NCBI GenBank assembly: GCA_951406725.2 | Contig: OX597814.1 | Location: forward strand, 64,232,001-64,296,000 | DNA from: Octopus vulgaris | Lineage: Eukaryota | DNA: 64,000 nt | Direction of reading: 5' to 3' | Part shown: piece after piece, positions 1 through 64,000 of the stretch | Position numbering within the stretch: position 1 is the first letter of the stretch | Layout: every line of letters starts with the position of its first letter | Position numbers and translations under genes: made by a program | Notes under the pieces: model-generated | Seen by the model: only the letters and a program-made list of their open reading frames with translations | Database searches by the model: none | What the model was told of the DNA's origin: nothing

Positions 1-1989
1 TATTTCTTATTACAACCGAATAACGACCTTTACTTAGTCCCTTCAAATGCCACTCATGTACTTCATCATCTCAACTGTTTTTCTCGTCCCTTGATACAGT
101 TATTTTTCTATAATCTATTCTCTTGTGTCCGTGAAGATGTTATCACCCTACTCTCCGCCCTAACCTTTCAAACATAGCATTACACACTAGCAGCCACATA
201 TCAAGTCTACAAAGCCTCTATGAAAAGAGAGCTTAGAAATATTCTAAAATAGAATCATGATAATCTTGTGCCTTTCAACAACACAAAGACACCATTACTG
301 CACATATCCAGGAATCGATTTCCTATCTCGCTTGTCAATGGTGACATTCGCCCAAAATCCTCATGCAATAAAACGTAAATTATGAGACCACATAAACATT
401 CTAACAGAAGGGCATATGGTGTTTCTGTAATACGTTAAACAGAATTTCTGCCATTACATACAGTATTACCACCAAATATACAGACGGATATACAGTAGTG
501 ATTCCCAAAGCACTATTATAACCTATCATTCTCCTGAGACAAACTTAAAATCACACCCACAGAAATAGCAGCAGTAGCTTTTGGGAGCCCACGCAACATA
601 ACTGAGTCAATTGAGGATCCATAATAATGTTTTAAGGGCCTCTGAAAAAATTTGGCTTTAGATTTATGTATTTGTATGTTTGGAAGAAACAGCTAGGTTT
701 TTCAAACATTTTACACAAGTTAATGTGTGAAAAACAAAATAGGAATTGTGAAAACAAAATAGGAATTTTGAAAAAGTATGTATAAGAATAGTTTTTAAAC
801 ATCGAATGGCTATGGGAATCCACCAGAGTAACATAGTAATCAAAGGAGTCCATAGATAAAAAGAAAAATTGTTGAGAAATCCTGTACTATCCCTTAGTTT
901 TGGCGTTCCTTTTATAACAAAAATAATATTGAATGGCATGTACTAAATACTCTTACGGTAGGGCCCAATTTATAATATTGGGAGTTGAAAGTCTTCGATA
1001 GAGTGTTATAAAACAAATGTCTTAGCATGGGAGATAACTATAATAAAATCGTATAATTGAAATTTTTGAAAAATCAGTGCAACACAGATTGTTAAAGTAG
1101 TAAAAACGATATGTTTCAATCTTATTAAACGGGACTCTAGGAGTATTTAGTAGGCAGAGCTCTATTCTGAAAAACATTCTTTCAAACATATTGATGAAAT
1201 TGATAATCCTCACATTCTCTCTGTTTTTCTATATATTGGTTTATTTCACTTGTGTGAAATATACATCCCTGGAGAAGTGTAATAAGACCGCATATAGACA
1301 GTGCTTTCACCAGTTTTCCTTAAAAATAACACCCACTCATTTGTATCGTGTTTATTATCCAAAATTTCAGCTAGTTTGTTTTATTGAATTTCTTCCATTT
1401 CAATAAACCCCAGAGGGGTATTTTGTCTACTAACAGCCAGAAAAACTACAGTGAATCAAAGATTTTCAATCTACTGTATTACATATGTGAAGATTTCCCA
1501 CTCAGTATACCATACATGCGAGACCCAAACACATTATGCATTTGCAAGTGTACAAACTGTTTATAGTAAACGGATAGTGTTTTACACAAAAATATTACTT
1601 TTGACTGGACATACTTTGAGAATACCAACTATATCAGTGACAATTTCCTTGTATCATAAAAGCAAACTTTCAACAGGAGAATTAAAATTTTTCAATGACT
1701 CCAATTATATATTTGTATATTCAGACAAAGGAAAATATCGTTCATATAAAAAATGTATTATACATTCTGATTATTTTTTATCTAAAAGCAACAAAAAATA
1801 TAGGAAATCGTTGTTTCTTACAGATTAATTTACAACCCTTGTCGGTTAGGACAATCAGCTACAATATATATCAGATTTCACCAATTGTCGAGTTTAAAAT
1901 AAATTGTCCCCAGTGTTGTTGTACAAAACAACTTAAAATTGAATGTATGCGAGTCTACATTGACACATTACAGTATATATTACAGTCCG

Positions 1990-2935
1990 CTACCGTCGTT
2001 GACCCATCACCCTCCCCAAGCAGCGGCGAAAAGTGCTGCTGGAAAGCAACACACATCCGTTCAGAACCGAGTAGTACGTGCCCGTCCTGATTCGTCAAAG
2101 ACTTGATCGTGGTTTTGTTTCCACTTTGCGTCTCTACCGTTTGGGCCCATCGAACGGCTTTAGTTCCTTCGTGTTTTAGTGCACAGGCTTTAGCTCTGAC
2201 AACGGGCCCTTCATTTTCGCCGCAAAGAGCCATTCGTTAATACGTCGCTTGCAATACCTTTACTAATAGCCTCTTCTAGTTTATAAACTAGTTTTCCCTC
2301 TAATCTATTTCTTTCTATTGCTGAATCTTTGATAAATGATATTGAGTCTCCTCTAATCGCTCTCTTCAGAGCGATCCACCACCGGTTGTTGACGATAGCC
2401 ACCGTCAACTGCCGCATAACTAGTTTGCTAATCTGGTTCCTCTAGTCATTGTGAGCCGGTAAGGACGCATTCAAATTTCAGTGACGGGTCCTATCTAAAT
2501 CGACTGAGCATATCACAAATTTGTGATCTGTGTAGCCATCCAATTTAAATTATGGACAACCTATGCTATCCCTATTCTCTGACCTAACAAATATTCTATC
2601 TAAATACGATCTGGATGACCTGCTGTTGTTGCTCCATGCCCGCTCTGGCACATCAGGGAAGTCCAGTCGGTACCTGTCAGAAAGCTGGCAAGTCCTGAGC
2701 AGGTTCTCGAGTCTTTTACATCCCCTTGTACTAAACCCATGCAGTCCTTCTGTACGTAGTACTAAAGTGAGAGATATTCCCAAGAATGTTTCTAGACGCC
2801 TGAAGAAATATGGCCTTCCAGCCCCTTAGGGGCGTAAACTGCCACCAGTATAAAGGCGTCACCTTCGCTGCCATTCACATCCAGCATCACCACCCTACCA
2901 TCCGGGTCAAGGAAGGTAGCCCTTACTTGGAGATC
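1990..2935 (-). pseudogene. Decayed Tx1/L1-clade ORF2 fragment (APE endonuclease and linker) of a related older family
   Basis: Broken ORFs give SRSYLDRIFVR, NNRWWIALKRAI, AVRWAQTVETQ and MCVAFQQHF, colinear with ORF2 at 9228-8000 (SRSYLDRILIR, NNKWWYALKRAI, AVRWARVVEAQ, MCEAFQEHF). Boundaries approximate. Confidence 0.85.
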
Positions 2936-3062
2936 GAAGGATTTCCGGAGTAGCACTGCTACACCGCCACCCGCTCCCGATGGACAACAAGACGAGAATA
3001 CCTCGTAGTCCTTGAAAATTTACATTATTTACATTCGACAGATATACCCTCCAGCCTTCTCC

Positions 3063-3140
3063 AGGGCATATGGCGTAGTGGTTAAGAGCGCGGGTTACTA
3101 ACTTCAAGATTCCGAGTTCGACTCCAAGCAGTGACCTGAA
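3063..3140 (+). mobile_element. Short tRNA-derived SINE or tRNA pseudogene with (AAT)n tail
   Basis: A box TGGCGTAGTGG and B box GAGTTCGACTCC at tRNA spacing, followed directly by (AAT)n. Confidence 0.65.
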
Positions 3141-3157
3141 CAATAATAATAATAATG

Positions 3158-3189
<32 letters not shown>

Positions 3190-3588
3190 ATAAAGACAAT
3201 GACGATGACAATTTGATACTCCTGGGTTATTCATTAGTTATTAAATTTAAGGTAGAGTTGTTTCAAAGTGCGACCTATTGTGTTGCAACCAATACAAAAT
3301 AAGCCTGCAAATATAACATCGGTCTGAGTATGACTGTGTATGGAAGGTCATACTGGTTTTAGTATACATAGTCAAGGGATGCACATATATGTGCTCAAAT
3401 ATATGCACGCATACGACATACACGCACACAAACACACACATTCACATACGAACACAAATTCATTTGCATACACATACGCATATCTATGTATATAAATATA
3501 TATGTTGCTTTGCATGTGTGTGTATGTGTATGTATGTGTGTGTTTATGTTTGTGTTTAATTTCGTGTGTGTGTATATGCGTAAATATA

Positions 3589-3620
<32 letters not shown>

Positions 3621-4097
3621 CTAGCATTAAAGACCCGTCGTTGCCGAGTCATAGTGCTAGTGCATGTATATATGTGTATATATATGTGTACATATTACAT
3701 GTACATCTATATATATACATCTACACATAAAATTCAAAATATAAAGTTATATCTTAATATCGCTAGTGATAACAATACTCAAAATATATAACAGACTGGA
3801 ATTGTTAGCCCGTCTCTTGTAATTTCGATCAATTGTATCTTGTTCTCCCTCTTGTATAGAAGTGTGGCTACAATCCAGCCTACCTCTACTTTCATTTTAA
3901 ATTTTTTTCCGGGACGTCCTTCGTCCCAGATATAATGGTAAAAATAAAATATTTCCACTTTGCAAGTTCGAGTCGAATACTCCCTTGCACGCTCCGTTGA
4001 CTCGAACCTTGCTTCTGTTGTGGCGAATTTGCCGCCTCTGATTAGATAACTTTCATAGTCGCACCAAGACACTTTTCGAAGGTGCTTTCCTCCATGT

Positions 4098-5574
4098 TGT
4101 TTTATTATTACCCACAAGGGGCGAACATAGATGGGACAATACAATCTGATGATGGGGTCAGACAAACGAATGGGTTTTTACAATAAATCGGATTTAAAAA
4201 TTTTCATGAATTACAATAAATGGTCAGAAATCGAAAGATGGGACAGACCGGAAGACATTACGGGTGGAGTGGGTGCGGGTTTAGCTCGGACCCCACGAGC
4301 CCCGCCTCCCCACTGATACTTTTGGTTGCGCTTGGTATTACATTTATGTTGTATCTTTCACTCGCAACTTTCGTGCTACATCCTTCCATCGTTCTTCATA
4401 CACTCTCCTAGTCAGGCATATTCTCTCCAGCCCTATCTTCCTTTTCAGGTGAAAGATGAAATACTTCATCAAACCAGGGCCGGAGATGAACTTGCCTGAC
4501 TGTAAACCTTTCATTCTCGTCTTCCATATCACCTCTTTCGCAATTGCTACTACAACGAGAAAACGAAACTTACCTTCATTCACGAGGAAATCCGGTGGGT
4601 CAATTTTTGTAATCGACTCAGTCGACAGCTGTACTCTTCGTGTACCTGACAACAGCTGTTCGGCATAAACCCACACCTCAGACACGTCCGAACAATGAAC
4701 AATAGCGTGCGGGACGATTTCCCTATCCCGCCCGCATCTTGGACATATCGGACTGTCTTGGCCACCGTGCCTTGCGAGTTTATCCCGAACAGGTAGAGCT
4801 CCTCTGTAGCATTGCCATGCCAGAGACTTCTGGAAGTTGTCCAGTGTCCTCGGCTCGAACGTACGTCGGAACAGACTGGCCAGCTGATTATCGTCGAGAC
4901 CTAGGGTTTCCCCCAAGGTATCTTCACATTCCGCCTCTACCAACCCTCTATAGAAGAATGTGGTGGAACCCCCACCGCAGGCGTTGCCCGAGCGACGGAA
5001 TAGCAGGAGAGCTTGCGACACTCCGTGTACCAAGTACCAAGTTTCGATCTACGATTCAGCCAGGTTTCCCATCCACCGAAACTAGTGAACTTGGGAAACA
5101 TCAGTTTTGCTAGCGAAGACCACACCCGTTCACCATCCAGGTAGAGCCACAGATGTCTTAACCTCAGCGCATGTCTGCGCATCATCAGCCAAGGCATCCC
5201 TAGCCCACCCTTTAACGGTTGTTGACAGCAAGTAGAGCGTTTCACAAGTGGTTTCCCGCCCTTCCACAAGAAGTAGAAGAGCTGTCTTTCCAACTTGATC
5301 AACCACGAATCAGGGCAAGGAACGACGGAAAGGCGGTAGGTGATAACCGATGCGATAAACACATTGGCCACCTCCGCCCTCCCTTTCAGGGATAGCCACC
5401 GCCAAGACCAGGTCTTGGCTACTGCAGCCACCTTGCTCGTTACCTCGCCCCAATTCTTCTCTATTTGGAGGTCTGGACCGAACCAGACCCCTAGCAGTTT
5501 AATCGGACCCTCCGTCCAACGTCCCACGACGCTGTCAGGAGGCATCGACTTGCCTCTCCAGGTGCCGAGTTGCA
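4098..5574 (-). mobile_element. 5'-truncated Tx1/L1-clade LINE copy (end of RT, zinc finger, 3' UTR)
   Basis: Near-identical to 5591-7074. Flanked by exact 16-bp direct repeat GTGCTTTCCTCCATGT (4082-4097 and 5575-5590). ORF pieces 5574-5010 and 5033-4344 include CPRCGRDREIVPHAIVHC. Confidence 0.93.
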
Positions 5575-5835
5575 GTGCTTTCCTCCATGTTGTTTTATTA
5601 TTACCCACAAGGGGCGAACACAGATGGGACAATACAATCTGATGATGGGGTTAGACAAACGAATGGGTTTTTACAATAAATCGGGTTTAAAAATTTTCAT
5701 GAATAACAATAAATGGACAGAAATCGAGTGATAGGACAGACCGGAAGACATTACGGGTGGAGTGGGTGCGGGTTTAGCTCGGACCCCACGAGCCCCGCCT
5801 CCCACTGATACTTTTGGTTGCACTTGATTACATTT

Positions 5836-8800
5836 ATGTTGTAACTTTCATTCGCAACTTCCGTGCTACATCCTTCCATCGTTCTTCATACGCTCCTAGT
5901 CAGGCATATTCTCTCCAGCCCTATCTTCCTTTTCAGGTGAAAGATGAAATAATTCATCAAACCAGGGCCGGAGATGAACTTGCCCGACTGTAAACCTTTC
6001 ATTCTCGTCTTCCATATCACCTCTTTCGCGATTGCTACTACAACGAGAAAACGAAACTTACCTTCATTCACGAGGAAATCCGGTGGGTCAATTTTTGTAA
6101 TCGACTCAGTCGACAGCTGTACTCTTCGTGTACCTTGACAACAGCTGTTCGGCATAAACCCACACCTCAGACACGTCCGGACAATGAACAATCGCGTGCG
6201 GGACGGTTTCCCTATCCCGCCCGCATCTTGGACATATCGGACTGTCTTGGCCACCGTGCCTTGCGAGTTTATCCCGAACAGGTAGAGCTCCTCTGTAGCA
6301 TTGCCATGCCAGAGACTTCTGGAAGTTGTCCAGTGTCCTTGGCTCGAACGTACGTCGGAACAGACTGGCCAGCTGATTATCGTCGAGACCCAGGGTTTCC
6401 CCCAAGGTATCTTCACATTCCGCCTCTACCAACCCTCTATAGAAGAAAGTGGTGGAACCCCCACCGCAGGCGTTGCCCGAGCGACGGAATAGCAGGAGAG
6501 CCTTGCGACACTCCGTGTACCAAGTACCAAGTTTCGATCTACGATTCAGCCAGGTTTCCCATCCACCGAAACTAGTGAACTTGGGAAACATCAGTTTTGC
6601 TAGCGAAGACCACACCCGTTCACCATCCAGGTAGAGCCACAGATGTCTTAACCTCAGCGCATGTCTGCGCATCATCAGCCAAGGCATCCCTAGCCCACCC
6701 TTTAACGGTTGTTGACAGCAAGTAGAGCGTTTCACAAGTGGTTTCCCGCCCTTCCACAAGAAGTAGAAGAGCTGTCTTTCCAACTTGATCAACCACGAAT
6801 CAGGGCAAGGAACGACGGAAAGGCGGTAGGTGATAACCGATGCGATAAACACATTGGCCACCTCCGCCCTCCCTTTCAGGGATAGCCACCGCCAAGACCA
6901 GGTCTTGGCTACTGCAGCCACCTTGCTCGTTACCTCGCCCCAATTCTTCTCTATTTGGAGGTCTGGACCGAACCAGACCCCTAGCAGTTTAATCGGACCC
7001 TCCGTCCAACGTCCCACGACGCTGTCAGGAGGCATCGACTTGCCTCTCCAGGTGCCGAGTTGCAAGCCGACTGACTTTTCGCGATTAACTTTTGCTCCTG
7101 TCACCGTCTCGTACACCTCTATGGCCTTGCCTACTTTACATAGGTGGTCCATTTCGGTTACGATGATGGTGATGTCATCCGCGTACGCTGACACTGATTT
7201 TCCATTACCTGGCTGTCTCGGGATGCCGCTCAGTTTTCGCAGTAATGGCTCAAGAGCCATCACGTACAAAAGCGGGGAGAGCGGACACCCTTGACGAACC
7301 GAGCGTTTGATTTTGAACGGCTTCGACAAGAAGCCGTTCACCCGAACTACCGAGTCGATGTTATCATAAATTTCGATAATCCACCTGAGGAATCCAAGGC
7401 TCAGCCCGAACTGTGCCAGGGCAGATACCAGGTAACGATGGTCGACCCTATCAAAAGCTTTAGATTGGTCTAAATGGACCAGTGCCCCACCCTTGCCAGA
7501 ATCACTATTAAACCCCTCTATAGTGTACCGCATTAGATGGAGATTATCCTGAATGGATCTGCCCGGAACGGCACATGTCTGTGCCCCTCCGATCAGACCA
7601 TCCGCGACACGCGCCAATCTTTTCGATAACACTTTGGCCAAAATCTTCAACTCTGTGTTTAGCAGAGTGATGGGCCTGAAATTATCAATGCACTCCCCCT
7701 TGCTCGGGTCCTTTCTGACGAGAGTCACTACTCCCCGGCGCACAGATCTGGGTATAAGCCCGTTCTGCTGCCAGTTCGCGTAGACCTCCGCCAGTAGGTG
7801 CCCGAACAAGTCTGGCATACTCTTATATAACTCATAGGGTAGACCATCCAAACCCGGCGCCTTGCCCGCACCGCAGTCCGCCATTGCCTCAACCACCTCC
7901 TCAGGCGTGATTGGCCCTTCACAGCCCTCCGCATCTCGCCCCGATAAGCGCGGCAGACCGTCGAGTAGGTCCGTAAAGGCCCTCCTCCTATCCAGTCCGC
8001 CGCACTCACCGAAAAGCTGAGCGAAGTGCTCCTGAAAGGCCTCACACATCTCCTCGGGTTCGTTTATCAACTCACCTTGTTGGTTCGTCAAAGATCGAAT
8101 CGTGGCATCGTTACCATGCTGAGCTTCCACCACTCGGGCCCATCTCACGGCGTTGATTCCTTCACATCCCATATGACGGATTCTAGCCCTGACAATGCAG
8201 CCCATGTGTTTGGCCTCGAGGTGCTGGTTTAACACCAGTCTCTTGGCCGCCACCTGAGCCGCAGAGCCAGTTTTCATGGCTTCCTCTAATTCCTTAACTA
8301 GAGTAGTTTCCCTTCTAGCCTCTCTAGCCACTACTCCTATGCTATATCTAATAGACTCAAACTTGATGGCTCGTTTGAGGGCGTACCACCATTTGTTATT
8401 AATGATGGTACCAGATAGTGCCCTCTGAATTATATTCCTAATCCGGTCTTTGTACTCCTTAATCGCCAAAAGGGACGTATTAAGTTTCCAGTAACCGGAT
8501 CCTCTATTTTTAACCTTATCTATATCAAGCTTACAAGTGACCATTTTATGATCACTGTAGCTGATCGGGTAAAACTGTGGACACTTAGCTATTTTACTGT
8601 CTACTTTTCTAATTAGTATTCTATCTAGATACGACCTGGAAGATCCGTCGCTGTTTGACCATGTCCACAATGGAGCGTTCGGAAATTCCAGCCTATAAGG
8701 ATCTGCTAGCTCAAAGCGGCTTAGCAGTTCCATGAAGCCACTGTTGCCTTTTCTATCTGGACACGAGCCAACATAATCTACATCCGCTTTGCAAATTGTG

Positions 8801-9228
8801 TTAAAGTCTCCTAGCACCACTAATGAATGCGAAGTACCAAGAAAGTTTTCTAGTTCACGAAAATAATCACTTTGCCCTGTATGGTTGGGTGCGTAAATTG
8901 CAACCAGTCTGATAACTTTACCATTACTGAACGTCAAATCCATGACGACCAGCCTACCTTCTGGATCTGCAAAAATTAACTTTTTCTCAGAAACCCGGTT
9001 TCTTTTTAATAGGACCAACACCCCACTCCCGCCTGTAGGACTGCCAGGAGAGAAAAAACTCTCGTAGCCGTCAAACAGCGGGAGTAGACCTCTTGGCCCC
9101 TCTAACCGGGTTTCTGTAGCAACAATAACATCTAAATTACGCGACCTGATATCATGCAGGAAGCGACCTTGCTTCCAGCCTGCTCCCAGGCCGCGCACAT
9201 TTAAACAACCAACATAAATGTAATCCAT
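5836..9228 (-). CDS. ORF2: APE endonuclease, reverse transcriptase, C-terminal CCHC finger (~1130 aa; frameshifts near 6136 and 5890)
   Basis: EN motifs LNVRGL, ATETRL, IYAPN, GDFN, LDRI, SDH. RT motifs KAPGLDG, FRPITLLN, DQSKAFDRV, RQGCPLSPLLY, YADD, KLLGV. Zinc finger CPRC..HAIVHC. 1040 aa open (9228-6106); true C-terminus inferred from the adjacent truncated copy. Confidence 0.95.
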
Positions 9229-9237
9229 TACTTACCT

Positions 9238-10615
9238 TTATATCAGTGGTTCGGTTTTTTCTTCTTCTTCCTTCTCTTTTTCTGGGCCTCGTGGGGGAGT
9301 CTGACGTAGGCCCTCGAATATATGTGGAGATGTTACATCCAACCTAAGTGGGCCTACGTCATGGAAGAATTCTGACTTTATCCGCCCGTAATCCTTCCGG
9401 TCTATTTTGTAAATTACAAAGTCATTTTTTTTCTCTACTTTCTTCACTTTGGCCATGGCTGCCAACACGTTTCCGAGTCTGCTATTTGATGCTTTTACGG
9501 CCATATATGAGTTCATTGACTCTTTTTTCTTTTTTAAAATTACTCTGGGAGGGGTGGTTTCCGTTTTTCTTTTTTTTTTTCCGATAATTTTTGCCCACCC
9601 CTCCTCATTTATCTTTTCCTCGCTCTTTTTTTCTCCGCCGCTGGTTCTGCTGTTACCATCACCTCCACACCTTCAGTCTTCCCTTCTGGGCCGTCTGACG
9701 CTGCTTCTGGTGACACATTGTCTTCTTTTTCTTTTGGCTTAGGTGCTTCCTGCGGTTTGGGTTGGGGCTGGCATTCCGCCCTTACATGCCCCTTCTTACC
9801 GCAGCCGAAGCACCTCGGCTTTCTGCCCTCTACGAAGACTGTGACTCTTTCATCTTCGCTTATCCTTAGAGTCTCTGGGATCTCTTCCAGGGTTTGTACT
9901 TCTGCTTGTATGGCTATTATTATCTTTTGCCCTTTCCAGAATTCTTCTTCTTCTACGGTGGCCTGGAGGATGTTTATTTTTTCCTCCAGGCCTACCATAA
10001 CTGCTGCCACTAGGACTTCGGCATCCGCTTCTGGCGGGATGTTGTTCATTGTGATCTTGGAAGTTCTCTTGCCTTTATACAGGGGTAGGAGAACAATATC
10101 CTCCGCTTTTATGGGTTCCATGGATAGCTTCTTCGCTACCTCCTCTGACGTGAATCTCACCTCCACTGTGCCGTATTTCTTCCCTCGATTGATATACGTA
10201 ATTTTATCCATTATTGGCTTTAAGCAGTTTTCAATCTTTTTCTCCTCTATTTTTTGGATTGCTCTGTTTGTTATACTGAATGTCTTATAGATTATTCTCC
10301 TATTCGAAATATCCTCCTGTATTTGGGCGTTTGAAGCCACGGTTACTTCCGTGCCCTCTTTTGACACACAGTCCGCATGTTTTCCCAGGTTGTCCACGTT
10401 AATTTTTTTATTTTCTTCCCAGCCACTTCAGCGAATTTTTTTGCTGGAGTTGATGCTGGTACTGGTTTTACCATTTTCTTGGGCGATGCCGCCTCTTTTT
10501 TCTTCGGCGACAGCGCCTCTTTTTTTCTTGGCGACAACGCCTCTTTTTTACTTGGCGACAACGCCGGGTATTCATCCTCGCTCGTCACGGGCGAATAAGT
10601 GATGGGGGACTCCAT
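9238..10615 (-). CDS. ORF1 (Tx1-type gag-like RNA-binding protein, CCHC knuckle), ~460 aa, broken by two 1-nt losses in A7 runs (~10405 and ~9628)
   Basis: Joins ORFs 10624-10343, 10397-9609 and a frame open from ~9670 to 9238. CFGCGKKGHVRAEC knuckle; RRM-like segment GTVEVRF; N-terminal SPxK repeats. Confidence 0.85.
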
Positions 10616-11088
10616 CTTGAACAAATGGCTTTAACAAGCCTTTGGTAATCTAAATTAATTGTAGTTTTCCCCCACTGAGGGGGGAACACCAACGCGAAGT
10701 CTTCGCGCGAAGGTTGACTTCGTCAGTTAGACAACAATGGACAAAAAAAAAAGGTAGACCAACAGTATATAATAACAGAGATAAGTAGTATGAGAGCAAA
10801 AATATATATCAACTTACTAATAACGCAAAAAATTGATTTCCTCCATGTGATTTTATTATTACCCACAAGGGGCGAACATAGAGGGGACAATACAATCGGG
10901 GAACTTAAAATAAGAAAGCGAATGACAAGAAAAGGAAAAAATAAAAGTAAAAATGACATATGAAAGAATATTTACAATGAGATGTAAATGCCCACTCGAT
11001 CCCCGGAATCGAGAGGTTACATTTTCGTCACATATATTTCACAATATTTTTCTTTTTTCTCTTCTTTCTTCTCTCTCTTCTCACAGTT

Positions 11089-12493
11089 CTAAACATATTC
11101 CATGATAGTTTTCAATTCTCTAAAGTCTATCACTGAGCCCTCAGGCAGCCGCTCTCTCACTCGAACACTCGTGTAAAATGTTACACTCTCACCGGCAGCT
11201 CTGAGGAACTCAGCGACTCTTTCTTCGGGGATTAGAGCAGTCTCCTGCCACTGATCGGTCATCCTGTTGACCCACACATGTCCCTCCGTATTACTTGTCA
11301 AATCCTTCATTTCAGGGCAGAAATGGAAGGTTACTAACTTGTAGAAGCAGTAATCTTGTTTCCGTCCTACGTTTTCCTTCATTTTTCTTTTCGGGCTTAT
11401 TTCTTCCTTGTTCTCCTCTCTTTGTTTCTCTCTTTCTCTCTTTTTGCCTTCTTTTCTTTCCTCTTCCTTCTCTTGTCTTTTTGGTTCTTTGTCTGTTCTC
11501 TCTTTCTCTCGTGTTTTATGTTCCTTTTCTTTTTCTTTTGTGTGCCGTCTTTTCTTTTCGTTTGATTCTGATCTCTCTCTTGTTTTTTTCCTGTTGTTTC
11601 TTTTTCCTTTTTTTTTTCCTGACTCTGTTTTGGTTCTATTTCTTTCTTTTCTTTTATTTCTTTTTCCTTCATTGACTTATTATTTCCTTTCTCTTGTTGT
11701 TTTGTTTCCTTTTCTATGTTTTCTTTTTCATTTACCGTGTTCTTCTTTTCTTCGAGTTCCTGCTCGCACTCCGCTACGAATTCGTATAACGGGCACTCTT
11801 TTTTAATGTGCCCCCTTGTCCCGCACAAGTAGCAGTTTGGCTTTCTTCCCTCTACAATTACACTGAGGGTTTTCTCATCTTCAATTTCTATTCTGTAGGG
11901 GAACCTTTCAATGTCCTCTTTTGTGGCCATCAAACACAGTTCTACCCCATATCCTCTCCAGTTTATCACGTTGGACTCCTTAAAGGATTCCACCTCCACT
12001 TCCTCTTCTGCTGCTCCTAGAATAGCTGTTGCCAGCCATTCTGTTTTTACTTCTGGGGGTATATTCGGGATTTTAACCCGGACCCCTCTTCTTCCCTTGT
12101 ATGAGGGCCACATTGTAAATGTTTCCGCTCTTAGTACAGTGGTAGCCAGTGAGGCTGCAATTTCTTCCGTTGCACATCTCACCTCCACCGTACCAAATTT
12201 CTTTCCTCTACTCACGTAGGTCGATTTCCCCATTATGTCTCCCAGACATTTTTCGATTTCTGCTATCTCCACTCTTGCCAGTTTCTTTGTATTTTTGTCT
12301 TGGGTTCTATATGTTACAGTCTTGTTTTCTTTGTCCTCTTTTGCTTTCGCGGGGGGATTAGCTTCACGCTATCACCCTCCCTTTTGAATAGCTTTTCATA
12401 TTCTTTGAGTTTACTCTTCTCAAAGAAAACATCCTTCACGATTATCGACGAATCATTATTTTTCTTTCCCGTGACCCCCGCGTAAGTCGCCAT
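11089..12493 (-). CDS. ORF1-like protein, unit 1 (two frameshifts)
   Basis: MATYAG start at 12493; C6 run at 12351-12356 and an A-run indel near 11535 break the frame; CYLCGTRGHIKKEC knuckle. Confidence 0.8.
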
Positions 12494-12869
12494 GACTAGA
12501 GGGTCAATTCACCTTCTTCGGAAGGTTTCCACACGTGGAGGCAAACGCCTCGCGCGATAATAATCAATTTACACAACAAAATTTCACTGTCTAGTCACAG
12601 ATAACAACACGCATAGATTTCCGACACGTGATTTTATTATTACCCACGAGGGGCGAACATAGAGGGGACAGTACAATCGGGGAACTTAAAATAAGAAAGC
12701 AAATGACAAGAAAAGGAAAAAATAAAAGTAAAAAATGACATATGAAAGAATATTTACAATGAGATGCAAATGCCCACTCGATCCCCGGAATCGAGAGGTT
12801 ACATTTTCGTCACATATAGTTCACAATATTTTCTTTTTTCTCTTCTTTCTTCTTTCTCTTCTCACAGTT

Positions 12870-14272
12870 CTAAACATATTCCATGATAGTTTTCAATTCT
12901 CTAAAGTCTATCACTGAGCCCTCAGGCAGCCGCTCTCTCACTCGAACACTCGTGTAAAATGTTACACTCTCACCGGCAGCTCTGAGGAACTCAGCGACTC
13001 TTTCTTCGGGGATTAGAGCAGTCTCCTGCCACTGATCGGTCATCCTGTCGACCCATATATGTCCCTCCGTACTACTTGTCAATTCTTTCATTTCAGGGCA
13101 GAAATGGAAGGTTACTAACTTGTAGAAGCCGTGATCTTGTTTCCGTCCTACGTTTTCCCTCGTTTTTCTTTTCGGGCTTATTTCTTCCTTGTTCTCCTCT
13201 CTTTGTTTCTCTCTTTCTCTCTTTTTGCCTTCTTTCCTTTCCTCTTCCTTCTCTTGTCTTTTTGGTTCTTTGTCTGTTCTCTCTTTCTCTCGTGTTTTAT
13301 GTTCCTTTTCTTTTTCTTTTTGTGTGCCGTCTTTTCTTTTCGTTTGGTTCTGATCTCTCTCTTGTTTTTTTCCTGTTGTTTCTTTTTCCTTTTTCTTTTC
13401 CTGACTCTGTTTTGGTTCTATTTCTTTCTTTTCTTTTATTTCTTTTTCCTTCATTGACTTATTATTTCCTTTCTCTTGTTGTTTTGTTTCCTTTTCTATG
13501 TTTTCTTTTTCATTTACCGTATTCTTCTTTTCGAGCTCCTGCTCGCACTCCGCTACGAATTCGTATAACGGGCACTCTTTTTTAATGTGCCCCCTTGTCC
13601 CGCACAAGTAGCAGTTTGGCTTTCTTCCCTCTACAATTACACTGAGGGTTTTCTCATCTTCAATTTCTATTCTGTAGGGGAACCTTTCAATGTCCTCTTT
13701 TGTGGCCATCAAACACAGTTCCACCCCATATCCTCTCCAGTTTATCACGTTGGACTCCTTAAAGGATTCCACCTCCACTTCCTCTTCTGCTGCTCCTAGA
13801 ATAGCTGTTGCCAGCCATTCTGTTTTTACTTCTGGGGGTATATTCGGGATTTTAACCCGGACCCCTCTTCTTCCCTTGTATGAGGGCCACATTATAAATG
13901 TTTCCGCTCTTAGTACAGTGGTAGCCAGTGAGGCTGCAATTTCTTCCGTTGCATATCTCACCTCCACCGTACCAAATTTCTTGCCTCTACTCACGTAGGT
14001 CGATTTCCCCATTATGTCTCCCAGACATTTTTCGATTTCTGCTATCTCCACTCTTGCCAGTTTCTTTGTATTTTTGTCCTGGGTTCTATATGTTACAGTC
14101 TTGTTTTCTTTGTCCTCTTTTGCTTTCGCGGGGGGATTAGCTTCACGCTATCACCCTCCCTTTTGAATAGCTTTTCATATTCTTTGAGTTTACTTTTCTC
14201 AAAGAAAACATCCTTCACGATTATCGACGAATCATTATTTTTCTTTCCCGTGACCCCCGCGTAAGTCGCCAT
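12870..14272 (-). CDS. ORF1-like protein, unit 2 (one -1 shift at C6)
   Basis: 393-aa open segment plus upstream MATYAG segment; 1403 nt versus 1404 in intact unit 4. Confidence 0.85.
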
Positions 14273-14648
14273 GACTAGAGGGTCAATTCACCTTCTTCGG
14301 AAGGTTTCCACACGTGGAGGCAAACGCCTCGCGCGATAATAATCAATTTACACAACAAAATTTCACTGTCTAGTCACAAATAACAACACGCATAGATTTC
14401 CGACACGTGATTTTATTATTACCCACGAGGGGCGAACATAGAGGGGACAGTACAATCGGGGAACTTAAAATAAGAAAGCAAATGACAAGAAAAGGAAAAA
14501 ATAAAAGTAAAAAATGACATATGAAAGAATATTTACAATGAGATGCAAATGCCCACTCGATCCCCGGAATCGAGAGGTTACATTTTCGTCACATATAGTT
14601 CACAATATTTTCTTTTTTCTCTTCTTTCTTCTCTCTCTTCTCACAGTT

Positions 14649-16052
14649 CTAAACATATTCCATGATAGTTTTCAATTCTCTAAAGTCTATCACTGAGCCC
14701 TCAGGCAGCCGCTCTCTCACTCGAACACTCGTGTAAAATGTTACACTCTCACCGGCAGCTCTGAGGAACTCAGCGACTCTTTCTTCGGGGATTAGAGCAG
14801 TCTCCTGCCACTGATCGGTCATCCTGTCGACCCATATATGTCCCTCCGTACTACTTGTCAATTCTTTCATTTCAGGGCAGAAATGGAAGGTTACTAACTT
14901 GTAGAAGCCGTGATCTTGTTTCCGTCCTACGTTTTCCCTCGTTTTTCTTTTCGGGCTTATTTCTTCCTTGTTCTCCTCTCTTTGTTTCTCTCTTTCTCTC
15001 TTTTTGCCTTCTTTCCTTTCCTCTTCCTTCTCTTGTCTTTTTGGTTCTTTGTCTGTTCTATCTTTCTCTCGTGTTTTATGTTCCTTTTCTTTTTCTTTTT
15101 GTGTGCCGTCTTTTCTTTTCGTTTGGTTCTGATCTCTCTCTTGTTTTTTTCCTGTTGTTTCTTTTTCCTTTTTCTTTTCCTGACTCTGTTTTGGTTCTAT
15201 TTCTTTCTTTTCTTTTATTTCTTTTTCCTTCATTGACTTATTATTTCCTTTCTCTTGTTGTTTTGTTTCCTTTTCTATGTTTTCTTTTTCATTTACCGTA
15301 TTCTTCTTTTCGAGTTCCTGCTCGCACTCCGCTACGAATTCGTATAACGGGCACTCTTTTTTAATGTGCCCCCTTGTCCCGCACAAGTAGCAGTTTGGCT
15401 TTCTTCCCTCTACAATTACACTGAGGGTTTTCTCGTCTTCAATTTCTATTCTGTAGGGGAACCTTTCAATGTCCTCTTTTGTGGCCATCAAACACAGTTC
15501 CACCCCATATCCTCTCCAGTTTATCACGTTGGACTCCTTAAAGGATTCCACCTCCACTTCCTCTTCTGCTTGCTCCTAGAATAGCTGTTGCCAGCCATTC
15601 TGTTTTTACTTCTGGGGGTATATTCGGGATTTTAACCCGGACCCCTCTTCTTCCCTTGTATGAGGGCCACATTATAAATGTTTCCGCTCTTAGTACAGTG
15701 GTAGCCAGTGAGGCTGCAATTTCTTCCGTTGCATATCTCACCTCCACCGTACCAAATTTCTTGCCTCTACTCACGTAGGTCGATTTCCCCATTATGTCTC
15801 CCAGACATTTTTCGATTTCTGCTATCTCCACTCTTGCCAGTTTCTTTGTATTTTTGTCCTGGGTTCTATATGTTACAGTCTTGTTTTCTTTGTCCTCTTT
15901 TGCTTTCGCGGGGGGATTAGCTTCACGCTATCACCCTCCCTTTTGAATAGCTTTTCATATTCTTTGAGTTTACTTTTCTCAAAGAAAACATCCTTCACGA
16001 TTATCGACGAATCATTATTTTTCTTTCCCGTGACCCCCGCGTAAGTCGCCAT
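14649..16052 (-). CDS. ORF1-like protein, unit 3 (C6 shift plus 1-nt insertion near 15570)
   Basis: Split ORFs 15831-15538 and 15557-14649. Confidence 0.8.
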
Positions 16053-16428
16053 GACTAGAGGGTCAATTCACCTTCTTCGGAAGGTTTCCACACGTGGAGG
16101 CAAACGCCTCGCGCGATAATAATCAATTTACACAACAAAATTTCACTGTCTAGTCACAAATAACAACACGCATAGATTTCCGACACGTGATTTTATTATT
16201 ACCCACGAGGGGCGAACATAGAGGGGACAGTACAATCGGGGAACTTAAAATAAGAAAGCAAATGACAAGAAAAGGAAAAAATAAAAGTAAAAAATGACAT
16301 ATGAAAGAATATTTACAATGAGATGCAAATGCCCACTCGATCCCCGGAATCGAGAGGTTACATTTTCGTCACATATAGTTCACAATATTTTCTTTTTTCT
16401 CTTCTTTCTTCTCTCTCTTCTCACAGTT

Positions 16429-17832
16429 CTAAACATATTCCATGATAGTTTTCAATTCTCTAAAGTCTATCACTGAGCCCTCAGGCAGCCGCTCTCTCAC
16501 TCGAACACTCGTGTAAAATGTTACACTCTCACCGGCAGCTCTGAGGAACTCAGCGACTCTTTCTTCGGGGATTAGAGCAGTCTCCTGCCACTGATCGGTC
16601 ATCCTGTCGACCCATATATGTCCCTCCGTACTACTTGTCAATTCTTTCATTTCAGGGCAGAAATGGAAGGTTACTAACTTGTAGAAGCCGTGATCTTGTT
16701 TCCGTCCTACGTTTTCCCTCGTTTTTCTTTTCGGGCTTATTTCTTCCTTGTTCTCCTCTCTTTGTTTCTCTCTTTCTCTCTTTTTGCCTTCTTTCCTTTC
16801 CTCTTCCTTCTCTTGTCTTTTTGGTTCTTTGTCTGTTCTATCTTTCTCTCGTGTTTTATGTTCCTTTTCTTTTTCTTTTTGTGTGCCGTCTTTTCTTTTC
16901 GTTTGGTTCTGATCTCTCTCTTGTTTTTTTCCTGTTGTTTCTTTTTCCTTTTTCTTTTCCTGACTCTGTTTTGGTTCTATTTCTTTCTTTTCTTTTATTT
17001 CTTTTTCCTTCATTGACTTATTATTTCCTTTCTCTTGTTGTTTTGTTTCCTTTTCTATGTTTTCTTTTTCATTTACCGTATTCTTCTTTTCGAGTTCCTG
17101 CTCGCACTCCGCTACGAATTCGTATAACGGGCACTCTTTTTTAATGTGCCCCCTTGTCCCGCACAAGTAGCAGTTTGGCTTTCTTCCCTCTACAATTACA
17201 CTGAGGGTTTTCTCGTCTTCAATTTCTATTCTGTAGGGGAACCTTTCAATGTCCTCTTTTGTGGCCATCAAACACAGTTCTACCCCATATCCTCTCCAGT
17301 TTATCACGTTGGACTCCTTAAAGGATTCCACCTCCACTTCCTCTTCTGCTGCTCCTAGAATAGCTGTTGCCAGCCATTCTGTTTTTACTTCTGGGGGTAT
17401 ATTCGGGATTTTAACCCGGACCCCTCTTCTTCCCTTGTATGAGGGCCACATTATAAATGTTTCCGCTCTTAGTACAGTGGTAGCCAGTGAGGCTGCAATT
17501 TCTTCCGTTGCACATCTCACCTCCACCGTACCAAATTTCTTTCCTCTACTCACGTAGGTCGATTTCCCCATTATGTCTCCCAGACATTTTTCGATTTCTG
17601 CTATCTCCACTCTTGCCAGTTTCTTTGTATTTTTGTCTTGGGTTCTATATGTTACAGTCTTGTTTTCTTTGTCCTCTTTTGCTTTCGCGGGGGGGATTAG
17701 CTTCACGCTATCACCCTCCCTTTTGAATAGCTTTTCATATTCTTTGAGTTTACTTTTCTCAAAGAAAACATCCTTCACGATTATCGACGAATCATTATTT
17801 TTCTTTCCCGTGACCCCCGCGTAAGTCGCCAT
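16429..17832 (-). CDS. ORF1-like protein, unit 4, intact 467 aa (RRM-like region, CCHC knuckle, K/E-rich linker, C-terminal domain)
   Basis: Uninterrupted ATG to stop with C7 run. Homologous to the autonomous ORF1: STYVSRGKKFGTVEVR vs ITYINRGKKYGTVEVR; NIPPE in both; VEGRKPNCYLCGTRGH vs VEGRKPRCFGCGKKGH. Confidence 0.92.
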   Translation of the reverse strand: MATYAGVTGKKNNDSSIIVKDVFFEKSKLKEYEKLFKREGDSVKLIPPAKAKEDKENKTVTYRTQDKNTKKLARVEIAEIEKCLGDIMGKSTYVSRGKKFGTVEVRCATEEIAASLATTVLRAETFIMWPSYKGRRGVRVKIPNIPPEVKTEWLATAILGAAEEEVEVESFKESNVINWRGYGVELCLMATKEDIERFPYRIEIEDEKTLSVIVEGRKPNCYLCGTRGHIKKECPLYEFVAECEQELEKKNTVNEKENIEKETKQQEKGNNKSMKEKEIKEKKEIEPKQSQEKKKEKETTGKKQERDQNQTKRKDGTQKEKEKEHKTREKDRTDKEPKRQEKEEERKEGKKREREKQREENKEEISPKRKTRENVGRKQDHGFYKLVTFHFCPEMKELTSSTEGHIWVDRMTDQWQETALIPEERVAEFLRAAGESVTFYTSVRVRERLPEGSVIDFRELKTIMEYV

Positions 17833-18211
17833 GACTAGAGGGTCAATTCACCTTCTTCGGAAGGTTTCCACACGTGGAGGCAAACGCCTCGCGCGATAAT
17901 AATCACTTTACACAACAAAATTTCAACGTCTAATCACAGATAACAACACGCAAATTGATTTCCGACACGTGATTTTATTACTACCCACAAGGGGCGAACA
18001 TAGAGGGGACAATACAATCGAGGAACTTAAAATAAGAAAGCGAAATGACAAGAAAGGGAAAAAATAAAAGTAAAAAATGACATATGAAAGAATATTTACA
18101 ATGAGATGCAAATGCCCACTCGATCCCCGAAATCGAGAGGTTACATTTTCGTCACATATATTTCACAATAATTTTCTTTTTTCTCTTCTTTCTTCTCTCT
18201 CTCTCACAATT

Positions 18212-19614
18212 TTATACGTATTCCATAATACCTTTCAAGTCTCTAAAGTCAATCACTGAGCCCTCAGGCAGCCGCTCTTTCATTCGAACACCCGTGTAAA
18301 AAATTACACTCTCTCCGGCAGCTCTGAGGAACTCAGCGACTCTTTCTTCGGGGATCAGAGCAGTCTCCTGCCACTGATCAGTCATCCTGTCGACCCACAC
18401 ATGTCCCTCCGTACTACATGTCAATTCCTTCATTTCAGGGCAGAAATGGAAGGTTACTAACTTGTAGAAGCCGTGATCTTGTTTCCGTCCTACGTTTTCC
18501 CTCGTTTTTCTTTTCGGGCTTATTTCTTCCTTGTTCTCCTCTCTTTGTTTCTCTCTTTCTCTCTTTTTGCCTTCTTTTCTTTCCTCTTCCTTCTCTTGTC
18601 TTTTTGGTTCTTTGTCTGTTCTCTCTTTCTCTCGTGTTTTATGTTCCTTTTCTTTTTCTTTTTGTGTGCCGTCTTTTCTTTTCGTTTGGTTCTGATCTCT
18701 CTCTTGTTTTTTTCCTGTTGTTTCTTTTTCCTTTTTCTTTTCCTGACTCTGTTTTGGTTCTATTTCTTTCTTTTCTTTTATTTCTTTTTCCTTCATTGAC
18801 TTATTATTTCCTTTCTCTTGTTGTTTTGTTTCCTTTTCTATGTTTTCTTTTTCATTTACCGTATTCTTCTTTTCGAGCTCCTGCTCGCACTCCGCTACGA
18901 ATTCGTATAACGGGCACTCTTTTTTAATGTGCCCCCTTGTCCCGCACAAGTAGCAGTTTGGCTTTCTTCCCTCTACAATTACACTGAGGGTTTTCTCATC
19001 TTCAATTTCTATTCTGTAGGGGAACCTTTCAATGTCCTCTTTTGTGGCCATCAAACACAGTTCCACCCCATATCCTCTCCAGTTTATCACGTTGGACTCC
19101 TTAAAGGATTCCACCTCCACTTCCTCTTCTGCTGCTCCTAGAATAGCTGTTGCCAGCCATTCTGTTTTTACTTCTGGGGGTATATTCGGGATTTTAACCC
19201 GGACCCCTCTTCTTCCCTTGTATGAGGGCCACATTATAAATGTTTCCGCTCTTAGTACAGTGGTAGCCAGTGAGGCTGCAATTTCTTCCGTTGCATATCT
19301 CACCTCCACCGTACCAAATTTCTTGCCTCTACTCACGTAGGTCGATTTCCCCATTATGTCTCCCAGACATTTTTCGATTTCTGCTATCTCCACTCTTGCC
19401 AGTTTCTTTGTATTTTTTTCTTGGGTTCTATATGTTACAGTCTTGTTTTCTTTGTCCTCTTTTGCTTTCGCGGGGGGATTAGCTTCACGCTATCACCCTC
19501 CCTTTTGAATAGTTTTTCATATTCTTTGAGTTTACTCTTCTCAAAGAAAACCTCCTTCACGATTATTGCCGAATCATTATTTTTCTTTCCCGTGACCCCC
19601 GCGTAAGTCGCCAT
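18212..19614 (-). CDS. ORF1-like protein, unit 5 (C6 shift; mosaic of the two subtypes)
   Basis: 393-aa open segment; N-terminal part like unit 2, C-terminus LKGIMEYV like unit 6. Confidence 0.85.
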
Positions 19615-19991
19615 GACTAGAGGGTCAATTCACCTTCTTCGGAAGGTTTCCAAACGTGGAGGCAAACGCCTCGCGCGATATTAATCACTTTACACAACAA
19701 AATTTCAACGTCTAATCACAGATAACAACACGCATAGATTTCCGACACGTGATTTTATTACTACCCACAAGGGGCGAACATAGAGGGGACAATACAATCG
19801 GGGAACTTAAAATAAGAAAGCGAAATGACAAGAAAAGGAAAAAATAAAAATAAAAATGACAAATGAAAGAATATTTACAATGAGATGCAAATGCCCACTC
19901 GATCCCCGGAATCGAGAGGTTACATTTTCGTCACATATATTTCACAATAATTTTCTTTTTTCTCTTCTTTCTTCTCTCTCTTCTCACAATT

Positions 19992-21390
19992 TTATACGTA
20001 TTCCATAATACCTTTCAAGTCTCTAAAGTCAATCACTGAGCCCTCAGGCAGCCGCTCTTTCATTCGAACACCCGTGTAAAAAATTACACTCTCTCCAGCT
20101 GCTCTGAGGAACTCAGCGACTCTTTCTTCGGGGATCAGAGCAGTCTCCTGCCACTGATCAGTCATCCTGTTGACCCACACATGTCCCTCCGTACTACATG
20201 TCAATTCCTTCATTTCGGGGCTGAAATGGAAGGTTATTAACTTGTAGTAATCTTGTTTCCGTCCTACGTTTTCTCTCGTTTTTCTTTTCGGGCTTACTTC
20301 TTCCTTGTTCTCCTCTCTTTGTTTCTCTCTTTCTCTCTTTTTGCCTTCTTTTCTTTCTTCTTCCTTCTCTTGTCTTTTTGGTTCTTTGTCTGTTCTATCT
20401 TTCTCTCGTGTTTTATGTTCCTTTTCTTTTTCTTTTTGTGTACCGTCTTTTCTTTTCGTTTGGTTCTGATCTCTCTCTTGTTTTTTTCCTGTTGTTTCTT
20501 TTTCCTTTTTCTTTTCCTGACTCTGTTTTGGTTCTATTTCTTTCTTTTCTTTTATTTCTTTTTCCTTCGTTGACTTATTATTTCCTTTCTCTTGTTGTTT
20601 TGTCTCCTTTTCTATGTTTTCTTTTTCATTTACCGTATTCTTCTTTTCTTCAATTTCCTTCTCATACTCCGCTATGAATTCGTATAACGGGCACTCTTTT
20701 TTAATGTGCCCCCTTGTCCCGCACAAGTAGCAGTTTGGCTTTCTTCCCTCTACAATTACACTGAGGGTTTTCTCGTCTTCGATTTCTATTCTATAGGGGA
20801 ACCTTTCAATGTCCTCTTTTGTGGCCATCAAACACAGTTCTACCCCATATCCTCTCCAATTTACTGCATTGGACTCCTTAAAGGATTCCACCTCCACTTC
20901 CTCTTCTGCTGCTCCTAGAATAGCTGTTGCCAGCCATTCTGTTTTTACTTCTGGGGGTATATTCGGGATTTTAACCGGACCCCTCTTCTTCCCTTGTATG
21001 AGGGCCACATTATAAATGTTTCCGCTCTTAGAACAGTGGTAGCCAGTGAGGCTGCAATTTCTTCCGTTGCACATCTCACCTCCACCGTACCAAATTTTTT
21101 TCCTCTACTCACGTAGGTCGATTTATCCATTATGTCTCCCAGACATTTTTCGATCTCTGCTATCTCCACTCTTGCCAGTTTCTTTGTACTTTTGTCCTGG
21201 GTTCTATACGTTACAGTTTTGTTTTCTTTGTCCTCTTTTGCTTTCGCGGGGGGATTAGCTTCACGCTATCACCCTCCCTTTTGAATAGTTTTTCATATTC
21301 TTTGAGTTTACTCTTCTCAAAGAAAACATCCTTCACGATTATTGCCGAATCATTATTATTCTTTCCCGTGACCCCCGCGTAAGTCGCCAT
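19992..21390 (-). CDS. ORF1-like protein, unit 6 (C6 shift plus 1-nt deletion near 20975)
   Basis: Split ORFs 21169-20945 and 21074-19992. Confidence 0.8.
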
Positions 21391-21769
21391 GACTAGAGGG
21401 TCAATTCACCTTCTTCGGAAGGTTTCCAAACGTGGAGGCAAATGCCTCGCGCGATATTAATCACTTTACACAACAAAATTTCAACGTCTAATCACAGATA
21501 ACAACACGTATAGATTTCCGACACGTGATTTTATTACTACCCACAAGGGGCGAACATAGAGGGGACAATACAATCGGGGAACTTAAAATAAGAAAGCGAA
21601 ATGACAAGAAGGGAAAAAAATAAAAATAAAAATGACAAATGAAAGAATATTTACAATGAGATGCAAATGCCCACTCGATCCCCGGAATCGAGAGGTTACA
21701 TTTTCGTCACATATAGTTCACAATTTTTTTCCTCTTTTTCTCTTCTTTCTTCTCTCTCCTCTCACAATC

Positions 21770-23169
21770 TCACACGTATTCCATAATACTTTTCAAGTCT
21801 CTAAAGTCAATCACTGAGCCCTCAGGCAGCCGCTCTTTCACTCGAACACCCGTGTAAAAAATTACACTCTCTCCAGCTGCTCTGAGGAACTCAGCGACTC
21901 TTTCTTCGGGGATCAGAGCAGTCTCCTGCCACTGATCAGTCATCCTGTTGACCCACACATGTCCCTCCATACTACATGTCAATTCCTTCATTTCGGGGCT
22001 GAAATGGAAGGTTATTAACTTGTAGTAATCTTGTTTCCGTCCTACGTTTTCTCTCGTTTTTCTTTTCGGGCTTACTTCTTCCTTGTTCTCCTCTCTTTGT
22101 TTCTCTCTTTCTCTCTTTTTGCCTTCTTTTCTTTCTTCTTCCTTCTCTTGTCTTTTTGGTTCTTTGTCTGTTCTATCTTTCTCTCGTGTTTTATGTTCCT
22201 TTTCTTTTTCTTTTTGTGTGCCGTCTTTTCTTTTCGTTTGGTTCTGTTCTCTCTCTTGTTTTTTTCCTGTTGTTTCTTTTTCCTTTTTCTTTTCCTGACT
22301 CTGTTTTGGTTCTATTTCTTTCTTTTCTTTTATTTCTTTTTCCTTCGTTGACTTATTATTTCCTTTCTCTTGTTGTTTTGTCTCCTTTTCTATGTTTTCT
22401 TTTTCATTTACCGTATTCTTCTTTTCTTCATTTTCCTTCTCATACTCCGCCATGAATTCATATAACGGGCACTCTTTTTTAATGTGCCCCCTTGTCCCGC
22501 ACAAGTAGCAGTTTGGCTTTCTTCCCTCTACAATTACACTGAGGGTTTTCTCGTCTTCGATTTCTATTCTATAGGGGAACCTTTCAATGTCCTCTTTTGT
22601 GGCCATCAAACACAGTTCTACCCCATATCCTCTCCAATTTACTGCATTGGACTCCTTAAAGGATTCCACCTCCACTTCCTCTTCTGCTGCTCCTAGAATA
22701 GCTGTTGCCAGCCATTCTGTTTTTACTTCTGGGGGTATATTCGGGATTTTAACCCGGACCCCTCTTCTTCCCTTGTATGAGGGCCACATTATAAATGATT
22801 CCGCTCTTAGAACAGTGGTAGCCAGTGAGGCTGCAATTTCTTCCGTTGCACATCTCACCTCCACCGTACCAAATTTTTTTCCTCTACTCACGTAGGTCGA
22901 TTTATCCATTATGTCTCCCAGACATTTTTCGATCTCTGCTATCTCCACTCTTGCCAGTTTCTTTGTACTTTTGTCCTGGGTTCTATACGTTACAGTTTTG
23001 TTTTCCTTGTCCTCCTTTGCTTTCGCGGGGGGATTAGCTTCACGCTATCACCCTCCCTTTTGAATAGCTTTTCATATTCTTTGATTTTACTTTTCTCAAA
23101 GAAAACATCCTTCACGATTATTGCCGAATCATTATTATTCTTTCCCGTGACCCCCGCGTAAGTCGCCAT
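21770..23169 (-). CDS. ORF1-like protein, unit 7 (C6 shift)
   Basis: 392-aa open segment plus upstream MATYAG segment. Confidence 0.85.
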
Positions 23170-23548
23170 GACTAGAGGGTCAATTCACCTTCTTCTGAAG
23201 GTTTCCAAACGTGGAGGCAAACGCCTCGCGCGATATTAATCACTTTACACAACAAAATTTCACTGTCTAATCACAGATAACAACACGCATAGATTTCCGA
23301 CACGTGATTTTATTATTACCCACGAGGGGCGAACATAGAGGGGACAATACAATCGGGGAACTTAAAATAAGAAAGCAAATGACAAGAAAAGGAAAAAATA
23401 AAAGTAAAAAATGACATATGAAAGAATATTTACAATGAGATGCAAATGCCCACTCGATCCCCGGAATCGAGAGGTTACATTTTCGTCACATATAGTTCAC
23501 AATTTTTTTCTCTTTTTTCTCTTCTTTCTTCTCTCTCCTCTCACAATC

Positions 23549-24950
23549 TCACACGTATTCCATAATACTTTTCAAGTCTCTAAAGTCAATCACTGAGCCC
23601 TCAGGCAGCCGCTCTTTCACTCGAACACCCGTGTAAAAAATTACACTCTCTCCAGCTGCTCTGAGGAACTCAGCGACTCTTTCTTCGGGGATCAGAGCAG
23701 TCTCCTGCCACTGATCAGTCATCCTGTTGACCCACACATGTCCCTCCATACTACATGTCAATTCCTTCATTTCGGGGCTGAAATGGAAGGTTATTAACTT
23801 GTAGTAATCTTGTTTCCGTCCTACGTTTTCTCTCGTTTTTCTTTTCGGGCTTACTTCTTCCTTGTTCTCCTCTCTTTGTTTCTCTCTTTCTCTCTTTTTG
23901 CCTTCTTTTCTTTCTTCTTCCTTCTCTTGTCTTTTTGGTTCTTTGTCTGTTCTCTCTTTCTCTCGTGTTTTATGTTCCTTTTCTTTTTCTTTTTGTGTGC
24001 CGTCTTTTCTTTTCGTTTGGTTCTGTTCTCTCTCTTGTTTTTTTCCTGTTGTTTCTTTTTCCTTTTTCTTTTCCTGACTCTGTTTTGGTTCTATTTCTTT
24101 CTTTTCTTTTATTTCTTTTTCCTTCGTTGACTTATTATTTCCTTTCTCTTGTTGTTTTGTCTCCTTTTCTATGTTTTCTTTTTCATTTACCGTATTCTTC
24201 TTTTCTTCATTTTCCTTCTCATACTCCGCTATGAATTCATATAACGGGCACTCTTTTTTAATGTGCCCCCTTGTCCCGCACAAGTAGCAGTTTGGCTTTC
24301 TTCCCTCTACAATTACACTGAGGGTTTTCTCGTCTTCGATTTCTATTCTATAGGGGAACCTTTCAATGTCCTCTTTTGTGGCCATCAAACACAGTTCTAC
24401 CCCATATCCTCTCCAATTTACTGCGTTGGACTCCTTAAAGGATTCCACCTCCACTTCCTCTTCTGCTGCTCCTAGAATAGCTGTTGCCAGCCATTCTGTT
24501 TTTACTTCTGGGGGTATATTCGGGATTTTAACCCGGACCCCTCTTCTTCCCTTGTATGAGGGCCACATTATAAATGATTCCGCTCTTAGAACAGTGGTAG
24601 CCAGTGAGGCTGCAATTTCTTCCGTTGCACATCTCACCTCCACCGTACCAAATTTTTTTCCTCTACTCACGTAGGTCGATTTATCCATTATGTCTCCCAG
24701 ACATTTTTCGATCTCTGCTATCTCCACTCTTGCCAGTTTCTTTGTACTTTTGTCCTGGGTTCTATACGTTACAGTTTTGTTTTCCTTTGTCCTCCTTTGC
24801 TTTCGCGGGGGGGATTAGCTTCACGCTATCACCCTCCCTTTTGAATAGCTTTTCATATTCTTTGATTTTACTTTTCTCAAAGAAAACATCCTTCACGATT
24901 ATTGCCGAATCATTATTATTCTTTCCCGTGACCCCCGCGTAAGTCGCCAT
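23549..24950 (-). CDS. ORF1-like protein, unit 8 (C7 but 1-nt insertion near 24787)
   Basis: ORFs 24950-24762 and 24727-23549. Confidence 0.85.
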
Positions 24951-25818
24951 GACTAGAGGGTCAATTCACCTTCTTCTGAAGGTTTCCAAACGTGGAGGCA
25001 AACGCCTCGCGCGATATTAATCACTTTACACAACAAAATTTCACTGTCTAATCACAGATAACAACACGCATAGATTTCCGACACGTGTTCAAATCTTTTT
25101 TCTCTTCATTGTATACTTTATAGACAATAGGCTTTTCTTTAATTTAATTTTTTATTATCCATCTGGACTATTCCATTTCTGCACGCTAATTTTATTTTTA
25201 ATTTATTCTCATTCATGTGAAACCACTTATTCAAGTTCAAGTCATTGATTCAATTTTATACCAATTGCTATTTTTACTTTTGTTATGTTACGATTATATC
25301 ATACTTTAATTTGATTGTAATTATTACTTACTACATATAATTCAATTGTTATTATTATTTTTATTGTTAAAGTGAAAGTATCTGACATAAAATAGAGAAA
25401 TGTTTTTGTATCACTTTTAACACGTAATACTGATATAGTGGAGAAGATATGATATTGCTATGGGCTCGCTCTAGGCAAGAAGTTGAACTTTTTTTCCCAT
25501 GAAACTACATGGACCCTAAGTAAGGCATGTGTAAAATTTGAATGAAATTGGTTGAGTAGTTCTCAAGTTTTAGGGAAACACACAGACAGACAAACAGACA
25601 GACAGATAGGCAGACAGACACACATTCTCAGTTTTATATATATAAAGATATATATATATATATATAATAAAAATAAGCATCAATAATGTCTCCTCTTCTT
25701 GTTCCTTATTTTGATTATAATTATAATCACCCCACAGATTTTTATGGATAACACCATACAGAATTCTGGTGCATCTAAATTAAGTACCATATTCATTTGA
25801 ATCTAAATTTTTGCTGAA

Positions 25819-25864
<46 letters not shown>

Positions 25865-25935
25865 ATATCGTTGTTATTTTAAAGTGACGTAAGCCCAAAA
25901 TGTTGCTTTTCCAGAAAACGAAAAAATAGTTTTAC

Positions 25936-26070
25936 CATTCCATAGCAAAACTTTTGTGTTATCTTGGCATCTGAAGCAGCTGGAGATACGACAGTTTGAC
26001 CAAACGAACTAACTATTACAAGCAAAAATAAATACCGAAAAGAAATCGCGTTTGGCCAAATTTTGGACAT
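25936..26070 (-). CDS. Candidate first coding exon of a host secreted or membrane protein
   Basis: MSKIWPNAISFRYLFLLVIVSSFGQTVVSPAASDAKITQKFCYGM has a signal-peptide-like layout and ends at ATG|GTAAAA; non-repetitive context. No homolog recognised. Confidence 0.3.
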
Positions 26071-26228
26071 AGAGAGAGGAGGAGAGATAGGGACAAAAGA
26101 GACACAGCAAAGTGAAGCAAGCAGACATGAATATAGTAAGTTTGTCGTGTAGGAAACGATTCCTGTTGCACTAGCGTGCCGGAAGCAGATCAAGTATTTG
26201 TACACGGATGTATATGTATATGTGTGTC

Positions 26229-26260
<32 letters not shown>

Positions 26261-26292
26261 CATATGTGTGTAAACATATGTGATAGATAGAC

Positions 26293-26350
<58 letters not shown>

Positions 26351-26656
26351 CAGCAATGTCAGAACGTAAGGTGTTGATAAAACATATTTAATTTCTTAGA
26401 CTGCATTTTCTTGTTTGGGAACATCCTTCGTTATTTTCGTCTGTAAAAGTATTCACTAATTAAACTTCAGTATCCTTTTCACTGCGAATAACTGCAAGTC
26501 TCCATTGTGTCTAATTTGAGAACATTCAGGACCAATAAATTAAGTAGCTTTCAAATTCGAGAATTAAATATATTTCTTTACTGAATTTACCCTTATTTTA
26601 TGATTACCTATCTCAGAACGAGGTTCGAGGAGACTATACTTATAATTATTATTATT

Positions 26657-26699
<43 letters not shown>

Positions 26700-26701
<2 letters not shown>

Positions 26702-27222
26702 AGTGTATGCCATCATGGTGACACTGGGGTCAAATATACGAAGCCCAGTATACCCATCATGACTACCCGTCTGATAAGGGTACGCCAGGCATATGCATCA
26801 CAACCATATGTGCGTGACATGGTGATCTCATATCAAGATAAATTGCACATGACCTTGCAGGTAGGGCCCAGTAAGAAATTTCTTCTGGTCGAGTAGCCCA
26901 TCCCGCTCAAAAGGTCCCTGAATAAAGATTGTCTAAGGATGTTGAACGAACCACCCATGTTTCCAAAGGTGAATTATCCAAACCTCTAAGAATTCCTTTC
27001 AACACACGGCTATGATACTTCCCCACTACTCCTGATCATGATCAGAGATGCACATATCGTCAGCTACTAAGGGACATGGTCAACTGGTTAAGGTCAAACA
27101 ACTGACAAGGATATCTGAATATTTGCTGTAGCCCATCCGTTATACCAAGGCAAAACAATGTACATGATAACACTCCCAATCAGTTAAGATCAGAAGCCAT
27201 GAGAGCCATTGTGTGGAACTCC
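26700..27222 (-). mobile_element. ~530-bp non-coding interspersed repeat (copy 1; strand assigned relative to adjacent LINE)
   Basis: Reverse complement aligns along its length with 62497-63052; bounded by (TTA)n and (GA)n. Confidence 0.85.
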
Positions 27223-27235
27223 TTTATTATTATTG

Positions 27236-27279
<44 letters not shown>

Positions 27280-27282
<3 letters not shown>

Positions 27283-29035
27283 TAGTCTTATTCTTATAAC
27301 GTGCTTTCACTGCACTACCGAGTGCAGCTCTGCGTGCCTTGGGTATGTACTGTGGTTTGTTGTGATGCTCTGATGGTTACTGAATTGAAAGTGTTTTGCG
27401 TAGGATGTGTGCAGAGTCCAGTAGTGCAATTTTCTGTATGTTATATATGTTTGTAAGTCCTGGTGTTTTTTTTTTTATGTATTTATCTGAATATTTTTTT
27501 ATCATACCTAATGTACCCACTAAGATAGGAATTGTTTTTGTTTGTAGACTCCACATTCGAGTTACCTCTATTTCCAGGTTTTTGTATTTTTAAAGTTTCT
27601 CCATTTCTTTTAGAGAAACATTGTCATCTGTTGGCATTGATACATTAGTTAGAAAGCATTTTTCTTCATGATCTCTGACAACTGTATCTGGCCTGTTGGC
27701 CTTAATTTCTCTATCTCTGTGTATTGGCATATCCCAGAGTATGGTTGCTTTCTCATTTTCCGCGACCTTTTCTGGCGTGTACTTATACCATCTTTTTTTG
27801 TTGTTATTCCATAATGTTGGCATAGCTTCCAGTGTATGTAGGTCACATCTCTCTCGTGTCTATGAATATATTCCTTCTTAGCCAGGACTGGGCAGCCAGA
27901 GACAATATGATTTATTGCTTCTTGCCCATATCCACATATTCGGCAGTTACTTGTTATGTTTCTTTTCATTATATGTTTTTGATAATTTCTGGTGGGGAGG
28001 CTTTGGTCTTGTGCAGGAATTAAAAATCATTCAGTCTCTGCTTTGAGTCCTGAGCTTCTCAACCATTGTTGGGATTTTTCTTTGTCTATTTCTTTTGCGT
28101 TTAGTTTAACCCATTATTTGCCATGAAGGGGATCTTCTTGCCATCGTTTTATCATGATACGTTACTGTTCAAGTTTTAGCTTGGATTTCATTTGTTTTAC
28201 AGCTTTTATTGTTTCTTCGTTTTCTTCATAGTTGTTAGGTAGTATGACTTCTTGTTTGTATTTGTCAGCTTCCTTAAAGACTAAAAACAGTTTTTCGTTT
28301 TGTTCGTGTTTTGTGGCTATTTGTATTAGTTTTCCTTGCTTCTGAAGTATTTTTGTAGTCCTACAGTGGTTATTTTGTAATAGTTTTCTCGCTTTATAAG
28401 GCCTCTACCACCTTCTATACGTTGTATGTATAACCTATCTATGTCAGATTTTGGGTGGTGCATCCTAAATCCTGTCAATATGTTTCTTGTTTTCCTGTCT
28501 TTTTTTATTGGTTCATTTAGAGTCCAGTTAAGAATATTGTAGCCGTAACTTATAACTGGAGGGCTAGAGTGCTGATATTTATTATTTTGTTTTTCGCACT
28601 GAGCTCTGTTTTTAGTTTTAATCTAACTCGTCTATAGCATTCCTTTCTATCTTCTCTTTCATTTATGCTTTGTATCGTACCTAGTTCATTACTTGTCTTT
28701 GGTCTAGTTCTGTTATTTCCTTTGCTTTATCTAGTGTGATGTTGTTACTCTTAACTAGTTTTCCTCTTTTCAAGGTAGCTTTGGCACATTTTTCTAAGCC
28801 AAATTTCATATTTATTTCTTTTGTAAATCCATGTACTGTCTGTTTATCATTTGTAGCATACATCTTTAGATGATAGTTAATCGTTTTGGTGTAACAGTTG
28901 TATCCACATCCAGTTCTGTTTAACATGTCAGATAAAGGTGTCAGTGCCAAGCAGAAAATGAATGGAGAGAGCGTGTCTCCCTGGAATATTCCTCTTCTAA
29001 TAGGGATGGCTTTGGTTTTTATGAGTCCCTCTTTT
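27280..29035 (-). mobile_element. Decayed 5'-truncated R4/Dong-like LINE (RT, CCHC, restriction-like endonuclease)
   Basis: Fragments LKMYATND, KFGLEKCAK, CRICGYGQEAINHIVSGCPVLAKKEYIHRH, ILWDMPIH and ANRPD; 3' end abuts (TAA)n as in Dong elements. Confidence 0.85.
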
Positions 29036-29039
29036 TGTC

Positions 29040-31150
29040 TGGAGTCGTACCAGTATCTGCCATTTATTCATGGAGTTTACTTCATGCCTGGACGGCCTAC
29101 CACGGCTCTCCGTAACGGGCGCGAGATTCTATGAAGTGCCGATTACTGCCACTGAAATAGTGAAGGCGATGAGCGATTGCACAAGTCGCAAATCGCCCGG
29201 TTTGGATGGTCTGCCCTACGAATTCTATATATTTATGCCAGATTTGTTTCGCATCCTCTTGGCAGACGTCTACATTAACTGGTGGCAAAACGAGAGAATT
29301 CCTAATGCTGTTGTCCGGGATGTGGTAACACTTAAGAGAAAGGACGTTGACAACAGAGACGTGCTAGGAAATTTTCGGCCCATAACTCTGCTAAACACAG
29401 AGTTTAATATTTTGGCTGTCCTTGAAGTTGTCGGTTTCGGGCTTGTTTTCAGAGGTTGGTTTACTGCAATGCACAGTGGTACCTGCTCGGTGGTCAAAGT
29501 AAATAGCCACCTATCGGAACCGTTTAGTATCGCACGTTCGGTCCCTCTAGGCTGCCCGCTCTCACCTCTTCCTTATGTGCTGACACTCGAGTCACTGCTA
29601 CGTAAGCTGGAACAGTCAAGAGGCCTCTCTTTCGAAATTGGACTTGAGAGGGCAATGTCGGCGTACATGGACGACGTCACCGTCATGGTGTCGGACGCCT
29701 CCGAAGTGGAGATGGTCGGTTTCATTGTAAGCGAATAGGAGTCGGTTACAGGGGCCAAAATCAACGCCGACAAGCCGGTGGGATTGCGACAGGGTACCTG
29801 GGGAGGCAAATCAATGCTGTCGGGTGCTGGACTGACGGACTAGTTAAACTACTTGGCTCTGGTTTGGTCCCGACTTTCAGGTGGATAAGAAATGGGAAGA
29901 GGTAACAAACAGGGTGGCCTGTCTTACCCAGAAATGGGCAGAGAGGAATTATCTCTGAAAAGTCGGACAGAGATGGCGAATACCTACATTGCCTCTATCG
30001 CTATTTATCGTGTGAACGTCGAGCCTTGCCCCAGTTACTGCTTCATTAGATTGGAGCGTATCCTAGTAATTTTCTTGTGGAAAGGAATGGTCAGGCGGTC
30101 GGTCTGCTGCCAATTACCTTTGCGTGGCGGCTTAGGCACACCATGGCTTTTGATGCGCAGACACGCACTCAGGTTGCACCACCTACAACGGTTTCGAGAA
30201 AGTGAACGTGTGTGGGCTAGTTTGTAAGACACGCATTTCTGCAGCTCGTCACCTTAACGGGGCTGCAGCACTGGGTAACGGATAGGTCGAGACTGGGTGC
30301 CTGGCACTTAGAATGTCGTCAGGCGCTCACTGTCCTCTACAAGTCGGGCAATAGGATGTTCCACTTTAGCTATATGCAGAAGATTAGTAACGGGAAGCGC
30401 AACGACGTCTTCGGGGAGACCCTAGGCGTCGACGAAGACGAACTGGCAAGTCTATTCCGGAGGACTTTCCGGTCGGGTACTATTATGGATAATTTTTAAA
30501 TGTCTTTGGCCTGGCAGTGCTACTGGGGGAGGCGCTACCGGTTTGAGATAAATTCTGTAGGCACGGATGTGCTGTCAGACGAGCTTGTCCGAGGTGCTCG
30601 CAGAGCGACGAAACTGTAATGCATGCACTAGTTCAGTGCCCGGGCATTGCTGATTTGTGGAGTTATGTCGAACAGCTGCTGTCGCGTGTGGGACGGATCC
30701 CTCTGTCAGCCGAATCCATAACATTGATTGTCCTGCCGCCCTCCTTTAATCGGGCAAGCAAAGCAGATTTTCCGGTGGCTGTGGCAAAAGAGGATGTCTT
30801 GTTGGCGAGGCAGAAAGGAATGAGGACAGAAACACTCCTCTTTGGTAAAGCCCTCATTGACTTTTTCAAGTTCCACTTGAAAAGGAAAGGGAGGGTGGAG
30901 AGGGAGGGGCTGTCCCCGAGTGAATTTATGAAAAGGTGAGTGAAAGTTGCGAAAATGACAAGAGTGAATGGTACCACTCCCAGTGTAGACCTGTGAGTCG
31001 GAAGAAAGGAGTTGGAGATGGCACTCGTCCTAGGTATTCAGGGTGATCTTGGATGGTGGAGTTCCTCGATTATCCCTAGAGATCCTCCTGTACCAGAGGG
31101 GGGGGGCATCACTATCACTTTCCCCCCTCTTCTTCTAGTGTCGTATTCTA
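29040..31150 (+). pseudogene. Decayed Tx1/L1-clade ORF2 (RT to C-terminus), related family
   Basis: KSPGLDGLPYE, FRPITLLNTE, GCPLSPL, AYMDD, GGLGTPWLLMRRHALRL and HALVQCP, colinear with ORF2 at 9228-5836; internal deletion and stops. Confidence 0.9.
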
Positions 31151-31189
31151 TGTACAGCAGACTGTTAGAAGTGAGTTTTTTGAACGATC

Positions 31190-32001
31190 TTGTGTACTTT
31201 GCCTCCGGAATGTCACGCAAGAACATTCAGCAAAAGTCCCCCATGATGCTGAGGTTCCATTTGCCTTGGTAGTTGCTCTCAATCTTAGTAATATCTTGTT
31301 GGAACCTTTCACTATGCTCATCACTCACTGCTCTGAGCTTCGGCGGGAAGAATTTGAAGTAGGAGTGAAGAAGGTGAATTTTGAGCGACATTCGGCATCC
31401 CATATCCTCATAAGATTCTAACAACTTCTCGATACACTCTTGGTAATCTAGTACCCGTGTTACTAAGGAAGCCATGGCAGACTGACTTAAATGTTTCTCA
31501 TGCTCTCAGTTCTTTTAAGGTAATAAGCTTCTCAAAGTCCTTATCCTTCAACACCTCTCGGATCTAAGGTCCAACGGAGATGGCCTTCCTGAGCGTAGCA
31601 GAACTGCATGCACAAGTGTTGGAAGGTAGCGCAGTTTTGTCCATGGCCTTCACGAAATTCTTCATTAAACCAAGCTTCATATGAAGAGGAGAACGAAGCA
31701 TCTTGTTCATGTCCACCGGAGTAATATCCTAAATGAACCAGGACTACTTGATTCGAGCATGTAGATGATCTAAAGTTACTATATGCTATTATATATCTGT
31801 TTCTTTATAAACATAAATCAGTCATCAAATATCTTACGCACCCTGTATATGGTTGCGTGAATTGTTGCAAAACCATAAAAATGTACATCTGAAAAACTAG
31901 GGGTGATGAGTGAAAACTGGTTTTGTATCTGAAATCAGCACCCAAAAATTAGACTAGAACAACTATTTTTATGTTTGCTTCAATTTCTTTGTAAACCAGT
32001 G
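31190..32001 (-). mobile_element. Internally deleted Chapaev3-like (CMC superfamily) DNA transposon
   Basis: GCRMSLKIHLLHSY..AVSDEHSERFQQDI..YQGKW..MGDFC matches the C-terminal motif of this transposase family; terminus CACTGGTTTAC at 32001. Confidence 0.7.
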
Positions 32002-32192
32002 TTATTATTATGCTGGTCTTTTCAATAATTTCTTTCTATTTTCGCCATTCTTCTCTATCACATAGTGTGCAGTTGTATTGACATACGAAGCTTACATAGA
32101 AACATACATCAATACACACATATACATATAATACACGCGTGTATGTCTGTCTGAAGGTAATGATAAAGTTACCTTCCTGAGTAATGTCGTTG

Positions 32193-32406
32193 CATAAGGA
32201 CCGGTTTCCATGACGTATAAATTTCCCACCTGGTCGGGACGCCGGTCCGTCGCAGGACTACTCATTTTTGCCAGCTGAGTAGACTGTAGCAACGTGAAAT
32301 GAAGTGTTTTATTCAAGAGCAGAACGCACTGCGTGCTCCAGGAACTGAAACCACAATCTTACGATCATGAGTCCAACAGCCTAACCACTGAGCCACACGC
32401 TTCCAC
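32193..32406 (-). mobile_element. tRNA-derived SINE with V-domain-like segment
   Basis: Minus strand GTGGCTCAGTGG A box, GGTTTCAGTTCC B box, and CCTGCGACGGACCGGCGTCCCGACCAGG resembling the V-SINE domain. Confidence 0.65.
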
Positions 32407-33832
32407 TGTCTGTCTATTCTTATTATGAAAACGGTAAAACCCTCGATGCACTATTATATCTCATGTGTGTAGAATCTTTATAAATTTCTCTCTCTCACAC
32501 TCTCTCCCTTTCTCTCTCTCTCTTTCTCCACGTATTTCTCTCTTTCTGTCTCCAGCGATACACACACACTCGCATACACACACACAGACGTGTGTCAGGT
32601 ACAAATAAATGCCAATTATTTCGACCTCATAGAATTAAAAGACTCTTTTGTTGTTTTATTTTGAGTTCTTATTTTTTTTTTTACCTTTCCTCTCCAAGAA
32701 TTTTTTCTTCTCTTTCTCTGGAACTGTTGAATTAATTGCAGTAAACACTCGCACATGAACATTCAGCTACAAAAACTTGTGCATAAATATACCTAAATGG
32801 GCGCTCGCGCATGTGTGTTTATGTGTGCACCTGTATGTGTGTATTTGTTTGTTTTGTGCGCGCATACATGCGCGTGCGCACACACACACTCACACACACA
32901 CACATACTCAAATACTCACACACGGACATACATATGTAAACACTCATACAAATATATTTTGTTTGATAGTGCATTGTGGCTGTTTGTACTTCGCTTAAGG
33001 TTGAGACAGGTCCCCTTTACAAATATTCTTCATACTTTTCTCTTAATCTAAATCCTAATAAAATATGAGCTACGGGCATCTCAAATATGATCTTTTATAT
33101 ACGGAATATTTATTGCTCGGAAAAATATCCAAGTGGTTCACTTTTTTAAAATTCCTATCATTCTTAATAGCAAGAATGCACACTCAGTTATATATCACTT
33201 TCAAATAAGCAGTTATGAAAAAAAGATATATATATATATATAAAGAGCAGTAGTTATAGCGATAACATGAATAATACCGAAAACTACAATAACAGTGTAA
33301 CAAAACAACAACAACAACAACACGAACAATAACAGCAACACCAGCAATAGCACCAACACCACCACTGCCAGCAGCAAGAACAGTATCAAAAAATGTGTAC
33401 TGTGAGTGAGAGAGAATTTGAATATTGAGGAAAATGGTGTGGTATATATATATATATTAGATATATTAGTAGACAAAATAAAGTGTCTGGAAAACTAAAC
33501 CATTTGCTTAAGAATGTTTTGGTTTTTTCTTTTGTTTTCTTTTGTCTTCTTTTAGCGAATGTAAAGAATCATTCTCAGTTAGCTCCGGTTATCTACCTCC
33601 TTCCCTCCCTCACTCTCACACTCTCTATCACTCGCTTTGAGCACGCGTGTTCTCTCATATAACAATATACACAAATACCATGTGTGTGTGTGTATTCATT
33701 CATTCACACACACACACATACACACACACACATATGCATATGAATGTATATACTTACATATACTCAAATACGTATATATATATATTAATATGTATACATA
33801 TATATATATATCATATATATGCATACACACAC

Positions 33833-33906
<74 letters not shown>

Positions 33907-33916
33907 TGATAGATAT

Positions 33917-33980
<64 letters not shown>
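33833..33980. repeat. (GATA)n microsatellite
   Basis: Direct read; similar arrays at 26282-26350 and 40590-40700. Confidence 0.95.
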
Positions 33981-33981
<1 letters not shown>

Positions 33982-34316
33982 CATAAATATGCATGATATA
34001 CTTATATCCTATTACTAAATAAGTCTTGTTTATAAAAGAACAATTAGTTCACCTTTATATTACTCTTCAGTTAAATGTAGCGAACGATATACATGGACGT
34101 ATACTGTTAAGTATGTTGCTCATGGATTTGCATTCAATTCCAAGGACAGGATATGTGTCCTCCCCATGAGTTGAAGCGAGCAAACTGAGAGCGCTTTTTA
34201 GTTTCTCTGACTTATATGTGTGTGTGTGTGTGCGTGTGGTGTGTGTGTATGTATGTATGTGTGTGTGTGTGCGTGTGTGTGTTTGTATGTGTTTGTGTGT
34301 GTGTTTGTGTGTGTGC

Positions 34317-34349
<33 letters not shown>

Positions 34350-34546
34350 TTTTGGAGAATTCTTGATTTTTGAGATTCTCCTCTTCTCATTCGGAGCTGA
34401 TCTCAATTGACACCAAACACCTGCTCCATTGTCCTTTGACAGAAATAATTTCAATGAAACAAGAATCGTTCTGGTATGGTATTTCATATATCCTTATTGG
34501 CTTTGTGGTTCTGGGTGATTTGACTTAGCTCATTCAACACACACAA

Positions 34547-34684
<138 letters not shown>

Positions 34685-35181
34685 ACACGTTGTTTAGTAA
34701 ATGGTGAATGATGCATAGTGGTAGTAACTAATCAGCTTTTGATAATGTATTGCACACGGTTGACAACAACCCTTTGCTCTGTAGTCACCAGTTGATGCAG
34801 TTGTTCGTTTACTACAAGAAGTTACTAAATCTATCTCAAATCGTACCCTGATCTCTTCAAAAAATGTTATGGTCCATTAGAAAATATGTTTCTTCACATA
34901 TTACATATGTTATAAACCAGGAGTATTCAAGTGTTATTTGATCAGTGTTGATCTGAGGTTAAACAACAAATAGAATATGTGAAGATAGATAACTACTAAA
35001 TAAAAACACATTAGCTTCTATTGTACAAAACTCATATTTTAAACGGTGTTGTACAATCTGAGTTCATGATGTTCATGTTTTTCTTATTCATGAAATGAAT
35101 GGGCTTTGATTGAGAACTGAACACTCGTTGAGTGTTTTTTATACCGAGAACAAACTTCTCTCTCTCTCTGTCTCTCTTTCC

Positions 35182-35272
<91 letters not shown>

Positions 35273-35429
35273 GATATAGATATATGGAGGAGGAGATTTC
35301 CGGTTAAGTTTAGATGCAAAAGAAACGCCTTAGGAAATAAGGGAACACAGGGCAAGGTGGAGGCTATTTCACTTAAACGATCTCATGATTCGACTAAGGT
35401 TTTTTTCAGAGTAGTGATATTTTTGTAGG

Positions 35430-36854
35430 AAACTCATGAAACATTACTTTCTAGAATAGACCAAATAGCGAAGACCATAGGGTTGGCGTCTATGCTGGAG
35501 GGCAGCTAAACATTCTTGTCCTAGAACCCGCTGAAATGACTCCTGCATCATTGCTTATCACACTGGGCGTATGAGAAGGGGAACCGTCTTACGTGAACAC
35601 GTAATTATCTCTAAATGTTTTGGTCACCCACATCAAAACATCATCCATTAACATTTTCGTGTAAATTACCGAACTGACCGCCGTCTCTTCTTTAATAAAC
35701 ACTAGAGGGGATTTTCCACCATCAGATGACACTGCCACCCAAACTATCACTCCGGTGAGCTTCATTCGACGAAACACCTTATGGGTGCCTTCGGGAACAG
35801 CATCCAACGTCGTGGTCAAAATCCTGTCATTCTGGGTGTCCGCTACAGCCTTCACAATGAATAAATCTTCGTTCGATTAGATGAAAACATTGTCACCAGC
35901 GCTCTGAATCTTCTCCGCCACTTTCTTGCACCTGTCCAGTCGCATTACTTTGGAAGCGTCCGAAATTAGGTGTCGATGTTGCAGTTTTAATGACTTACTA
36001 TTTAAGTTTTCATGCATGACCCGTCGCATAATTGTCTGTGGGATATCGAGACTTTTAGCCATTTGCCTCATGTTCCGCTGTGGGTTTCGCTACGCTCTCT
36101 TTCGGACGACATTCACCAATTGTTTCGTCCTTATGGATCGTTTTCGACCAAGTTTGCTGTCGATTGAACCTGTCTCATGACATTATAGACTGTTCTGGGA
36201 TCATCACCAACTCTTGAAACCAAGTCTTTGGTGCAATGTCCTGCTTTTTTCAGAATTACAATCTCACTTCGCCATATTGAAACGTTTTACTCGCTGAATG
36301 TATAGGCGCAGGAATGGCTGTGTTGTAAGTAGCTTGCTTACCAACCACATGGTTCCGGGTTTAGTCCCACTGCGTGGCACCTTGGGCAAGTATCTTCTAC
36401 TATAGCCTCGGGCCGACCAAAGCCTTGTGAGTAGATTTGGTAGACGGAAACTGAAAGAAGCCTGTCGTATATATGTATATGTATATATATATATATGTGT
36501 GTGTGTGTCTGTTTGCGTCTGTGTTTGTCCCCACAACATCGCTGGACAACCAATGCTGGTATGTTTACGTCCCCGTAAGTTAGTGGTTCGGCAAAAGAGA
36601 CCAATAGAATAAGTACTAGGCTTACAAAGAAGAATAAGTCCTGGGGTCGATTTGCTCGACTAAAGGCGGTGCCCCAGCATGGCCGCAGTCAAATGACTGA
36701 CACTAGTAAAAGAGTAAAAGAGTAAAACAATGGAGTGTACATGAACAATTAAATGCCATGGGGCGTATTTGAATTATTTTGGGGCAATTTCTTACTAAGT
36801 TAAATAAAATAAACCTCTTTAAACAATCGGGAACTCTTTACGGTGCACCCTGTA
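35430..36854 (-). mobile_element. Decayed Tc1/mariner (maT-like) transposon interrupted by a SINE
   Basis: TA|CAGGGTGCACCG terminus near 36854; fragments VIVWVAVSSDGGKSPLVFI, NYVFT and LPSSIDANPMVFAIWSILE. Confidence 0.75.
36303..36727 (+). mobile_element. tRNA-derived SINE with internal (TA/TG)n and GTAAAAGA tail repeats
   Basis: Degenerate A and B boxes, GGCACCTTGGGCAAGT core-like motif, terminal (GTAAAAGA)2; a degraded minus-strand relative lies at ~56520-56740. Confidence 0.8.
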
Positions 36855-38218
36855 CAAGACTCACTCTTGTTGAATCGTAGATGTGATGGTCACCTCCAGG
36901 GAAAAAATTACTATTACCCATGAACAGAGTGTGAATTGAGCATTGCAGATGAACAAATCACTCCTCAGTTTCACAGTGCTACTTCCGTTTGCAGCTCAAA
37001 GGTGATTCTGATGGGGTGGAGGTTTATTCTTTAGTCAGTTATATCTTGGTTACAAATTGTAGTTTAGTTGTTTTTGGCTGATTGCAAGTTAATGAAACAC
37101 AGTGCTAAAGATTAGAAACAAATTCCTTACACATCCGCCTATAGTATGACACTTGTAACCTAGCAGTCCCATCTTCTCTTTCTCTCTCTCTTTCTTCCTC
37201 TCCTTCCTTCTCTCTCTCTTTTCCTCTCCTTCTTTCTCTCTCTTCTTTCTCATTCTTTCTCTTTCTCATTCTTTCTCATTTTTTCACTCTCATTCTTTCT
37301 CTTTCCCTCTTTCATCCTCTCTTATAATATAACTAAATCGAAAATAGTAGACCTTGCATTGTTTTCTTTTTTAAACAACGGTACATGTCTTGTTATTTGA
37401 GTTTTTTCTTTTACATTTGTTGAACCACCCACTACTATCATCAACAAAGTTGATATCCTTACAGAAGTGGTCACTCATTCTGTTGCTGGTGCATTGAGTG
37501 AGCCTTGACACTTGAGTCTTCAAATAAAGCCCACTTGTGCTAGACCTGCCCCTGAGTTCAAGTTGAACTAAACTGTAAATAAACAAAACACTTATGCTAA
37601 AGATTACTGCTGGTCGTTTGTGACAACGGTGTTGAGGGGGTGGTAGATGTGGCGATATAGCTGTTGGGAGGCTGGGGTGGTGATGATGGTAACGAAGGAG
37701 GCGGTTGTGTCGGCGGCGGTGACGGTGGCAGCAGCGGTTGTTGTTGTTGTTGTTGTTGCCGTCGTTGTTGTTGTTGTTGTTGTTGTTGTGATGGTGGTCG
37801 TGGTGGCTGTGATGGTGATGATGGTGGTGATAATGGTGGTAGAGGTTACGACGGCTGTAAATTTGTTGATGTAGTTAATGCTATAGTTGCTGGAGGTTAT
37901 GGTGGTGTTCGTTGTTGATATTGGTAGTAGTAAGGGCGTTAGTCGAATTACTGATGTTATTATTGTTGTCTGTAACACAGATGGTGTGTTAAAGCCGGTA
38001 CTGTTGTTAATGCTGTTGTTGGTAAGAATATTGTTATTGATGATATTGTAGTTGTTGCAAATGTTGTTATATTAGTGGTGTTGGGGTGATGTTGGTGATA
38101 GTAATAGTAGCTAAGAGGGTGGTAGATTCACTGTGTTATTACTGAGTATATTGTTCTAGTTGCTGGTGATGGTGCCGATTCTGCATTACAGAGTTAGAGT
38201 AAATAGTTTCACTGTATC

Positions 38219-38655
38219 AAGGCGGCGCGCTGGCAGAAACGTTAGCACGCCGGGCAAAATGCTTAGCGGTATTTCAGCTGTCTTTAGGTTGTGAGTTCAA
38301 ATTCCACCGAGGTCGGCTTTGCCTTTTATCCTTTCAGGGTCGATAAATTAAGCACCAGTTGCGTACTGGGATCAATCTAATCGACTGCTCCCCCACCAAA
38401 AGAAATTTCGGATCTTGTGCTTAGAGTAGAAATGTATATTTTCACTGTATCACAGTCATTAAGGCGGTGAACAGGCAAAATCTTTTGCACACGGAGCAAA
38501 AATGCTTTCCGGCGTTTCGTCTGTCTTTACGTTCTGAGTTCAAATTCCACCGAGGTCGACTTTGCCTTTCATCCTTTTGGAGTTGGTAAAATGAGTACCA
38601 GTTAAGTACTCAGGTCGATGTAATCGACTCATCCCCACCTCCCCTAAACTTGTTC
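38219..38655 (+). mobile_element. Two adjacent copies of the AAGGCGGCGAGCTGGCAGAA SINE family
   Basis: 38219-38433 and 38461-38655 share GTTCTGAGTTCAAATTCC..GAGGTCGACTTTGCCTTTCATCC; further copies at 50388-50602(-), ~53083-53267(-) and 58073-58250(+). Confidence 0.85.
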
Positions 38656-39766
38656 CATACAGCTTTGGTCATCAAGTTCTTTTGTTTAACCAGGACTTAT
38701 CTAATATGACCTTCCTTATTTTAAGGTATCGTGACATCATAACATATCTCCTATTTCTAGTATGTCCAGAGACCATGTAATCGCTGAAGGAATGACAGCG
38801 ACTTAATGTTTCTAGTATTTAGGTAATGTGGTAGTGTTGTTGTTTATTGGTGGCAGTGACTGCAGCGGCAGCAGTGGTGCTATAGTTGGCTGCGGCAGTA
38901 GCGATGGTTGTGATGGTAGCAGCGGTGGCAGTGCGGTGTTGATGGTAGCGGTGGCAGCGGTGATAGTGATTGTGGTGTTGATGAAGGTGACGTTGATGAC
39001 GGTGGCAGCAGTAGTGCTAATGTTGTTGTTGTTGCTGTTGATAGTGGTGGTAACGGTGGTGGTGTCGGTGTTGTTGTTGGTGGTGGCGGTGGTGGTGGTG
39101 GTGGTGGTGGTGGTAGTGGTGGTGGTAATGGTGGTGGTGGTTGACAGTGGTGAAGCACTAACCGTTGTGTTCATGGTAGCTGATTGCAGAAACTGAGTGT
39201 CAATACTGTAGTTTTTCTTGTTCAGACAAAGGGGACAGCTTTGATAAAGCAGTTTCTGATTAAAGGCTCCGATCACGGATTTTCGTCCTTTGTCAAGAAA
39301 CAGGAGAAAAAAAAACGGTAACAGTTCTACAGTAGACGAAACACGTCAGAAATGACCGACTAAAGTAATAGACCGAAATGTTCTTTCACAGAAGTTTTAG
39401 TCAAGGGAGATAAAAAAATTGAGCTCTTTTAAACGTATGTGTGTGTGTGCGAACATTTTGATTAATAAGTTATGTTTGGTAGAAGTTTTGATGGGAACGT
39501 TTCACCAGTATTCCTTGTACTGACTGTATTTGTGTATATGTGTGTCTGTATGAATGAATAAGTGAAAAAATGTATGTATGAATGAATGTACGTACGTATT
39601 TACGAATGTATGTATGAATGGATGGATGCATGCATGCATATATTGGCTTTGATCAATTCGAAGAGAACAATCTATAGCACTTCACTGATTAGACAAAAAC
39701 CAATCGGCTCCAGATGTTTAATGTATGTGGCGTGTGTCTGTGTATGTGTATGTTAGTGCGTGTATA

Positions 39767-39815
<49 letters not shown>

Positions 39816-39921
39816 GCATGTACATATATATAGATATATTTCCATATCTATCTATATACATGTGTATGCGTGTGTTTGCAAATATGTGCTCGCACATACG
39901 CCTCTACACATACACACACAT

Positions 39922-39967
<46 letters not shown>

Positions 39968-40591
39968 GCATACATACATACATAATACATAACATATATC
40001 TGTATATATATATATGTGTGTGTGTATGTATGTATGTATATTCAAGATGATCTTAGTATCTATAGTATTGGCAGCAGATTAAAAAACATGATAAAGCACC
40101 ACTCTACAAGACTCCAACAGCAATGATGCTACTATCGGAATGGTTTGAAATATTTTGATAAAGTGATAAAACTTTGGCAGATTAAGAATTCATTCATAGA
40201 AGAACATAGTGTCACCCACTATCTAAATTTTGTTATTTTATATTTTGTCCTTTATTTATTCAATTTTATTTTCATTTTTATTTTTCTTAATGTGATTGCC
40301 AAGGAAATATTTTTGTGATGGCACCGAGAAATGGGAGGAATTTAAGATGCCAGTTCTTCAAGTATGCTGCAGCATTTCGAAAGTTGTTTATGCATGTCTG
40401 TATGAATGAAAATGGAATATCTGTGCATTTGCAAAGTGGTGAATACATACATCTTTCTGTTTATACTCATACTCACATAGATGCACTCTCATCCACTTTG
40501 CACTTGCATATGCAAACTTATATTATATATATATATAAGTACATGTATTTATCTATGTGTCTGCCTTCCTGTCTGTCTGTCTGCCTACCTG

Positions 40592-40692
<101 letters not shown>

Positions 40693-40772
40693 AAATCTAT
40701 CTATTTACCTTTATATATATATATATATATATAAATAATAATAATAATGATAATAATAATAATGATAATAAC

Positions 40773-40821
<49 letters not shown>

Positions 40822-41099
40822 TCTGGGATTCCAGGATGGAATTTATAAATATTCTACGCGCGATTCTACAAGTCACATGACTTTTACATCAGGGTCCGTG
40901 TCCTTGAGATGAGTACAAATTATAAATTCTATCCTAGAATTATTATTATTATTATATTCATCCTACATTACATCGGTATAACCATGATGCAACCCCTAAA
41001 CACTGACTCACTAGTCAGTATCATTAGACGGTAGCCGGCATAATGAAATAGGAGCTTTATTTGTATACCCTTAACGTTACCACAAACGAATGTAAAAGA

Positions 41100-41159
<60 letters not shown>

Positions 41160-42149
41160 CATACATGTATGTATATATCAAGCAACTAATTGAATATATA
41201 ATCTATACTCATGCAAATAGTTATATATTTTTGTACATAAACAAGCACACACACACATACACACATATATACATACATATATACATACATGTATGTATAT
41301 ATATTTACACACACACACACAAATATATATATATATATAGTAGTCTCACTCCTCTCCTCCTCCTCCTCCTCATCCTCTGACACTGATTCTTTCTCATTGT
41401 GTGTGTGTACTGTTCAGTTATTCATTGCCTTCATCAAAGTCTAGTATATGCATTCTTTGTGCTCCTTTTATGTTAATTCTGTTTTTCTCTTCTACCTTCA
41501 TACCCCGCTCTCTCTCTCTTCCTTCCCCCGCTCTCTCTCTCTCTCTCTCTTTCTCACTTCCCTCTCTCTCTCTCTCTCCCTCTCTCTCTCTCTCTCACTG
41601 TACGATATAAAACGTCACTGGAGAAATCATCCAACCGACTAGCATTTATAAAGGCAATCAACTACATAAGTAATTTAGATACAGTATGTACATACGCACA
41701 TGTGTGTATGCATGTGTGTGTGTGCATGTGAGTGTGCGTACGTATGTATCTAAGTATTTAAGTACAAGCAGTATCTTAAGTACTTATATATTTTATATAT
41801 ATGTCATACCCTGCTTTATGCCAAGCCAGCATTAAGCGACAAGCGCAAATACTTTCTAAAATGCCCGTTATCATAGTTTCTGGAGTTGCACTTCGATTAA
41901 AAACGTCGTGTGGATCATAACCTTTGTTATGTAAATATTGCTATTTGGAGGTTTCATAACGTTTCATAATTAGAAATACCTAACTTGAAGGATTTAAAGG
42001 CAAAACAGAAAAACATTAAGATTATGACTAAGAATGCTCGTAAAAGGTGATGAAGACGTATTTCCCAACAGCAGTTTTAATCACCCTTTCTTTCGCTTTT
42101 CCTAAGCTTTATATTCTAGTAGTTATGAGAAATAAGTTCAATTTCAATT

Positions 42150-42740
42150 TTACGATTTTACAAGCCCAATAGAAATAAATCACATATAGCAATATATGTG
42201 AAAAAATGTTATATGCCTTATCCTATAAACTCTTTTATATTACCTATATATGTGTAAATGATTGATTTTTTCATAAAATGCTTACTTGCCATAAACTGTG
42301 CATGTAACGATGAAGATTAAGTCCCAATAGTATTTTAAATACTATTGCAACTTAATCTCTAGGTACAGGAATCTTATATGTACACCATTCTGCCTAAATA
42401 ATGGAACTGAAGATACAATATCCCTGCATATCTCATGTCTATTTTCATTTCATATCTTATCTAGAATAACTATTGCTTAACCATTTTCTCACACCGTTTC
42501 CGGTGAAGGGATGTATAAAATATCCCGGAAACAGCTGTAACACCTATTTATAAATATTGTGAAATCTTTACAGCCTTGGATTTTATCTCATTCTGTTAAT
42601 TTTTTTATATATACACATACTGCCATATGACCTACGTTGGACTTCCCATTCGCATACTCACCGAACCTGGAGCTTAACTATAGTCTGTCCATACCACTTA
42701 ATCAGCATTACCTGACACTTTGGGGTCTTCTTGACACCAT
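42150..42740 (+). mobile_element. Possible Penelope-like element 3' remnant
   Basis: Degenerate hammerhead-like motif at 42495-42545, preceded by a stretch weakly resembling a GIY-YIG C-terminus (VQESYM). Confidence 0.35.
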
Positions 42741-42766
42741 TACCTATCATAACCTATATATACACG

Positions 42767-42882
<116 letters not shown>

Positions 42883-42935
42883 AATGTATATGTGAGAGTG
42901 TACACGCACGTGTGTATGTGTGTTTGTGGTTTTGA

Positions 42936-45900
42936 TCTATACTACAATTGCGCTATTTACGTCTGTATGTGTTTCTGTGTCAAAAGTTTTGTTACCGAAC
43001 TTCTCCGCAACCACTGGACCGATTTCAACCAAACTTGGCATGAGGAACCGTGCGTACCCCGAGAGTGTCAAAATCTATAGAGGATTCCCGAAAATTAACC
43101 GGCACGGTTCCAGTCTGGTAAATTCCGACAGAACGAATTACCCCTCTCACTATTCTATGACTCTCCTACTATTCCTCATGCTTACTATCCCTTTCTCTTA
43201 TTGAGAACTGTAGTGTGAGGAGCGGTAATTGACAGAATTGCATACAATGTTGCCTCACATAACTCTCTCTCCCTGCTGCATATATTTACTGTTTCTCTTA
43301 ACTCACTCTCTCTTTACCGGTTGCGCACTTTTCCATGTCTCCTTCAGAGTTAATTTGATGTTTCCCTCTCACATATATAATACGTATTGAACTCACTCTC
43401 TCAAACAATGTTACCACTCATAACTCTCTCTCTATCTCTCTCTCTCATACACACACACACACGCACACACACACACACACACATATTTACTACTTCTCTT
43501 ACCTCATTCTCTCTTCACCGGTTGTGTCCCTTCACCGATAGAGACCATTTGTGGTGAAAAACATAAAATACTGTCAGTCTTCGACGAAAATTACAATTAC
43601 ACCATACTCGCTAAATACTATAAGTGCGATTTCTATGTTATTGAATTGCTCTAAATGAATTTTACTATAAAAATGCTGGAAATTTTAGTATTTTTTAAGA
43701 TATTAATATAATTTGTCGGATCTATTTTCATGCCGTCGGGCGTCGGAGCTATTCTTATGTCTGTTTACATCGTTACGTGTATGAATATGTTATTGAATGT
43801 ACTGTCGTCTGATGTGTAGAATTCTCAATGAGTAGGCGTAAAATAAATGAAAATTTCGGAAATTTTTCGCATTCGACTGCATGAAAATAGGTTCGACTAA
43901 TGTTATTATTACCTTAGAAAATACTAAATCTCCGACATTTCTATGGTCAAACTCGTTTAGAGCAATTCGACAACAAAAAAAGCGCACTTTAAAGTAGTGT
44001 TTAGCGAGAGTGGTGTTATTGTAAATAAATACCCAAGGTAAATATTTACAATAAATACCGTGAAAACTTCCCGTTCAGAGAAATTAGCTCAAATACTAGC
44101 TGAATCGTCTCAAAACTTTCACTGTATAATTATCATAAATATTCACGCTTTCAATAGTACACTATACCCAGAAAAATAAAGGGCAACAAGCTGTCCCGAA
44201 AAAATTCCCATTCACAAAAGATCGCTGAGCAAAGACAACAGGGCCTGATAGAGTCAATATTCAAATATGGTCATGCAGTACTGATGAAACAATTGGAATG
44301 TCTCAAGAGTTTAACAATTCACGCCTTAAGGTGGTTGACAAGGAAACTGACACTTACCAAAATGCAAGATACATCTCATCTGGTGAGCCAATTGGGAAGA
44401 TATTCAGATTTTCAATCCATTCCAGACAACCCACTGTCATAAATCTTTCATGCTATTTGAAAAATTAGCAGTCTCTTATTTTTGATGGTGAAAGCCTTGA
44501 GCTTGCAATAAAAACAACTTTGACTGAATTTTTCACATTAAATAAATATGACTCAGACACCAGAGACAAGCTATATGCTGAAATTCCAAAGTATTACACT
44601 TAGAATAAAAAAGAGAAGTGGCAAAAGAGGAAAGAGGAAACAATAATGGAAGATGGAAACTATGAAACCAGTACTATTGGTCGCATTCCAATTGTCGCTT
44701 ACAATGTCCGGCAGAAAGAGTTATATAATTAATGAGAATGCTGCTGCATCACGTCAAAGGTCCCCAATTATACGCTGACTTACGGACTGTTAATGGTGAT
44801 CTATGTTTCAACTACCAAGACGCGTGTACAAAGCTGGATCTTTTACAAGACGATGACCAAATCATTAGAACATTAGTTGAAGCCAAACATCAGTTTCAGC
44901 GACACGTATTTTGTACTGTTCTCCTTACCTGTCGGCCACATGATGCCAAAGATTTATGGGAAAGATAGAAGGATGCATTGTGTGATGACAAATAAAAGGT
45001 AAAACCACGTTGGATAACCAACAGAATTCCGTTACAACGCGGTCCTGCTTTTCATCATAGTAAGATTGGCCAGAGAAGTTACAATGGCAAATCTTGGTCT
45101 TCAAGAACAAGTTTTAGAAAGTAAACTAGAAGTTCTGCCAATGATACCGCAGAAAGAGCTCAATTTTGAGAAAGCTTCTCTCCGTGACCGTGTTTTCGAG
45201 AGGTTTCCAGCACTAAATGCTGAACAGAAGTATATCTTTGATCAAGGTGTTGGATCAGTTATAAACAAGAAAGGAAAAATATAGAACGCAAGCGGTGGCT
45301 CCGGGAAAACTTACGCAATCAATCTGATTCTCGCTGAAGTTCGGTCACAAGATCATATTGGTTTTGTCACTGTAGTCTCTGAAATTTCTGCCACCCTGCT
45401 GGAAAATATGCGAACTTTGCACTCCAGATGCAGTATTTCATTGAGAATTACTGAGGAATCTATGTGCCACATGAAGATAAGTGATTGCAGAGAAAAACTT
45501 TTCCAAAAGGCAAGGCTACTAGTTATTGACGTGGTTACAATGGGTCATAAGCATGTCTATGAATATGTTGATCGCAGTCTCAGAGATGTTAGACATGAAC
45601 CAGATAAGCTGTTTGGCGGTCTAACTGTTTTGTTTTCTGAAGACTGGAAGCAGATCTTGCCCGTAGTGAAAAGCGGTTCCAGAGCCCATATTGTTCATGC
45701 CACATTAAAACAGTCATATATTTGGAACCATGTTCAAATTCTGAAGTCCTCTGTCAATATGAGAGTCCAAAATTCTTGCGTTGATGACACTGCTTTCGCA
45801 TCCTATCTTAACTAGCTGGGGAATGGAACATTTCCTACCAATCAAGAAATTGGTGAATACAAAATATCTGTTCCTCCACCGCATATGATTGACTCTGCAA

Positions 45901-46680
45901 GGCTACAGGACCTTTGTGAAGTGGTCTTCAGGGGTATTGATGAGAAATATAGAGTGGGGCTATGGATGAGCAGTAGAGCCATCATTACTCCTACAAACAA
46001 GGCTGCTAAAGAAGTGAATAAAGTTGTCATGTTGAAACTTCTACAAAGAGATGGCAAAACTTATCGACGCTGTAACGAGAATGAGTTCTCGCTGGAACTG
46101 ATCAATGATCTCAATCCACCACGGTTTCCACCATACATTTTGATTTTGAAGAAGCACTCTTCTATTATGCTGCTCAGAAACCTTGATCCAGCAGGTCATT
46201 GTAACGGAACAAGATATATAGTCTTGAATCTGCACAACCACCTTATTGACGCAGAAGTGGCTAATAGGACACATGCTGGAATTCGAATAATGATACCACT
46301 AATTTCACTGACCACCACTGAAGACTATCCGTTCCCATTTTCCACGAAGCAGTTTCCTCTGAAGCCGGCTTTTAGTATGACATCAAACAAATCCCAGCGC
46401 CAGCCCTTAGGAAAAGTTAGAATTTACCTGCCAACACCTATGTTCAGACATGGCCAGTTCCATGTTGCCAACATGCAGGGTTGGTTCTGGGAACAATGTG
46501 CATATATGGCTTTGAACTCAGGGTATAAGGGTATGAAAGGAATCTACACTGACAAGGTTGTCTATAAGGAAATTCTTTAAGAAAATTATAGTAAGTTTCA
46601 CTTTTTACTTTCAAACTACGAACAAGAGTTTAGATATGTACTAGCGGAATCGATCGCCCGGAGGGCGGTGATTCAGCTAG
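42936..46680 (+). mobile_element. Internally deleted Helitron
   Basis: 5' A|TCTATACTAC; 3' hairpin ATCGCCC-GGA-GGGCGGT then CTAG|T; internal RepHel remnant. Confidence 0.9.
44330..46580 (+). pseudogene. Helitron RepHel C-terminal half (PIF1-like helicase), multiple stops
   Basis: RMLLHHVKGP, SGGSGKT (Walker A), RTLHS, LFGGLTVLFSEDWKQILPVV, MLLRNLDP..CNGTR, QFPLKPAFSMTSNKSQ and VVYKEIL. Confidence 0.9.
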
Positions 46681-46764
46681 TTCATGTTAAGGGAAGTAAT
46701 ATTTAATATTAAAATTGAAGATTTTATATATCAGACTGTTATTAACGTTAAACTTAATGAATTA

Positions 46765-47560
46765 TTAGGTTGTTCCGAAAATAGTGGCCGAATTCAGAAA
46801 TATAATTTTGTTCTGGAAAAATTAACAAAAGAAATTTTTTGATTAGTCAAAGTATGAGTCGTGAACGTCTATGCATCTCTGCTATCGATCAACGAGATTA
46901 TTTATGCTTCGTTGATAAAAACTTATTTGCTTTGATGCTAAGAAACCTTTGAAAGCTGATTCAACTTTGGCTTTGGGAAATGTTTGAGAGAATCATCACG
47001 ATCAAGCCATTGACCTGATCGTTTACGGTTATCATAAGTTATCCCCTTTTCGTCGCAAGTGATTTTTCAGGGAAGAAAAGTATCACTGGTGTTCACAGAA
47101 AGAGCATCGAGCACACTTCAAAACTCCGAACTTTTTGATTTTCCTTGCGCTTATATGGTACTCTTTTATCGAGCTTTTTCACCTTAGCAATCTTCTGCAG
47201 ATTGCGTGAGACCGTTGCAATACCGACACCAAGTGCCCGAGACAATTCTCTGACACTTTGACGTGGGTTTTGTTCAACAATTGCTTTCAATTGTTCATTG
47301 TGAAGACTGCATGACCGTCCTCTACCTTCTTCATCTTCAAGGCTCTCATCACCACTACGGAGTTTCTGAAACCACCTTCGTACTGTGCGATAATTGGTGG
47401 ACCCCCCTCTTCTCATGCTCTGTTGATATTGACAGCAGTTTGGGAGACATTTTGCCCAAGCTTGAACTCATGCAAGAAAAGTAAGCAAAGGTCCTTTTTT
47501 TTTGTCATGTTCATAATTAAGGGCGCCTATGCTTCAAGAATGTTTTCTGACTGAAATAAG
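46765..47560 (-). mobile_element. Decayed mariner transposon
   Basis: TA|TTAGGTTG TIR at 46765; RTVRRWFQKLRSGDESLEDEEGRGR..KKLDKRVPY (degenerate WVPHEL). Confidence 0.8.
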
Positions 47561-50354
47561 TAGAAAATTATTAAAGCGCATACATCAATTATTAAGTATG
47601 TCGAAATTCACCTAATATATTAAGATACTATGATTGCGTTTCAAAACACAAAATTAATGCAAACTGCGTCTCGCTCACTCTGGTTATATAACATAACAGA
47701 ATTAATTGACGTTCAAGCGTTTTCTTGCTCTAGATACATTGAGATGTAGTGCAGAATGATACTTCATACATATAAAACTGATTGTCTTCTTTATGTTGGT
47801 GTTGTTCGTATGCAGATGTGTGCGCGTCTGAGAGAGAGAGGAAATCAGTCAACGAACCATGTTTTCCATAGATCCATCGCTTTAGCTATACAACCCACTC
47901 CACAAACTAAATGCTATAGTACTCATTCCAGTATGCAGTATTTATACAAATATTATATGTCAAGTCAAGACCAATTCCATCACAGGGTGGTGGAAATGCG
48001 CTATAGGAAAACATGTAATCCAGCGTTAACTACCTATGGTAGAGTTGGACTTTCTCAGTGAGGAGTATGTGAGGGTAACAGTAGATTTAACTAAGACATA
48101 ACCTGTCAAATGCGGAAGATCTAGAGAGTCAAAAGCACTCTTATCATACAGGAGAGGCAAATTCCTCCATGATCTACTGAACCCAGTGAATACAGTTAAA
48201 TGAATTACGTTTCATCTTTCCAGAGTCAGTAGAATAATGTCTACCTTGAAAGAATTTAATGGAAGTGAAAATGTATTCCTTAACGAATATGTGATTTCGT
48301 ACTCATGTAACACAGCTACTAGAACTTTTAGCTAAAGTGGTTGTTTGTTAAGTAAATACTCACCCACAAATCTCTATATAATGGATTATGGAAACAAAAG
48401 ATAAGTTCATTTATATATATTCTTTATATCGCATAAAGCTAAATAAATTGCGATGATAAAGTTCTAAGTGTCTACAAAGGTATTTGCTGAGCTTTCGTCT
48501 CAAGGTTTTTGAATAAAATGAGCGGCATACCGGGAATCGCAAATGGCGTAGAAAGATAGTTAAATAACCGTAAAATGGCTGTTGCATGCCAAAAATAACA
48601 TGCAGTCAGCTATTACAACAAAATTTCACGACAAGTAACTCAAAAGAATTTGTGACTTATTATCAGATATGGCATATATTCTTTCGCACTACTTATGTGA
48701 ACTGGAATATTATAGATTAGTATGGTATAGAGATATAGACAAGACTAATTGCGCACCTGGACAAATGATTCATGATCTGATAAATTAATTCATTAACCGA
48801 ATTAGCTTATCTGGTCAGTGATTAGAGAAATTACCTGAATATACAGAGGGAGTAAATTGGTGATGCATATATGACTGTTCTTTTTAGGGAAAGAAGTTGC
48901 GTAACCTGTGAGGATAAAGTAGCTGAAATGTGACAAGTCTGTAACCAACGAAACCTTTTTATTGATCTTATAATGATGCTTAGTGCAACGTATTAGAGTA
49001 GAAGTGGGTCACCCAGCAAAACAGTGCTATCAAAAGGTAGAAGGTGATATATACGAATTGGCGTTGAACTCTGACACAAAATTTAAATTTCCCACGTAAA
49101 ATAGATATTACTATGCTGAAGTTTCTTATGACATGAGCAACAGATTCAGAATAGTGAAATAAGGTATTTCATCCTTCTCTTTTTTTTTTTTTAGTATAAT
49201 CTTCCTTCGCAATGACTTGATTTCTCTCTCTTCCTCCCTCCGTCTCACCCCACCCCCTCTCTCCATCTCCCTCCCTCTCCCTTCCCCCTCTCCTTCTCTC
49301 CACTCCTCATGAGTTTCTATACATGCATACATGTTTGTGAATCTGATTGTGCCTGTGTGCGTATGTATTTGTGTACCTATTTACATATATATGTATGTAT
49401 ATGTGTGTACGTACGTATGTATCTATGTATGTGCGTGTGTGAGCAAATGTGTATAGAGGAATTAATAACAAACATGTGGTTTCTCATAAACTGTCATTAC
49501 TTAAACATGTAGAGTATCTAGTCTGCTATCATGAACAACTCATAAACTAATGTTTTAATATTATTATGACACAACTCTGTAGTCATTCCATATCTGTGCG
49601 TATGCAAGTTATGTGACTACGTGTGCGTATGCGTGATTAGATATGCATACTAATATCCGTCAATTGTGAGTGAAATACGGAAATAAGAGCAACAAATGCA
49701 ATAAATGCCATGTGAGACTTTTTTTGTAGTTAGTATTGGCATATCTCAACTTACGTCGTTTAGATTGACGTCTTCTTCGATTTTACTACTGTTTTTTTTA
49801 TTATTTTTAAGAAATTAAAGGAGAAAAACAAACCTCAAGTTTAGTCTTTTTAACCGATATGACGTCGAAAATAACACCTAATAGTAAATACTGAAGTGGA
49901 AAATCATATAAAAGACATGTAAAAATATGAACAAACCATTTATTAAAACAAATATAAATGCCGTGTTACGTAGTTTTTCGAGTTACGTCTCATGTTTTTG
50001 AACCAAATTCCGATGTATTTTGAGCTATGTTTATATTTAGTTTTCTCCCGTTCCGCGTTTTAAGGATTATATTCTAATCACTTCGAGTTTTCATTGCGTC
50101 TCTCTACAAAATCTTACATCAAAATCAGTACAATACAAACCATTACAAGGCTTAATGCAGTCGATTAAACCACTTTTCTACAAATCTATAGCCCCTTTAT
50201 TTGAAATCATTGTCGTCAACTAAATCTGTTTTGAAGCGAAAAAAATTCATAGCGAAATTTTGTTTATGTTCTGAAATCAAATATTACCGGAGCGGACTTT
50301 TGATTTCATTCATCGGGAGCAATAAAATACGTATCAGTACAGTAATAATGAGAG

Positions 50355-50385
<31 letters not shown>

Positions 50386-50620
50386 GATCCTTTCTACTAT
50401 AGACATGAGATCTAAAATTTTGAAGGGAGAGGGCTTGTCGATAACATCGACCTCAATACACGGCTGGTACTTATTTCATCGTCCCTGAAATACTGAAAGA
50501 AAAGTCAATCTCGGGGGAATTTGAACTCAGAACTTGAAGACGCACGAATTAACCTAAGCGTTTTTGTCCGGCGTACTAACGATTCTGCCAGCTCGCCGCC
50601 TTAGCAGTAGCAGCAGCATC

Positions 50621-50723
<103 letters not shown>

Positions 50724-51278
50724 ACAATAGCAACAACGACAGAAGTAATATTACTGATTATAGAGCACAAACATAGCTCCAATAATATCAGAAAGAATAA
50801 ACTTGGAATGAAAGATATTTTTGATAAGAGCAGAGCGATCATATAAAAGCTTATATTGCTGTTAAGATCAATTACTGGCTCACAAAGACGTAAATAATGA
50901 CAGTACACTGAGAAAGAAGAATCTTAATTGACGGCAAAAAGCGTTGATCGACTGCTTAAAGCTATTCAACAGTGCCTGCATGTAAATTTTGAAAGCATTA
51001 GCCAATAGTGTAGTGGCGCCATTAATAAACAGATACGTTAAACAGATAATGAATAAATGGCACGCAATTCTACAGATACAGACAAAAGAAAAGATTTTTT
51101 TAATTAACTTTTTCTCCTCAGTAAGTGGAATATTCCAAAGAGGCTCTCTCTCTCTCTCTGTTGCTCACTCTGTCTTTCTCTCAGTCTCTCTCTTTGTCTC
51201 TGTCGCTCACTCTGTCTTTCTCTCAGTCTCTCTCTTTGTCTCTGTCGCTCTCTGTCTGTCTGTCTGTCTGTTTCTCTC

Positions 51279-51327
<49 letters not shown>

Positions 51328-52267
51328 AGTCCTTTTCAACCTTAGTATGTAAAGCCAGGAAGGACTCAGATACTGTTCATACGGGATAGGAATCAATTAA
51401 TTTTTATATATAGACGATTTCAAGTAATATAATGTAAATTATAAACAACTAGAAACATTGTTAATGATAGCTAACAGTTTCATTATAGCAATTAATATGA
51501 CCTTTGAGTGAGAAAAATTAATCAATGTAACCTGGAACAGAAAATTAATTATGTACAATACTACTATACTAGATAAAGGAACAATTGTAATAGAAACATA
51601 ACAAAGGAATCAATAAATTACACAAAAACAACACTCGCTAGAACGTTTGATAGAAATATTACAGGTACAATAAATTAATATTTAAAAGAGAGCTAAATGT
51701 AAAGAGGAAAAATGTAGTTTGCTACAATATGTTACCTGTCCCAGTAATAAACAAAATTAGAATATTCGCAACGGAGAGATAAATGAACTAGTAACATTAG
51801 ACAGAATAAAAGGAAAATAATGACTGCATAGAGAATACACTATCCAAATCTCACATAGAAGATTATATTTATCTTAGTGATGTTGATACACTGATATAGA
51901 AGGAATAAAACAATTATAAAATATTCAAAGTAGGATCAGAAAAGTATCGTGTAAAAGAGAATAGAAAACTACTGGCAACAGTTTTCTAACCATAAGGAAG
52001 CCAAGAAAAACAAATAGCGGCACAAAAGATAGGCAGTTGTAAGGAGAAACGAGAAACAAGAGAAGAAATTATCAAAACCTAAATACTAAGTTACAATGTG
52101 ACTACAGAATACCATGATAAAGAGATGGCAAGAAAATCCCATTTGGCCAATACGATGGAAATAAGCAAACCAAACGAGCTGGAAGTAAACAAAGAAATAT
52201 CGCAAAGCAGAAACTCAAGAATTCTTGATTGTGCCAAATAATAGCAATAACTGCCTTAACAACTGCA

Positions 52268-52269
52268 TA

Positions 52270-52334
<65 letters not shown>

Positions 52335-52337
52335 AAT

Positions 52338-52399
<62 letters not shown>

Positions 52400-52437
52400 T
52401 TACTACTACTACTACTGATAATAATAATAATAATAAT

Positions 52438-52515
<78 letters not shown>

Positions 52516-52516
52516 A

Positions 52517-52547
<31 letters not shown>

Positions 52548-52850
52548 GGAGGAGGAGGAGGAGGAGGAGGAGTGGGAAAGCATGTGAAGGCGTAGAATGA
52601 GAAGGAATGTTTCTTTTATTTGCCACCAGGGCGACGGATGAGGGAGAAGAAACCAAATAGACATGAACTTTGGGAAATGATTCTAAACAATAATTTATAA
52701 TAACAGCAACACCAGCGACGTCGACAATGGCGAAGAAGAAGAAGAAGAAGAAGAAGAAGAAGAAGAAGAAGAAGAAGAAGAAGAAGAAGAAGAAGAAGAA
52801 GAAGAAGAAGAAGAAGAAGAAGAAGAAGAAGAAGAAGAAGAAGAAGAATG
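52268..52850. repeat. Compound trinucleotide microsatellites (ACT, AAT, AAG, GAT, GAG; then GAA)
   Basis: Direct read. Confidence 0.9.
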
Positions 52851-55042
52851 AATGAATGAATTAATGAATTAATGAATTCCTGTAGAAAAAATAATTTACA
52901 CTAATTTCAGCGCAAGGCCCATAAAATCTTGTTACTAGGGTGTTGCAAAATCAAATTGTAAATTGTGAACTATGTCACTGAATACATTGAATGGAACCGT
53001 TTTTTTTAATTATTCAAAGTGTTAAGTGAGTATAAGCACACAACACAAATGAAATATAATTAAATTGATGGTTTCTCTTTTAGGCCTAGGACCGGCAGTT
53101 TTGAAGGAAATGAGTCAATTAGATCACCCACAGTATTTGACTCGTACTATATTTTATGAAATCCAGAGAAATGAAAGTAAAAGTTAATCGCAGCAGGATT
53201 CGAACTCAAATAATTAAGAGACGATAAACCACAGAACGTTTCACCCATCGTTCAAAGGATTCTACCAAAACATCTCCAACTCACAAATGTGTAACAAGCT
53301 ACTACTTAGGTCTGATTAGATCAACACCTCAAACCCCACCCCCAACAGTCATCAGTTCTCTTATTGCAGATTGGTACTCCTAAATGCGGCCATGAACATT
53401 TTCTGCGATGACCAAAGTAGTATCTCACTTTCTTTGATCGGACATTTCCAGTAACCATCTTTCATTTGAATGTTTGCTGAACTTTTAAGTCCCTATTTCG
53501 GCTTCTTCAGTTAGCACACAGCCCTCCTAATCTAACTCTATAAATTCACTTACGCCTATGAGGTTATAGCTTGTTTTTCAAATGGCTGTAAATATCAGAT
53601 CGTCTCGCAGGGTGTGGGGCATCCACCTTTAACATTCTTCTGGCCTTCCTTTTAGGTATACATTTTTCTTATAGAGAAGCCTTTTTTTGCTTTCGCTACT
53701 GTTTCCAATACATCGCATGTTTATTGTTTATTACTTGCTCCTCATCTCGGGTTGATGGACTGCTGCTGGGGATTATGACTGAGAAACAGAGAGCTGATCA
53801 TTAGCAATATCTTACATCATTTCCGCAGCCTTCGATCGCCGATTTTAGCAACAATATTTTTTGTGACCTGCAAGTTTTCTTCCGATTTTTAAAGTTATTC
53901 AAGGTAGAAAAACCTATACAAATGTTTCTTGTTGCCATATGTGTGACGGTTAAGTTTGTTGCCCTACCACATCAAACACGATGGTTTACTTTCTGCATAC
54001 AGCACCGTATATAGCTCCAGATCATACTTGTAGTCCTCTAGGATTGTTAGGATTTGCATATTCGGGCAGACCCCTCCCGACCATCTATTATTTCTAGTTA
54101 TTTTGACGCATACTAGAAAACTGACGATGAATGACGGGCCAGCGCTATCACCAATATCCGACGTAAACGCTGACGTGCTGCATCAATACTATACGACGCA
54201 CGAGTTCGGTTCGCTTTTTTATCTGCCCAAGGATTCAAAAAGCGCCATACAATTCGTATTTCACTACACCAAGCGATGGGGAGGAATCGATACACATTTA
54301 AACCAGGGCCACCACCAGTTTTGAATTTAAGGGTGTAAATGAAACTCATGATTTCTTAGATATGCAACGATATGTAACCTTCTTCCGTATTCGTTCTTAG
54401 ATAATGACCTGAAGCAAGAATGAACTTTCTTTCGTTACATACCTCTTTAATGTATTTCCTTATCCAACGTTTCTCTCTTACGAGTTACACCAGCAAAGAA
54501 TTGTAAGCAGTCCTGTTTGTGTCACTGAAACAACATTTTCATTAAAATCAGATTGTTTCCTTCAGTAGGTAAAATATGCGTGAGCTATTGTTTGCAATAT
54601 CATTCAAATTGTTCAAATTAGAATTATGAACTGCTAAGATATCCTTTATAGTGTGTACAATGCATAAGTCTAGGTGTGAAATTAAATTTGTTTACTTTCA
54701 TTCGTTTTTCTTCTGTTCATTTCATTTCCTTTTTTCCAGAGGCGTGTCTTTGATGTGGCAGAAATCCATTTTGCATTGAGTTGTAAGCAGGAACAGAAAA
54801 ATAAAATTATACCTAAGAATGACAGACTTTATGTTCTTTCTTAGTATAGTGTAGACATTCAATGCATTGCCAGAATTTCTAACTTTAAAAATACAACCAG
54901 AAAGAAATATTTTTCTTTCGATTGCGAATGATAAAACACCCAAAAATTCTCGGAGTGAGGTGAAAATACATTCACTCACGGCAAGATCCAATAGTAACAA
55001 CAACAACAGCAGCAGCAACAACAGCAACGACAACAGTAGTAC

Positions 55043-55101
<59 letters not shown>

Positions 55102-58100
55102 GGTACAGTATTATGAAAATGAAAATTTCTTTCCTGTCAAAATACGAAGAAACTATTTATGAGCGTGATATATCAACTTTCTCCAACTAATGGCATTACA
55201 CGTGTATGAGAATTCGTAGAAATGTTAGAAAACCAACTCTGAAACTCACTTCGTTGACGTACTTTAATTCTTCACTAAATTTATGCATAAAATGTTTACT
55301 GTTGTAACAATAAATAAATGACATTAGTAAATTCGTTCCACTGAAGAATTTGTATTGAAATTCCTTCCGGTTGATTCCATTTCCATACACTTGAACCAAG
55401 ATGAAAATAGCTATTCGACACTACAAGCAGAAGATTATGTCCCGAATGGTATTTGAAATAAACATTTTGTGTAAATTTATAGCTTTTTGTCTATATTTCC
55501 CTTACTTTAAGACCTTGTGAAACCTTGCGTATTCGTGTATGTATTTTGCATATGTGTTTGTATGTGTGTGTGTATTTGTATGTGTGTGTGTGTATTTGTG
55601 CGTATGTGTGTGTGAGCGTGTAAAATGAGAAAGAGTATGTCAACTTTTGGAATCCATGCGAAACTCCTGGTTTTTGCAGTTTTTCAGGCTTTTTTAAAAA
55701 TCTTTGCTGATAATGTGCTTCCACTTGTGCTATGGTTCCCCACATTCGACGGAAATTTGAGCTAAGATATTGTTGTTATTGTTGCTATTGTTTCTGCTGA
55801 GCTTTTAATTTAGCCTAGACAAGCTCACCTACGATCAAAGGTATTTCAACTATCACTGCCAGTCAATTTTTTAAGTCGTTAGAGCGTTAGTTGAAAGTAA
55901 ACAACTGATATTTCTAGCAGGAACAGCGACTACGCAGAGACATATTAGTTACTTTTTTGTTGTTGTAAACTGTTGTAATTAATTAATCCTACATTATATC
56001 TCATCGAAAAGCTCCATAATCAAAGGAGTTCCTACCATGACCCTCATTTATTTGCATTTATAAAAAATTTTAACCAGACTATATTATTCAATTAGATATC
56101 ATTGTTAAGAAATTTAGTATGTACTTTTATAGAAATTACATTGCTATTTCTAGCAGATCGTGGCTACGTTGTTGTCGGTACCATTGTTATTTTCATCCAC
56201 CATTAAACATTTAATTAGTATTTTGCTGGTTTGCAGTACTGAGATCAATTCATCAACAAAAAACATTTTCGCGCAAAAACTTAGTACATATTGTGTGCAT
56301 GTACATCTATTCTGTTTAACTTTGCAGCAACCGGGGTTTAACATCTTTTCTGTGGATCTTTTCAAAAGGAAAAAAGGGGCAGCAACCATGTCCAGTGTAA
56401 GGCTTCTGAAACTAGATCGTGAGAGTGGAAAAAGAACCAGGATTGAGGAATTGCTGCAGCAGGAAACAGTGTATCAAGTTATTTAGTTTTCGTTATATTA
56501 GAAACTTGTTGCAAATGCTTGCAGCAGAATGAGCTCAGTTTACCGGGCAAAGGATTAACTTTACTATCAAAAAACAGGACTGGTTCACCAGATGGCTTGC
56601 AGAGAATCCGGTTACCTAATCCTGCTTGTAAACTTTCCAGAGACGGCACTTACTCAAGGTACCACGCAGTTAGATCGAACCCGAAGTCACGCGATTGCCA
56701 AAAGAAGTCCTTCACTATACGGACATGCTTGCATCCTACATACTACTACAACTACATAAGCTATTTGCTCTTTGTGAAGCATAAGCCGTCGATTGCTTTT
56801 CTTCACTGTTCTTGATCCTGGACTGTCTTTTCTCTTTCATTCCAGTTGGATCCCTGCTTTTTCCGCCTCTTTGGCTCCCCGCTGCACTTAAAGCATATAT
56901 TTCTTTGGTGGAAGGCCTTCTTCTCCCAGGTCTTGTCGATTTTGAATTGTTTTTGATATTTCTGAAACTTCCATTTTTGTAGATAGATCATTGACCTTAC
57001 GGGAACCCACTTTAACTCTAGAAAGAGCTGGTCCATATCAGTCTGGCCTCTGTTTTTCCACCTGTCCAGTATGGGAAGCCCTACCAAGAGCTTGCATTCC
57101 GCTGAAAACTCTCTTGAGGTTATTGAAGCACACAAGTCACTACACTGCAACAAGAAATGGACCTTATGGTGGATGTTTGCGTCAGCAAGATTGATGATTA
57201 ATGTTTCCATTTGAATTAATGGGTAACTCAGACCTCATCGCATAGTATTTGCTTTTGCATATACCCGCTTTATGAAGCGGGTATAAGCAAATGCTATGAA
57301 TGGAACTCATCTCTCTTCTAACTTTTAACTGCAATCATCAAAATACTGTGTGTGTGTGAGAGAGAGTGTGTGTAGGAGTGTGTGTGTGTGTGAGTGTGTG
57401 TGGGGGGTATACCTGCGTCTTTGTGTGTAGTGCATGTAGCTATTTCTGCACAATGGCTTTAGGATACTTGTTGAGTAATTTGGGTGCAGCTATTTTCGGT
57501 GAACTCTGTCGTTATATTATAAAAAGTCATACTAGTAACGTATCGCGCAATTTTTGGCGTCAGTAGCGCTCTGCCTCTTATCCTGAAAACAGATTAGTAA
57601 AAAAAATGTCTGCAAATATTTTGTCTGCAAATTGATATTAGTTATCTTCCTGTTCATTATTATGTGGTTTATGCAGTGATATTTCTCTACCAAACTTAAA
57701 TCGTAAAGTCTTGAAACTTTTATTATATAAGGTACCAATTCCAAAGTAAACTGTGCAATATGGTGGGTAAGTTTCAGAGTTTTGACAAAGGGGTTTTTCC
57801 TCTGTGACAAAACCTTAAACAACTTCTTCAATTAATACTTGAAGTTGTCGTTGATGCTATTTTCTGATAAAGCATAAAGTTGCATTCTGCAAATTTGAAT
57901 ATTTTAAAACTCCCGATTGTTCTTCAGCACGAAAGTGTGACTTCGTAGATGTGGATCGACTAGCAAATATTGAGAATAGGCTTATCCTGTCAAACCTTAC
58001 TAATCTCAACCACATGACAGCTAATTCAGTAAAAATACACTTCCCTTATCTTTTTCAATATATACTATGCTTAAGACGACAAAGTGGCAGAATCGTTAGC

Positions 58101-58304
58101 ATGTTCTGAGTTCAAATTCTGCAGAGGCCAACTTTACCTTCCTTTTTTTCGGGGTCGATAAAATAAGTACTATTTGACGACTGGGGTCGATGTAATCGAC
58201 TTACACCTTTCCCCGAACTTGCTCACCGTGTGCCAAAATTTGAGACCAATATGTATTATACTTTTACTCACTAGTAAACATCAAAAGTACCACTATAAAG
58301 GGGA

Positions 58305-58697
58305 CTCTAGACACAGGGCCTGAAATTTTGGGGGAGGGAGCCAGTGACCTAGATCGACCCCAGTACGCAACCGGTACCAAATTTATCGACCCTGAAACGA
58401 TGAAAGGCAAGGTCGACCCCGGCGGAATTTGAACTCAGAACGTAGCGGCAGACGAAATACCTATTTCTTTACTACCCACAAGGGGCTAAACACAGAGAGG
58501 ACAAACAATGACAGACAAACGGATTAAGTCGATTATATTGAACCCAGTGCGTAACTGGTACTTATTTAAATCGACCCCGAAAGGATGAAAGGCAAAGTCG
58601 ACCCCGGCGGAATTTGAACTCAGAACGTAACGGCAGACGAAATACGTTTACGCATTTCACCCGGCGTGCTAACGATTCTGCCTGCTCACCACCCTTG
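58305..58697 (-). mobile_element. Dimeric SINE; upstream monomer (58462-58697) ends in the Tx1-type 3' tail
   Basis: Two tandem SINE bodies; 58463-58522 TTTCTTTACTACCCACAAGGGGCTAAACACAGAGAGGACAAACAAT matches the LINE tail at 5594-5640. Confidence 0.85.
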
Positions 58698-59508
58698 TTA
58701 GGTAAAATATTGTAAGAACGCATGTAAGTATTAGACTAAATACAGCTGGAAAAAGAATAGATAGTAGCCGTTGGAAAGCATTTGCTTATAAGTTGGTTCG
58801 ATCAGTTGTGAGTTTGGGTTAAAAAGCAGCTATTCTTCTCGATTGTGAGTTCTAATAACACTCTTCGGTAACTATATTTAATAACTGCTACGGGCGTTTG
58901 CACTAAAGATTATAAGAGGTGACATGAAGAAAATGTCCTAAATTCAGCAACTATCTACTCGCTGATCTCTTAATCCAAGTGGTTGTTTCCCTGCGGCGAC
59001 TGTGATATTCATAATGGTGAGGCCAGTGCAAAGATCAGTAAAAGTAGGAGGAAGTAAAAATTTGTACACACACTTTTCTATGTTTTTTTTATTATATCCT
59101 TTACATGAACACACATCCTTTGCTCATGGTAGATTTCTTGTTCGCCATTACAGTTTTCTATATGCGTACATACGAGAGTTGAACACAGACGCACATTCAC
59201 ACATATGTCTATGTGTATAGGCTTGTCATTGTACGTATGTATGTATGTATGTATGTATGTATGTATGTATGTATGTATGTATGTATGTATGTATGTATGT
59301 ATGTATGTATAATTGTTTGAAAGTATAAGTATGTAGGTGCGAACGTATATTATGTGTGTGTGTGTGGTACTACGTGTTTGTGTATATACTCATGCATACG
59401 ATACACACATACATTCATATATCATATATTTTAAATTCTCATACACATAATTACATAATATGCATAAAATAAATTATGCATTCATATGTCAATATGTATA
59501 TATATGTA

Positions 59509-60410
59509 TACAAGGTGCGGTGAATAAACTTTTGTCTGAATTACGCAAAAATGAAAATAACACTGACATCTCATTTTAACAGATATATTTACCAAAATTA
59601 CAGAAAAATATCTTGAAAAACTAAAGAGTAAATTCATTCAATAAAATCGCCATTGGCTTCAACCACAGCCTCCAGACGACTTCAGAATATCCTGCAACTC
59701 TTCTGGACAGTCACTTTGTTTAAGTTGGTAAATGCTACCATAATCCATTCCCTCAGTTCATCTTTGGTGTTACAATGAGTTTTGTTAGTCTCTTGCTCAA
59801 CTGCCCCCCGCCCACATACACACATAACACTCAAGGGGTTCGCAGTCTGGGGACTTAGGTGGCCAGATGTTAGGGGTGATGGAGTCACAGAAATTGTCTG
59901 TCAACCATGACTGGGTTCTCCTGTTTGTTTGGCATAGTGCAGAGTCTTGTTGCCAGACATAAGGTATTCCAGCAGCTACCCTCGCGACTCAGGGCAGCAC
60001 TACCTCCTCCAGGCACTTGATGTAGGACCCGTGTTGAGACTGAGGCCGTGTGGGAAGATGAATGGAGGCATAAAGCCGCCATCACTAGTGATCACTCCAA
60101 ACACCATGATATTGACTTGATGTTTGGTTTTTATCATTCTCGATACATGTCCTCAGATTGTACTTTCTTTAGATTGACACCCAAACACTCTGAAATGTTC
60201 GTATTGGAGCTTCCGTAGCGAATGCCAAGCAGTACAGTATGTCATTTACAAATTTCTGGCAGAGTGAATAGAGTCATGGTGCTGTTTTTCTCACAGACGG
60301 TGCCCAACTGACCCTCATATACTGTGTAGTCGACAAAATCAAAAACAAAGAATGTGCATGCGCGAAATTGAAAGTATAAAATGGCAACAATTTGCCCATC
60401 ACATCGTGTA
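59509..60410 (-). mobile_element. Decayed maT-like Tc1/mariner transposon
   Basis: Degenerate TIRs TACAAGGTGCGG and TACACGATGTGA; GAVEQETNKTHCNTKDELREWI fragment. Confidence 0.7.
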
Positions 60411-60889
60411 TATGTAATGCACAGGCATACATATGATTGTGTGAATTCAAATGTTTTATTAAAAATGGACATATATAAATATATGTGTGTTATTCTATTG
60501 ACAGATATTGAACATATAAATACAAGTAAAACTTATAAAACTGAGTTGGTTAGCGTGAGATAGGATACCAGATCGAAAAATGAAAATTCAAGAAATAGAG
60601 TTGTCAAACTTCAAGCTAAAGAGAAAATGAATAAGAAAGCGGTTTAGGATAGTTTCAAATATTCTGAATAAATGAATAGAGAAATAGTGTGTATTTAAAA
60701 CGTTTTCGATATATAAATTAATCTAACGGTTGAAGGACTGTATATTTTGAAAATATAAACAAAATAGTATTTGTCTGTAACGGTTAAATTCAAATGAGAG
60801 ACTGATGACAGACAATAAAGCATTGTATAGAATATTATTTAAAACGTCTTTTATATATATTTTATACATATATATTATTTACTTGGGCT

Positions 60890-62200
60890 GTTGATGTAGT
60901 CCACTATAGTGCACCATTTTAAAATGGATACGAGCAGAGATTAACCAACTCGATCGCACAACCCGAAAGACAATGACAATGCACGGTGCCCTCCACCTTA
61001 AGGCGTACGTACACAGGCTCTACATGAAGAGGTGTGAAGGTGGACATGAGTTGATTAGCGTACAGGAGTGCATCAGCAATGAAAGAAGAAACATGGCAGA
61101 ATATTTGGTAAACAGCAAACGAGACCTACAGTAGTATGCTGCTAATGCAGAAGGGAGGAGGAGGAGGAGGAGGAGGAGGAGGAGGAGGAGGAGGGGGAGG
61201 AGGAGGAAGAAGAAGAAGAAGAAGAAGAAGAAGAAGAAGAAGAAGAAGAAGAAGAAGAAGAAGAAGAAGAAGAAGAAGAAGAAGAAGAAGAAGAAACAAA
61301 AGCTATGTAAAACAACTTAAATCCAAACTAAAACTGGAATAAAAATGTACACATACACAGCCTATCACGATGGAAAGAAAAGCTCCTACATTGCAAGTAT
61401 TGGGTTAAGCTAAATAGAAAATAAATAGACAAAGCAAAATCTCAACAATGGCTGAGAAACTCAGGACTTAAAGCAGAAACTGAAGGATTTTTAACTGCCC
61501 CACCAGAGCAAAGCCTTCCCACCAGAAATCACCAAAAACACGTAATGAAAAGAAATACAAGTAACTGCAGAATATATGGTGATGGAGAATAAACAATAAA
61601 CTGGCTGCCCAGTATTAGCTAAAAAATAAATATTCACAGACATGAGTTGGGACCTATATATACTGGAAGCTATGCCAACATTATGAAATGACAACTGAAA
61701 AAAAATGCTATAGGCACAACCCCCAAAAGTTCACAGAAAACGAGAAAGCAACCATACTCTGGGATATGCCAAAACACTCAGATAGAGTAATTAAGGCTAA
61801 TAAACCGGATATAGTTGTCAGAGATCACCAAAACAAAAGATGCCTTCTAATAGATGTATCAGTACCAACAAATGACAACGTTTCTCTAAAAGAAACGCGA
61901 AACTCAAAATACAAAGACCTGGAAATGAAGATAACTCGAAAGTGGAGCCTAAAAACAAACAATTCCTATAATTGTAGGCGTATTAGGTATGATAGAAATG
62001 CATGACCAAAACACCAGGACTTACAAGTGTATATAACTTACAGAAAATAGCACTACTAGGTACCGCACATATCTTACGTAAAGTAAGTTTAATACATGTG
62101 AAAATAAGAACATACAACAAACCACAGCACATAGCCAAGGCACACAGAGCTGCGATCGGTAGTGCAGTGAAAGCACGTGATAAAAATAAGACGACTGAAT
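60890..62200 (+). mobile_element. Decayed R4/Dong-like LINE 3' part with internal (GGA)n(GAA)n expansion
   Basis: LDRTTRKTMTMHGALH..RLYMKRCEGG, ILWDMP, ANKPDIVV and LQKIALLGTAHILRK; 3' UTR matches 27280-27370; ends in (AAT)n. Confidence 0.85.
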
Positions 62201-62248
62201 AATAAAAACAACAACAACAATAACAATAACAATAACAATAACAATAAC

Positions 62249-62480
<232 letters not shown>

Positions 62481-62496
62481 TTAATAATAATAATAC

Positions 62497-63052
62497 ATGC
62501 CCTGATGCAGTACCAGGCAGTGGCTCTCATGGCTTCTGATCTTAACTGATTGGAAGTGTTATCATGTACATTGTTTTGTCTTGGTATAAAAGATGGGCTA
62601 CAGCAAATATTCTGCTCAATACCACAGATTTGCTTGTCAGTTGTTTGACCTTAACCAGTTGAGCATGTCCCTTAGTGGATGACGATATGTGCATCTCTGA
62701 TCACGAGCAGAAGTAGTGGGGGAGCATCATAGCCATGTGTTGAGAAGGATTCTTTGGGGTTTGAATAATTCACCTCTGGAAACATGGGTGTTTCGTTCAA
62801 CGTCCTTAAACAACCCTTATTCAGAGACCTTTTGAGCGGGATTTGGTACTCGATCTGAAGAAAATTCTAACTGGGCCCCACCTGCAAGGTCATGTGCTGT
62901 TTATCTTGATATGAGATCACCATGTCGCGCACATATGGTTGTGATGCATGTGCCTGGTGTACCCTTATCAGACGGGTAGTCATGATGGGTATACTGGGCT
63001 TCGTATATTTTACCCCAGTGTCACTTTGATGGCATGCTCTGCTCGCTCACTC
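62497..63052 (+). mobile_element. ~555-bp non-coding interspersed repeat (copy 2) embedded in (AAT)n
   Basis: Matches the reverse complement of 26700-27222; (AAT)n on both sides. Confidence 0.85.
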
Positions 63053-63960
<908 letters not shown>

Positions 63961-64000
63961 ATACAGCAATTATCCAATGAAATAAGCTACCACCAGCAAG

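What the first reader, a model, noticed from the sequence alone, without database searches (positions are those of the whole stretch)
4082..10848. Repeated insertion at one nucleotide: sequence-specific targeting of TTTCCTCCATGT
Seen: the truncated copy has a 16-bp TSD (GTGCTTTCCTCCATGT) and the full copy a 12-bp TSD (TTTCCTCCATGT). Both 3' tails, and that of ORF1-only unit 1, join immediately after CCATGT. The two RT copies differ at many 3'-UTR sites, consistent with independent insertions. Known: many Tx1-clade APE endonucleases are target-specific (Tx1L, Keno, Kibi, Koshi, Dewa). Inference: an unrecognised target motif, with the stack growing on its left side and the truncated copy youngest.
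Basis: partly seen in the sequence, partly recalled or inferred. Interest (0 to 1): 0.8.

Follow-up and report, generated by a model that had tools for sequence, protein, structure and literature searches.

The report
LINE stack targeting a Helitron site
Ten jumping-gene copies (two carrying reverse-transcriptase sequence, eight with only an RNA-binding gene) sit head to tail at one base inside a small rolling-circle transposon, likely because each copy carries a short mimic of the landing site at its front end and so likely rebuilds the site for the next.

Summary
In detail: an exact 16-bp duplication flanks the truncated copy, and TTTCCTCCATGT precedes three tails. The system is larger than reported. 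Two L1/Tx1-like RT copies and eight ORF1-only units (4098-25086) interrupt a 1,039-bp element with canonical Helitron ends. All 11 TTTCCNNCANGT matches in the window are the 11 stack junctions (chance 0.63). Eight read TTTCCGACACGT and form the units' 5' ends, including the one touching host DNA, so the motif is both target and element-borne tag. The 12-bp 'TSD' is therefore ambiguous. Four contigs of another organism's run show the same host flank. Copy differences bear purifying selection, which favours separate source lineages. No genome was held, so the empty site and a flank logo are untested. Transposon-targeting Tx1 LINEs, TSD stacking and ORF1-only partners are each known; I found no paper on a Helitron target. 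The scan noted similar Helitron stacks elsewhere in this genome. New variant; interest 0.5.

The parts
3621..4097 (-). 3' part (477 bp) of the host non-autonomous Helitron-like element; terminal hairpin and CTAG followed by T in a (TA)n run
   Evidence: (hairpin -8.5 kcal/mol, z -3.15, 2 of 200 shuffles); defining ends
4082..4097 (+). host target sequence GTGCTTTCCTCCATGT; inferred first nick after 4097
   Evidence: same host flank beyond it in 4 contigs of run X13
4098..5574 (-). 5'-truncated RT copy (C-terminal part of ORF2, 246-nt 3' UTR, tail); no microhomology at the truncation; 1-bp gap near 5011 against the full copy
5575..5590 (+). second copy of the 16-bp target (TSD of the truncated copy); the full copy's tail follows it
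5591..10836 (-). full-length LINE: ORF1 about 10615-9241, in three frames, broken at two T runs near 10409 and 9625; ORF2 9228-6106 (1,040 aa, APE + RT + zf-RVT), frame lost after the zinc finger near 6135
   Evidence: many run contigs differ by one base at these three places, so some breaks may be assembly errors
10837..10848 (+). TTTCCTCCATGT at the 5' end of the full copy: TSD, element-borne tag, or both; unit 1 tail follows
   Evidence: junction bridged by one contig in run X16 (record 32)
10849..25086 (-). eight ORF1-only units U1-U8 (10849-12629, 12630-14408, 14409-16188, 16189-17970, 17971-19750, 19751-21526, 21527-23305, 23306-25086), 1,776-1,782 bp; ORF up to 467 aa with zf-CCHC; each begins with a 5' tag that reads TTTCCGACACGT on +; each shares a 47-nt tail with the RT copies (91-96%)
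25087..25648 (-). 5' part (562 bp) of the host Helitron-like element, starting A|TC at 25648; GTTCAAATC on + directly follows the last tag
25117..25122 (-). TATAAA 36 nt (and TATACA 29 nt) upstream of the insertion base in element sense; possible host promoter (inferred)
   Evidence: chance 0.035 for an 11-nt window, looked for after a lead; one of 2 TATAWA outside the terminal TA run

Best explanation
An L1/Tx1-like LINE and an ORF1-only partner family sit stacked at one base inside a non-autonomous Helitron-like element, and they likely got there by repeated site-specific target-primed reverse transcription. Shown: ten head-to-tail elements, one motif at all eleven junctions, a shared 47-nt tail, a 16-bp duplication, canonical Helitron ends, intact endonuclease and RT motifs. 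Inferred: (1) the endonuclease nicks the + strand in TTTCCTCCATGT^GTTCAAATC, a site read from the two outer flanks and never seen empty. (2) ORF2p copies any RNA with the shared tail, its own or a partner's. (3) A second nick 12-16 nt away leaves an overhang; full-length RNAs begin with a target-like tag (sense ACATGGAGGAAA in the RT element, ACGTGTCGGAAA in the units) whose cDNA would pair with that overhang and stand in for the TSD, whereas a 5'-truncated cDNA lacks the tag and leaves a true 16-bp TSD. (4) Only the 5'-side junction (right on +) keeps tag plus upstream host, so the next element would land there. The likely order is truncated copy, full copy, then U1 towards U8, with some near-identical neighbours (U2/U3, U7/U8) possibly made by local duplication or conversion.
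For: 11 of 11 motif hits are junctions, chance 0.63. U8 touches host DNA yet carries the unit variant, not the host motif, so the tag travels with the element. The full copy's 5' end resembles unit 5' ends beyond the 12-mer. Host ends: A|TC, hairpin, CTAG|T. Run X13 (organism B): 4 contigs continue left of the TSD as ACACTTTTCGAAG, the window's host flank; run X16 (organism C): one contig bridges an RT-type 5' end and a shared-type tail, then leaves unit 1. pN/pS between units 0.08-0.33 in 11 of 11 pairs tested (of 28 possible); RT pair UTR-enriched with a synonymous excess. Precedent: R1 arrays grow by insertion into the TSD at the 5' end of earlier copies, and some R1 RNAs carry target sequence at the 5' end that pairs with the cut site (PMC2718515); tandem SINEU-3 copies sandwich a TSD (PMC4494074). 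Weak age hints: U1 has 10 private substitutions, U8 none; truncated-copy alleles dominate in organisms B and C at the 6 shared sites shown.
Against: One locus only; no genome; the empty site was never seen. The age gradient is uneven: U7 has 6 private changes, U3 none and U2 one. Only 6 of the 22 RT-pair substitution sites appear among the 40 of 548 rows shown. The truncated copy is closer to the family majority at those sites, which can also be read as young. Junction sequences alone fit both growth directions once tags are element-borne. Position-distance correlation (rho 0.79, 3 of 10,080 permutations) fits local duplication equally well. A SINE-like repeat with the same tail core sits in another flank (58469), so the tail does not fix the target.
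Confidence: 0.55

Rival explanations
1. Position-directed targeting: ORF2p is drawn to a transcription start site in the Helitron (about 30-36 nt behind a TATA box), and the 5' tags are the first transcribed bases of host-promoter read-through RNAs, captured from earlier sites. Sequence reading by the endonuclease is loose. Growth is again on the 5' side.
For: TATAAA at -36 and TATACA at -29 from the nick, C^A at the nick. The tag tolerates 3 changes in 12 between families. The endonuclease hairpin loop has 9 residues as in promiscuous human L1, not 11 as in Tx1L. Lead taken from e1-8671901.
Against: The TATA search followed the lead and is modest (chance 0.035). No RNA start data exist here. 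Nine of 12 motif bases are kept across two families, which suits sequence reading or pairing.
Confidence: 0.2
2. Few true insertions: two or three retrotranspositions, with the rest of the stack (perhaps also the truncated copy) made by tandem duplication, unequal crossing-over or recombination between stacks in different Helitron copies.
For: U2/U3 differ at 4 sites and U7/U8 at 14; neighbours are most alike; units are mosaic. A duplication of 4082-5574 would give the same layout as a truncated insertion with a TSD.
Against: Differences between units and between RT copies show purifying selection, not neutral decay. Both RT alleles occur at high depth in one run at 5705, 5728 and 5733. No microhomology at the truncation. 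A chance breakpoint 16 nt from the tail is unlikely (inference).
Confidence: 0.13
3. One reading: the endonuclease reads TTTCCTCCATGT alone, every insertion goes into the left junction, and the truncated copy is youngest.
For: The truncated copy duplicates host bases (GTGC) absent from the tags. Tails end in A-rich sequence plus C or CA, partly like the host upstream of the nick. The truncated copy matches the runs' listed other allele at 6 of 6 sites shown.
Against: The left junction lacks the host half of the site. Eight junctions lack the 12-mer. The R1 precedent points the other way. U1, next to the RT copies, has the most private changes.
Confidence: 0.12

Closest known systems
Transposon-targeting Tx1-clade LINEs: Tx1L in Tx1D, crocodilian Tx1-Mar in Mariner-N4_AMi, Tx1-9_AMi in Harbinger, with SINEU-3 passengers (PMC4494074, passages and section 15 read; PMC1950540, passages read)
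   Same: APE/RT LINE at a fixed position in a non-autonomous DNA transposon; 16-bp TSD as for SINEU-3; tandem insertions; non-autonomous passengers.
   Different: Host has Helitron ends; passengers encode ORF1; junction tags differ by family and travel with the element; the endonuclease loop has 9 residues, not 11; clade membership untested.
Drosophila R1 tandem arrays in 28S rDNA (PMC2718515, passages and section 13 read)
   Same: APE LINE; arrays grow into the TSD at the 5' end of earlier copies; some lineages carry target bases at the RNA 5' end.
   Different: Target is a transposon, not rDNA; ten elements of two kinds; in R1 the spacer is the host TSD, here mostly an element-specific variant.
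ORF1-only non-autonomous LINEs: HAL1 (L1), HeT-A (Jockey), Ag-Sponge (CR1) (PMC5753468 and PMC5786205, passages read)
   Same: One ORF1-like protein, no RT, 3' tail shared with an autonomous partner; head-to-tail arrays with the partner as for HeT-A and TART (array layout recalled).
   Different: Interstitial and site-specific; ORF1 only 35% identical to the partner's over 207 aa; only 47 nt of tail shared.

Membership tests
APE-type LINE (L1/Tx1 group) | N-terminal APE endonuclease with catalytic residues | tested here: met
   PF03372 E 1.3e-13; N, E, Y, GDFN, D, SDH motifs align to L1 EN
APE-type LINE (L1/Tx1 group) | non-LTR RT with YADD, closer to L1 than to R2 | tested here: met
   PF00078 E 1.2e-30; human L1 ORF2 E 5.6e-65, best R2 3.6e-26; YADD at 682
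APE-type LINE (L1/Tx1 group) | upstream ORF1 with zinc knuckle; C-terminal zinc motif in ORF2 | tested here: met
   zf-CCHC weak in partner ORF1 (E 0.04, below cut-off), above cut-off in unit ORF (E 8.6e-5); zf-RVT E 4e-8
APE-type LINE (L1/Tx1 group) | TSD and 5' truncation | tested here: met
   16-bp exact duplication around a truncated copy
Tx1 clade | RT groups with named Tx1 references in a tree | not testable with these tools
   no named Tx1 reference RT was obtained; the tree of 49 rows places it (100/100) with P0001-P0003 and L081, L082, L089, L092, none named to a clade
Tx1 clade | Tx1L-like 11-residue hairpin loop (feature of Tx1L, not of the whole clade) | tested here: not met
   9 residues between the T and S anchors, as in L1
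Target-specific LINE (Kojima criterion) | one kind of sequence in over 20% of flanks genome-wide | tested here: inconclusive
   criterion; only this locus and 4 contigs of one run; no genome; public contig scans empty
Helitron (non-autonomous host) | 5' TC, 3' CTRR, subterminal hairpin, insertion in AT | tested here: met
   against the definition in PMC3789558
Helitron (non-autonomous host) | multicopy family, both halves from one copy | tested here: inconclusive
ORF1-only non-autonomous LINE (HAL1-like) | ORF1 homolog only, no RT, tail shared with partner | tested here: met
   (no ORF2 hit in 10849-25086; 47-nt tail)
ORF1-only non-autonomous LINE (HAL1-like) | independent mobilisation (dispersed copies with own junctions) | tested here: inconclusive
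   purifying selection between units; no other locus seen

The most novel reading that the evidence does not exclude
A LINE lineage that homes to a promoter start site inside a Helitron, is transcribed from that borrowed promoter, and uses family-specific 5' RNA tags as portable landing pads, so that helper-dependent ORF1-only elements build polar chains that the Helitron could carry to new places. Its sister lineage builds pure head-to-tail arrays of tens of kilobases in another host, so chain building may be an old trait of the clade.
Probability: 0.2. Interest if true: 0.75.

Novelty: new variant of a known kind. Interest (0 to 1): 0.5.

Why it matters
Few APE endonuclease targets are mapped to the base, and the 5' joining step of LINE insertion is poorly understood. 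This locus offers a defined nick site, a natural contrast between a tag-less truncated insertion (true TSD) and tagged full-length ones (tag in place of the TSD), and a partner family whose tag differs at 3 of 12 bases. That makes it directly testable whether enzyme, RNA tag or promoter position picks the site. It also adds Helitrons to the hosts of transposon-targeting LINEs, if the literature gap holds.

Tried and rejected
No own genome is held. Exact scans for the tail in metagenome and viral contigs and for the host flank in prokaryote genome contigs found 0. Rfam found nothing in the window, so the target is not a listed RNA gene, and nothing at gathering score in 9 sister-array loci (4 weak microRNA hits in 4 loci). 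No RNA holder on record was listed. A-to-I editing: the T>C excess in the runs is not significant after base composition (p 0.13-0.31) and only 3 of the units' private changes are A>G; rejected here. No stable fold in the shared tail (z -0.08, -1.12, 0.66) or at three junctions. Two older relics (2003-3019 minus, 29076-30687 plus) carry neither tail nor motif. No DNA similarity between the stack's ends or the host and any of 135 fetched loci; the tag pattern occurred twice, in one locus. No named homolog among the close hits. Look-ups of earlier findings by sequence, near place and relatives were empty. The organism is probably an octopus; this rests on recalled repeat types and unchecked scan notes, not on a call.
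Full report
Observation. TTTCCTCCATGT stands at 4086, 5579 and 10837 and nowhere else in the window. The truncated copy (4098-5574) lies between two exact copies of GTGCTTTCCTCCATGT, the full copy between two 12-bp matches, and three tails start right after CCATGT. The two RT copies differ at 29 columns; substitutions are enriched in the 3' UTR (9 of 246 against 13 of 1,231 nt, p=0.006).

Anatomy. Everything lies on the minus strand. The full copy has an ORF1 broken at two T runs and a 1,040-aa ORF2 with APE endonuclease, RT and zf-RVT. Its closest solved relative is human L1 ORF2p (E 5.6e-65). Run contigs often differ by one base at the ORF1 breaks and at the frame change after the zinc finger, so some breaks may be assembly errors. 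To the right follow eight units of 1,776-1,782 bp. They encode only an ORF1 homolog (35% identity over 207 aa) and share only the last 47 nt with the RT copies. The DNA on either side of the stack forms a 1,039-bp element that starts A|TC at 25648 and ends in a hairpin and CTAG|T at 3621, the defining ends of Helitrons (PMC3789558, passages). That it is multicopy, and that both halves come from one copy, was not shown here.

The motif is target and tag. The relaxed pattern TTTCCNNCANGT has 11 matches in 64 kb, against 0.63 expected, and they are the 11 junctions of the stack. Three read TTTCCTCCATGT; eight read TTTCCGACACGT and end each unit on +, that is, begin it in sense. U8 borders host DNA and still has the unit variant, where a plain TSD would give the host motif. 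U1, whose tail follows TTTCCTCCATGT, has the unit variant too. So the units carry their tag. The 24 nt beside the motif in the full copy resemble unit 5' ends, best U4 (5 of 2000 shuffles; U2 and U3 30, U1 68, U5-U8 130-154), and not the host (909 of 2000). The 12-bp match at 10837 is thus probably element-borne too. The 16-bp repeat is the one clear TSD: it holds host bases (GTGC) absent from the tags and shows no microhomology at the truncation. The seven internal unit junctions are not independent events if units were duplicated locally.

Evidence from outside the window. No genome is held, and pattern scans of three public collections were empty. I laid 4 of the 24 listed runs on 5560-11030. 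In X13 (organism B) four contigs continue left of the TSD as ACACTTTTCGAAG, which is the window's host flank at 4069-4081. In X16 (organism C) one contig bridges an RT-type 5' end and a shared-type tail and then leaves unit 1. Limits: 24 of 2,515 loose-end rows were shown, the host-flank row appeared for one run only, the four contigs may be variants of one locus, and no empty site was seen. In X11, single contigs of the 5' region have depth 1,300-1,500 against 12-30 for rare joints, a hint of tens of near-identical copies, though the tool warns that depth is no copy number. Loose ends at the unit tail were mixed (39 contigs, agreement 0.51, in X11) and SINE-like, matching the repeat at 58469 that shares the tail core but sits in another flank. 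The tail therefore does not fix the target; specificity is a claim about this LINE family only.

Independent arrivals. In the coding part the RT copies differ by 7 synonymous and 6 non-synonymous changes, where 24-28% synonymous is expected (p 0.018-0.045). Both alleles occur at high depth in X1 at 5705, 5728 and 5733. Units show pN/pS 0.08-0.33 in the 11 pairs computed. Divergence thus arose mostly in active source lineages. Against this, U2/U3 differ at 4 sites, neighbours are most alike (rho 0.79) and units are mosaic, so local duplication or conversion also acted.

Direction of growth. In target-primed reverse transcription (established knowledge) the nick that primes the tail lies at the start of the TSD in element sense. 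After insertion the 5' junction keeps both sides of the nick and the 3' junction loses the upstream side. Here only the right end still reads tag then GTTCAAATC. Stage and Eickbush drew this conclusion for R1: new copies enter the TSD at the 5' end of old ones, and some R1 RNAs carry 5' target bases that pair with the cut site (PMC2718515, section 13 and passages). That makes the truncated copy likely the oldest and U8 the youngest. Age hints are weak and mixed. Private substitutions are 10, 1, 0, 1, 4, 3, 6, 0 for U1-U8. The truncated copy's alleles dominate in organisms B and C at the 6 of 22 substitution sites that were shown, which fits an older shared type but can also be read as closeness to a young majority.

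What picks the site is open. The endonuclease has its catalytic residues; its hairpin loop is 9 residues as in L1, not 11 as in Tx1L (PMC1950540, passages), which does not decide the matter. A TATAAA lies 36 nt and a TATACA 29 nt upstream of the nick in element sense (chance 0.035, sought after the lead in e1-8671901). Promoter-directed targeting with tags captured from read-through RNA is the main rival.

Relatives. The nearest proteins are unnamed (59%, 40%, 38%). Forty of 55 loci from prokaryote genome contigs (L081-L120, filed in one bacterial bin, by inference DNA of a eukaryote host) hold a 40%-identical LINE; in the four loci self-compared it repeats head to tail, and most loci share its ORF2 region. 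It groups with the window element at 100/100. I saw no shared tag at its junctions by eye.

Comparison and novelty. Known: Tx1 LINEs that target piggyBac, Mariner, Harbinger and LTR elements, with passengers in tandem around a TSD (PMC4494074, passages and section 15); TSD-driven arrays (R1); ORF1-only partners (PMC5753468, PMC5786205, passages). An Octopus vulgaris annotation lists 13 recently active L1-Tx1 families, and the passages I read mention no target (PMC13282606). Searches listed no paper on a Helitron-targeting LINE or on site-specific LINEs in cephalopods; most were seen as listings only, and the library lacks most subscription papers and Repbase reports. No supplements were read; those of PMC4494074 may list further targets. 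Earlier scan notes describe similar Helitron stacks on other pieces of this genome; they are unchecked leads and shaped my host and TATA checks.

Verdict. A real, likely site-specific LINE stack. New variant of a known kind; interest 0.5.

Noticed in passing
L081-L120 (e.g. L092:1-15102, L089:1-10914): Contigs up to 94 kb filed in a bacterial bin hold head-to-tail arrays (period about 6.4-6.9 kb) of a LINE sister to the window element, with shared ORF2 and about 720 nt of 3' region but varied 5'/ORF1 modules (14 clusters among 48 junction regions). Probably eukaryote host DNA.
   Followed up: partly
window 58460-58693: SINE-like repeat (type recalled) with the same tail core TTACTACCCACAAGGGG, joined to the head of another copy of that repeat, not to the Helitron motif; related pieces at 38206-38636 and 50391-50602.
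   Followed up: partly
window 2003-3019 (-) and 29076-30687 (+): Two older, broken relatives of ORF2 (36-56% identity), without the tail or the motif.
   Followed up: partly
window 10849-25086: Units are mosaic: the 3' 200 nt of U8 match U2-U4 while the rest matches U7; U4's 5' end resembles the full RT copy's more than the others do.
   Followed up: partly
window 6385 and 10852: In runs X11 and X13 a joint links 6385 to the shared tail through 38 other letters that lack the motif; possibly a relative with another target. Unexplained.
   Followed up: no
window 16432-17832 (-): The unit ORF1 resembles unnamed CCHC proteins by language-model features (best 0.93) and, at 0.90, a cluster with ZCCHC3 RNA-binding domains; lead only.
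   Followed up: no
window 26690-28227 and 61278-63052: Another interspersed repeat with RT-like remains, present twice in opposite orientation (78-87% identity).
   Followed up: no

What the first reader, a model, noticed from the sequence alone, without database searches (positions are those of the whole stretch)
3621..25648. The entire 21-kb retroelement stack is nested inside a ~1-kb non-autonomous Helitron
Seen: a Helitron-type 3' end (hairpin plus CTAG|T) lies ~480 bp left of the stack and a 5' end (A|TC, GTCT repeats) ~560 bp right, on the same strand. Known: Xenopus Tx1L/Tx2L insert specifically into the DNA transposons Tx1D/Tx2D. Inference: a Tx1 family using a multicopy Helitron as its safe-harbour target. 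With both termini present, the composite could in principle be moved or amplified by rolling-circle transposition.
Basis: partly seen in the sequence, partly recalled or inferred. Interest (0 to 1): 0.72.

Follow-up and report, generated by a model that had tools for sequence, protein, structure and literature searches.

The report
Retrotransposon stack inside an ORF1-carrying Helitron
In a likely octopus genome, ten retrotransposon copies (21 kb) sit at one exact base of a 1-kb rolling-circle-type repeat whose empty form shows in four sequencing runs, and that landing spot lies inside a broken piece of the retrotransposons' own kind of RNA-binding gene, which the small repeat likely picked up and spread.

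Summary
Both Helitron-type ends are present on the minus strand (A|TC at 25648; hairpin plus CTAG|T at 3621). Contigs from 4 of 4 public runs cross directly from 4097 to 25087, so the empty 1039-bp element exists. It looks abundant: summed contig depth is 15-74 times that of the inserted elements (not a copy number). The stack holds 8 ORF1-only units, one near-complete Tx1-type LINE and one 5'-truncated copy with an exact 16-bp target duplication. New here: the landing site is not plain Helitron DNA. It lies in a decayed Tx1-type ORF1 fragment (about 340-430 bp) that spans the cut and is high-copy across the family. So a small LINE-Helitron composite likely was amplified earlier. No sign that the 22-kb composite moved. 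Genome-wide enrichment could not be counted (no assembly held). Tx1 targeting of DNA transposons, with tandem non-autonomous partners, is known (Tx1L, Tx1-Mar/SINEU); I found no paper naming a Helitron target. This scan already noted such trains in Helitrons on at least five other pieces of this genome (unchecked AI notes). New variant; interest 0.5.

The parts
25087..25648 (-). 5' half of a non-autonomous Helitron-type (HLE1-like) element: A|TC terminus at 25648, CTGT/GTCT microsatellite 25578-25624, and a ~140-bp segment (25436-25577) that is tandemly repeated in other copies
   Evidence: (depth, table 5c joints 25577 to 25436)
25087..25161 (-). upstream part of the decayed Tx1-type ORF1 fragment (may extend to about 25240); TATAAA starts at 25122, 36 nt before the cut
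   Evidence: P0204 residues 35-52 match 25140-25087, 12 of 18 identical, E 5e-6 on the right half alone; for the upstream extension
10849..25086 (-). eight head-to-tail ORF1-only units of 1776-1782 bp, with 3' ends at 23306, 21527, 19751, 17971, 16189, 14409, 12630 and 10849. Each starts with the same 14-nt leader. Two subtypes (units 1-3 and 5-8); unit 4 is a mosaic. Only unit 5 has a full-length ORF1 (467 aa) in this assembly
5591..10848 (-). near-complete Tx1/L1-type LINE: 14-nt leader one base off the Helitron site; ORF1 (two RRM-like domains plus Cys motif; frameshift near the start) about 9609-10615; ORF2 (APE endonuclease, RT, zf-RVT) 6106-9231, with a frameshift near the C-terminus
5575..5590 (-). 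16-bp target-site duplication, identical to 4082-4097
   Evidence: TSD check true; next bases differ
4098..5574 (-). 5'-truncated copy of the LINE's last 1.48 kb, 98% identical to the longer copy
3809..4097 (-). downstream part of the decayed ORF1 fragment (rest of the first RRM-like domain and start of the second), with three frameshifts; the target site is at 4082-4097
3621..3808 (-). 3' part of the Helitron: TA-rich tract and a 40-nt terminal hairpin (3621-3660) ending CTAG|T
3584..3620 (.). TA microsatellite flanking the 3' end (continued on the other side at 25649-25666): the host site of the Helitron

Best explanation
A 1039-bp Helitron-type repeat that carries a decayed Tx1-type ORF1 fragment is split at one base inside that fragment by ten retrotransposon copies, which were likely inserted there by a site-preferring Tx1-type LINE and its ORF1-only partners. 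Likely order (inferred): (1) an ancestral Helitron acquired a piece of an older LINE ORF1 and was copied to high number; (2) this copy landed in a TA run; (3) the LINE endonuclease cut at 25087|4097 and reverse transcription began there. The truncated copy's 16-bp duplication shows this step directly. (4) Full-length elements carry a 14-nt leader like the downstream half of the site (1 of 14 and 4 of 14 differences), so each insertion would rebuild a site and let more copies dock. The ORF1-only units share 44 of the last 46 tail bases with the LINE and would borrow its ORF2. (5) Local duplication or recombination likely added to or homogenised the ORF1-only run. That the site falls in the ORF1 relic may be chance: the relic is a third to two fifths of the element and is frameshifted at the cut itself. 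The 22-kb composite keeps both ends, but nothing shows it has moved.
For: Empty site in 4 of 4 runs. Depth steps at both junctions: 19-34x on the left, 15-74x on the right. ORF1 relic: frameshift-aware score 120 against a maximum of 40 in 100 shuffles and 29 on the opposite strand. P0204 matches 47 of 84 columns across the site, scoring 186 joined, 139 left only and 62 right only. 69 of 150 ORF1 homologues hit the empty element at E<1e-3 in a 1-kb database. Profile HMM: 41.9 bits on the left half, against at most 5.0 bits for 600 shuffled frames. All 10 tails are followed by the 14-nt site or a leader variant, and the outermost junction joins Helitron DNA straight to the leader. No other match within 3 mismatches occurs in the window. 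Shared tail. Two different families and a truncated copy use the same base.
Against: Enrichment is not counted: one locus only, and the loose-end tables are cut (843 and 960 rows hidden). Neighbouring ORF1-only units are more alike than distant ones (98.2% at one-unit offset, falling to about 94.6%). Unit 4 is a mosaic and 6 of 8 units share one missing base, so many units may be duplicates rather than separate insertions. Short contigs cannot prove that both Helitron ends and the relic lie on one molecule in most copies. No autonomous Helitron with these ends was found; the nearby helicase-bearing fragment has the same 40-nt end architecture but another sequence. No close donor of the relic was found. 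Tx1-clade membership was not tested with named references.
Confidence: 0.68

Rival explanations
1. Few true insertions; the ORF1-only run grew mainly by tandem duplication or unequal crossing-over, like a satellite, so there is little real targeting.
For: Identity falls with distance; units 6 and 7 differ at 4 sites; unit 4 is a mosaic; private changes per unit are only 1-11; 6 of 8 units share a frameshift.
Against: At least three separate events (LINE, truncated copy, first ORF1-only unit) use the same base. The truncated copy has an exact 16-bp duplication. Two subtypes differ at 80 columns, and unit 5 has a different 5' start.
Confidence: 0.13
2. The elements aim at a transcription start site, and this Helitron happens to offer one; the leader is read-in target RNA and the Helitron supplies the promoter. 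(Lead from note e1-8671901; compatible with the best explanation as an add-on.)
For: TATAAA starts 36 nt before the cut (window position 25122). All elements face the same way as the Helitron, and each carries a target-like leader.
Against: 36 nt is somewhat far for a TATA box (about 30, recalled), and many family copies seem to have about 3 more bases there (loose ends). TATAAA is common in such AT-rich DNA. No transcript ends were measured.
Confidence: 0.1
3. The true target is the ORF1 gene of a rival Tx1 lineage, and the Helitron only multiplied a decoy of it.
For: The cut lies inside an ORF1-derived stretch. The elements' own ORF1s differ at the matching place at 6 and 10 of 17 bases, which would spare them.
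Against: The read-supported site carries a one-base frameshift at the cut, so an intact ORF1 would not hold this exact sequence. The relic covers a third to two fifths of the element, so overlap by chance is easy. No closer donor was found.
Confidence: 0.05
4. The loaded Helitron itself was moved or amplified by rolling-circle transposition.
For: Both ends are kept. A junction joining the LINE tail to position 3801-3803 has 12-19 times a single contig's depth in 3 of 4 runs, which could be an amplified deleted composite. In Helraiser the left end is essential and the right end is not strictly needed (PMC5876387, passages).
Against: This copy's own letters are rare (0-2.5% of depth at 7 chosen sites, 0.000% in two site-run pairs). 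Its hairpin is weaker than the neighbour's (-6.7 against -12.8). The 3801 joint has only 23-24 letters on its short side and may be a second insertion site.
Confidence: 0.04

Closest known systems
Tx1-Mar LINEs and SINEU in crocodilian Mariner-N4_AMi (Kojima 2015, PMC4494074; passages and sections 14 and 16 read)
   Same: Tx1-type LINE plus non-autonomous partner inserting at set places in an abundant non-autonomous DNA transposon; tandem copies sandwiching a target duplication; hitch-hiking was tested there with truncated copies.
   Different: Here the host is Helitron-type, not Mariner. The partners are ORF1-only elements, not SINEs. The train is ten copies long. The site lies in LINE ORF1-derived DNA carried by the host.
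Xenopus Tx1 in Tx1D, a non-autonomous piggyBac; Tx1-9_AMi in Harbinger; Tx1-8_Crp and Tx1-4_AMi in LTR elements (as described in PMC4494074, passages; primary papers not read)
   Same: A LINE uses another transposon as its target.
   Different: 'Helitron' occurs 0 times in that paper; no ORF1-only trains in the passages read.
HAL1 (half-L1), ORF1-only non-autonomous L1 derivatives (PMC5753468, passages)
   Same: Encodes ORF1 only; depends on an autonomous partner.
   Different: In the passage read, HAL1 is not described as site-specific or tandem. The head-to-tail habit recalls Drosophila HeT-A (recalled; also named in earlier notes).
Non-autonomous HLE1 Helitrons such as lepidopteran Hel-2 (PMC4344730 and PMC11417382, passages)
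   Same: 5' TC, 3' hairpin and CTAG, A|T site, CTGT microsatellite near the 5' end, acquired internal sequence.
   Different: The acquired sequence is a LINE ORF1 piece that now holds a LINE landing site; the autonomous partner is unidentified.

Membership tests
HLE1 (canonical Helitron), non-autonomous | 5' end starts with TC | tested here: met
   A|TC at 25648; four listed contigs stop aligning at 25641-25644
HLE1 (canonical Helitron), non-autonomous | 3' hairpin followed by CTRR | tested here: met
   imperfect stem; not checked on reads
HLE1 (canonical Helitron), non-autonomous | insertion between A and T without target duplication | tested here: met
   TA runs on both sides, A before TC and T after CTAG; a short duplication cannot be excluded inside a TA run
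HLE1 (canonical Helitron), non-autonomous | multicopy and contiguous when empty | tested here: met
   local adjacency only, no full-length copy seen
HLE1 (canonical Helitron), non-autonomous | ends shared with an autonomous RepHel element | tested here: inconclusive
   the PIF1-bearing fragment ending at 46680 has the same 40-nt end architecture but another sequence; genome not held
Tx1 clade LINE | ORF2 with APE endonuclease, RT and C-terminal zinc motif; ORF1 with RRM-like domains and CCHC knuckle | tested here: met
   Pfam (zf-CCHC hit on the ORF1-only proteins, no Pfam hit on the LINE's ORF1); best PDB match LINE-1 ORF2p, E 5e-65, against R2 at 4e-26; ORF1 model matches tandem-RRM proteins. 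This shows L1/Tx1 group, not Tx1 alone
Tx1 clade LINE | RT phylogeny groups with named Tx1 families | not tested
Tx1 clade LINE | target-specific by Kojima's rule (target in more than 20% of flanks) | not testable with these tools
   no assembly; loose-end tables cut
HAL1-like ORF1-only element | ORF1 only, no ORF2 | tested here: met
   1 of 8 units has a full-length ORF1
HAL1-like ORF1-only element | 3' tail shared with an autonomous partner | tested here: met
   44 of the last 46 tail bases compared are identical
HAL1-like ORF1-only element | independent retrotransposition of each copy | tested here: inconclusive
   leader at every junction, but also a similarity gradient and a mosaic unit

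The most novel reading that the evidence does not exclude
A closed loop between two transposon classes: a Helitron captured a piece of a Tx1-type LINE's own ORF1 and multiplied it by rolling-circle copying. The LINE lineage and its ORF1-only partners then adopted that fossil as a renewable landing pad, and perhaps as a promoter (a TATA-like box formed from old Tyr-Lys codons, 36 nt before the cut). Loaded Helitrons sometimes carry LINE cargo onward.
Probability: 0.15. Interest if true: 0.78.

Novelty: new variant of a known kind. Interest (0 to 1): 0.5.

Why it matters
It adds a rolling-circle element to the short list of transposons used as LINE targets and gives the cut to the base, with a 16-bp duplication and two empty-site alleles, so an endonuclease assay can be designed at once. 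The host repeat is itself a fossil LINE-Helitron hybrid, which bears on how new target sites arise and on Helitron capture of retroelement DNA. It also matters for annotation: an abundant octopus repeat is part Helitron and part LINE, and could be filed as either or as an unclassified SINE. The ingredients (Tx1 in DNA transposons, tandem partners, ORF1-only elements, Helitron capture) are each known, which caps the surprise.

Tried and rejected
My first reconstruction of the empty element was one base too long and made the ORF1 relic look in frame across the cut. Re-reading the loose ends corrected it (note 73); one search repeats the tests on the read-supported join and shows a frameshift at the cut, so I dropped the 'exact register' argument. 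The HMM register control did not discriminate: joins shifted by 2 bases scored about as well overall. Rfam: 0 families at gathering score, so no tRNA or snRNA target. Direct protein search with the relic: 0 of 18 candidates passed. Exact empty-site pattern in metagenome contigs: 0 matches. No RNA holder listed. Look-ups of earlier notes by sequence, near and relatives were blank. The sigma-70 scan does not apply to an animal and was ignored. RNA-editing marks claimed in other notes: private A>G changes were 3 of 33 private changes over the 8 units, so not seen here. A wide structural search did not run; the Foldseek result was enough. Literature: 9 searches gave no paper naming a Helitron as a Tx1 target or a Helitron-captured LINE ORF1. 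The O. vulgaris repeat paper (PMC13282606, passages) has 0 hits for 'target', 'nested' and 'ORF1'. Subscription journals, Repbase Reports and all supplements were not seen and may hold such an entry.
Full report
Source. ORF1 of the repeated units matches proteins labelled Octopus vulgaris at 79-100% identity and O. bimaculoides at 53-58%, so the window is likely from O. vulgaris or a close relative. No assembly is held. Evidence from other copies therefore comes from contigs of public runs.

Anatomy. Self-comparison and ORF lists show ten elements on the minus strand between 4098 and 25086. From the 5' side: eight ORF1-only units of about 1.78 kb; a 5.26-kb LINE with ORF1 and an ORF2 bearing APE, RT and zf-RVT domains (best solved relative LINE-1 ORF2p); and a 1.48-kb 5'-truncated copy of the LINE's end, 98% identical to it. 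Both LINE ORFs carry a frameshift in this assembly, and only unit 5 has a full ORF1. A model of the LINE's ORF1 (mean pLDDT 86) matches tandem-RRM proteins (low TM-scores, 0.22-0.31). LINE and ORF1-only units share 44 of the last 46 tail bases compared.

The Helitron ends. CTAG ends at 3621, before T and a TA run, and the last 40 nt form a hairpin. It is the only 1 of 400 CTRR|T motifs with both a good fold and a TA run behind it. The only other locus with the same 40-nt CTAGC...GCTAG|T layout ends at 46680, 100 nt behind a PIF1 helicase frame; this supports reading the layout as a Helitron end. A|TC lies at 25648, followed by a CTGT-type microsatellite. These are the HLE1 features given in PMC11417382 (passages), and they match lepidopteran Hel-2 (PMC4344730, passages).

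The halves are one element. On 3725-4700, contigs of all four runs laid (the 4 best holders of 24 listed; 3 studies) leave the window at 4094 or 4097 and go on with the sequence found at 25087 onward: 44, 48, 41 and 26 contigs. On 24930-25650, run X4 shows the reverse with 7 contigs; for the other runs the shown rows are taken up almost wholly by microsatellite ends, and 960 rows are hidden. The join is 4097 to 25087, giving 1039 bp, in two alleles. Summed depth rises 19-34-fold from LINE tail to left half and 15-74-fold from ORF1-only unit to right half (medians). The tool warns this is no copy number; I take from it only that the host repeat is far more abundant than its passengers.

The landing site is LINE-derived. 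The DNA either side of the cut is homologous to this group's ORF1. On the read-supported join, the LINE's own ORF1 residues 40-157 align to 25143-3818 (41 of 113 identical, four frameshifts, score 120; 100 shuffles: mean 29, maximum 40). Homologue P0204 aligns at 47 of 84, and both halves contribute: 62 right, 139 left, 186 joined. 69 of 150 ORF1 homologues hit the empty element. The self-comparison showed no DNA match between relic and live ORF1s, so the donor was an older, separate family. Depth is high across the relic on both sides, so it belongs to the family, not to this copy alone. Many copies have a G-run near 3892 that this copy lacks, where ORF1 has a Pro-Pro motif (tables 4 and 7). 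I first joined the halves one base too long and thought the frame ran through. The corrected join puts a frameshift at the cut itself (note 73), which argues that the site took its present form inside the Helitron.

Mechanism. Shown: every tail is followed by a 14-nt site or leader; the LINE's leader differs from the Helitron site at 1 of 14 bases and the ORF1-only leader at 4 of 14; the outermost unit joins Helitron DNA directly to its leader; the truncated copy sits between exact 16-bp repeats. Inferred from standard target-primed reverse transcription: the endonuclease nicks at 25087|4097; leaders are part of the element RNA and rebuild a site at each 5' junction; ORF1-only RNAs are copied in trans through the shared tail. 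Unit 8, next to the LINE, has the most private changes (11, against 1-5), weakly favouring growth away from the LINE. Against pure one-by-one growth: identity falls with distance, unit 4 is a mosaic of the two subtypes, and six units share one missing base. Duplication or recombination likely contributed.

Did the composite move? Nothing shows it. At 7 sites that I picked from the difference tables because the family majority differs from this copy, all other letters together make 0-2.5% of depth in 28 site-run pairs. One lead remains: a joint from the LINE tail to 3801-3803 in 3 of 4 runs, at about 12-19 times the depth of a long single contig. It is either a second insertion site or a deleted, amplified composite.

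Comparison. Tx1-clade targeting of DNA transposons, with tandem non-autonomous partners, is described for Tx1 in Tx1D and for Tx1-Mar and SINEU in Mariner-N4_AMi (PMC4494074; passages and sections 14 and 16). ORF1-only HAL1 is known (PMC5753468, passages), and so is safe-haven targeting as a general idea (PMC6719617, passages). Nine searches found no Helitron target and no Helitron-captured LINE ORF1. The library lacks most subscription papers and Repbase Reports, and I read no supplements. Earlier notes of this scan describe such trains inside Helitrons on five other pieces of the genome. They are unchecked, I saw only a few lines of each, and I could not confirm they concern the same Helitron family. 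None of those lines mentions the ORF1 relic.

Verdict. Observation confirmed; interpretation partly supported. Best reading (0.68): a site-preferring Tx1-type LINE and ORF1-only partners stacking in an abundant non-autonomous Helitron whose core is a captured ORF1 relic. New variant of a known kind; interest 0.5.

Noticed in passing
window 44229-46680 (+): Decayed Helitron RepHel fragment: PIF1 and Pif1_2B Pfam hits at 45285-46580, and a strong 40-nt terminal hairpin ending CTAG|T at 46680 (-12.8 kcal/mol). Same end layout as the host element but a different sequence.
   Followed up: partly
window 3801-3803 joined to 4097-4099 (table 5): Contigs in 3 of 4 runs join the LINE tail directly to the far end of the ORF1 relic, skipping 295 bp, at about 12-19 times single-contig depth: a second target site or an amplified deletion form.
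   Followed up: partly
window 25436-25577 (table 5c): A ~140-bp segment of the Helitron's 5' part is tandemly repeated in other copies (joints 25577 back to 25435-25439 in at least three runs).
   Followed up: no
window 2003-3019 (-) and 29076-30687 (+): Two older, decayed ORF2 fragments related to the LINE (38-56% amino-acid identity), not flanked by this Helitron.
   Followed up: partly
window 26690-28227 and 61278-63052: Two inverted copies of another ~1.5-kb repeat (78-87% identical) with AAT microsatellites; not identified.
   Followed up: no
window 38206-38636, 50391-50603, 58100-58693: Several copies of a 100-220-bp dispersed repeat (71-87% identical); not identified.
   Followed up: no
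window 10474-10565 (-): A 24-bp tandem repeat (3.8 copies) in the N-terminal part of the LINE's ORF1, encoding Ser-Pro-Lys-rich repeats.
   Followed up: no

What the first reader, a model, noticed from the sequence alone, without database searches (positions are those of the whole stretch)
12618..25086. Each ORF1-only unit appears to carry its own variant of the target site at its 5' end
Seen: all eight units end (+ strand right side) in TTTCCGACACGT, at 12618, 14397, 16177, 17959, 19739, 21515, 23294 and 25075. This differs at 3 of 12 positions from the host-side TTTCCTCCATGT left of unit 1, so it is not a simple TSD. The outermost junction at 25075 also has the variant. A similar motif (GAAGGTTTCCACACGTG, 12521-12537) lies ~90 nt inside the 5' UTR and resembles the left host flank GAAGGTGCTTTCCTCCATGT. 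Inference: units import a fresh landing pad so arrays self-extend, or they arrive as read-through multimers whose 5' end anneals to and overwrites the target, as in R2 5' junction formation.
Basis: partly seen in the sequence, partly recalled or inferred. Interest (0 to 1): 0.72.

Follow-up and report, generated by a model that had tools for sequence, protein, structure and literature searches.

The report
Half-LINE inherits its own target copy
In an octopus genome, a stripped-down jumping gene carries its own altered copy of the DNA site it inserts into, likely because its RNA starts in the host DNA just upstream, and likely pastes that copy over the host's version when it lands.

Summary
TTTCCGACACGT ends all 8 ORF1-only units, whereas the host flank and both LINE copies read TTTCCTCCATGT. 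Other host copies show the host-type letters at 2 of the 3 diagnostic positions (15 contigs, one run). Unit 5' ends keep the variant 12-mer next to four other flanks. So the 12-mer travels with the element. A TATAAA lies 32 nt upstream of the base where two foreign flanks break off, which suggests an RNA that starts in the host and carries the old duplication. The eight copies are not eight independent imports: variants on the two sides of a junction travel together (r 0.94, against 0.07-0.09 within a unit), so copying crossed junctions. Re-use of the 12-mer as a target is not shown. A large subfamily diverges before the 12-mer and is untested. Earwig R2 has a uniform, diverged target copy at its 5' end (PMC3774820). 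This scan has already noted such ORF1-only stacks on other DNA of this genome. Verdict: new variant of a known kind.

The parts
3621..4097 (-). 3' half of a non-coding Helitron-like host element (CTAG end followed by T, short hairpin before it)
   Evidence: sequence; Helitron end features recalled
4082..4097 (-). host target, 16 bp (GTGCTTTCCTCCATGT on +)
4098..5574 (-). 5'-truncated LINE copy A1, 98% identical to the 3' end of A2
5575..5590 (-). exact 16-bp target-site duplication made by truncated A1
5591..10848 (-). full-length LINE A2: APE-RT-zinc finger ORF2 (6106-9228, 1040 aa to its stop), ORF1 open over 9609-10427
10837..10848 (-). 5' end of A2: host-version 12-mer, only 12 of the 16 target letters; its continuation is alike to the unit 5' end
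   Evidence: A2 against U4 beyond the first 7 nt: 2 of 2000 shuffles
10849..25086 (-). eight head-to-tail ORF1-only units of 1776-1782 bp (right ends 12629, 14408, 16188, 17970, 19750, 21526, 23305, 25086); they share a 47-nt 3' tail with the LINE; only U4 has an unbroken 467-aa frame
12618..12629 (-). unit-version 12-mer of U1 (the same at 14397, 16177, 17959, 19739, 21515, 23294)
12521..12544 (.). inner motif in the 5' UTR: 12-mer-like match around CACGTG (U1-U4 only), overlapping a 10-of-12 match to the host 12-mer on the opposite strand
17906..18425 (.). tract of the right-hand (U7/U8) sequence type that crosses the U4/U5 junction
25075..25086 (-). outermost unit-version 12-mer, at the junction with host DNA
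25087..25090 (-). four host letters also found between the 12-mer and two foreign flanks; 25090 is the inferred RNA start
   Evidence: the start is inferred
25117..25122 (-). TATAAA in the host element, first T 32 nt upstream of 25090
   Evidence: promoter function untested
25087..25648 (-). 5' half of the Helitron-like host (TC start preceded by A); very deep in four public runs

Best explanation
The 12-mer at the 5' end of each ORF1-only unit is an element-borne, diverged copy of the target site, likely carried in an RNA that starts about four bases upstream in host DNA and likely pasted over the fresh duplication when the cDNA end pairs with the cut target. Shown: the LINE cut leaves a 16-bp duplication of the host version when the copy is truncated; full-length units have their own version beside several different flanks; copying in this array crossed junctions. 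Inferred: a host TATA box drives the outermost copy, so the RNA begins near 25090 and includes the parent's duplication. The LINE enzyme binds the shared 47-nt tail and primes on the host site. The finished cDNA pairs with the target overhang at 9 of 12 letters, the unmatched host end is trimmed, and the element's letters are fixed. A junction variant is thus inherited, as proposed for R2. The array then grew or was homogenised by blocks that span junctions (unequal crossing-over, or cDNA from read-through RNA pairing with a resident unit).
For:: truncated A1 has a perfect 16-bp duplication; full-length A2 matches only 12 letters; all 8 units carry the variant; 15 contigs of run X16 give the loose-end consensus AATGGTGATTTCCTCCAAGTGTTCAAATCT before 25094, host-type at 2 of 3 diagnostic letters and unit-type at none; 9 of 18 loose-end rows (13 contigs, all 4 runs) run through the 12-mer and go on as another unit's 3' end (7 contigs), the LINE's 3' end (1), a different host copy (1) or two foreign flanks that both break off at 25090 (2 contigs each, each flank in 2 runs); no substitution is listed in 25075-25090. 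TATAAA 32 nt upstream of 25090 (3 TATAAA in 564 nt of host, roughly a 2% chance for a 4-base window, my arithmetic); cross-junction r 0.94 (12 of 5040 permutations) against 0.07 and 0.09 within units. PMC3774820: earwig R2 precedent and annealing model.
Against: The empty-site evidence is one consensus row, from one run, with agreement 0.68 and median length 17; the third diagnostic letter is neither version. Simple repair of a mismatched duplex should sometimes leave the host version, and none is listed (contigs drop rare forms; only 32 of 146 pieces were printed). The four shared host letters could be part of the enzyme's target preference, or the foreign flanks could be other elements inserted at that base. 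Internal units have no TATA in the 45 nt upstream (0 of 8 junctions). A deep contig in X3 (depth 803) leaves the reference at 25067, and 12 of 32 printed pieces end there, so many family members are untested for the 12-mer. No RNA start was measured.
Confidence: 0.6

Rival explanations
1. Landing-pad growth: the imported 12-mer next to the host promoter is itself cut and used as the next target, so the chain grows at its promoter end, one unit at a time. This can hold together with the best explanation.
For: Seven internal junctions join a unit 3' end directly to the unit-version 12-mer. In X11 a LINE 3' end is joined to it. Only the promoter-side site keeps its upstream host DNA after an insertion.
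Against: All three junctions in the window where a 3' end meets non-unit DNA have the host version (4086, 5579, 10837). Growth at the other end with overwriting gives the same picture. Cross-junction linkage is not expected from independent monomers.
Confidence: 0.2
2. Fixed 5' end: the 12-mer is simply the first letters of the element, an old captured target now part of an internal promoter shared with the LINE. It is joined to the target through the common GGAAA, without a borrowed promoter.
For: The 5' ends of A2 and U4 stay alike beyond the 12-mer. Both versions keep a CANNTG word across the junction (sequence; E-box reading recalled). A second 12-mer-like motif lies in the UTR.
Against: It needs the seven host letters upstream of GGAAA to be removed at every insertion. 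It explains the shared break at 25090 only through target preference.
Confidence: 0.13
3. Local accident: one founding junction had or gained three changes, and DNA-level tandem duplication (or assembly mosaics) copied it eight times; nothing is carried by the element.
For: Neighbouring units are most alike, U5 is a mosaic and blocks cross junctions. Six of 8 units share one reading-frame break.
Against: The same 12-mer stands beside four other flanks in other samples. This would need all of them to descend from this one locus.
Confidence: 0.07

Closest known systems
R2 of earwig (Forficula auricularia), also sow bug and horseshoe crab; Eickbush et al. 2013, PMC3774820 (passages read)
   Same: [quoted passage not shown] The authors propose that a junction variant enters the RNA and is propagated, and that the cDNA anneals to the target.
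   Different: R2 targets 28S rDNA and frees its RNA by an HDV-like ribozyme (its restriction-like endonuclease is recalled). Here the partner has an APE endonuclease and makes true 16-bp duplications, the carrier is ORF1-only, the target is a Helitron-like repeat, and no ribozyme was found.
Tx1-Mar and SINEU-2B_Crp of crocodilians; Tx1 in Tx1D of Xenopus; Kojima 2015, PMC4494074 (passages and parts 3-4 of 5 read)
   Same: Tx1-clade LINEs and passengers that insert at fixed positions inside another transposon, often in tandem. SINEU-2B has a 42-nt 5' extension weakly like its Mariner target, with transcription from the flank proposed.
   Different: Those passengers are non-coding and snRNA-derived, and the hosts named are Mariner, piggyBac, Harbinger and LTR elements. 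The passages read describe no diverged duplication that replaces the fresh one.
HAL1 (half-L1); PMC5753468 (passages)
   Same: Non-autonomous LINE derivative that encodes only ORF1p.
   Different: Mammalian L1 derivative; no fixed target or stacking in the passages read. The unit ORF1 is only 34% identical to the neighbouring LINE's ORF1, so it is not a recent deletion product of it.
HeT-A of Drosophila telomeres; PMC5537684 (passages)
   Same: Head-to-tail arrays in which sequence upstream of a copy helps drive its transcription (ORF1-only structure recalled).
   Different: HeT-A sits at chromosome ends, has oligo-A tails and uses the 3' UTR of the upstream copy. Here the array is internal, ends are tailless, and the candidate promoter is in the host repeat.

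Membership tests
Tx1/L1-group non-LTR retrotransposon (partner LINE) | ORF2 with APE endonuclease, RT and C-terminal zinc finger, no RNase H (architecture recalled) | tested here: met
   PF03372, PF00078, PF13966; no RNase H family among the 4 listed at E 0.01
Tx1 clade | RT tree places it with reference Tx1 elements | not tested
   no reference set on hand; 1 of 25 hits carries a name ('Transposon TX1 uncharacterized 149 kDa protein', 26% identity), which is not a placement
Tx1 clade, transposon-targeting families | repeated insertion at one position of another transposon | tested here: met
   10 copies at one site in the window; one further host copy with a unit at the same base (X3). Genome-wide share not testable: no genome held
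ORF1-only non-autonomous LINE (HAL1 type) | ORF1 homologue, no RT, 3' tail shared with a LINE | tested here: met
   34% identity over 206 aa, E 1e-45; 47-nt tail, 91-96% identical
HAL1 proper | derived from mammalian L1 | tested here: not met
   named relatives are Octopus proteins (6 of 8 hits); zinc-knuckle ORF1
R2-type inherited 5' junction | uniform 5' junction holding a diverged copy of downstream target sequence | tested here: met
   8 of 8 units and 13 contigs of 4 runs; untested for the subfamily that leaves the reference at 25067
R2-type inherited 5' junction | RNA 5' end lies in upstream target sequence | not testable with these tools
   only contigs were offered; they cannot show starts
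R2 | HDV-like ribozyme at the 5' end | tested here: inconclusive
   no Rfam match at gathering score in the window; 5' ends fold no better than shuffles, z -1.58 to 1.12; pseudoknots not modelled
R2 | 28S rDNA target and restriction-like endonuclease | tested here: not met
   no rRNA in the window; APE domain
Helitron (host) | 5' TC, 3' CTAG with hairpin, inserted between A and T (features recalled) | tested here: met
   sequence at 3620-3650 and 25647-25649; no autonomous partner linked

The most novel reading that the evidence does not exclude
A heritable, self-renewing address. The element lands at a host transcription start, borrows the promoter, writes its own version of the target into every new locus through its RNA, and the partner enzyme re-uses that version. 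Each passenger family would then carry and evolve its own target site, and only the newest, promoter-side copy of a chain would be the source of the next.
Probability: 0.2. Interest if true: 0.75.

Novelty: new variant of a known kind. Interest (0 to 1): 0.47.

Why it matters
How the 5' end of a LINE cDNA is joined to the target is the least understood step of retrotransposition. Here a natural three-letter label separates letters that come from the RNA from letters that come from the target, in an APE-type system that otherwise makes ordinary duplications. Counting junction types in an assembly would test directly whether cDNA annealing overwrites a fresh duplication and at which end chains grow. 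It also means that in such families the apparent duplication is no record of the local target. The behaviour itself has a printed precedent in R2, which limits the surprise.

Tried and rejected
No whole genome is held for this window, so loci could not be counted. Rfam: 0 matches at gathering score; ARAGORN: 0 genes; so no evidence for an RNA-gene target or a known ribozyme. Folding of four 5' ends: none clearly better than shuffles (12, 22, 173 and 53 of 200). Metagenome contigs: 0 matches to a host-element pattern, and 0 of 115 candidate stretches confirmed for ORF2. No RNA holder listed on record; this says nothing on expression. Inner motif as a copy of the host flank: rejected as not beyond chance. 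A recent deletion of the neighbouring LINE as origin of the units: rejected (34% ORF1 identity; the DNA is alike only in the 47-nt tail, a 61-nt ORF1 patch and the 5' end). One-directional editing clusters: none seen by eye among the private changes; not counted. Summed contig depths were not used as copy numbers. Look-up of earlier findings by sequence: none. Six answered paper searches listed no description of this octopus family's 5' junction. The one octopus repeat paper opened (PMC13282606, part 1 of 3 and passages) lists 13 recently active L1-Tx1 families and has no occurrence of 'target' or 'ORF1' in its main text; its supplements were not seen and may hold the family.

Full report
Layout. 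All elements lie on the minus strand inside a split, non-coding repeat of about 1.04 kb with Helitron-type ends (3621-4097 and 25087-25648; end features recalled). From left to right on the plus strand: a 5'-truncated LINE copy A1 (4098-5574), a full-length LINE A2 (5591-10848) whose ORF2 has APE, RT and zf-RVT domains, and eight ORF1-only units of 1776-1782 bp (10849-25086). Units and LINE share a 47-nt 3' tail, and their ORF1 proteins are 34% identical over 206 residues. Six of 8 relatives of the unit protein carry the name Octopus vulgaris, at 79-100% identity. No genome was held.

Observation. The 12-mer TTTCCGACACGT is at all eight stated places and nowhere else at up to one mismatch (shuffle mean 0.22). 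TTTCCTCCATGT stands at 4086, 5579 and 10837. A1 is flanked by an exact 16-bp duplication (4082-4097, 5575-5590), so the enzyme makes ordinary duplications when a copy is truncated. Full-length A2 matches only 12 of these 16 letters and continues with letters that it shares with unit 4 (2 of 2000 shuffles beyond the first 7 nt). The inner motif is intact in 4 of 8 units. It resembles the unit 12-mer (1 of 2000 shuffles in U1) but not, beyond chance, the host flank (359 of 2000).

Empty site. I laid contigs of 4 of the 24 listed runs (X3, X5, X11, X16; four studies) on 23306-25700. The host part is far deeper than the unit, as expected of a common repeat. Among 24 printed loose-end rows (1241 not shown), one covers the site: 15 contigs of X16, consensus AATGGTGATTTCCTCCAAGTGTTCAAATCT, agreement 0.68, median length 17. 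This agrees with the left flank 4078-4097 at 16 of 20 letters and runs straight into the right flank. At the three diagnostic letters it has the host letter twice and a third letter once. It is one row from one run, but it points the same way as the window's own left flank.

Other loci. On 24990-25098, 146 records were laid. Nine of 18 loose-end rows, 13 contigs from all four runs, pass through the 12-mer. They continue as another unit's 3' end (7 contigs), the LINE's 3' end (1 contig, a junction absent from the window), a host copy that differs from this one (1), or one of two foreign flanks (2 contigs each; one flank in X3 and X11, the other in X5 and X16). No substitution is listed within 25075-25090 and no loose end at 25079-25084. 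So the variant stands beside four flanks that this locus lacks. Limits: contigs drop rare forms, 32 of 146 pieces were printed, and X5 and X16 were read to about 80% and 76%. Against generality: a contig of depth 803 in X3 leaves the reference at 25067, and 12 of the 32 printed pieces end there. A large subfamily is therefore untested.

A likely RNA start. Both foreign flanks break off at 25090, four host letters beyond the 12-mer. After reading earlier notes of this scan on insertion behind TATA boxes, I looked upstream and found TATAAA with its first T 32 nt from 25090. Three such words lie in 564 nt of host, so the spacing has a rough 2% chance. The spacing fits a TATA promoter (about 30-32 nt, recalled). 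An RNA starting there would hold four host letters, the parent's duplication and the unit. The four letters could also be part of the enzyme's target preference, and the foreign flanks could be other elements inserted at that base. No RNA start could be read.

How the array grew. Neighbours are most alike (U2/U3 4 differences, U7/U8 14, U1-U4 against U6-U8 73-92), and U5 is a mosaic. Differences in the 70 columns on either side of a junction correlate at r 0.94 (12 of 5040 permutations), against 0.07 and 0.09 for the two ends of one unit. At 120 columns the values are 0.74 against 0.04 and 0.32, and at 200 columns 0.67 against 0.16 and 0.45. The sites are few and not independent, but a tract from 17906 to 18425 plainly crosses the U4/U5 junction. 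Copying therefore ignored unit borders at least once, by unequal crossing-over, by cDNA from read-through RNA pairing with a resident unit, or by a mosaic assembly. The eight 12-mers count as far fewer than eight events.

Mechanism. Shown: 16-bp duplication for a truncated copy, a constant variant for full-length units at several flanks, junction-spanning blocks. Inferred: transcription from the host promoter, priming at the host site by the partner enzyme, pairing of the cDNA end with the target overhang at 9 of 12 letters, and fixation of the element's letters. I put carriage by the element at about 0.85 and the whole chain at 0.6. Re-use of the variant as a target is open. The three junctions in the window where a 3' end meets non-unit DNA all have the host version, and the X11 junction fits either order.

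Comparison. In PMC3774820 (passages) all earwig R2 5' junctions have a 22-bp copy of downstream target with three substitutions, and the authors propose propagation of junction variants through the RNA. This element works like that but is not an R2: it has an APE partner, no rDNA target and no ribozyme found. PMC4494074 (passages, parts 3-4 of 5) describes Tx1 families and passengers that target other transposons, and a SINEU-2B 5' extension like its target. HAL1 (PMC5753468, passages) and HeT-A (PMC5537684, passages) are the ORF1-only parallels. Tx1 membership rests on architecture and habit; no RT tree was made. Six answered searches listed no account of an inherited target variant in an ORF1-only APE-type element. 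The library lacks most subscription papers, and I read no supplements.

Verdict. The feature is real and element-borne, a new variant of a known kind. The wider system of ORF1-only stacks has been noted by this scan on other DNA of this genome (unchecked notes). Interest 0.47.

Noticed in passing
window 58320-58700: A SINE-like repeat holds a stretch (58469-58509) 86% alike to the LINE/unit 3' tail, and the tail bin is far deeper than the unit body in all four runs: a common short repeat likely shares this tail. The SINE label is recalled.
   Followed up: partly
window about 44300-46680: Decayed Helitron Rep/Pif1 helicase coding region (PF21530 hit at 45885-46580), ending in a hairpin and CTAG near 46680.
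   Followed up: no
window 29070-30700 (+) and about 2088-2170: Older decayed LINE fragments, 63-71% alike to A2.
   Followed up: no
window 12533-12544 and the same place in all 8 units: A 10-of-12 match to the host 12-mer on the opposite strand overlaps the inner motif, forming an imperfect palindrome around CACGTG in U1-U4; it may be a protein-binding site.
   Followed up: partly
window 25067 (run X3): A deep contig continues with ACGTGGGTA instead of the reference. The letters can be read as a diverged 5' end, or as the complement of a word in the 3' tail. Unexplained.
   Followed up: no
units U1-U3, U5-U8: Seven of 8 units have a frame break within about 60 codons of the start, six at the same single-letter run; this is either a shared mutation or a long-read error.
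   Followed up: partly
window 10837-10851 and consensus: A2 and U4 have TGA before TTTCC where this locus's host has TGC; the consensus of other host copies also has TGA, so the full-length LINE may carry a target copy from another host locus too.
   Followed up: partly
flank seen in X5 and X16: The 30 printed letters end in TATTT, which on the element strand could be the tail of a TATA word about 33 nt upstream of the break; the print stops too early to tell.
   Followed up: no
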